Notes: generated from the sequence alone by a model not told the origin. A stretch of 32,000 nt of DNA from Nitrosopumilus sp. (GCA_965214775.1 OZ243974.1:2358632-2390631); one strand, 5' to 3'; positions 1-32,000 are shown, counted from the stretch's first letter. Numbers and translations: made by a program.

Positions 1-731
1 ACGCCTCTCGTGCACACTGTTCGTTTGAATTCACCTACTTTGCACATCCGTCTAGCGACATGGAGGGACGCAACATCTATGTCTCTAGAAAGCAAATCGG
101 AAAATTCATGGCAAGGAAATTCCCTCTCAAAGAAGCGGATCTGGTCATTCCTGTTCCGGATTCTGCAAGACCCGCAGCTTTGGGATATGCACAAGAGCTG
201 GGAATATCATTTGACGAGGGATTGCTAAAGGACAGATACAGCAAAAAGGGCCCGTTGCGAAGTTTCATTGAACCCCACCAAAGTGACAGGGTGGACATTA
301 ACCGCTGGATCATTCCGATTACCCAAATCATCAAAGACAAGCATGTCGTAGTAATTGATGACAGTCTTGTAAGGGGCACCAGCTCCAGGGCAATCATCAA
401 GGCTCTGCGTCGGGCAGGTGCCAAAAAAATCAGCATGTTGATTACATACCCGCAAATCAACTATCCGTGTTACGCTGGAATTGATTTTCCCTCCCAAGAA
501 GAACTGGCAACCTATGTCAATGGAAAAACGATGACCTGTGATGAAATCACTGAAATGGTTAGACAGAGTATCGGCGTTGACTTTTTAGGGTATAATGATG
601 CTGAGAACCTGGCTGCTGCAGTCGGACTTTCAAAAGACTCTATGTGCTTTACATGCTCTTCGGGAAATTATGAATCCCTGGGCATAAAACCTGACTTTAC
701 AAAACGTGAGCAAGTAAAGGCAACAAACTAG
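1..731 (+). CDS. purF: amidophosphoribosyltransferase, C-terminal part (5' end lies outside window)
   Basis: The frame is open from the window edge (..SFEFTYFAHPSS..). It contains PVPDSARPAALGYAQELGI and the PRPP-binding loop VVVIDDSLVRGTSS, typical of glutamine-PRPP amidotransferase. Stop at 729-731. Confidence 0.9.
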   Translation, partial: ASRAHCSFEFTYFAHPSSDMEGRNIYVSRKQIGKFMARKFPLKEADLVIPVPDSARPAALGYAQELGISFDEGLLKDRYSKKGPLRSFIEPHQSDRVDINRWIIPITQIIKDKHVVVIDDSLVRGTSSRAIIKALRRAGAKKISMLITYPQINYPCYAGIDFPSQEELATYVNGKTMTCDEITEMVRQSIGVDFLGYNDAENLAAAVGLSKDSMCFTCSSGNYESLGIKPDFTKREQVKATN

Positions 732-812
732 AACCGATTTGGAGATTTTATTGCGTTAGGCAGCTGCCCTCTCTTCCTGCCGGCATGTTCTGCTGCCGCC
801 ATCCGGTGCCTG

Positions 813-1997
813 AGCCTGGCTTTCTAATGTGTATAGTCCAAAAAGTAGTTCACCCCTTCTCTGAGTGTGTAAAGTCGGTCAGGAGCAGATGTGCAAGCCT
901 GACCCACACTGGAAGTACAGGTGTGTGGGTCTGGCGACGAAAGCTCCGTAAATACGTGAGTCTTGAGCACCCAAACGGCATGAAGCTAGAGAAAAGCCAA
1001 GTACAATGGATAGTGAAAGAAAAGAAAAAGGGCGAGCTTACCAACGCCCAGATAGCCGGAACCATGGACGTGACAGTACGGTGGGTCCAGAAGCTGTGGG
1101 CCAGGCACAAAGGCTGCCCTGCGGCAAGCGAAATATCGCATCCTGCGCCAATGGGAAGGCCCCAGAACGGTCTGCCCGGACGCAGGGAGCACTCTGCAGT
1201 CATGTCTGCCAGACATGCAGAGCACATGGGGGCTGCCGGACTGCAGCAGCGCATAGCGAATCAGACCGGAATCCATATCCCGCACGGCATCATACACAAG
1301 ATACTGAGGGACGAGGAGATGGCAGAGGCGCAGCCCAGCAAGGGTACAAGGTACAGGTGGGTCCGATACGAGCGCGATCACTCAAACTCGCTGTGGCATA
1401 CGGACTGGAAGCAGATCCACGGCGGAATGCACGACGGCAGATGGTTCCTGTGCTACGAGGACGATGCCTCCAGGTTTGTGACCGGATATGGCATCTTTGA
1501 TAATGCCACGACCAAAAACGCCCTGGCAGTGCTTGAGACGGCAATAGAAAAGCACGGCAAGCCGGCCTCGATCATGACAGACCACGGCAGCCAGTTCTAT
1601 GCCAACGAGAAAGAGACGGCAAAAAAGAGGGGCGAAGGCGAGTTTGAAAAGAAACTGACAGAACTGGGAATACGGCAGATCCTGGCAGGCGTGGGACGAC
1701 CCCAGACCAACGGAAAGGTCGAGCGCCTCCACGGGGAGATCCAGCGCAAGCTGCACGAGTTCGAGGAGATCATGATGAGAAAAAGCGACCCGATAGACCT
1801 GTTCATGCAGTGGTACAATCATGACAGGCCCCACAGGTCGCTGGACTGGGACAATCAGGAGACGCCCGCACAGGCATTTCTCAGAAAGATGCCCAAGGAG
1901 GGGGAAACCGTTATTGACGGGCAGACAGGAGAGGAGTATGATGTCAAATAAGGGGGGGCGAACTACTTTCTGGATCCCACAGCCTGGCTTTCTAATG
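813..1997 (+). mobile_element. IS481-like insertion sequence (element 830-1980) with its 17-bp flanking direct repeats
   Basis: The left end tgtatagtccaaaaagtagttcacccc (830-856) pairs with the reverse complement of ggggcgaactactttctggatcccac (1955-1980), about 20 of 26 positions matching. There is a single DDE ORF inside. A perfect direct repeat agcctggctttctaatg lies at 813-829 and 1981-1997. Confidence 0.85.
980..1951 (+). CDS. DDE (rve-type) transposase/integrase of the IS481-like element
   Basis: The track ORF is 785-1951. The first ATG inside the element is at 980 (MKLEKSQVQWIV..). It has an HTH-like N-terminus and an rve core with WHTDWK, MTDHGSQF and PQTNGKVERLH (D, D, E regions). 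Confidence 0.85.
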   Translation: MKLEKSQVQWIVKEKKKGELTNAQIAGTMDVTVRWVQKLWARHKGCPAASEISHPAPMGRPQNGLPGRREHSAVMSARHAEHMGAAGLQQRIANQTGIHIPHGIIHKILRDEEMAEAQPSKGTRYRWVRYERDHSNSLWHTDWKQIHGGMHDGRWFLCYEDDASRFVTGYGIFDNATTKNALAVLETAIEKHGKPASIMTDHGSQFYANEKETAKKRGEGEFEKKLTELGIRQILAGVGRPQTNGKVERLHGEIQRKLHEFEEIMMRKSDPIDLFMQWYNHDRPHRSLDWDNQETPAQAFLRKMPKEGETVIDGQTGEEYDVK

Positions 1998-2034
1998 CGA
2001 TTTCGTTAAATATGCCTTGGAGTTATTTGTGTTA

Positions 2035-2313
2035 ATGCAGGCAGTTTGGAACGACGTCGTCATTGCCAAAAGCAACGACACTGTAGTTGTGGAGGGAAAC
2101 CACTATTTTCCAATCGACTCAATCAAAAAGGAATACTTTCAAAAGACAGACTTTACTACGTTTTGCGGCTGGAAGGGAACGGCTAATTACTATTCTGTCA
2201 CTGTCAATGGAAGGACCAACAAAGACTGTGCTTGGTATTATGCAGAACCAAATGATGCGGCCATGAAAATCAAGGGAATGGTTGCTTTTTGGAACGGCAT
2301 CAAAGTGGAATGA
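2035..2313 (+). CDS. DUF427 domain protein
   Basis: The translation has NHYFPIDSI, FCGWKGTANYYSV, CAWYYAEP and GMVAFW, which fit the DUF427 family pattern. ATG at 2035 is preferred over the TTG at 2017. Confidence 0.7.
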   Translation: MQAVWNDVVIAKSNDTVVVEGNHYFPIDSIKKEYFQKTDFTTFCGWKGTANYYSVTVNGRTNKDCAWYYAEPNDAAMKIKGMVAFWNGIKVE

Positions 2314-2548
2314 TTTCCAGATTTTTCTGGCTTGTAGTCTTCTGGCTTCAAAACGGCTAGTGGCAAAACATCCTGCAAGTGAATTTACACAGGATGATGG
2401 GCATTTGTTTTTGACTCAATCACAAGAAGATCCATGGGCAATCATAAAACCTGCAGATGCTGCAAGGAAAAAAAAGAAATGAGGCATGCAAACCAACATG
2501 GCGGGGTTGCCGTTTGTCTGACATGATTTTACGGCATTGAAAAACCGG

Positions 2549-2962
2549 CTATTTTTGAGCAGAATCTTCTTGAATTTTAATTGGAATTGTTTTGCCTTCT
2601 CTCAAAATGCTCAATGATCTAAACATTACTCCCTGAACCGTACTGCAGCCTGAAGAGCATTTGGAGTAGTCAAATTCATTCTTCTGGAAATTCTGACTCT
2701 TTTTAGATTTGTCTGCCGAAAATACGTATCCGAGTAATTTTTTTAGTCCTTTGCTCCCCCCAAAAGCCGCATCCTGCGTTACAAACCAAGACATTTCCAA
2801 TCCCTCGTATCCGTGCGGGAAGATTTTGCCTTTGAACTCTTTTCCGGCTTTTGAATAATGGCCTATCATGGTGATTTTGCCGTTGACTAGCTTGTCTGCC
2901 AACTTTGCATATGACGTGCAGGAGGCACACATGTCGTCATAGATTAGTACGGGAAAGTTCAT
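2549..2962 (-). CDS. DCC-family thiol-disulfide oxidoreductase (DUF393)
   Basis: MNFPVLIYDDMCASCTSYAKL carries the YDxxCxxC motif of the DCC family at the N-terminus. ATG (cat at 2960-2962) is chosen instead of the track start at 3031. Confidence 0.7.
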   Translation of the reverse strand: MNFPVLIYDDMCASCTSYAKLADKLVNGKITMIGHYSKAGKEFKGKIFPHGYEGLEMSWFVTQDAAFGGSKGLKKLLGYVFSADKSKKSQNFQKNEFDYSKCSSGCSTVQGVMFRSLSILREGKTIPIKIQEDSAQK

Positions 2963-3066
2963 GTCTGTTGTTGGCCTTTCTGACGTATATAGTATCCATC
3001 TCTCCCTCCCTCTCTCCCTTCGTTCATCCATCCATGCTTAATTACTAGCGTGACTAACTACACAAA

Positions 3067-3453
3067 GTGAGGCAGTACACGATACTCGTTGGCATTGGCG
3101 TTGGAGTCATAGGAATCATGGCCATAATATTTGGAATGGATGTTGTGAAACTGTCAGTATCGACACAGGATTATGATATTTTCGTGGATCCGATCTTGGA
3201 CAAGCAAAGCCTCTTTGTTATGGGCAGGGTGACAATTCAAAACACTGGCTCTGAGCCCTTGACAAACGTCCGCGTAAACTTTGGTTCTGGGGACACTCTT
3301 GATTTGGGAACCATCAAGGCAGGGCAAAAGATCATTGTTTCTCCACCTCCTGACAATCCGATGGAATTCGTAATGATCAGCGCCGATAATGACGTGTTTG
3401 TTAACAAAGCCTACCGCGAGATGCCAAAAATGGTTGGAATGATGGGCTCCTAG
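3067..3453 (+). CDS. hypothetical membrane-anchored protein
   Basis: 128-aa ORF with a GTG start. It has an N-terminal hydrophobic helix (ILVGIGVGVIGIMAIIFGM) followed by a beta-rich segment (RVTIQNTGSEPLTNVRVNF). No family was recognised. Confidence 0.5.
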   Translation: MRQYTILVGIGVGVIGIMAIIFGMDVVKLSVSTQDYDIFVDPILDKQSLFVMGRVTIQNTGSEPLTNVRVNFGSGDTLDLGTIKAGQKIIVSPPPDNPMEFVMISADNDVFVNKAYREMPKMVGMMGS

Positions 3454-3462
3454 CCCTAGCAG

Positions 3463-3473
3463 TTAAATTTAAT
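3463..3473 (+). promoter_or_regulatory. candidate TATA box for purC (leaderless geometry)
   Basis: ttaaatttaat is centred about 25 nt upstream of the TTG start at 3493. Confidence 0.3.
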
Positions 3474-3492
3474 CAGACTCAACAAAGTTTGT

Positions 3493-4320
3493 TTGAAATT
3501 TCTGACTGGTGGAAAGGTAAAAGATCTTTATAGCGTAGACGAGAAGACACTTCTTTTCAAATTCTCTGATCGTGTATCGGCCTATGATGTAAAATTCAGG
3601 CAAGACATCCCCAGAAAGGGGGAGGTGCTGTGCAAGTTTGCAGAATTTTGGTTTGATGAGCTGGACGTGGCAAACCACTTTGTAAAAAGAGAGTCTGACA
3701 CGGAAATTCTTGTAAAAAAAATGCAGATGCTTCCAATAGAGTGCGTGGTTCGGGGCTACTTTTATGGAAGTTACTTTGACAGATGGAAGAAAGGCAAGGT
3801 CGCAATTCCTAAAGGAGTAAACGATACTGCGATGGCATCAAAGCTTTCGTATCCGGTATTTGATCCTACGACAAAATCCGAGCATGATATTCCAATTGAC
3901 AAATCAAAAGCACTTGAGATGAAACTTGTAACTGAAAAACAGTATGACTGGCTGGAAAAAACCTCTGTTGACATTTATAAAAAAATGTCCTCTGTTGCAG
4001 ATTCGGCCGGGTTTATCCTGGCTGATTTGAAGCTAGAGTTTGGAGTTTTAGATGGACAGATCACATTAGGCGATTCAATAGGGCCTGACGAGTACCGCTT
4101 GTGGCCAAAAGACACTTTTGAAATTGGAAAAATCCAAGAGGCATATGACAAGCAGATATTACGTGATTGGCTGACTGCCAACGGCTACCAAAAGCAATTT
4201 GATGATGCCCGGGATGCAAGGAGAGAACCTGTCGCTCCGAACATACCTGATGAGATCATCTCAAAGATGACTCGACGGTATGTCGTTGCGTTTGAAAGAT
4301 TTGCTGGCAAGTCCCTTTGA
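3493..4320 (+). CDS. purC: phosphoribosylaminoimidazole-succinocarboxamide (SAICAR) synthase
   Basis: [28 protein letters not shown] and LADLKLEFG are characteristic PurC segments. Full-length 275-aa ORF. Confidence 0.9.
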
Positions 4321-4503
4321 TTGGATCATTACAGAGTAGAATTCATCTTTCAACTCGAATTCCTTTTTTGAAGATTTGCAAAAATCTGCCTGTTTGAGGC
4401 ATTTTGCCAGCCAAACGTCCGCATCCTCCCTTTTTTGGGGCCTTGTGAAAATTTTGACACTGCTACAAAATATCTTCCAATTATACTAGTTTTATCGTAA
4501 TAC

Positions 4504-4520
4504 TACCAATAATATTGGTA
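4504..4520. promoter_or_regulatory. perfect 8-1-8 palindrome, candidate operator upstream of the ArsR-type gene
   Basis: taccaata a tattggta. It is followed by the tandem direct repeats ttttcgtagcRgttacaat at 4533-4551 and 4554-4572. All lie in the 340-bp AT-rich intergenic region before 4660. Confidence 0.3.
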
Positions 4521-4659
4521 TAATTATGATGCTTTTCGTAGCGGTTACAATCATTTTCGTAGCAGTTACAATACTTTTGATACCGCTATAAAGTTTTTAG
4601 AAACAAAAAAAAATTAATGCAATTAGACAAAAAAATATGATATAGGGATCTTTTAGATC

Positions 4660-5184
4660 ATGCTGAAATCTACTTATTGTATGTCTACTCTGTTAGAAAA
4701 GCAAATCAAAGTAAATCGCATTGTTACGACAAGCACCGAGCATGCAAGGGCAATTGAAGACCCTGCCCGTGCAAAAATTGTGGAGATTCTGTATCGGCAG
4801 GCAATGTCTGCAGATCAAATCACCAAAGCGTTAAAAAAGACAGGTTACAAAAAAGCACTGACTACTGTCCGACACCACTTGGAGATCCTCAAAGAATCTG
4901 GCCTGATTGAAGTTGTCAAAATTGAAGAATCTCGCGGAGCCATAACAAAATATTACGGCACGTCTACAAAGTTACTTGACTTTGAAACTCCGAAAGATTT
5001 CGAGTCACAGTACTCAAAAGTCATAGATAACACGTCAGCCAAAATCGAAAAAATCCTCAAGGGACTTGCCCCAAAAACATCAAAAACAAAGGGAAAGAAA
5101 TCCCCAGAATACTCCCAGTATCTGGTCATGGAAATCATGAACCGGGCCATGACAAACGTGTTTGAAAATTCGGGTAAAAAATAG
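4660..5184 (+). CDS. ArsR-family winged-helix transcriptional regulator
   Basis: AIEDPARAKIVEILYRQAMSADQITKALKKTGYKKALTTVRHHLEILKESGLIE is a typical ArsR/SmtB HTH plus wing. The C-terminal half is unassigned. Confidence 0.7.
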   Translation: MLKSTYCMSTLLEKQIKVNRIVTTSTEHARAIEDPARAKIVEILYRQAMSADQITKALKKTGYKKALTTVRHHLEILKESGLIEVVKIEESRGAITKYYGTSTKLLDFETPKDFESQYSKVIDNTSAKIEKILKGLAPKTSKTKGKKSPEYSQYLVMEIMNRAMTNVFENSGKK

Positions 5185-5221
5185 TCGTTAAACCTAAGTA
5201 TTCCATGTGTGATATTATTGC

Positions 5222-5542
5222 ATGGTACGAGTGTTTTACAGCCAGAAGACAGAGGATCTCATAGAGAAGATGACCCTGACACACTGGAGGCAGCAGGTTC
5301 AAAACGAGCTTGGCAAAGAACATCAGAGCATGTCTGATAATTGGAAAATGTGTGCAATTGGCGAGCGCATACGCATAGAAGGAAAAGACCTAGAGTCAGT
5401 CAGGGATCTGTCTCCTGAGGCGATCCAACTGGGATATGACTTTTCAATTGCCATGCAAGAAAAAGACAACCAAAAAGCACTGGAAATAATAGCAAAAATT
5501 GAACAACTACCTACAATTTGGCGTGATGAGGAACATGGATAA
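5222..5542 (+). CDS. hypothetical protein
   Basis: 106-aa ORF whose stop overlaps the start of the next gene by 8 nt, suggesting an operon. No recognisable motif. Confidence 0.4.
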   Translation: MVRVFYSQKTEDLIEKMTLTHWRQQVQNELGKEHQSMSDNWKMCAIGERIRIEGKDLESVRDLSPEAIQLGYDFSIAMQEKDNQKALEIIAKIEQLPTIWRDEEHG

Positions 5543-5939
5543 AAGAGCTGCAAAATTATTTTCTCAAAAAAACCTGGCTTTCATTGCAACTGTGATGAAA
5601 GACGGTTCCCCACAAGTATCTCCTGTTTGGGCAAATTTTGAAGGTGGTTATGTTCTGGTAAATACTGCTGAGGGGCGCATAAAACACAAAAATGTTTTAC
5701 GGGATCCTCGAGTTGCAGTTTCAGTCGTTTCAAAAGATAACCCCTTGGACATGACTACAATTCGTGGTGTCGTTGAAGAATTGATTCCTGATTATGATTA
5801 TCGACATGCAGACAAATTAACCAGACAATATATGGGATGCAAACATTATCCCTTCAAACGCGATGGTGAAAAAAGAGTCATTCTAAAAATAAAGCCTGAC
5901 AGGGTTTTTGTTTTGCCTGATCTAAAGGTGTCAGAGTAA
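5535..5939 (+). CDS. pyridoxamine 5'-phosphate oxidase (PPOX) family protein
   Basis: LAFIATVMKDGSPQVSPVW and the following beta-barrel-like pattern resemble PPOX/F420-dependent family proteins. ATG at 5535 (MDKRAAKLF). Confidence 0.7.
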   Translation: MDKRAAKLFSQKNLAFIATVMKDGSPQVSPVWANFEGGYVLVNTAEGRIKHKNVLRDPRVAVSVVSKDNPLDMTTIRGVVEELIPDYDYRHADKLTRQYMGCKHYPFKRDGEKRVILKIKPDRVFVLPDLKVSE

Positions 5940-5951
5940 GAATTTATAATA

Positions 5952-5970
5952 TTTCTAAATTCGAATTTAG
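5952..5970. repeat. palindromic motif P, copy 0 (1 mismatch)
   Basis: tttctaaattcgaatttag lies immediately after the PPOX gene stop. It resembles the four island copies of gtttctaaattcgagtttagaaac. Confidence 0.5.
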
Positions 5971-6194
5971 CAATACAATCAATTTAATGCTGGACTGGAA
6001 AAAAGACTCAAAGACAGTTTGACGTTTTGTTGCTGCCTTTTCCTTGCATGACGATGCTGTTGCCGTTGCTGCCTTTGGAAGTCATCGTGACTTTTTTTGT
6101 AAAAATATTCGGTGTTGTGGAAAAACAAGTCATATACTAGACTACTTCAACTATTGAAAAATTTGACAGTTCTTGTGGTTTTAAAATTTATCGG

Positions 6195-6716
6195 TCAACA
6201 GTTGACCAGACAAACAGAAGCTGTATCGACTGTTGACTGTTCTTTTTGCGGCCTGATCAAAATTTTGTATTGCTTGTCTTCCTCAAACTGTACATCAAAC
6301 TGTGTGGTTCTTTGTACCGGTTTGCCAGGTTCTATTTTTTCAAATAACAAGTCATTTGCATCAAATTCGCCATAGGTTGCTTCTGTTTTTTTGTTGCCGT
6401 CAATAAAGAAGAACTGTCCTCCTGAGAGATTCGTCACTTTATTGCCGATATTTTTTGCGACAATCCCAATTTTTACGAATGTCTTTTCAGGCTTGACATC
6501 CTTGTTTCCTTCAAATGTCCCTTCAAACGTGACTATGTATTCTACAGGACCCACGATGATTGGCTCTCCTGCAATACCTGTCACAAAATTAGTTTGATAT
6601 TGAGCGTACGTGTACATGGCTATTCCCATAGAACCCACTACTGCCCCTATGACAATAACAATTCCCAGATTTACCATGAAATCTGCTGGCTTTTTTGGTA
6701 TATAGTTGAAGCGCAA
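6195..6716 (-). CDS. hypothetical membrane-anchored protein (weak DUF4352-like beta-sandwich resemblance)
   Basis: 173-aa ORF with an N-terminal TM helix (LGIVIVIGAVVGSMGIAMY). The pattern FVKIGIVAKNIGNKV..GGQFFFIDGN resembles DUF4352 only loosely. Confidence 0.5.
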   Translation of the reverse strand: MRFNYIPKKPADFMVNLGIVIVIGAVVGSMGIAMYTYAQYQTNFVTGIAGEPIIVGPVEYIVTFEGTFEGNKDVKPEKTFVKIGIVAKNIGNKVTNLSGGQFFFIDGNKKTEATYGEFDANDLLFEKIEPGKPVQRTTQFDVQFEEDKQYKILIRPQKEQSTVDTASVCLVNC

Positions 6717-7002
6717 AAAAAAACGATGCTGTTCAGAATCGTAATCCTAGGGCATATTTTTTGCAGTGATCTGCACTAAATCGCACATGATGCCTGCTGA
6801 CATCGCGGACGGATCTATTTGATGCAAATTCGTTTATGCATGATCCGAATTTGTTAATTTCAAAGCAACCCTCATGTTGATAAAACGACGAATGCGCAGC
6901 AGGGACAGGAAGTTTCTGCAAAATTTTTGCCTGCAAGACGTGTTAGAGTTTGAGGATCTGGTGAGCCGTAGAAATATGTCTTGGAAGAACTTTCGGATAC
7001 GA

Positions 7003-7083
7003 GGTCACCTACCCCCATCAGCTAGGCACGGATTAGCGTGCATGATTGTGATTTTCGTGCCTAGATGGTAGGGGGACGTGACC
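7003..7083. mobile_element. MITE family A (about 80-bp hairpin element)
   Basis: ggtcacctaccccc..ctaggcacg(27 nt)cgtgcctag..gggggacgtgacc has nested inverted repeats. Related copies are at 13576, 15103 and 25030, with longer variants at 10813, 23288 and 25999. Confidence 0.7.
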
Positions 7084-7254
7084 ACATACACTTTCGGGAT
7101 TAAATCCGTGCAAACTAGAGATATGGTGATCCAAAACACGCATGATCGGATCCGAGTCGACAAATCATGCCGGTAGTGCCTGTCTGGCAACAATACACGG
7201 TTGCATCTTGACTATCTATGTGATTTTCAGCGTACCTGCAGTGTATTTTTTATC

Positions 7255-7345
7255 GTAAGAGTTTACCCCTCAGGCGACACTGCTGGCCGGAGCCTTGATC
7301 ACCGTGCCTACCACGACGTATTTTCGGGAGGGGGTAAACTCTTAC
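7255..7345. mobile_element. MITE family B (91 bp)
   Basis: Terminal inverted repeats are gtaagagtttacccc / ggggtaaactcttac. It is flanked by a perfect 9-bp duplication ttttttatc (7246-7254 and 7346-7354). Confidence 0.85.
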
Positions 7346-7394
7346 TTTTTTATCCATCATAAACAATATAAGAATACATGGCACATTCATTATA

Positions 7395-7940
7395 ATGGAT
7401 GGTGCTAACATAACTGTCTCCGGACTCGTTCAGGGCGTGGGCTTTCGATACATGACAAGACGCCTGGCAAAAAAGCATGCATTAAAGGGCAAGGTCGAGA
7501 ACCTAGAAGACGAAACGGTACGCATTGTCTGCGAGGGGAAAAAGACCAACATTGAGGGATTCGCTGATGCAATACGTCGCGCCCCGGAGCCAGTCGAGGT
7601 AGATGATATCCATATAGAATACGTAAAGCCCACCGGCATGTATCAAAATTTTACGATTGTGATGGGGGATATGCTAAAGGAGATGGTGGAGGGTCACGCC
7701 ACGGGGGCCGTGTATCTCGACTTTATACTCCAGAAACAGGATCAGATGCTGGGAAAACAGGATCAGATGCTGGGAAAACAGGATCAGATGCTGGGAAAAC
7801 AGGATCAGATGCTGGGAAAACAGGAAGAAACCATTACAGAGATACGTACGCTGTCATCGAGCATACGTAATACGATGGATTCGCGTTTTCAGAGGCTTGA
7901 GGACGAGATAATAAAGATAAAAACAAAACTTTCCATATGA
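7395..7940 (+). CDS. acylphosphatase-domain protein with C-terminal repeat/coiled-coil extension
   Basis: VSGLVQGVGFRYMTRR and KGKVENLEDETVRIVCEG match the acylphosphatase signatures. The C-terminal about 90 aa contain KQDQMLG x4 and heptad-like sequence. Confidence 0.8.
   Translation: MDGANITVSGLVQGVGFRYMTRRLAKKHALKGKVENLEDETVRIVCEGKKTNIEGFADAIRRAPEPVEVDDIHIEYVKPTGMYQNFTIVMGDMLKEMVEGHATGAVYLDFILQKQDQMLGKQDQMLGKQDQMLGKQDQMLGKQEETITEIRTLSSSIRNTMDSRFQRLEDEIIKIKTKLSI
7734..7825 (+). repeat. perfect 21-bp tandem repeat x4 plus partial unit
   Basis: aaacaggatcagatgctggga is repeated four times (7734-7817), followed by aaacagga. It encodes KQDQMLG heptads. Confidence 0.95.
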
Positions 7941-8006
7941 ACACATTCGTGAATCTTTTGTATGTCAAACCAATTCGTCGCGTCTGTCAATCTTGCCTTT
8001 TCCTGT

Positions 8007-8120
8007 CTTCCTAAAAACGACGTGGTGAATCACCTGCTCAAATCATTGCCCAAGACTGACATCGGCATGGCTGAGCAGATCGACATAATTGGTTGTATCG
8101 CGCATGATCACCTGAAGTAG
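8007..8120 (+). pseudogene. 3' remnant of a second copy of the Doc-partner gene (paralogue of 9266-9481)
   Basis: 8007-8240 is near-identical to 9368-9601. It encodes ..KNDVVNHLLKSLPKTDIGMAEQIDIIGCIAHDHLK* with no 5' half. Confidence 0.8.
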
Positions 8121-8216
8121 CAAACATGCCGGCGTCACGCTCTGATCCTGCCTAAAACTCACAAGGAATGCAAGCCGGGCTCCCATGGTAGTAATGCCGT
8201 GCAAGGCATTAAAGTT

Positions 8217-8240
8217 GTTTCTAAATTCGAGTTTAGAAAC
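8217..8240. repeat. palindromic motif P, copy 1
   Basis: gtttctaaattcgagtttagaaac has 8-bp arms and a 6-nt loop, and is followed by atggattttt. Confidence 0.8.
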
Positions 8241-8310
8241 ATGGATTTTTGACAGTGTGCTACCCAATATGCGCCTGCAACGGAAGAATAGGAGGATTCA
8301 AGACAGAGAC

Positions 8311-8424
8311 ATGGGATACACTCTCACTGGCATCACGACTGAATACGTGGCAGGAGGCTGGCGCGTTGTAAGTTTTGTGGACTCGAAACGAAAGATTGTT
8401 ATGAGTCATTTGTATAGCGCGTAA
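8311..8424 (+). CDS. possible 37-aa ORF upstream of the zinc-ribbon gene
   Basis: MGYTLTGITTEYVAGGWRVVSFVDSKRKIVMSHLYSA is preceded by aggagg and ends 2 nt before the next ATG. It is disrupted by the MITE in copy 2. No homology was recognised. Confidence 0.25.
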   Translation: MGYTLTGITTEYVAGGWRVVSFVDSKRKIVMSHLYSA

Positions 8425-8426
8425 CC

Positions 8427-8663
8427 ATGAAAAAAGAGCAGATGTTACCATCTCCGACATTGATTCCACACGCAAACGGCAGGAAAAAAATCAAAAGATG
8501 CCCGGACTGCGGCAGTGACGATCTTACGAGGATAGCCTACGGGTATATGGAAATAACCGACAAGATTGAAAGGGCCATCACACGCAAAAAAATAACGCTT
8601 GGTGGTTGTTGCGTCGAACCGTACGATTGGCAATGCAACAACTGCGGTAATTTTTTTGAGTGA
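8427..8663 (+). CDS. small zinc-ribbon protein
   Basis: 78 aa with CPDCGSDD ... GGCC ... CNNCGN (two CxxC pairs). It is duplicated at 11981-12214. Confidence 0.6.
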   Translation: MKKEQMLPSPTLIPHANGRKKIKRCPDCGSDDLTRIAYGYMEITDKIERAITRKKITLGGCCVEPYDWQCNNCGNFFE

Positions 8664-8870
8664 CGAGTAGATGCCGTTTGCGCCACTCGTGCAGTACGAT
8701 TGGCAATGCAACAACTGCGGTAATTTTTTGCCGTAGTGGAAGAACATCTTGCTGAAAACCAGTCTTGATCTGCCTAACAGTCATCATATGCTGCGCCATT
8801 ACAGGGGGGAGTTGGGCACAATCTGGAATGAACACCCATGTTAATTAGACCCAGGCTGCCCCGTACAATC

Positions 8871-9269
8871 ATGCTCACGGTGGACGATCTGATTGCCATG
8901 AACAGGAGGATAATACAGGAGTGGCTTGCAGAGCACCCAGACGGGTTTGAGGGGGTCGGCGCGAACAGATCCCTACTTGGGGACATATTGCGTGAGACCT
9001 ACCGCAAGGAGTCGCCTGTACTAATGGCCGCGCATCTGGTGGCCCATATGGCGTGGTCGCAGCCGTTCTCAGGTGCCAACAAGAGGACTGCGGTTGCAAG
9101 TGCAGCTACTTTACTTAAGACGCATGGTTATGATCTGGTCATAAAAGACAAAGACATCGAGCACATCAGAAATCTCTTGCTTGATGTTATGGGACAGCGG
9201 TCTGCCCTGAATTCAAGCGTGTATGATCAAATAATTTTATATGTATCACTACACGCAAGATCATTATGA
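8871..9269 (+). CDS. Doc/Fic-fold protein with degenerate active-site motif
   Basis: SQPFSGANKRTAVASAATLLKTHGYDL aligns to the Doc motif HxFx(D/N)(A/G)NKR, but Q replaces the His and G replaces D/N. ATG at 8871 (MLTVDDLIAMN) is preferred. Confidence 0.65.
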   Translation: MLTVDDLIAMNRRIIQEWLAEHPDGFEGVGANRSLLGDILRETYRKESPVLMAAHLVAHMAWSQPFSGANKRTAVASAATLLKTHGYDLVIKDKDIEHIRNLLLDVMGQRSALNSSVYDQIILYVSLHARSL

Positions 9270-9481
9270 GCAAGCCGGATATGCTAAGGATTGCAGAAGA
9301 GTACATGAGGGACAACAAAGAACTGTTTGATGCACTGGGTGCAGAAAAACCCATCGACACTTCACGCCTTCCCAAAAACGACGTGGTGAATCACCTGCTC
9401 AAATCATTGCCCAAGACCGACATCGGCATGGCTGAGCAGATCGACATAATTGGTCGTATCGCGCATGATCACCTGAAGTAG
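9266..9481 (+). CDS. small partner protein of the Doc-like gene (putative antitoxin-like)
   Basis: 71-aa ORF whose ATG overlaps the Doc-like stop (ATGA). The N-terminal IAEEYMRDNKELFDALG resembles the two other small ORFs next to Doc-like genes in this window. Confidence 0.5.
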   Translation: MSKPDMLRIAEEYMRDNKELFDALGAEKPIDTSRLPKNDVVNHLLKSLPKTDIGMAEQIDIIGRIAHDHLK

Positions 9482-9577
9482 CAGGACATGCCGGCGTCAC
9501 GCTCTGATCCTGCCTAAAACTCACAAGGAATGCAAGCCGGGCTCCCAAGGTAGTAATGCCGTGCAAGGCATTGAAGT

Positions 9578-9601
9578 TGTTCCTAAAATCGAGTTTAGAA
9601 A
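9578..9601. repeat. palindromic motif P, copy 2 (2 mismatches)
   Basis: gttcctaaaatcgagtttagaaac. Its left flank is identical to that of copy 1 for about 210 bp, but the right flank differs. Confidence 0.7.
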
Positions 9602-9661
9602 CATGTTATTTGGACGCTTTCATGCTATGAATAAAATACAGGAAACGACTACGCCAACGTA

Positions 9662-10694
9662 TTGCGTTTTGGGCCGAGTCTGCGGGAGCTGTACTTTTAC
9701 CTTCGAAAGTCCGTGTGTGTCACACACGGACTTGCGTCCTCGGCTAGATACTGCTATGCGACCTGGTTGCACCACCTGGTCTGCGCCGACAGGCAGGGGC
9801 TGAATAACTTCCCGGAGGCCGTGGCCGAGGTTGGGCCCGGCAGCTCGCTGGGCGTTGGACTTGCCGCGCTAATCTCTGGTTCGCATAAGTATTATAGCAA
9901 CGGGCAGAAGTCTTTGAGTCAAAGTAGGTCATAACTACGCGTAAAAAACCTCAATTATTTCTGCTCGTTGCTATATGCCCTTGACGACGTACGGCATGCG
10001 ACACGAGGCACCAATTTGAAGGTATTTGACGAGCTGGTACGACTGTTCAGGCAAAGGGCATCGATTCCGGACGGTGACGAGTTTCCGCGGTTGTCGGGGT
10101 GGCTTGACACACACGATTTTCCGGATCACATACTGGACAGAGATCGTATGCGTGATTCCCTGGAGCCGGAGCGCCTCAAGAGGATCAGGGATCTGGTGGC
10201 AGGCACGCCCGCCGGAGACGTGGGGGGGGAGACAGTTTGAGATCAGGTACGAAGTGCCGTGGTTCCGCTCCTGCATGTCAAGGGGCGCCGTAGACATGAT
10301 CTTCTCTCAAGAGGTCATGGAGCATGTGGACCGTCTGTCTGATGCATACAAGATGATGGCAAGCCTGCTCAAGCCGGGAGGGTATGCATCCCACCGGATA
10401 AATTTTGACTCCCATGATCCTGCCTCCAAAAACTGGAATGATCACTGGACGATAGGATATGTGGCATGGAGGATGCGCTGGGTCAGGCTGATCTGGATGA
10501 TAAACAGGGTGCCACTGTCCGGCCACGTGGATCTGATGAGGAGGCACGGATTCAGGATCGTATCCCTGACCCGGCACAAGGATTCAAAGGGGTCGGTCCG
10601 GCAAAGCTTACTGCGTGGCAGGTTCCGCGGCATGTCCGAAGACGACCTGACGACTCGGAGGGCAAACATACTGGCAAGATTGGAAATCCTGTGA
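9662..10694 (+). pseudogene. class I SAM-dependent methyltransferase, disrupted
   Basis: VAEVGPGSSLGVGLAALISG (motif I) lies before an 81-bp MITE-E plus TA insertion at 9895-9975 that carries stop codons. A second break sits at the G8 run 10222-10229. Downstream, VDMIFSQEVMEHV...LLKPGGY (motifs II/III) is in another frame. The true start may lie upstream (ATG 9627 is in a third frame). Confidence 0.75.
9895..9973. mobile_element. MITE family E (79 bp, derived from the IS630-like element)
   Basis: The ends tagcaacgggcagaagtctttgag... and ...cctcaattatttctgctcgttgcta match both ends of the IS at 22137-23237. TA is duplicated at 9893-9894 and 9974-9975. Confidence 0.85.
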
Positions 10695-10747
10695 GTTCGT
10701 GGATCAAGACTGTCCGACTTGATGATGCGCCACGTTTGAAAACATAT

Positions 10748-10771
10748 GTTTCTAAATTCGAGTTTAGAAAT
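10748..10771. repeat. palindromic motif P, copy 3
   Basis: gtttctaaattcgagtttagaaat. It shares the left flank tgaaaacatat with copy 4 and the right flank atggattttt with copies 1 and 4. Confidence 0.75.
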
Positions 10772-10812
10772 ATGGATTTTTAACAGCGGGCCCGGCAACC
10801 TATGCTTTGGAC

Positions 10813-10930
10813 GTAATAGGATAGCCCCTGCCTAAAGCTGGAGTACGTCCCTTGCCGGCCAGGCATGAAAATCACAACTGCAGGCAGATTCGTGCCTGAT
10901 TGCTGCCTAGGCAGGGGCTATCCTGTTACC
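10813..10930. mobile_element. MITE family A2 (118-bp long variant)
   Basis: Terminal inverted repeats are gtaataggatagcccctgcct / aggcaggggctatcctgttacc. The core caggcatgaaaatcacaactgcaggcagattcgtgcctgattg is shared with family A. A 7-bp duplication tttggac lies at 10806-10812 and 10931-10937. Confidence 0.8.
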
Positions 10931-11003
10931 TTTGGACATTGTCCTAGCTTGCCCGCAAATTATTGGTGGGGAAAACACCGCGAGACTGCTGCTGACACCT
11001 GCA

Positions 11004-11267
11004 TCATGTATCATACCGATCGTAAACTCTTGATCTTTTCTTTACTTTGAGCATGTAAAGGATCAACTTGTCATTGATCACATCCACTATTATCCTGTAT
11101 TTTCCTACCCTGTATTTGAAGAAATGAGAACTTTCAAGACGTTCGAGATATGAAAACGGATCTACTTCCACATCCCCTGTCTTCAGTAGAACCCTTTTGA
11201 TGTCGTCTTTTGGAAGCTTGTCTAGTTCTTTTCGTGCCTTGTTTGACCAGATGGCAGTCCAGGTCAT
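11004..11267 (-). CDS. relE: RelE/ParE-family toxin
   Basis: W..KARKELDKLPKDDIKRV....DPF..LE.L....FFKYRVGKYRIIVDV..DKLILYMLKVKKRSRVY is the typical RelE/StbE pattern. It overlaps the upstream antitoxin gene by 4 nt. Confidence 0.8.
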   Translation of the reverse strand: MTWTAIWSNKARKELDKLPKDDIKRVLLKTGDVEVDPFSYLERLESSHFFKYRVGKYRIIVDVINDKLILYMLKVKKRSRVYDRYDT

Positions 11268-11503
11268 AGACCGTACTTCTTCTTGAGATCTGCATTGGTG
11301 ATAAACCTGCCAGCTTTGATCTCTTTTATGGATTGTTCAATATCCTGAATGTCTTTCTCTGTAAGCAAATCAGAATCATCCTCGTACACGTATTTCAAAA
11401 TACGATTAAACATGGCCTCATATGACTCGGAGGGGTGATTTTTGAAAGAATCCCACCGCTTCTTTGATGTTTTAGAAACTTGAATTGAGGTCATTGTATC
11501 CAT
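11264..11503 (-). CDS. antitoxin partner of RelE (family not assigned)
   Basis: 79-aa acidic ORF directly upstream of, and overlapping, the RelE-like gene. Confidence 0.6.
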   Translation of the reverse strand: MDTMTSIQVSKTSKKRWDSFKNHPSESYEAMFNRILKYVYEDDSDLLTEKDIQDIEQSIKEIKAGRFITNADLKKKYGL

Positions 11504-11670
11504 GGTTGCCTATAGACGACTATAATATTTAATGCTTGTTTTGACGTCCAGCCAAGTGAAACGTGCCAAAAAATCGAGCAAAAGCAGGATATCCAACACT
11601 TTTCGGAATAGGCGAACCGTTTGAGTCCTCACATCTGCTGTAGGGGGACGTACCGCGTATGAAAACATAT

Positions 11671-11694
11671 GTTTCTAAATTCGAGTTTAGAAAC
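11671..11694. repeat. palindromic motif P, copy 4
   Basis: gtttctaaattcgagtttagaaac starts the second zinc-ribbon cassette copy. Confidence 0.8.
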
Positions 11695-11815
11695 ATGGAT
11701 TTTTGACAGTGTGCTACCCAATATGCGCCTGCAACGGAAGAATAGGAGGATTCAAGACAGAGACATGGGATTCACTCTCACTGGCATCACGACTGAATAC
11801 GTGGCAGGAGGCTGG

Positions 11816-11906
11816 GTACGAGTTTACCCCTTGGGCGTCACTGCTGTCTGGAGTCTTCATGTTCACGCCTGCCACGCCGTATCTCAGGTGAGTGGTAAAT
11901 TCCTAC
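11816..11906. mobile_element. MITE family B inserted into cassette copy 2
   Basis: gtacgagtttacccc...gtggtaaattcctac is flanked by a 9-bp duplication ggaggctgg (11807-11815 and 11907-11915). The uninterrupted site ..caggaggctggcgcg.. is present in copy 1 near 8351-8365. Confidence 0.9.
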
Positions 11907-11980
11907 GGAGGCTGGCGCGTTGTAAGTTTTGTGGACTCGAAACGAAAGATTGTTATGAGTCATTTGTATAGCGCGTAACC

Positions 11981-12214
11981 ATGAAAAAAGAGCAGATGTT
12001 ACCATCTCCGACATTGATTCCACACGCAAACGGCAGGAAAAAAATCAAAAGATGCCCGGATTGCGGCAGTGACGATCTTACGAGGATAGCCTACGGGTAT
12101 ATGGAAATAACCGACAAGATTGAAAGGGCCATCGCACGCAAAAAAATAACGCTTGGTGGTTGTTGCGTCGAACCGTACGATTGGCAATGCAACAACTGCG
12201 GTAATCGGTGGTGA
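11981..12214 (+). CDS. small zinc-ribbon protein, second copy
   Basis: 77 aa. There is one substitution (T to A) relative to 8427-8663, and the last residues differ because the sequence diverges right after ctgcggtaat. Confidence 0.6.
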   Translation: MKKEQMLPSPTLIPHANGRKKIKRCPDCGSDDLTRIAYGYMEITDKIERAIARKKITLGGCCVEPYDWQCNNCGNRW

Positions 12215-12420
12215 GGGCCCACTCCAACGGTGTGGTATATGAGACCAAACTCGGCATTGACATCACATGCATCCTGGCAAAAAGATGGAAAGGCGCAGTT
12301 CCAGTAGGCCATGTGAGGGACTTTGCAGGTGCAATTGACTCCAAAAAGGCAAAAAGGGTATGTTTGACATCACATCGGAATTTACAAATGCAAAAACTAC
12401 AGCTATGTTCAAACGTTAGA
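12208..12420 (+). pseudogene. C-terminal fragment of an Mrr-like restriction endonuclease
   Basis: GIDITCILAKRWKGAVPVGHVRDFAGAIDSKK resembles the Mrr_cat core (QxK..V....V..F.GA). The continuation KGMFDITSEFTNAKTTA is in another frame after an A-rich stretch. No N-terminal half is present. Confidence 0.45.
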
Positions 12421-12704
12421 CGGGTTTACAATCCCTCCTCATATTTCCGAAATATCACAAGAGACTTTACAATAATACCCTGTGCATGCAGTTGAAAATG
12501 GAATATTTTTTTGGCGAAATAGGCACGATGTGTCAAAATCATATCCCATTTTTTGATGTTGGTACTATGGCCGCCCAGACTAGAGTCATTCATGCCTTCC
12601 TGATAGGGCATCCTACCTTCAAAAAAACCCCCCCTTTTGGGGCCAAACACGGCTTGATCCTAGTCCATATTTGTGCCTGTTTTCACCGATCCGATCTGGA
12701 AACA

Positions 12705-12890
12705 GGGGGGTTTAGCTCTCAGGCACAAAAATAAAACACCGCCAACACTTTGCCCAGCTACCGGGGTGTTTTGACGGTTGCCTGCCGTATCTACGAGCAG
12801 GTGCTAAACCCCCCCTGAAATCGGCGTTTTTTGAGAAAACGGCTCTGTGCCTGGGACGCGTGTCCGGGGAGGGGGGTTTAGCTCTCAGGC
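12705..12890. repeat. G-run inverted/direct repeat cluster (possible small MITE or IS end)
   Basis: ggggggtttagctctcaggc occurs at 12705-12724 and 12871-12890. Its inverted partner gctaaacccccc lies at 12803-12814. Confidence 0.35.
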
Positions 12891-13045
12891 GTGGGATAAG
12901 GATCCGCATTTTTGCGGGTATTTTGCATCCTGCAAAGATCGGCACGCTATCCTGGTAACAGTATGAGGTCACCTATTCCCCCACATTAGGTCAAATATTG
13001 ATGACGATGCCGATCCTTATACCATGATCGCGTATACTAGACATT

Positions 13046-13597
13046 ATGAAAGGTCAACCCTCCACATACTGTGAGATCGAGGCATCTATAGCATCGTCGA
13101 CGGAGAAGATACAGAGTCTGGAAAAGGGAATCAAGGAACGTGACAACATCATCAAGGAACGTGACAACATCATCAAGGAACGTGACACGACCATTGAGAA
13201 ACTAAACAATATAATCAAGGATCAGGGCAGCAGGCTCCGATACTATGAGAACGAGAACTCGCCCCCGTCGGCAGACTCGCTTGCGTGGAAGGAGCAAAAG
13301 GCACAGAGGAAAAAGGAGAGGGCCCAATACGATGCTGTAGCCGGGAATGGCGGCACCAGGAATAACAGGAAAAAGCCCGGCGGCCAAAAGGGCCACAAGG
13401 GCGTATCGCGCGTCCACCGGCCCACCCGGGTACAAAGGCACTACTTTCCGGGCGGACAGGCGCCAGAGTGCTGGTGCGGCACCCCCACGAAGATCATGAA
13501 CAGGTCGCAGACACGCGACATGATTGGATTTGAGATCAAGGCGGTTGAGACGCGCCACGAGATACAGAGGTATGCGGTCACGCCCCCTGCTGGCTAG
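13046..13597 (+). pseudogene. IS66-family transposase, N-terminal fragment
   Basis: It has a coiled-coil N-terminus, then YENENSPPSADS and KKPGGQKGHKG, then a Cys pair, as in the IS66 TnpC N-terminal region. The DDE domain is absent, and the ORF runs into a MITE-A copy. Confidence 0.65.
13130..13192 (+). repeat. 21-bp tandem repeat x3 (third unit diverged)
   Basis: atcaaggaacgtgacaacatc x2, then atcaaggaacgtgacacgacc. It encodes IKERDNI heptads. Confidence 0.9.
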
Positions 13598-13655
13598 GCA
13601 TGAAAATCATAGACATGCATGCCAACTCGTGCCTGATTGGCAGGGGTGGGTGACC
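13576..13655. mobile_element. MITE family A
   Basis: ggtcacgccccctgctggctaggcatgaaaatcat...cgtgcctgattggcaggggtgggtgacc. It truncates the IS66-like ORF and lies 24 nt upstream of the ParA-like start. Confidence 0.7.
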
Positions 13656-13679
13656 TCATGCCAAGCTACTTTGATCACA

Positions 13680-14573
13680 ATGTTAAAATTTCATATTGGC
13701 GCAACATTGGCAATTGACAAGAATCATCAGCAGATCAATCTCAAAGGCGGAGTGGGAAAAACCCAGACTGTAGTGGCCATTGCCGAATTTCTTGCCATGC
13801 AGCACAAGAAGAAAGTACTTGTAATTGATCTAGATCCGCAAACCAATGCTACCATGGCCTTGATCACGCAAGATGTTTGGAAGGACAAGAACGAGAAAGG
13901 CGAGACTATTTTTCAAATGTTCAAGGACAGGCTAGACAACACGTCAAAATTCAATATTAAAAACTCGATAATGCAAAAAGTATCCAATGTGAATGACGGC
14001 ATACCGAACTTGGATCTCTTGCCATCAAGTCTGGATCTGGTAGGAATACAGGATGAATTATCACAAATTACTACGGGTCGCTTTCATCTGTTCAGCCCAG
14101 TTATGATTCTTAAAAGATCCATCTCGCCGGTGTTGCAGGATTACGATTATGTACTCATTGACTGTCCACCAAACCTTGGAATAATAACGCTAAACGGCCT
14201 GTACATATCAGATTTTTATGTCATTCCCACCATTCCAGACATCCTTCCAACGTTTGGCATCCCACAAATAATTAGTAGGATATCGGATTTTTCAAGAGAG
14301 GGCGATTTGACAATCAATCCCTCAGGAATAATAATCTCAATGTATAGAAAGCAAAGTACCACACACAAAACCATGATGGAGTCCCTGAAAAACAGAGCAC
14401 AAAGCGGCGAATACCCCCCGGTTTATGATACGGTGATTCCTTTGACCGTAAGAACCGCAGATGCGGCGGATGTCAGTTCCGTATCGGCTACACTAAAACA
14501 AAAGTACGGCTATGTGACAATGTTTGACGTATATGACAAGCTTACAAACGAGTTTCTGGAGAGGATCCGATGA
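13680..14573 (+). CDS. ParA/Soj-family (deviant Walker A) ATPase
   Basis: NLKGGVGKTQT (KGGxxKT), VLVIDLDPQTNAT and YDYVLIDCPPNLG. ATG at 13680 is chosen because the track start at 13524 lies inside the MITE and IS66 remnant. Confidence 0.8.
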   Translation: MLKFHIGATLAIDKNHQQINLKGGVGKTQTVVAIAEFLAMQHKKKVLVIDLDPQTNATMALITQDVWKDKNEKGETIFQMFKDRLDNTSKFNIKNSIMQKVSNVNDGIPNLDLLPSSLDLVGIQDELSQITTGRFHLFSPVMILKRSISPVLQDYDYVLIDCPPNLGIITLNGLYISDFYVIPTIPDILPTFGIPQIISRISDFSREGDLTINPSGIIISMYRKQSTTHKTMMESLKNRAQSGEYPPVYDTVIPLTVRTADAADVSSVSATLKQKYGYVTMFDVYDKLTNEFLERIR

Positions 14574-14905
14574 GCCGGAATGACGAGCTGACGATTCCAG
14601 ACATCCTGCGTCTGCTGGCAGACCAGATAGAAAAAAATCCCAAACTGCTGGATCCAAAACGGAAATCGGTCAGAAAAAGGCCCGACATTGACCTGTTTGG
14701 CCTGGTATCCAAAGGAGGGGAGGATCTTTTGCGAGAAGAGCTGGAAAAACTGGACATTGACACGCTAAGGCAAATTGTGCGTACAAGGGGTTTTGATACG
14801 TCCAGACTTGCAGGAAAATGGAAAAACAAGCAAAGACTGATCGATCTAATAGTCAAAAAGACGATGTATCTGAGCACCAAGGGGGATGTGTTTCTGTATG
14901 GATGA
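14570..14905 (+). CDS. small charged protein with C-terminal HeH/SAP (Rho_N-like) motif, ParA partner
   Basis: The ATG overlaps the ParA stop (ATGA at 14570-14573). LEKLDIDTLRQIVRTRGFDTSRLAGKWKNKQRLIDLIVKK resembles the helix-extended loop-helix DNA-binding motif. The last about 10 codons may derive from the adjacent IS remnant. Confidence 0.55.
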   Translation: MSRNDELTIPDILRLLADQIEKNPKLLDPKRKSVRKRPDIDLFGLVSKGGEDLLREELEKLDIDTLRQIVRTRGFDTSRLAGKWKNKQRLIDLIVKKTMYLSTKGDVFLYG

Positions 14906-15052
14906 GCACCAGAGTGACAGTCCGTGATTCTGAAGCTCAGGCGTGGTGGTGATTATGATGATTTTGATTCGTACATCCAGCCAAGCACAAAGTATCCAAG
15001 ATTTGACGTCATGGAGTGGAGGGGGCTTGGGCTCCCTGTGGTAAACCGTCAT
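14906..15052 (-). pseudogene. IS630/Tc1-like transposase fragment
   Basis: The minus-strand translation ..WLDVRIKIIIITTTPELQNHGLSLW resembles the IS630 segment containing (Y)(S/T)PELNPxExxW. It is related to the plus-strand fragment at 24820-25026. Confidence 0.5.
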
Positions 15053-15102
15053 GCCCTCCTCCTGAGAGGTTGTCCGGAATCAGAGACCGAACGCCAGTAT
15101 GT

Positions 15103-15263
15103 GGTCACGTCCCTTGCTAGCTAGGCACGAAGATCACAATCATTCATGCTAATTCATGCCTAACTGATGATGGTATAGCAACGAGCAGAAATAATTGAGG
15201 TTTTTTACGTGTAGTTATGACCTGCTTTGACTCAAAGACTTCTGCCCGTTGCTATAGGTGACC
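15103..15263. mobile_element. MITE family A copy split by a nested MITE-E
   Basis: ggtcacgtcccttgctagctaggcacgaagatcacaatc...ctgatgatggta [MITE-E] ggtgacc. The two halves rejoin to a normal family-A element. Confidence 0.8.
15176..15254. mobile_element. MITE family E, second copy (opposite orientation to 9895-9973)
   Basis: It is the reverse complement of the 9895-9973 copy with few differences. TA is duplicated at 15174-15175 and 15255-15256. Confidence 0.85.
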
Positions 15264-15307
15264 TCGTACGAACGTCCCGTCCGCAGCCGTTCAGCTGCCG
15301 CCACTCA

Positions 15308-16327
15308 TTAGGCCGCAGCAGCGATTCTGGCCGGCGCCCTATCGTTGACCAGTCCGCACAGGATACTGTTTGCAAGGTCGCACTTTTTGAGTGGGTTTCG
15401 GTACCGGTCGCCCATGATCCTGTATGTTTTGACCCTGCGTATGGTGTTCCCCACGTACATGCGTATCTTTGAGTGCGTGATATTGTACTCTTTTTCCGCA
15501 TCGGTGAGCTTGCCGCCCGGTTTTTTCTTGATTGGGAGTATGACTTCAGTACCTGCATCCACTGACTGTGCTCCCTGGTATCCGCGATCCATGTAGTGCC
15601 GCAGCTTTGTACTCTTTTGTTGTTGCTGCGGCGCATCACCATCCCCGCTGCCGCCGGGGCACTTTTTCTTTCTCTCTTTTTCTTTCTTTGGTCGTACCGG
15701 AACGTGGGATGCCTCATCTGGTACATCGTGATGTCGTTTACGCGTCCCGGAGAGTGGGGCGTGTCTTGTGTACCAAGTCCGTGGATGTTGGTGATATACT
15801 GAACCTTGACTGTGTGCGTGCCTGCCTTGCCTGAATAGTGCGATTTCTCCATGTCCTTTCTCTTGGGCCTGCATATCTTTTGTTCTGAGGCATCTGTCAG
15901 GCAGACAAGTTTCGGTAATACGTCCATTAGCTCCTCTACTGAGGATATTCTCTTGGTGCCCGAATAGATCTTTTCGGGGATCGACAGGCACTTTTTGAGA
16001 ACCGGCGCAATCCCGTCTATCGAGCGCGAGACTGATGCCTGTCCTATTCCGAACATGGCAGATGCCACGTCCTGCGTGACGTACGTCCTGTAGTAGAACA
16101 GGGACAATAGAAGACTCTCCTTTAGGCTGAGGGCAGTCGGACGTCCTGCACCGATGATGTCACGCTTGCGGTCTTTTTTGGCAGAAAGCAGAAAGCCTCT
16201 TTCTGTCCCTCTTTGGGTGTTTTTTTGCCACCTTTGCATACAACAAATCAAATTCGGGGGCAGTCATGCCGGCAAACATCTTCTTGAATGTCCGGGGTTT
16301 TTTTGACAATTTATCAAATAACTTCAT
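15308..16327 (-). pseudogene. DDE_Tnp_4 (IS5/Harbinger-like) transposase with at least two frameshifts
   Basis: Three frames are needed. First is MKLFDKLSKKPRTFKKMFAGMTAPEFDLLYAKV (from ATG at 16327). Second is ..GAGRPTALSLKESLLLSLFYYRTYVTQDVASAMFGIGQASVSR..LTDASEQKI..YSGKAGTHTVK. Third is ..MDRGYQG..ILPIKKKPGGKLTDAEKEYN..HSKIRMYVGNTIRRVKTYRIM (ends at 15308). Confidence 0.75.
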
Positions 16328-16380
16328 GAATTGTACATTTTACTGGCATTTGGATCGGGTTGGTGTACATTATGTGTCTG

Positions 16381-16418
16381 TTTGATCAAAATTTGCTAAT
16401 TTCGAATCAACTCTCTGA
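16381..16418. mobile_element. MITE family C, truncated left arm (inverted)
   Basis: The reverse complement cagagagttgattcgaaattagcaaattttgatcaaa matches the first about 38 nt of the copies at 17308, 19142 and 23475. Confidence 0.6.
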
Positions 16419-16459
16419 AGAGGTGAAAAAAGACTTGGAATAAATCCCCACTCCAAAAA

Positions 16460-16762
16460 TTATTCTATCTTGCTTGAAATTTCTGATATTTTTTCAGATT
16501 CGTTTTCAATCATCCCAACAACGTATGCGACTCCAAGGTTATCCAAATATAGCACTGCCATGCTTTTTCCATCATCTGAAAGCAGTTTGCGTTTTACAAG
16601 TTTCTGCGCAACAGACTTGAATCCTTTTTTTACCCTGTACGCAGATGAGATCTTTTGCCAGTTTATCATCTTTGCAAACTTTTCAATGGCAACATATTTT
16701 GGCATTCCAATTATTCCCTTGCTGTATGCATGTAAAATCACTGCGATCTCATAGTCATGCAT
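16460..16762 (-). CDS. small winged-helix-like DNA-binding protein (hypothetical)
   Basis: 100 aa from ATG at 16762 (MHDYEIAV..). KGFKSVAQKLVKRKLLSDDGKSMAVLYLDNLG resembles a recognition helix plus wing. It is divergent from 16816-17349. Confidence 0.5.
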   Translation of the reverse strand: MHDYEIAVILHAYSKGIIGMPKYVAIEKFAKMINWQKISSAYRVKKGFKSVAQKLVKRKLLSDDGKSMAVLYLDNLGVAYVVGMIENESEKISEISSKIE

Positions 16763-16816
16763 ACTGTACAATTATGCAATAATTATTATATAAGCATACT
16801 GTACAATTATGCAATA
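16759..16816. promoter_or_regulatory. shared divergent promoter: two perfect 23-bp direct repeats around an AT box
   Basis: gcatactgtacaattatgcaata occurs at 16759-16781 and 16794-16816, separated by attattatataa. The repeats reach the ATG of the minus gene (16760-16762) and the A of the plus-gene ATG (16816). Confidence 0.6.
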
Positions 16817-17349
16817 TGCCCAGAACCGACCTTGCCAGTGCCACCTTGCAAATTATGAAGACACTCCAAAATGGAGAGTCATACACGCTAAACAAGATAA
16901 GCAGAGAAACGGAATTGAATTTTAGAACCGTTCAAAAGGTATTCAAGCTAATAGAGGCATTCCAGGAACAGCTAGAATCAAAAAAGATCAATATAATCCG
17001 CCAGAACCACGTAATCCGCATACAAATGAAGTCAAAAAGTGGAATAACATCGATGCCAACTCCAATACAAAAAATGCTTATTCGCACATCATACTATCCA
17101 ACACCTGGCAGAAACGAGGAACTGCTTGTGTATCTGTTACAAAACAACGCAACCAAAAATTCATCTGCAATACAAATGAATTCAAACAAGCTGTTAGACG
17201 AGTTGGTTGCAGCAGAGCACGTAATCAAGAAAGGAAAAAAATATCACTTGTCTGAGATGGGTCAAATCGCCGCAAAGGGCGCAATGTCGCTTTATCCAGA
17301 ACTAGTCCAGAGAGTTGATTCGAAATTAGCAGACTCTGATTATTTGTGA
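16816..17349 (+). CDS. hypothetical protein with two winged-helix-like segments
   Basis: 177 aa. ATLQIMKTLQNGESYTLNKISRETELNFRTVQKVFKLIE and LLVYLLQNN...LLDELVAAEHVIKKGKKYHLSEMG look like wHTH units. The last 14 codons are encoded by the MITE-C copy. Confidence 0.5.
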   Translation: MPRTDLASATLQIMKTLQNGESYTLNKISRETELNFRTVQKVFKLIEAFQEQLESKKINIIRQNHVIRIQMKSKSGITSMPTPIQKMLIRTSYYPTPGRNEELLVYLLQNNATKNSSAIQMNSNKLLDELVAAEHVIKKGKKYHLSEMGQIAAKGAMSLYPELVQRVDSKLADSDYL

Positions 17350-17451
17350 GCGAATCTGCATAAAACATCTCAAAATACCAGCAAAATGCCAGGTCATCTG
17401 CGAAACCGCTTGAGAGATTCGCACGGCTTTTGATTTCGGACCACCTCTCTG
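17308..17451. mobile_element. MITE family C (144 bp)
   Basis: Terminal inverted repeats are cagagagttgattcgaaattag / ttgatttcggaccacctctctg. Related full copies are at 19142-19283 and 23475-23617 in the same orientation. Confidence 0.75.
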
Positions 17452-17468
17452 CAGCTGCTTTTGGGCGG

Positions 17469-18278
17469 TCAGAGATGCGGTCCAATCTTGCCTAAAATTT
17501 CCTTTGCTGCAACATCCCACCCCACTCGAAGACCCTTTGGAACATACGGGTTTGTCGAGCCGTGCAGGCCCTTCATTTTTTGCCCATCCAGAAATTTTTC
17601 CGTCATCCTTGCTCTAAAATCATCATATTTTATGTCAGCGGAGATTAGAACATCTTTCAAGATTTCGATTATCGTACCTATTTCGCTCGTAATTTTGAGG
17701 CCAGAGTAGATGTCATAGACGTCTTTGCCCTCGTCTCTCTCGTAAAATGCCTTTAATTTTTTGGCAATCAGAGTGTGAAGTGAATAGACTGGAACCTTAC
17801 CTACTGTCAGCGGAAGTATCGTGCTGCTTGCACTGATTACTTGGTCACTTCCAGTCATTGCTTCTCCCATGTTGAATTCAAGAAACACGCTATCATCCAT
17901 ATTGATTTCGTTTTTGAATTTGCATGTAAAATGAATAATGTTTTTTCGCCGTGCCTCTTTTGGAATTGTGTAAGAGCTGCTCAATGGGGCAATAACGTTG
18001 TTTTTGATAAATTCTATTTTTTCATCTTTTGATCTGTCATCCTTGAAAAATATGTCCAGATCAATATCCTCTGAGAACCTCTGTATGTGGCCAAGATATA
18101 CTTTGTTCAACGAGGTACCGCCTTTGCATACCATTTTGGCCTCAGACAAGACTGCATCAGACAACATGACGGGACACGTCTTACTCCAGATGTCAAACAC
18201 CCTTGCCTCCTTTAGGACATATTGCATCCTAATCCTAGTTCTTGCAGCTGCCTGCTGTGCCTCCCGCAGTTCAACCAT
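17469..18278 (-). CDS. abiEii: AbiEii/DUF1814 nucleotidyltransferase toxin
   Basis: CKGGTSLNKVYLGHIQRFSEDIDLDIF matches the GGTxL...R.S.DIDL nucleotidyltransferase motif of AbiEii. It overlaps the upstream AbiEi-like gene by 8 nt. Confidence 0.8.
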   Translation of the reverse strand: MVELREAQQAAARTRIRMQYVLKEARVFDIWSKTCPVMLSDAVLSEAKMVCKGGTSLNKVYLGHIQRFSEDIDLDIFFKDDRSKDEKIEFIKNNVIAPLSSSYTIPKEARRKNIIHFTCKFKNEINMDDSVFLEFNMGEAMTGSDQVISASSTILPLTVGKVPVYSLHTLIAKKLKAFYERDEGKDVYDIYSGLKITSEIGTIIEILKDVLISADIKYDDFRARMTEKFLDGQKMKGLHGSTNPYVPKGLRVGWDVAAKEILGKIGPHL

Positions 18279-19092
18279 CGTACCACCACGAGAGAAGTTT
18301 TCTCTCCCCTATGTTGTCTGTCACCATCCATTCTTTGATGTACCTTCCGCCCTTCATGGCATAGTCAAGCTTTGCCTTGTTTTTTATCCTGCCCTCCAAA
18401 TATTCCACAAAGTCTGCAGGGATGTCATATCCCGTCTCTTTGTGAAGCAGTGAAAGCATATAGCCAATCTTCTGGCACAGGCTAGACGATCCAAAACGGT
18501 CAAGATGTCCCTCCATTTCAACCCAGTCCATTCCCTCTGCCAGGTGCAGGGATTTTAAAACCTCAGAATAGCCGCCTGCGTGACGCGGATGGCAGAAGCA
18601 GTCAAAGAACGTCTTTGCCTTTGTTGAGACCACGTACTTTCCCTTTTTCTCAAACCCGGCGAACCTCCTTCCCAGGTTTACGGCCCTTACCTCATAGTGC
18701 TCAAGCAACGGGGTCGTCTCCGACTTGTTTTTGGTCGCAACAAAAACTGTAAATGGCTCGTATTCGCTTAGCCCGTGTATTCTCAGTGCGCTTTGGAAGG
18801 CAAGGTACCCCGAGTACATCTTCAGGCTGACCTCGAAGGGATCCTCAAGGTATGCACGCCCCTCAAACGCGGTGCTGGCAGGAAGTCTCAGATATACACC
18901 CTTTCCCACTCCTGTTATCCAGCCCTTCTTTTCCAGCCTGCAGATTAGCACGTAGAGATAATCCCTGCTCAGCCCCAGTTCCTTGTCATCTATTTCAGAT
19001 ACCTTAAAGGAGTTCTTTCCCATGCTTTCCAGATACAAATAGAACTTTTGCTCTTCATGGCTGAGTGGCATTGTGGAGAGATTTAAATCCAT
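18271..19092 (-). CDS. abiEi: AbiEi-type antitoxin/transcriptional regulator
   Basis: 273 aa with an N-terminal wHTH (FKVSEIDDKELGLSRDYLYVLICRLEKKGWITGVGKGVYL) and a long C-terminal domain. Its size and position fit the AbiEi (COG5340-like) partner of AbiEii. Confidence 0.7.
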   Translation of the reverse strand: MDLNLSTMPLSHEEQKFYLYLESMGKNSFKVSEIDDKELGLSRDYLYVLICRLEKKGWITGVGKGVYLRLPASTAFEGRAYLEDPFEVSLKMYSGYLAFQSALRIHGLSEYEPFTVFVATKNKSETTPLLEHYEVRAVNLGRRFAGFEKKGKYVVSTKAKTFFDCFCHPRHAGGYSEVLKSLHLAEGMDWVEMEGHLDRFGSSSLCQKIGYMLSLLHKETGYDIPADFVEYLEGRIKNKAKLDYAMKGGRYIKEWMVTDNIGERKLLSWWYDG

Positions 19093-19141
19093 AATCTAAC
19101 CATGGCAGTTAGATTTTAAATTCTTTTCTCACCAACTGCCA

Positions 19142-19283
19142 CAGAGTTTATTCGAAATTAGCAGATTCTGATTATTTGTGGATGAATTTGCATAAAACGG
19201 CTCAAAACACCAGCAAAATACAAACTATCTGCGAAATCACTTGGAAAATTCGCACGACTTCTAATTTCGGATCATCTATCCTG
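19142..19283. mobile_element. MITE family C
   Basis: cagagtttattcgaaattagcagattctgattatttgtg...ctaatttcggatcatctatcctg, in the same orientation as the 17308 copy. Confidence 0.75.
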
Positions 19284-19330
19284 TGGCCAAACATGAAAAT
19301 CACAACTGCAGGCAACTCCTGCCTAATTGA
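19284..19330. mobile_element. MITE family A core fragment
   Basis: ..catgaaaatcacaactgcaggcaactcctgcctaattga matches the A/A2 core. The termini are missing. Confidence 0.4.
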
Positions 19331-19411
19331 CAGAGTACAACATCATGTCCTCAACTTTCTAGGCGTAAAACATTCATCCAATTCCTGTTCACACCTGATT
19401 TTACGGAGGAC

Positions 19412-19612
19412 ATGATGTTGTACCAACAAACTATTGAATCCCAATCCTTTTTTTATGACGGAATAAAACAAGACATGTCTGATACAAAACAGATGGAATC
19501 CCCTCCGTTATCTGATGAAGAAATCAGGGACATTAAAGAATTTTATGCACATCCTGAAGATCGAAAAATCGTGACATTTGACGAACTGCTTGAAGAGCTG
19601 CACAGTGATTAG
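19412..19612 (+). CDS. small acidic antitoxin-like protein
   Basis: 66-aa ORF (..PPLSDEEIRDIKEFYAHPEDRKIVTFDELLEELHSD) immediately upstream of a decayed RelE-like gene. Confidence 0.5.
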   Translation: MMLYQQTIESQSFFYDGIKQDMSDTKQMESPPLSDEEIRDIKEFYAHPEDRKIVTFDELLEELHSD

Positions 19613-19615
19613 AAA

Positions 19616-19877
19616 TTGTGGGATTTGGACAGAAACAAAAAATTCATCAGACAGTACAAGAGACTTGATTGTACAATATGACATCTTGCAGACAATGCAA
19701 TATACGACATCATAACGTCGGCAAACCCTGCTGATCTTGGAGTGTACAAACAAGACATGAGAACTTTTTCTTATGAACTTGGCAGAAAGCACCGAATCAT
19801 TTTCAGTACGATATAACGGCAGCGTCGTGGAGTTGCTTTGAGTGTGCGACCACAAGTCAGTCTACGGCAAGAACTGA
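19616..19877 (+). pseudogene. RelE/ParE-family toxin, decayed
   Basis: The pieces are spread over three frames: (M)WDLDRNKKFIRQYKRLD, then DIITSANPADLGVYKQDMRTFSYELGRKHRIIFSTI, then NGSVVELL*VCDHKSVYGKN. There are at least two frameshifts and an in-frame TGA. Confidence 0.65.
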
Positions 19878-20032
19878 TGGTACAAACAACCAAATTCTTC
19901 CCTGACTGAAACTGCTTTACAACTTTTGTACCGTGACCTTGACTCGGATCCAGGATGTGCAAAATAATCCAAAATTCAAAAAGTGTGCGAAAAAAAGCGT
20001 TCCTATTCTAGCGGGGTCCTCACCAACAGTAC

Positions 20033-20290
20033 GTGGCATTTGCAACCAACCTCCCGTTCTCCAACACGCTGCACGAGATCGATACTGCCCCACCGGACTA
20101 CCGGAAGAGGTGGGGAATAGAGACAGGATGCAGACAGATAGAGCAGATACGGGCCAAGACCATAAGCAGGAACCAGGACATCAGGCTACTTGCATTCTTT
20201 GTGTCTGTCTTTGTGTACGCCATGTGGGCCGTCGAGCGCAACAGGGACGACATATGGTGTGGTGGAAGGGACTACATTTTACAAACTTGA
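20033..20290 (+). pseudogene. C-terminal fragment of an IS4/ISH3-like DDE transposase
   Basis: PPDYRKRWGIETGCRQIEQIRAKT resembles the Y(R/K)xRWxIE block near the C-terminus of IS4/ISH3-type transposases. No N-terminal or catalytic region is present. Confidence 0.55.
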
Positions 20291-20343
20291 CTAGAATTAC
20301 TTCTCCATCCTATACGACGACATATGGTGTGGTGGAAGGGACT
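20247..20343 (+). repeat. 27-bp direct repeat pair at the transposase-fragment end
   Basis: acgacatatggtgtggtggaagggact occurs at 20247-20273 and 20317-20343. Confidence 0.85.
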
Positions 20344-20634
20344 TTACATTATTGCGGGTTTCATACGCGATTCTTATGGCTGCTAGAAGGAATCTTGCAG
20401 AATACGGGTTTGCCGGCCCACCACTGCTGCCGCAGGGTCGAGGTGGCCTTTGGGGGGGGTTACATTTCCGTCTACTGTTGATCGGTACATCCTAAAGTAA
20501 TCCTTTGCAACCCTCTTCAAATTAGTTGCGACCTAATTTTCGTACAATCGAAGTCTGCCGTTGAAGAACAAAAGATAAAATTCTGTAGAACCAAGATCAG
20601 TTGGGGTTATAACATCTTGATTTGTGTAGAAATC

Positions 20635-21108
20635 ATGTCATCAGACAGTGAAATTGTAATGGAAATCGATGAAAGTTTTCTGATTGAAACAAATGAAAAA
20701 GTCCTCTTGAGAGAAAAAGAAAGAACCGGCAAAGTGGTCTATATCGAGACTGTTCCTCAAAATCTTGCCCGGGTATTGCCCAAAGTGAGCGAGTATGGCA
20801 ATTCAGGAAACATAACAGAAGACCTGATTCAAAAGGCATCTGCCATAATGGCGGCGATTCCTTGGCTTCAGGCGTTCTTTGATGGCAATAGAAGAACTTC
20901 GATTGTTGCTGCAGGAACGTTTCTGCGTGATAATGGCTATGAACTGTGTATCAGCTCAGAAGAGGAAAACACAGAACTGAGAAAGATGTTGAGTGAGATC
21001 AAGAAACACAGGCGTGGTCTTGAGCCGGCTATTATGCAGAAGTTGTCTTTATATATCTCAGAAAGGATGAACAAATATGAGTCCAAAACACGAAAAGATC
21101 ACGGATGA
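20635..21108 (+). CDS. Doc/Fic-fold protein with degenerate active-site motif
   Basis: PWLQAFFDGNRRTSIVAAGTFLRDNGYEL aligns to HxFxDGNKR, with Q in place of His and R in place of Lys. ATG at 20635 (MSSDSEIV). Confidence 0.6.
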   Translation: MSSDSEIVMEIDESFLIETNEKVLLREKERTGKVVYIETVPQNLARVLPKVSEYGNSGNITEDLIQKASAIMAAIPWLQAFFDGNRRTSIVAAGTFLRDNGYELCISSEEENTELRKMLSEIKKHRRGLEPAIMQKLSLYISERMNKYESKTRKDHG

Positions 21109-21160
21109 ACTCATCGAAAAGTATTCTAAAATCTTGGATGACCTTGCTACTGACGACTAG
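21077..21160 (+). CDS. possible 27-aa partner ORF overlapping the Doc-like 3' end
   Basis: MSPKHEKITDELIEKYSKILDDLATDD shares an (E/D)x(Y/I)xxxxKxhh(D/E)xL(A/G) pattern with the N-termini of 9266-9481 and 23940-24041. It is too short for the ORF track. Confidence 0.35.
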   Translation: MSPKHEKITDELIEKYSKILDDLATDD

Positions 21161-21660
21161 TTTCTAAAACTGCACATTCTCATTTCCGCACTGAAAGGTA
21201 GCAGGCAGGACTGGATGTTCAGTTCTGAATCTTGTTATTGCTGAATACCGATCAAGTGGAAGCAAGAGTTTACCCCTTACCTATTTGGTGAATTCTTTCT
21301 GACCACCCGATCTATAATCTTATCGGTAGATTTCTGGAAAAATTCTAGACAACGCCCATCTAAGTGAAAGGTACTAAAAAATCGAGTAAAAACACAAGAT
21401 GTACAGGAGACACGCTACCTGAATATCAGGACAAAACAACAAACTTCACTTACTTTTCGCTTAGCTGCTGTTGGGGGTTGCCCATATTTGGGTCAGGCTG
21501 GCACCGCATCCATGTTACGCCTTCTGCAATCGTTTGATCCTCCCGTCCAGTACAGTCATCATGGTTCTGATTTTTCATGTGGTGTTGTCCGATCTTGTCA
21601 CGCAGGCAAGCAGATTCCGGCGATCCAATCACCGGAATTTGGTAAAAACCCCGGATCCAT

Positions 21661-21670
21661 TTTATATAAT
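21661..21670 (+). promoter_or_regulatory. candidate TATA box for hicB
   Basis: tttatataat is centred about 25 nt upstream of ATG 21690. Confidence 0.3.
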
Positions 21671-21689
21671 TACAGTTCGTATGAGGCAT

Positions 21690-21899
21690 ATGAGTAAAAA
21701 GGACGATTATAGCGTTCTAGTAGAGAAGGACGGGAAATTCTTTGTTGGTTACTGTTTGGAGATTCCGCAAGCTAGGGGCCAAGGAGACACAAAGCAGGAG
21801 GCAGTGACAGATACAAAAAAAGCAATCAGGCTGTGCAGATCATATCTTGAAGATAAAAAGAAGGATCTGGCATCAAAGTTAGTTACCGTGTCGCTTTGA
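21690..21899 (+). CDS. hicB: HicB-family antitoxin (UPF0150)
   Basis: YSVLVEKDGKFFVGYCLEIPQARGQGDTKQEAVTDTKKAIRLCRSYLED is the classic HicB N-domain pattern. An alternative ATG is at 21681. The track start at 21471 is rejected. Confidence 0.75.
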   Translation: MSKKDDYSVLVEKDGKFFVGYCLEIPQARGQGDTKQEAVTDTKKAIRLCRSYLEDKKKDLASKLVTVSL

Positions 21900-22110
21900 G
21901 CCTTCCTGTTGTCGGGTATTTGGAGATGCTCAAGGCATTGCGAAAAAGAGATTTTTTCCCGGTCAGGCAAACCGGAAGCCATATCATAGTTGAGGATGGC
22001 GGGGACTATGGGCTTCGATTCCCAGAAAAAAAGAGCTGGGCAGAGGACTGACATTGTCAATAATTTCTGATTGCGGATTGACAAAAAAGGAGTTTCTTGC
22101 GTTGTTGTAG
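21896..22110 (+). pseudogene. hicA: HicA toxin interrupted by a frameshift in an A7 run
   Basis: The first frame gives (M)SLPVVGYLEMLKALRKRDFFPVRQTGSHIIVEDGGDYGLRFPEKK. The remainder, ELGRGLTLSIISDCGLTKKEFLALL*, is in the -1 frame after A7 at 22026-22032. One extra A would restore a full HicA. Confidence 0.75.
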
Positions 22111-22136
22111 CGTAGAGCAAAAGTTCCTGAAGATTA

Positions 22137-23237
22137 TAGCAACGAGTATAAGTCTTTGAGCCAAAACAAGGTCATTCGAAAAGTATAATGATCACGTAAC
22201 TGGCGCAGTATGTATGGCAAAAGAAACAGACATCCTGTCAGAGGCCATGCGCAAAGAAAAGGATGCCAAAGTCTACAAAAAGATCATGGCGTTGATGTTT
22301 GTGTCAGAGGACGACATAGGCGTGCCCGAGGCTGCAAGGAGTCGGTGCAGTGAGAATTCCGTGCGCAACTGGCTGGCGAGGTTTTCGGAGGGCGGCATAG
22401 ACGGTCTCCGGGATCTTCCACGCTCCGGACGCAGGCCAAGGGTGGACAGAAAAAAGATTGCCGCCATAATGGATCTGTCCATTGAATACAACAGTACCGA
22501 TGTCATGACGGTACGCGATGACATAAGGAATGCCACCGGGATAGAATACAGCATAGAGCATGTCCGAAGACTGATGTGCCAGCACGGCCTGTCGCGCCGC
22601 AAGGTGCAAAACATACATGTCAACCATGCCGCCCCAAATCCGGCATACCCATGGCAGCGATACCTTGAAAACGTGCGGTTCCGCGCCTGAAAAAAGACGG
22701 TTTTACGCTGGTGTCATCTGATGAGGCATTCTTCGTGCAGGGCTCATACGACAGATGCGCATGGGATCCGGTCGGCACCAGAGGTGTGGCCTCGTATTCG
22801 GGGAACCGCACAAAGGTGGCCGTGTTTGGAAGCATCGCAGAAGACGGCAGGAGGCTGTTCGGGACGTTTACGGGATCGCTTGCGTCGGTGCAGTTCATGG
22901 AATGTCCGGGGCGCTGCGCGCCAAGTCTGGCAGGGTTGCAGTCTTTTGCGACAGGTGGAGCGTGCACAGATCTGCTGCCGTCGCAGAATATCTGGCGGGC
23001 CATCCCGACGTCAGGCTGATAATGCTCCCAAAGGGATCGCCGTACCTCAATGTCGTGGAAGAATGCTGGAACCTGGGCAAGCCTATCGTTTTCAGTGGGA
23101 TAGTGTACAGAAAGATCAGCGAATTGCGGCATGCTATATCCGAATATTACAGGACGGCGTCGCTTGCCCGCCTTTGCATGTACAGGTACATTTACAGATC
23201 GCCGGTCAAGGCCCTCAATTACTTGTGACCGTTGCTA
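22137..23237 (+). mobile_element. IS630/Tc1-mariner-like insertion sequence (1101 bp)
   Basis: The ends are tagcaacgagtataagtctttgag... and ...ccctcaattacttgtgaccgttgcta. TA is present on both sides (22135-22136 and 23238-23239). It is the parent of MITE family E. Confidence 0.85.
22214..23228 (+). pseudogene. IS630-family transposase, two frameshifts
   Basis: The HTH part occupies frame 2 (to 22690). LKKDGFTLVSSDEAFFVQ...VAVFGSI is in frame 1. ..GRVAVFCDRWSVHRS..LPKGSPYLNVVEECW (DDE_3) is in frame 3. The breaks lie near 22685 and near 22900. Confidence 0.8.
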
Positions 23238-23287
23238 TAACACAATGAGATCATCGATTTTTATTTTCTCTACATCAGACATGCTGT

Positions 23288-23406
23288 GTAACAGGATAGC
23301 CCCTGCCTAGGTAGCAATCAGGCACGAATCTGCCTGCAGCTGTGATTTTCATGCCTGATCTGCAAGGGACGTAATTCCAACTCTAGGCAGGGGCTATCCT
23401 GTTACC
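23288..23406. mobile_element. MITE family A2 (inverted relative to 10813 copy)
   Basis: gtaacaggatagcccctgcctagg...ctaggcaggggctatcctgttacc, flanked by atgctgt / atgctgc (6 of 7 duplicated). Confidence 0.8.
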
Positions 23407-23474
23407 ATGCTGCCTACTCACCAATTCCTTGTCTTTCGTAGCAACGCCTGTCGTAATAGGTTTTGTTGTTGATC

Positions 23475-23617
23475 CAGAGAGTTAATTCGAAATTAGCAAA
23501 CTCTGATCATTTGTGAACGAATTTGCATGAGACAGCTCAAAATATCAACAAAATACAAGCTATCTGTGAATTCGCGTGAAAAATTCGCATGGTTTCTAAT
23601 TTCGGATCACCTCTCTG
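23475..23617. mobile_element. MITE family C
   Basis: cagagagttaattcgaaattagcaaactctgatcatttgtg...ctaatttcggatcacctctctg. Confidence 0.75.
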
Positions 23618-23619
23618 CA

Positions 23620-23730
23620 AGGGTGATCTGGCACATGCTGACCGACGAGACGGAATACAGCACGCAGGACAAGGAGCTCACGCAGAGAAAGCGTAAGGCG
23701 ATGGAATGCCTGGCAGATGCGTCTGACTGA
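23620..23730 (+). pseudogene. C-terminal tail of an IS110-family transposase
   Basis: ARVIWHMLTDETEYSTQDKELTQRKRKA resembles the conserved C-terminal helix of IS110-type transposases. Everything upstream is replaced by the MITE. Confidence 0.4.
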
Positions 23731-23782
23731 GAAACGCACACTCGCAGCGGCCCGTGCAGGGAACCGGAATAATTTGATATGG

Positions 23783-23869
23783 GAGTTTACCCCCTAGGCG
23801 ACACTGCTGGCCGGAGCCTTCATGATCACGCCTGCCACGCCGTATCTTGGGGGAGGGGCAAACTCTTAC
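23783..23869. mobile_element. MITE family B, third copy
   Basis: gagtttaccccctaggcgacactgctggccggagcctt...ggggcaaactcttac is closely related to the 7255 copy. The exact left end and TSD are unclear. Confidence 0.7.
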
Positions 23870-23939
23870 CTAATTTCCATATGAAACATTCATAGACCCG
23901 ATCTGTTACAATTAAATACTAATTTTATGTGTGGCAAGT

Positions 23940-24041
23940 ATGGTAAAAGGTGAGAAGATTCATCAAGAAAAATTAAGAGAAATCGCCATTAGAACCATAG
24001 ACAAGAACAAGGCAGTATTTGAAAGACTGGCTGAAATTTAA
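23940..24041 (+). CDS. 33-aa putative antitoxin upstream of doc
   Basis: MVKGEKIHQEKLREIAIRTIDKNKAVFERLAEI. Its TAA overlaps the doc ATG (TAATG at 24039-24043). It is too short for the ORF track. Confidence 0.45.
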   Translation: MVKGEKIHQEKLREIAIRTIDKNKAVFERLAEI

Positions 24042-24667
24042 TGAAACAGTTATCCCAAGAAGACTTGTTACAACTTCACACTATTGTTGAAGAGCATTTT
24101 AATGTATTTCGAGGTGTGAAAGATAAAGGGTTACTTTCATCTATTGCAGATAGACCAACTCAACAAATCGGTTCGTTGATGCCATATGACAATATCTTCA
24201 AGCAAGCAGCTAGTCTAATGGAAGGAATTATTAGAATGCATCCGTTCTATGATGGAAATAAAAGAACCGGCTTACTTGCAGCTATATGTTACTTGGAAAT
24301 TAATGGATTTTCTACAATAATCCCTTTGGATTCTGTTAGATTTACTGTTTTAATTGCAAAGAACCAAGATAACGATTCCGAATCAAATAAGGAATTAATT
24401 AACGAAATCTCAAAATGGCTTAGAAGACATTCATCCAAATCAAATAGCAGAATGTTAAATTTTAAAGAATTATGGTATGTTAAACTTCCAGTAGCTGGAC
24501 TATTGTATCTAGCACAATATGGTCGAATGACTAAATATGTTCATTCCATAATTTCTGAATGGTTGGCATTTGATATTTATCCCGAATATGCAAAAGAGGT
24601 AAAAGAAATCGTGGAGTTTATTCAAGAATTACTAGAAAAGAAAAGTGTTTGGGATTTAAAGAAATAA
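24041..24667 (+). CDS. doc: Doc (death-on-curing) family Fic-fold toxin with canonical motif and C-terminal extension
   Basis: MHPFYDGNKRTGLLAAICYLEINGF matches HxFxDGNKR exactly. The 208-aa protein is about 80 aa longer at the C-terminus than minimal Doc proteins. Confidence 0.75.
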   Translation: MKQLSQEDLLQLHTIVEEHFNVFRGVKDKGLLSSIADRPTQQIGSLMPYDNIFKQAASLMEGIIRMHPFYDGNKRTGLLAAICYLEINGFSTIIPLDSVRFTVLIAKNQDNDSESNKELINEISKWLRRHSSKSNSRMLNFKELWYVKLPVAGLLYLAQYGRMTKYVHSIISEWLAFDIYPEYAKEVKEIVEFIQELLEKKSVWDLKK

Positions 24668-24819
24668 AATGATGTGAAACTAATTTCTAGCAGATTTAGA
24701 TATCTGTCATAACCCATCAAACACTAATGAATCATGTATCTTTGTGACAGTTCGTGTTTGTGAAGTGATTTGTGATTCTAGGCATGATTTACATCCAAGA
24801 CATCCTGTATTTTGGAATC

Positions 24820-25026
24820 AAAACCACGCCTGAGCTTCAGAATCACGAGCTGTTATGATTGAGGAATACGGGCACCAGTCAAAGAGGGACATGCTTGGTC
24901 TCCGAGTACTATTCCGCGCTTGAGGCGATGAGGCGCGCGCTGTCAGAATATCTGAGAACGTCCAGCACTCAGCTTGATGTCAGAAGGTTCATCCGAAGGG
25001 GATCGATTTTATTCACGAACTTGTGA
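24820..25026 (+). pseudogene. IS630-like transposase C-terminal fragment
   Basis: KTTPELQNHELL*...EYYSALEAMRRALSEYLRTSSTQLDVRRFIRRG parallels the C-terminus of the 22214-23228 transposase (ISELRHAISEYYRTAS...). It contains an in-frame stop. Confidence 0.5.
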
Positions 25027-25029
25027 TCG

Positions 25030-25082
25030 GCAGTATGCAAATTACTGCAAATTCGTGCCTAGTTGCTTAAGATGAGGTGACC
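25030..25082. mobile_element. MITE family A right-half fragment
   Basis: ..attcgtgcctagttgcttaagatgaggtgacc. Its last 9 nt are repeated at 25213-25221 as the TSD of the MITE-D insertion. Confidence 0.55.
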
Positions 25083-25212
25083 GGGGTTGTTTCCTAATTC
25101 CACTTGCCTGATTCAATCTGTATGTTTTTCTGAATTTTCGCCCTTTTGCACGCCTGATCCATGTGGTATCTCAACGGTTTTCAGGAATTCTGACGAATTA
25201 GGAAACAACCTC
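25083..25212. mobile_element. MITE family D (130 bp)
   Basis: The 18-bp terminal inverted repeats are ggggttgtttcctaattc / gaattaggaaacaacctc. A perfect 9-bp duplication gaggtgacc lies at 25074-25082 and 25213-25221. Confidence 0.85.
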
Positions 25213-25379
25213 GAGGTGACCTCTGCCCTCTCTTTGTCTGTGGGGGACAGGGGCAAGATTGCTACTTTCGTTTACGCATAAAATCTAGTAATGACTTCTT
25301 ACCGCTTGCCATATTGAAGACATCAAAAATAAAAAAATTAGGAAAGGGGTTTTGAAAGCACCCCGGTAGCTTCCTGTCG

Positions 25380-25751
25380 TTATCGGTGTATGCGGCGCCG
25401 CCGTGGTGCCGCATATTTGCCTATGTTCGTATGTGCTATGATCTTGCCATTGATGATGTTTTTCTTGTATTTGAGGGCGTGACACAGACCGTATGCGACC
25501 AGGAATTCAAACGGCTCGCCGTGTACTCTTACATAGTACATGTTGTACGTCATCATGTGATACCCATAGCAGAGGTATGGCCCAAACGTAATCGTACACT
25601 CCGTCGTCCTGCTCTTGGTTTCCTCACCGGTGCGAAAGAGAACGTTGTCTGGCTGCGAAAGGTCGCCTGGCATCCTAGCATCGGGGAGTGTCCCCCTATC
25701 TGTGACATTGATGTCACATCCGTCCAAAAACTCTTGGAATTCTTCATTCAT
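25380..25751 (-). pseudogene. truncated paralogue of the 167-aa unknown protein (30307-30810)
   Basis: The first about 110 aa align colinearly with 30307-30810 (MPGDxSQPDNxLFRTGEET..CTITFGPY.C.GYHMM..FLVAYGLCHALK.KKNIxNGKIIA.TNI). It then diverges into an unrelated Arg-rich tail. The upstream promoter region is also similar. Confidence 0.6.
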
Positions 25752-25869
25752 ACCGCAAATCTGGCACTTTTATTTATTATCTGTTTTTTTAAAGATGCCG
25801 ATGGTTATAATATATGAAGAGTAGGTCCACTAGTCATCTATGTCCTTCTACATTTTAGGTCTTTTTTCC

Positions 25870-25997
25870 GGGATTGTTTCCTAATTCCACCTGCCTGACT
25901 CAGTCTATGTTTTTCTGAATTTTTGCCCTTTTGCACGCTTTATCCGTGTGGCATCTCAACGGTTTTCAGGAATTCTGGCGAATTAGGAAACAACTCC
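25870..25997. mobile_element. MITE family D, second copy (same orientation)
   Basis: gggattgtttcctaattc...gaattaggaaacaactcc. No TSD is recognisable. It abuts the next MITE. Confidence 0.75.
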
Positions 25998-25998
25998 A

Positions 25999-26119
25999 GT
26001 AATAGAAGGATGGCCCATGCCTAGGCAGCAATCAGGTGTATGTTTGACTGCAGCTGTGATTTTCATGCCTGTCCGGCAGTGGATCATGACTTCAATCTAA
26101 CTAGGGGTTATCCTATTAC
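25999..26119. mobile_element. MITE family A2, diverged copy
   Basis: gtaatagaaggatggcccatgcctaggcagcaatcagg...ctgcagctgtgattttcatgcc...ctaggggttatcctattac. It ends 8 nt from the helicase stop codon. Confidence 0.65.
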
Positions 26120-26127
26120 ATTTAAAG

Positions 26128-28779
26128 TCAAAACAAGGAGAAAAAGTCCAACGCATCCTGCTTTGACAACTCTTTGTTCTTGGTTTGGCAGTAACTTGTG
26201 ACAAACGTGCATTTGGGACATCCTCCCCATTGCTCACCATGCTTTACCTGCTGTCTCTGCTTTGAATCCACAGGACACCTGCAATCAGACAGCAGGGAAC
26301 GGCAGGTATCCAGAATCTTTTCAAATTCCTCAAAGACAATCTTGCTGCACCCGTTAAATCCATCTGACGAATTATCATACAGATAGATTACGCCATTTTC
26401 ATAAAACGAATCAATGTCGTTTGATTCGGATTTCGTAATAATTTTTGCGGCATTAAGCAACACATGTGTTATGGTGTGTATTCCGGGATCTGATGCAATC
26501 TGGCTTTTAGAGGATGATTCAGACGTCAAAACAAACCCGGGAGGGACGGTAATGCCTACTGAGTAATGCTTTGACTTCCAGTTAAAATTTCTCCACGAGG
26601 GAATTGCATCTCCATTAAAGGTTTGGAAATTGTCAGTGGAATCGTTATAGTTCCCCTTCATGTAGCCAGTAATGATCCTGCTCAGCTCGACAAGCCCATA
26701 CCTTAGAGAAATACTAGTCGATTTTTTAGAGATGCTTCTGCGAGCTGCATCCCTTTCGGATGTTTGAAGCATTGATGTTCTGACAATGGGCATCGTTCTT
26801 TTTTGCCCCTCGTACGATCTTTTCAGATAGGCTCTTGCACCGCCCTGTGATTTTATCAGGGAGGTTACCTCGTAGTTTTGCTTGTTGAAATGATAAATTG
26901 CATTTTGATGTAATTGATAGTACCCTACTGGAACATCGCGGGTGCCGATTTTTTTGGAATTAAAATAAATTACAATCTCGCCTGAAGAGCCACGAAGGTT
27001 CACACTGCTTGCAAAATCAAAGAATCGGGACTTGTCATATTCGGCAGCTGATTCCTTTTCCACCCTGACTGATTCGGCATGCCTGTCTGCAATGATTGTG
27101 TTTTTCTTGTTAATCGGTATCACGTGACTCTGAGTCAAATAATCATCAATGTGGCGCGCAAAATAGTGACAGGAGGCATCATCTGGATCAAAAACGCAGA
27201 TTGCATAGGATTTCTGGCCCATTCTGCCTGCACGACCAATCCTCTGCACAAAGGAATCAAACTCGTTTTTGAATGCAGAGATCACCACATCCACACGGCC
27301 AATGTCGATGCCCAGCTCCAATGTCGGAGTGCATGATAAAGCGTCTAGCTCGCCTGCCTTCATCTGAGACTCGTACAGTTTTCTACTGCTCTGATCAAGG
27401 CCCCCGCGATGAACCTGGATGTGCATTCCGTTATTTGCAGATTCTACGTTTGATGCCAGGAATTCCGAATCGTTGTGGGAGTTGCTGAAAATCAACTGTG
27501 TCGATTTATTCCTGTGACAGATGGATGCCAGCATCTCCATGGTGGTTCGCTGGCCAAACTTTCTTGGCATGATAAAGAACATCTCCATGTTTCTTTTCCG
27601 CCCGGTTTTGCTCTTGATGTACGAAAAAGACTCCTGAGGCAGATCAAACATGTCTGAGAAAAATTCCAGGGAGTTATCCAGGGTTGCAGAAGATCCGACA
27701 AACTGGACGTCTTTCATGTAGCGTCTCATCCTCTTTAGAACGTGATACACGTTTGATCCGTGAAAACTGGTATACGAATGCGCCTCATCCATCACGATGA
27801 TTTTTGCGTTTTTGAACAGTATGTTCCATTTTTTGTCTTGTAAAATCAGGTGGTAATTGATAAAATCAAAGTTTGTTGCAATAATTAACGACTTTTTAGA
27901 GGCATCTGAAATTATCATGTCTTTGTATTGGGAACTTTGTCCGCCGTGAATGGAATAGACGCCCACCCTGTCCTTCAAATCACACTTGTCTATCAGGTCT
28001 GATATTTTTGATACCTGGTCATCAATGAGTGCGTTTAGGGGGTATACAAACAGGGCAAACACCCCGGGCTCGGACTCTTGCAAAACTTTCTCTAAAATCG
28101 GTATGCCAAAGGCTTCAGTTTTCCCTGAACCGGTGGGCGCAGAGATGATGGAGTTTTTTCCGTCTAGAATGGAGCGGACAGACTCGTCTTGGAAGGGCAG
28201 CAGTCCCGAAAAACCATACTTTTTAATTCCGTCTAGAATTTTTTGAGACAAGACATCGTTTAGGGATTCAACTGGAATTTTTTCAGGTTCGGGAGATGTC
28301 ATGTTCTCATAATGGACTATCCCCAGGGATTTCTCTTTGTGGCCCTGAATAATCTCATGGACTATCAAATCATCCTCGATGAGATGTTTTGGGATTTTCT
28401 TGATGTCAAATAAAATTTCTTCAGGTATCGGGATTTTTGATTCCGGCTTTTCTTTTTTCTCAGAGTGTTTTTCTGTCTCATCGGCAGGATGACGGGCATC
28501 CGTTGGTTCGGCCGGACCGCCGCATCGATGCGGCTCGTCGGTTCTGGAGTCAATTGGAATGAACTTGCCGCTGTCAGACTTGAACGAGTCGTCCCAATAG
28601 ATCTCAGCGCCGCAACCCCTGGAGCAGGGTTTTGTTTTTCCAGAGCGGTTTGTTCCAAACGTCGGTCCTTTTGGGGTGATCATCTCGGGATTGCATATGG
28701 GGCATATTCCTGGACCCCCGACATCCTGAAGGTTTTGGGAGAGTCTTGTGTCACAAACAGTGCAGAATTTCATGAACAA
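26128..28779 (-). CDS. Zn-ribbon / DEAH-box helicase / DUF1998 (MrfA-type Zn-binding) fusion protein
   Basis: 883 aa. N-terminus: CTVCD..(19)..CPICN and CSRGCGAEIYWDD..GKFIPID..PHRC. Helicase motifs: SAPTGSGKTEAF (I), VMDEAHSY (II), GSSATL (III), QRIGRAGR (VI). C-terminus: DGFNGC..(20)..CRC..(20)..GGCPKC..YCQTKNKELSK, typical of DUF1998. Confidence 0.85.
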   Translation of the reverse strand: MFMKFCTVCDTRLSQNLQDVGGPGICPICNPEMITPKGPTFGTNRSGKTKPCSRGCGAEIYWDDSFKSDSGKFIPIDSRTDEPHRCGGPAEPTDARHPADETEKHSEKKEKPESKIPIPEEILFDIKKIPKHLIEDDLIVHEIIQGHKEKSLGIVHYENMTSPEPEKIPVESLNDVLSQKILDGIKKYGFSGLLPFQDESVRSILDGKNSIISAPTGSGKTEAFGIPILEKVLQESEPGVFALFVYPLNALIDDQVSKISDLIDKCDLKDRVGVYSIHGGQSSQYKDMIISDASKKSLIIATNFDFINYHLILQDKKWNILFKNAKIIVMDEAHSYTSFHGSNVYHVLKRMRRYMKDVQFVGSSATLDNSLEFFSDMFDLPQESFSYIKSKTGRKRNMEMFFIMPRKFGQRTTMEMLASICHRNKSTQLIFSNSHNDSEFLASNVESANNGMHIQVHRGGLDQSSRKLYESQMKAGELDALSCTPTLELGIDIGRVDVVISAFKNEFDSFVQRIGRAGRMGQKSYAICVFDPDDASCHYFARHIDDYLTQSHVIPINKKNTIIADRHAESVRVEKESAAEYDKSRFFDFASSVNLRGSSGEIVIYFNSKKIGTRDVPVGYYQLHQNAIYHFNKQNYEVTSLIKSQGGARAYLKRSYEGQKRTMPIVRTSMLQTSERDAARRSISKKSTSISLRYGLVELSRIITGYMKGNYNDSTDNFQTFNGDAIPSWRNFNWKSKHYSVGITVPPGFVLTSESSSKSQIASDPGIHTITHVLLNAAKIITKSESNDIDSFYENGVIYLYDNSSDGFNGCSKIVFEEFEKILDTCRSLLSDCRCPVDSKQRQQVKHGEQWGGCPKCTFVTSYCQTKNKELSKQDALDFFSLF

Positions 28780-28874
28780 TTACGGGGAACGGCGACCATT
28801 AATGAAGGTATGAAAAATCTGTTCTTTATGTCAGATCAAGACAGAATCAGCTTGTAACATGCCGGGTTCTGGAA

Positions 28875-29140
28875 GATCGGGCATGGATTTTTTTGTCATT
28901 GATGAATGCCGATCAAGATGGAACTTGTCAAAAACAATGTTATTGCCAGTTGAGCGGCTCATACAATTCCAAGAGACACGGCAAAGAAATGTGGTTCATT
29001 TTACACGCAGGTTCAAAAACGAGATCAGCATGAACGATAGCGTGTTTTCTGAGTCTAATATGGGAGAAGCAGTGGCTGGAAATGACCAAGCGACCGGCGC
29101 AAGCAACAGCAGCAGCAGCAGCACGATACTTCCGGTACCG
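28875..29140 (+). pseudogene. internal fragment of a second AbiEii-like gene
   Basis: NVVHFTRRFKNEISMNDSVFSESNMGEAVAGNDQ..STILPV parallels NIIHFTCKFKNEINMDDSVFLEFNMGEAMTGSDQ..STILPL of 17469-18278. The N-terminal catalytic motif and the C-terminal region are missing. Confidence 0.7.
29102..29122 (+). repeat. AGC/GCA trinucleotide microsatellite
   Basis: agc aac (agc)x5 lies inside the AbiEii fragment. It has no counterpart in the intact copy. Confidence 0.9.
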
Positions 29141-29168
29141 TTTTGCAAGCCGGCAGAAACGGTCTTGG

Positions 29169-30107
29169 TCAATCCTTGCCCATCGCAGTATATTTTCCAG
29201 AACGTGCCCTGAAGAAGAATACCGCAGCAGTTGCGCCAAATGTGATGACTGTAGCTGTGAACGCAGTGAACACATACCACGAGTCAAAGAAAAAAGGAGC
29301 GTTTGGATCATGATCCCTGTCCATATAGGTGTCCCCGACTCGGCTATGCTGTATCTTCAGGGCCTCCTCCAGAGTGTTTTTGCCTGTCTCTCCGGTGTCT
29401 GGAACGTCCCCGAAATATGGTGCCGCATAAGCGACCCACGGCAATCCCATGCTGCCCAATACCACATCGGCGCATGGCCACGCCCACACCTCGTCGTGAA
29501 ACTCGGATCGCGGGCAATAGTACTCGTTTATCCAGCCCAGCCCAAACTCCACCATCAGCTGGTTGAGTGATGCGCCAGAGCAGTACACGACTGCAACCGT
29601 CCTGCCATACACGTCTACTGGCTGCATGTCATCAACGTCGTGATATGCCGGCAAACCAGCAGGGCACAGGATTCTGGCAAGGACGGCATGTGGGGCCTCC
29701 GTGTCCCCGCTGTTCTCTACGTCAACCAGCGACAGCCTTATTCTCGTGTTGTCTATGTGCACCGTGTTGCCGTCTATGACGCGCACCATCGTTCCCCTGG
29801 TCATCTTCTCTGGATTGTCAGCCTCTAGGGAATCTGTACTGCCGAAATCCATAATGCCTTTGTCCATCAGGTATGCCAGCGCCACGTCAAATTCGGCAGC
29901 GGTGATATTGCCATTATCAAACAACAGGGCAAGGTTGCGGACCCATGCGGGAACGTATTCTGAGTCCGGCTGCTGTGCAAGTGCCGGCGCCGAGGCAGAA
30001 AACAGGAATGTTAATAGAAACAGGGATGCAAAAAGGGTGCAGACGGCAACAGCATGCCTCCTGCCGACTACCGTACTGGAACCTTGTCTGTCTGCACGGG
30101 CATTCAT
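29169..30107 (-). CDS. secreted/membrane-anchored staphylococcal-nuclease (SNase)-like protein
   Basis: From ATG at 30107: MNARADRQGSSTVVGRRHAVAVCTLFASLFLLTFLFSASAPALA is a signal-like sequence with an RR pair. VRVIDGNTVHIDNTRIRLSLVDVEN...VDVYGRTVAVVYCSGASLNQLMVEFGLGWI fits the SNase fold pattern. There is a C-terminal hydrophobic helix plus RARSGK. Confidence 0.7.
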   Translation of the reverse strand: MNARADRQGSSTVVGRRHAVAVCTLFASLFLLTFLFSASAPALAQQPDSEYVPAWVRNLALLFDNGNITAAEFDVALAYLMDKGIMDFGSTDSLEADNPEKMTRGTMVRVIDGNTVHIDNTRIRLSLVDVENSGDTEAPHAVLARILCPAGLPAYHDVDDMQPVDVYGRTVAVVYCSGASLNQLMVEFGLGWINEYYCPRSEFHDEVWAWPCADVVLGSMGLPWVAYAAPYFGDVPDTGETGKNTLEEALKIQHSRVGDTYMDRDHDPNAPFFFDSWYVFTAFTATVITFGATAAVFFFRARSGKYTAMGKD

Positions 30108-30306
30108 GTGTATTATTGTGCCTGACAAGATAATATGTGTAGTGTTCCAAACGCACGTCTGGTGGATTGCGGCCTGGTCGTAGATGTGTTTCGGGCGGGA
30201 ATGCTTGTACAAAGTGGATCGGGTGCGCACGTATGTGACCGATAATGCACATATCGTGTTGTGAAAGTCGTTTTCGATGATCTTATACACAAAACCGGAT
30301 TTTTGC

Positions 30307-30810
30307 CTAGGTACTGGCCGTGATATTGGAATCGATGAACTCTTTGGCAATCTTTGTGAACTCTTTCTCGTACATCATGACTGCCTTTGGATCGTTCAGA
30401 CGCAGGGACATTATGAAATCATTCAGTCTTTTGCCGTTTACCACGTCAAAGCTGATGTACTTGCTTCCATCTTTCTCATCTATGTTTGTATATGCTATGA
30501 TCTTGCCATTGGTGATGTTTTTCTTGCATTTGAGGGCGTGACACAGACCATATGCGACCAGGAAATCAAACGGTCTGCCATGCGCACTGACATAGTATGT
30601 GTCAGGCATCATCATGTGATATCCCTGACAGGAGTATGGCCCAAACGTGATCGTACAGTTCGTCGTCTTGACCTCGGTTTCCTCACCGGTGCGGAAAAGG
30701 ATGTTATCTGGCTGCGAAACGTCGCCTGGCATCCTGGTGTTTGGCATTGTCCCTCTTTTTGTAACCTTGATGCCACATTCATCCAAAAACATCTGGAATT
30801 TTTGATCCAT
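30307..30810 (-). CDS. uncharacterised 167-aa Cys/His-rich protein (full-length paralogue)
   Basis: The ORF has an AT-rich box upstream (ttttaattttatat). Cys/His residues conserved with the paralogue are C12, C53, C60, H63, C89, H90 and C94. No family was recognised. Confidence 0.6.
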   Translation of the reverse strand: MDQKFQMFLDECGIKVTKRGTMPNTRMPGDVSQPDNILFRTGEETEVKTTNCTITFGPYSCQGYHMMMPDTYYVSAHGRPFDFLVAYGLCHALKCKKNITNGKIIAYTNIDEKDGSKYISFDVVNGKRLNDFIMSLRLNDPKAVMMYEKEFTKIAKEFIDSNITAST

Positions 30811-31190
30811 CCTGCCAATCCAGTACTTTTTTAATTTTATATCTGTTTTTTATTAGACGTAATCGTGGAATACGGCATGTCTGCTAGGATGCCTTTACAA
30901 AGCCGGTTAATCCGTTCTGTCATGAGGAATGATCCGAAATCAGACCGCGCAAGTTTTTCAAATGATCTCACAGTCGATCCGTGTTTTGCCGGTATTCATT
31001 CTGCACCATCTGTCCTGTGCAATCACCCACATATAATCAGAGCCTGCCAATTTCGAATCAGATACGCGTTTGGATTTTTGTCTGCTTGATGAAAACCACG
31101 GAGCCGCACCGCAGTTGAACTGTCTGCGTCTGCCAGTGTTGTCAGGACTCTGACCTCCTTGGCTTTCTGCATGACCGGGGTACTTTTCAC

Positions 31191-32000
31191 TTGGACGTAT
31201 ATGCAAAACTGCATACATATGCAAGATTGGATAGTGTGCGACAGGGCATTCCGTTTGTTGTAGGCAAACCGGTTACCGGCAAGTATTTCATCGGCAGAAA
31301 GGAGGAATTGAAAAAGATCACCGTGCTACTGTATGGAAATGCGATAAACAACATTGCATTGTTGGCGCAAAGACGAACCGGCAAGTCATCAATTCTCTAT
31401 AACCTAAAAGAGAGATACAGGCAAGATCCACGTCCTGTTTGATGCCTACGGCATATCCGCAAAGGAACGATTTGCAAAATCATACATCAACTCCATCCGA
31501 CATTGCTACAGAGAACACAGGCGACAAGACATACAATAAAAGAATCAAAGAATCACTTGTTGAGGGCGCAAACGTACTAACAGGCAAAATAAGCGACATC
31601 GGAATATCCGTGTCTGAATTTGTGAAATTTCAAGTAACGGTTAACAAAAAAGAAGCAGATCCTGATGAATTGCTGGAAGACGCGCTGAACTATGCAGAGA
31701 CACTTGCAAAAGAAAAGGGCGTCTCGCTGGTAATCATGATTGATGAGTTTCAGGAGCTGTTAAAATGGGGGGATGGCTTTTTGAGAACGTTCAGGAAAAC
31801 CATGCAGTCTCAACAAAGGGTGTCTTTTGTCTTGTCTGGTTCGGCGCCCACTGCAATGCGCAGGCTGGTGTATGATTCAAAATCACCGCTGTACAGGCAG
31901 CTGGCAGATATACGATTGAGCAGACTGCCAAAAAGGGACGTGATCATGTTTGTCAAAAGGAGGTTTGCCGCAGCAAAGATTGGGGTTGATGACAGCGTGC
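31191..32000 (+). pseudogene. Arch_ATPase (PF01637-like) AAA ATPase with two frameshifts, 3' end outside window
   Basis: Frame A: FIGRKEELKKI...LLAQRRTGKSSILYNL (Walker A), stop at 31442. Frame B: HVLFDAYGISAKERFAKSYINSI. Frame C to the window end: ..VSLVIMIDEFQELL (Walker B)..VSFVLSGSAP..PLYRQ. Confidence 0.7.

Follow-up and report, generated by a model that had tools for sequence, protein, structure and literature searches.

The 28-bp palindrome that recurs at the module junctions of a Nitrosopumilus sp. gene island, referred to here as M, is an ancient element of the core genome of ammonia-oxidising archaea (AOA) and is not private to the island. We tentatively read M as a dif/cer-like site of a host-encoded site-specific recombinase, and the island as an array of M-bounded modules, a reading to which we give somewhat less than an even chance. 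The analysis started from a 32,000-nucleotide stretch of chromosome (32 kb; the window) and was extended to related genomes and to small circular elements that carry M.

Sequence and layout of the palindrome

M reads AT(A/G)TTTCTAAA-(T/C)TCGA(A/G)-TTTAGAAA(T/C)AT and is laid out 11-6-11, with two 11-bp inverted arms flanking a 6-bp centre; the 24-mer on which the preliminary description was based is its core. In a half-site profile of 262 host sites the arms were ATRTTTCTAAA and the centre YTCGAR, and conservation ran from -14 to -1 on either side of the centre, being lost at -15. As positions -14 to -12 had been excluded from the search pattern, the boundary at 14 bp is not a selection artefact. 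The inner motif TAA-ATTCGAAT-TTA (N = 8) was found in the consensus and in four window copies; the fifth, copy 2, carries TAA-AATCGAGT-TTA, which still fits TAA(N)6-8TTA, used in PMC11840125 as the most strongly conserved part of dif in archaea. With the centre included, many M copies are fully symmetric, and those copies therefore carry no orientation.

Copies of M in the window and the mosaic of island modules

Four identical 24-mers had been reported from the window. The exact 24-mer, GTTTCTAAATTCGAGTTTAGAAAC, was found in it only at 8217-8240 and 11671-11694, and never in 100 dinucleotide-preserving shuffles; the one placed at 9578 in fact begins at 9579 and differs at 2 positions (GTTCCTAAAATCGAG...), and the one placed at 10748 differs at 1, its last base being T. 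Searching with the perfect palindrome TTTCTAAATTCGAATTTAGAAA (22-mer) at up to 3 mismatches gave five copies in the 32-kb window, at 5952, 8218, 9580, 10749 and 11672, which include the fifth copy already pointed out at 5952; the other 26 kb held no further copy at this threshold.

Copy 0 (ATA TTTCTAAATTCGAATTTAGCAA TAC; 5949-5976) lies 12 nt 3' of the stop codon of a PNPOx-family (pyridoxamine-5'-phosphate-oxidase) gene (5499-5939, + strand), the last of a conserved HTH-p103-PNPOx operon that runs into it, and within the gap between this gene and its convergent partner, the DUF4352 gene (6195-6716, - strand). The variable slot holding the island starts beyond the 5' end of the DUF4352 gene. 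Copies 1 to 4 (8215-8242, 9577-9604, 10746-10773 and 11669-11696, all on the + strand) are direct repeats, as their asymmetric centre reads on the + strand in 4/4 (ATCGAG in copy 2, which has 3 mismatches to the perfect 22-mer, and TTCGAG in the other three).

Copy 1 joins a truncated tail, A' (8000-8216, +), to module X (first copy, 8241-8663, +). A' is a truncated copy of the 3' end of a Doc-partner gene with its trailer, 94-95% identical to 9361-9578, and X consists of a short leader with T5, a 37-aa ORF (8311-8424) and, at 8427-8663, a zinc-ribbon gene of 78 aa. Copies 1 and 2 enclose a module made up of X together with a Doc/Fic toxin gene (8838-9269) and its 71-aa partner (9266-9481), both on the + strand (8838-9481), and copy 2 lies 97 nt beyond the stop of the partner gene. 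Between copies 2 and 3 are methyltransferase remnants (9605-10694, +), split by an 83-nt MITE-like element (9893-9975); copy 3, 54 nt past the remnant, sits inside a 62-nt unit with an A-tract on its left and T5 on its right. Between copies 3 and 4 are a ParE toxin (11004-11267) and a putative antitoxin (11264-11503), on the - strand (11004-11503), and a remnant of the final codons of a gene for an Mrr restriction endonuclease (11576-11611, +; ending ...TTTTCGGAATAG). Copy 4, which has perfect 11-nt arms (ATGTTTCTAAA/TTTAGAAACAT), lies 60 nt after the stop codon of this truncated tail, and window 11576-11712 matches 13733-13871 of the related locus L120, an Mrr gene end plus M site. A second copy of X follows (11697-12214, +), 99% identical to the first and carrying a 91-nt insertion (11816-11906) composed of an 82-nt MITE-like element and a 9-bp duplication, GGAGGCTGG. 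MITE-like elements are abundant in the window.

The combinatorial flanks that had been described were recovered. The left flanks of copies 1 and 2 match at 94-95% (8000-8253 vs 9361-9615), the right flanks of copies 1 and 4 at 99% (8216-8651 vs 11670-12205, broken in copy 4 by the 91-nt insertion), and copies 3 and 4 share the 62-nt unit at 90% (10730-10791 vs 11653-11714). Homology between the window copies switches at M. The suggestion that these combinations arose by exchange at the palindrome holds in part, as M-bounded structural variation is found in relatives; however, other island breakpoints are away from M (about 8000, 8651, 8687-8729, 12214/12246 and 12381-12388). The island copies also behave as gene 3'-flanking units, with the Doc-partner before copy 2, the methyltransferase before copy 3 and the Mrr remnant before copy 4, and simple duplication of M-carrying DNA therefore contributes to the mosaic as well. 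Neither an integrase nor any other site-specific recombinase, which the preliminary description had suggested looking for in the island, was found in the 32-kb window.

Conservation in AOA

More than 116 M matches were found in Nitrosopumilus, Nitrosarchaeum, Nitrosotenuis, Nitrosotalea and Nitrososphaera, compared with 2 bacterial matches (chance expectation about 1), and M is unchanged in genomes of 60-61% GC (L029, L062). Among 118 genome matches, 113 fall in one syntenic neighbourhood with the same marker genes, between converging operons: the M block is flanked by an r-protein operon with tRNA-Asn and, opposite, by purC/HTH/PNPOx, both sides being transcribed towards it. There is one such neighbourhood per genome, holding 2-6 copies; the core block has two to five good ones, 0.07-4 kb apart, and their order and orientation are conserved in most Nitrosopumilaceae. 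The series of an ArsR-type HTH regulator (HTH), a 103-aa protein (p103), PNPOx, M and, converging on it, DUF4352 recurs in dozens of Nitrosopumilaceae loci. Window copy 0 is thus the orthologous conserved chromosomal M, and the TA/RM/IS island occupies a variable slot of the conserved neighbourhood, where foreign DNA accumulates.

Rearrangements at M and small circular elements

In related AOA genomes, which the preliminary description had proposed to search, segments have been inverted or lost precisely between M copies. The bioB-bioF segment between two M copies is inverted in L008/L119 compared with L014, L052, L065 and L073; in L108 a Zn-ribbon segment is inverted and one segment is missing between M copies; and insertions adjoin M in L094, L016 and L001. 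In L044 there is a tandem duplication at M copies. A CRISPR array was considered for M and rejected, as the sequence between the tandem copies after tRNA-Asn is near-identical in L044, marking a true tandem duplication, and its ends are conserved across genomes.

M is also carried, at one per genome unit, by circular virus-like elements of about 4.2 kb, whose hosts and virus- or plasmid-like nature we infer. In 41 contigs of these elements M lies between divergent starts, and in others it occupies a gap between convergent genes (L138 type) or has a tandem context; 11/40 near-complete elements have no M. No recognisable rep or integrase gene was found in the 4.2-kb elements, and no integrated form was seen, the longest contig being 8.2 kb (120 listed of 200 protein clusters) and the 80 metagenome loci being at most 6.2 kb. 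Its presence in divergent, convergent and tandem gaps argues against a promoter or terminator role for M, and this variable gap context is what a self-contained DNA site would show, unlike a terminator.

M as a candidate recombination site

We propose that M is an AOA-specific element that a protein encoded by the host would recognise at the DNA level; the likeliest partner is a site-specific recombinase, for which M would serve as an archaeal dif/cer-type site. Candidate enzymes are a XerA-type recombinase in general and, in Nitrososphaeraceae, an adjacent small serine recombinase; neither the window nor any retrieved locus showed a tyrosine recombinase signature. The island copies, as direct repeats, would bound the modules X plus Doc/partner, methyltransferase, ParDE plus Mrr tail, and X again. 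Occasional recombinase- or repeat-mediated exchange between copies could excise, duplicate, invert and re-insert modules, which may have produced the junction A'-M1-X, expected of a tandem X...A repeat, and the other flank combinations. The small circular DNAs with one M probably borrow the host enzyme, as ColE1 does with cer. A recombinase docking at M would explain the shuffling of modules around it. The stable coexistence of several copies in conserved order would, however, hardly be expected if an unregulated recombinase acted on every one.

More broadly, AOA could possess an undescribed, lineage-wide dif-like site, multicopy in a terminus-like neighbourhood, which would be a host-recombinase platform for modules and be parasitised by the 4.2-kb replicons; we consider this possible, at roughly a one-in-three level of belief. 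If so, TA, restriction and small accessory gene modules would be captured, inverted and exchanged at the M platform. The role may have passed, in Nitrososphaeraceae, to the linked serine recombinase, which would amount to an archaeal chromosomal site system based on a serine recombinase.

Alternative roles for M

The explanation that competes best, although we think it unlikely, is that M is the site of a host architectural, replication or segregation protein (SMC-stalling, domain-boundary, centromere-like or origin), that the circles copy it and that the rearrangements are by-products of short repeats. Clustering of the palindromes in one neighbourhood, retention of their sequence in GC-rich genomes and their position-independence in the rep-less 4.2-kb elements would all suit such a site, and the coexistence of several copies is natural for binding sites. 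The dif region of T. kodakarensis itself acts as an SMC boundary, which a different protein establishes (PMC11840125). However, a layout of exactly 28 bp, 11-6-11, points to a recombinase-type site. An origin in particular is disfavoured by the flanking genes, which are transcribed towards the M block, the opposite of a usual origin; moreover, no orc1/cdc6 was found within about 10 kb in L119, L120 and the window, and there is no AT-rich unwinding region.

It is improbable that a conserved transcription factor with a small local regulon uses M as its operator and that viruses have re-used M in their control region. M is palindromic, lies 49-91 nt upstream of the starts of ZnR (82-aa zinc-ribbon), p149 (149-aa DUF2299), bioB, up109 (a 109-aa protein gene adjoining bioB) and module X, and is central between the two divergent promoters of the 41 viral contigs, all of which would be expected of an operator. 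Yet the conserved copy 0 is between two convergent 3' ends, other copies are 5-16 nt past tRNA or stop codons, a BirA-type operator of its own separates bioB from M, and in L138-type elements the divergent control region has a different palindrome, with M in the convergent gap.

We also doubt the alternative offered in the preliminary description, that M with its T-run is a bidirectional terminator hairpin and that the mosaic comes only from duplicated DNA carrying it. T5 follows island copies 1, 3 and 4, which fold as hairpins (z = -1.9 to -3.2), with A-tract/hairpin/T-tract folds of -13.8 and -14.1 kcal/mol for copies 3 and 4, so a terminator side-effect is possible at these copies. Similarly, 77 of the 210 M sides facing a gene 3' end are within 20 nt of that end, and at M_a, the first copy beyond tRNA-Asn, CATTATTTTT regularly follows. 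Against this, the T-run is missing at many copies, and the RNA fold of copy 2 is no improvement over shuffles. There is no sense-strand preference (U.G vs C.A orientation 17 vs 21), and it is the base sequence rather than the pairing that is conserved, even at 60% GC, with no free compensatory change. M lies between two gene starts in most viral genomes and in the bioB/up109 and bioB/rec gaps. A plain terminator would be used genome-wide, whereas M is restricted to one neighbourhood and structural variation occurs exactly at it.

A further explanation, to which we give little credence, is that the small serine recombinase uses M for crossover, in the manner of an invertase or of integron-like cassettes, a homologue being encoded elsewhere in the genome from which the window comes. 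In Nitrososphaeraceae this resolvase/invertase-type gene (197 aa, Resolvase+HTH_7, at least 79% identity among the best 120 matches) is conserved 0.3-1.4 kb from M in 14 loci; it is outside the 2.2-kb M-flanked bioBF segment, which was seen in both orientations. The gene is nevertheless absent from the window and from all Nitrosopumilaceae and Nitrosotalea loci, though M is present in them, and the inverted state was found in only one clade, indicating that switching is infrequent. Upstream of the recombinase gene there are also conserved hix-like boxes, GTTCAAAAA(T/G)GG, which are more like invertase half-sites than M is and may be the real sites of the enzyme.

Finally, a selfish or neutral repeated palindrome (REP-/MITE-like) spreading locally would agree with the MITE-like elements that fill the window, the tandem duplications and the conserved 60-100-nt unit around the island copies that is also present in L120, but is very improbable given the few copies per genome, their confinement to one neighbourhood, their orthologous positions across orders, the strong purifying selection on the sequence and an M without terminal-repeat or target-duplication structure.

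Comparison with known systems

The analogy with integrons drawn in the preliminary description rests on a genuine likeness, a repeated imperfect palindrome 3' of each cassette in TA-rich arrays. However, the R''/L''/L'/R' boxes (GTTRRRY), extrahelical bases and length variability of attC are lacking in M, whose sequence, GTTTCTA...TAGAAAC, makes a perfect, bulge-free stem; there is no IntI, the window contains no integrase, M is a core-genome element, and the island modules carry promoters of their own and occur in both orientations. An attC identity was therefore rejected.

The Nitrososphaeraceae recombinase with the M-flanked bioBF segment resembles the architecture of Gin/gix and Cin/cix. 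As with hix/gix, an invertase-type gene is outside a segment flanked by two palindromic sites and found in both orientations, but most species have bioBF in one fixed orientation, M also occurs where there is no such recombinase, and M is longer (28 bp).

On Acinetobacter plasmids, discrete modules, often of TA or resistance genes, are bounded by 28-bp Xer-type sites (pdif) in varied combinations, and the sites alternate in orientation. The island modules are likewise discrete, bounded by 28-bp sites and variously combined; the island M copies are instead four direct repeats, chromosomal and beside a conserved chromosomal site.

The circular elements recall cer/psi and the attP of IMEX, in which small circles lacking an integrase or resolvase carry one copy of a host site (concept in PMC5357621), although integrated copies and accessory sequences were not found for the M-bearing elements.

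Compared with known dif sites, M has several copies per neighbourhood rather than one, its centre is often palindromic, its Xer partner is putative and there is little base identity: against P. abyssi dif, ATTGGATATAA TCGGCC TTATATCTAAA (PMC2958812), the arms are identical at 4/11 and 3/11 positions (7/22). The likeness is in the layout and setting. The dif site consists of 11-bp inverted repeats with a 6-bp spacer (PMC2958812, PMC8371274), and M is 28 bp with 11-bp arms, a 6-bp centre and a TAA...TTA inner motif, its arms being almost perfectly symmetric as in Thermococcales dif. The T. kodakarensis dif is between convergent genes (PMC11840125), and M, too, is intergenic between convergent genes and lineage-conserved, with no tyrosine recombinase gene adjacent (PMC2958812, PMC11840125, PMC5357621).

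Copies of the palindrome in the window

The preliminary description had quoted one 24-mer at four sites. It is exact at 8217 and 11671, whereas the site at 10748 carries one mismatch and the remaining one, which begins at 9579 and not at 9578, carries two; shuffled sequence gave zero matches. At up to three mismatches, the perfect palindrome TTTCTAAATTCGAATTTAGAAA has five copies in the window (5952, 8218, 9580, 10749 and 11672), with no further copy across the remaining 26 kb. These mark the five copies of a 28-bp site, here called M: copy 0 (5949-5976) and, inside the island of TA/RM/IS-type genes, copies 1 to 4 (8215-8242, 9577-9604, 10746-10773 and 11669-11696). Copies 1 to 4 are identically oriented, as judged from an asymmetric centre on the + strand (TTCGAG in copies 1, 3 and 4, ATCGAG in copy 2).

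The mosaic flanks that had been described were borne out by self-comparison of the window. The left flanks of copies 1 and 2 (8000-8253 and 9361-9615) are 94-95% identical, the segments 8216-8651 and 11670-12205 are 99% identical outside an insertion of 91 nt, which comes with a 9-bp target duplication, and a 62-nt unit is common to copies 3 and 4 (90% identity). Some island breakpoints lie away from M. There is a 43-nt partial duplication of the zinc-ribbon gene 3' end (8614-8656 and 8687-8729), just downstream of the first copy of cassette X (a 37-aa ORF and a 78-aa zinc-ribbon gene; 8241-8663 and 11697-12214), and no palindrome is associated with its breakpoint.

According to Pfam assignments, purC, an ArsR-type regulator, a 106-aa protein and a PNPOx-family gene run into copy 0 on the + strand, and a convergent DUF4352 gene comes next after it. 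The island carries three Doc/Fic toxins, ParE and AbiE, together with methyltransferase and Mrr remnants, a ParA-like gene, a helicase, DDE transposases and many MITE-like repeats. Rfam at gathering thresholds left the window empty and gave tRNA-Asn only in nine related loci. One 82-nt MITE-like element, with terminal inverted repeats GAGTTTACCCC.../...GGTAAACTC, is found at 11816-11906, 7259-7345 and 23783-23869; the insertion at 11816-11906 is recent, as it splits the 37-aa ORF of the second copy of cassette X and is bordered by the 9-bp duplication GGAGGCTGG. At least five more families of short inverted-repeat elements are present, at 10813-10929, 23288-23405 and 26007-26120; at 9893-9975 (inside the methyltransferase remnants), 15174-15256 and 22133-22165; at 6998-7088; at 17307-17448, 19139-19280 and 23474-23617; and at 25081-25213 and 25865-26002. 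In-frame 21-bp tandem (heptad) repeats lie within the C-terminal extension of an acylphosphatase-domain protein (7734-7838) and in a 183-aa protein upstream of the ParA-like gene (13109-13234).

The ParA-like ATPase gene and a 111-aa gene (13577-15014) are 97% identical in nucleotides to positions 17776-19213 of L120, a locus from a 3.2-Mb relative whose core genes are just about 68-72% identical to those of the window, a disparity that points to island DNA having been horizontally transferred recently. The DDE transposase region (15276-16417) is also 95% identical to L120, which contains the single homologue of the zinc-ribbon cassette that was found, without M before it.

Conservation and chromosomal context of the site

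M is not confined to the island. One genome per prokaryotic species (596 Gb) was scanned for the exact pattern, of which about one match would be expected by chance on our estimate. At least 118 loci were returned; among those listed, 116 belong to ammonia-oxidising archaea (AOA), with every major genus represented, and two are bacterial. The perfect palindrome is the commonest form (107 sites among the matches listed), followed by the TTCGAG/CTCGAA and CTCGAG variants. In a half-site profile of 262 sites, conservation extends to exactly 14 bp on each side of the centre and is gone at -15, and it includes positions -14 to -12 (A.77, T.97, R.94), which were not part of the search pattern. M is therefore a 28-bp, 11-6-11 palindrome with the consensus AT(A/G)TTTCTAAA-(T/C)TCGA(A/G)-TTTAGAAA(T/C)AT. 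Its sequence is unaltered in genomes of 60-61% GC (L029, L062), a constancy that argues for base-specific recognition and against mere hairpin potential.

When marker proteins were mapped onto the loci, 113 of the 118 listed proved to share one syntenic region, the exceptions being the two bacterial matches and three loci whose stored 8-kb block has the site at its edge. The order in Nitrosopumilaceae, with > and < for the direction of transcription, is rpl6> p95> tRNA-Asn> M_a (about 48 nt) M_b ZnR> memb> M p149> (variable, 0.3-3.5 kb) DUF4352> M <PNPOx <p103 <HTH. Here M_a is the copy that comes first past tRNA-Asn and M_b the next one, ZnR is an 82-aa zinc-ribbon protein, memb an 83-aa membrane protein, PNPOx of the pyridoxamine-5'-phosphate-oxidase family and HTH an ArsR-type regulator, while p95, p103 and p149 (with DUF2299) are unnamed and labelled by length in aa. 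Copy 0, which lies 12 nt past the stop codon, is the ortholog of the PNPOx-side site, and the island fills the variable slot; its segment 12705-12894 matches sequence out of that slot in L059, L051 and L087. Both parts of the block are contiguous in Nitrosotalea (L112). In Nitrososphaeraceae, about 7 kb separate the M region from the ribosomal-protein operon at its rpl6 end, with a degenerate M after the 119-aa gene adjoining rpl6. There bioB-bioF lies between two copies; this unit is bordered on one side by a CdvB-like gene and a 109-aa gene, and on the other by the genes for a serine recombinase, bioA and bioD.

The housekeeping operons on both sides point towards the block. M could be an architectural, origin or partition site; this is unlikely, and as a replication origin it was rejected, given that orc1/cdc6 was not found within about 10 kb in L119, L120 or the window and the flanking operons run inwards. 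The origin of N. maritimus was reportedly mapped by Pelve et al. in 2013.

M mostly lies 5-45 nt past a 3' end (5-8 nt for tRNA-Asn, 5 nt for bioF, 12-16 nt for PNPOx), and, in the window, T5 follows copies 1, 3 and 4, of which copies 3 and 4 fold as an A-tract, hairpin and T-tract (-13.8 and -14.1 kcal/mol, z about -3), as a terminator would. However, copy 2 folds no better than shuffles, and U.G versus C.A variants are not biased towards the sense strand (17 vs 21), a balance that argues against selection on an RNA hairpin. We consider a terminator improbable. A strongly conserved leader of ~90 nt runs from the second site to the TTG start of the 82-aa zinc-ribbon gene in about 60 loci (1373-1463 in L075). 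It contains a hairpin (CTATTAGA...TCTAATAG), likewise conserved, and the ribosome-binding site GGAGG; it is possibly a regulatory RNA or promoter region.

Small circular elements carrying the site

Scanning IMG/VR for the site gave 47 contigs, each of 4.08-4.75 kb, and paired matches about 4.1-4.3 kb apart indicate circular genomes. These belong to a virus-like family from marine metagenomes (L121-L167 from IMG/VR, L168-L247 from metagenomes; for example L129 1-4236 and L138 1-4303), which is not described in the searchable literature. Metagenomes scanned with one element protein gave 80 loci, none above 6.2 kb; among the 40 of these contigs that reach 4 kb, 29 have exactly one M per unit. The source contigs of the best 120 of 200 homologous protein clusters were all at most 8.2 kb, and integrated proviruses of the family were not found.

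The genes encode 84-88-aa hydrophobic, 121-, 127- and 240-290-aa, K/R-rich 68-87-aa, 71-78-aa zinc-ribbon and 66-70-aa ribbon-helix-helix-like proteins. None matched a Pfam or PHROG family of known function, neither a rep nor an integrase is recognisable, and host block proteins showed no similarity to viral proteins. As the elements encode no recognisable recombinase or replication protein, M is probably read by a host protein.

In 41 contigs M is centred between two divergent gene starts, each 30-32 nt away; in the L138 type it lies in a convergent gap, 47 and 44 nt past two stop codons, the divergent control region having a different palindrome, and in L123 and L127 its context is tandem. 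These divergent, convergent and tandem settings suggest that M is self-contained and functions independently of promoters or transcript ends. On the chromosome it also lies between divergent starts, at bioB/up109 and bioB/recombinase, where a transcription-factor operator might be placed; we think such a role has little probability. It is not the biotin operator, because bioB has its own BirA-type operator, TGTAAAC-N17-GTTCACA, between M and the gene. A general AOA promoter consensus drawn from the loci was uninformative, since they are orthologous copies of a few genes.

Rearrangements bounded by the site

Structural variation at the motif was sought in related genomes and was seen. The bioB-bioF segment is inverted in L008, L048 and L119 relative to L014, L052, L065, L073 and others, with unaltered outside flanks, and bioB-side and bioF-side sequences meet M in both states. 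A single M-M inversion together with a single M-M deletion would turn the canonical order into that of L108, tRNA-Asn> M <ZnR M <PNPOx. In L044, three copies lie in tandem, and the 49-nt sequences between them are near-identical; duplicated, not unique, spacers of this kind exclude a CRISPR-like array. Extra genes or a 5.3-kb element are inserted beside M in L016, L001 and L094. In L120, M units follow an intact Mrr gene and a small zinc-finger ORF, and the left flank of window copy 4 is a remnant of an L120-type Mrr gene end. Such rearrangements are rare, and most genomes keep the canonical order.

The 5.3-kb insertion (L094 1162-6503; Nitrosarchaeum sp. LAS73) lies between tRNA-Asn and the conserved site, with just a degenerate half-site left next to the tRNA. 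Its genes include a Cas1-like one on the minus strand (4683-5768) and a small nuclease-like one, but none of the ORFs of at least 60 aa is a polymerase gene. A casposon link was rejected, as neither the target nor the terminal sequences published for family 1 are related to M (PMC8464041).

A 197-aa Resolvase+HTH_7 protein (catalytic YLRVSTEEQ) is encoded 0.3-1.4 kb from M in 14 Nitrososphaeraceae loci and has more than 1,200 homologues, the best 120 all at least 79% identical. M could be its crossover site; however, the gene is found neither in the Nitrosopumilaceae or Nitrosotalea loci nor in the window, and this is a doubtful reading. The ~300-nt conserved stretch upstream of the gene (L008 4700-4994, L119 9700-10000 and homologues) has inverted GTTCAAAAA(T/G)GG boxes that look like Hin/Gin invertase half-sites, and given these boxes the protein is only a candidate for acting on M. 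That M is a selfish repeat is very improbable.

Discussion

The best explanation, which we hold tentatively and at somewhat less than even probability, is that M is a dif/cer-like site of a putative recombinase. This is suggested by the exact 28-bp 11-6-11 layout with TAA...TTA; by conservation across the lineage in one neighbourhood between converging operons; by the adjacent hotspot for foreign DNA and the rearrangements bounded by copies of M; and by the single M on small circular replicons without a recognisable recombinase gene. The idea of a recombination site is thus partly supported, but not the idea that M is owned by the island. The analogy with integron attC sites is unsupported, as the window holds neither a tyrosine nor a serine recombinase by Pfam, and a tyrosine-recombinase signature scan of all loci gave no match.

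As a dif/cer-like site, M would make the island an array of M-bounded modules. The junction of A' (8000-8216, the truncated 3' end and trailer of the Doc-partner gene), copy 1 and cassette X could then be the leftover of a tandem repeat of the module running from X to the Doc-partner, the first copy having been truncated later at about 8000.

Several points weaken the dif/cer-like reading: the window lacks a recombinase, several good copies coexist stably in the core block, integrated 4.2-kb elements were not found and island breakpoints occur off M. There is an appreciable probability that M has a partner protein of another kind. As an Xer/dif-type site with module arrays, M would be novel; no description of it was found in full-text literature on its sequence or on thaumarchaeal palindromes, origins, promoters, dif or XerA, no thaumarchaeal dif site is described in the searchable literature, and M is absent from the published survey of thaumarchaeal integrated elements.

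If correct, this reading would for the first time open a way into how one of Earth's most abundant archaeal groups resolves chromosome dimers or organises its terminus, and would supply a simple 28-bp marker to locate that region in any AOA genome or MAG. It would also explain an integration and variation hotspot of AOA genomes and connect a family of tiny, uncharacterised circular replicons from the sea to a host.

Known dif sites differ from M in having low identity to it, which counts against the comparison, as do the symmetric centres of many copies. The combination of features listed first in this discussion is known for dif itself, and for the cer and attP sites by which replicons make use of the Xer recombinases of their hosts (PMC2958812, PMC5357621, PMC8371274, PMC11840125).
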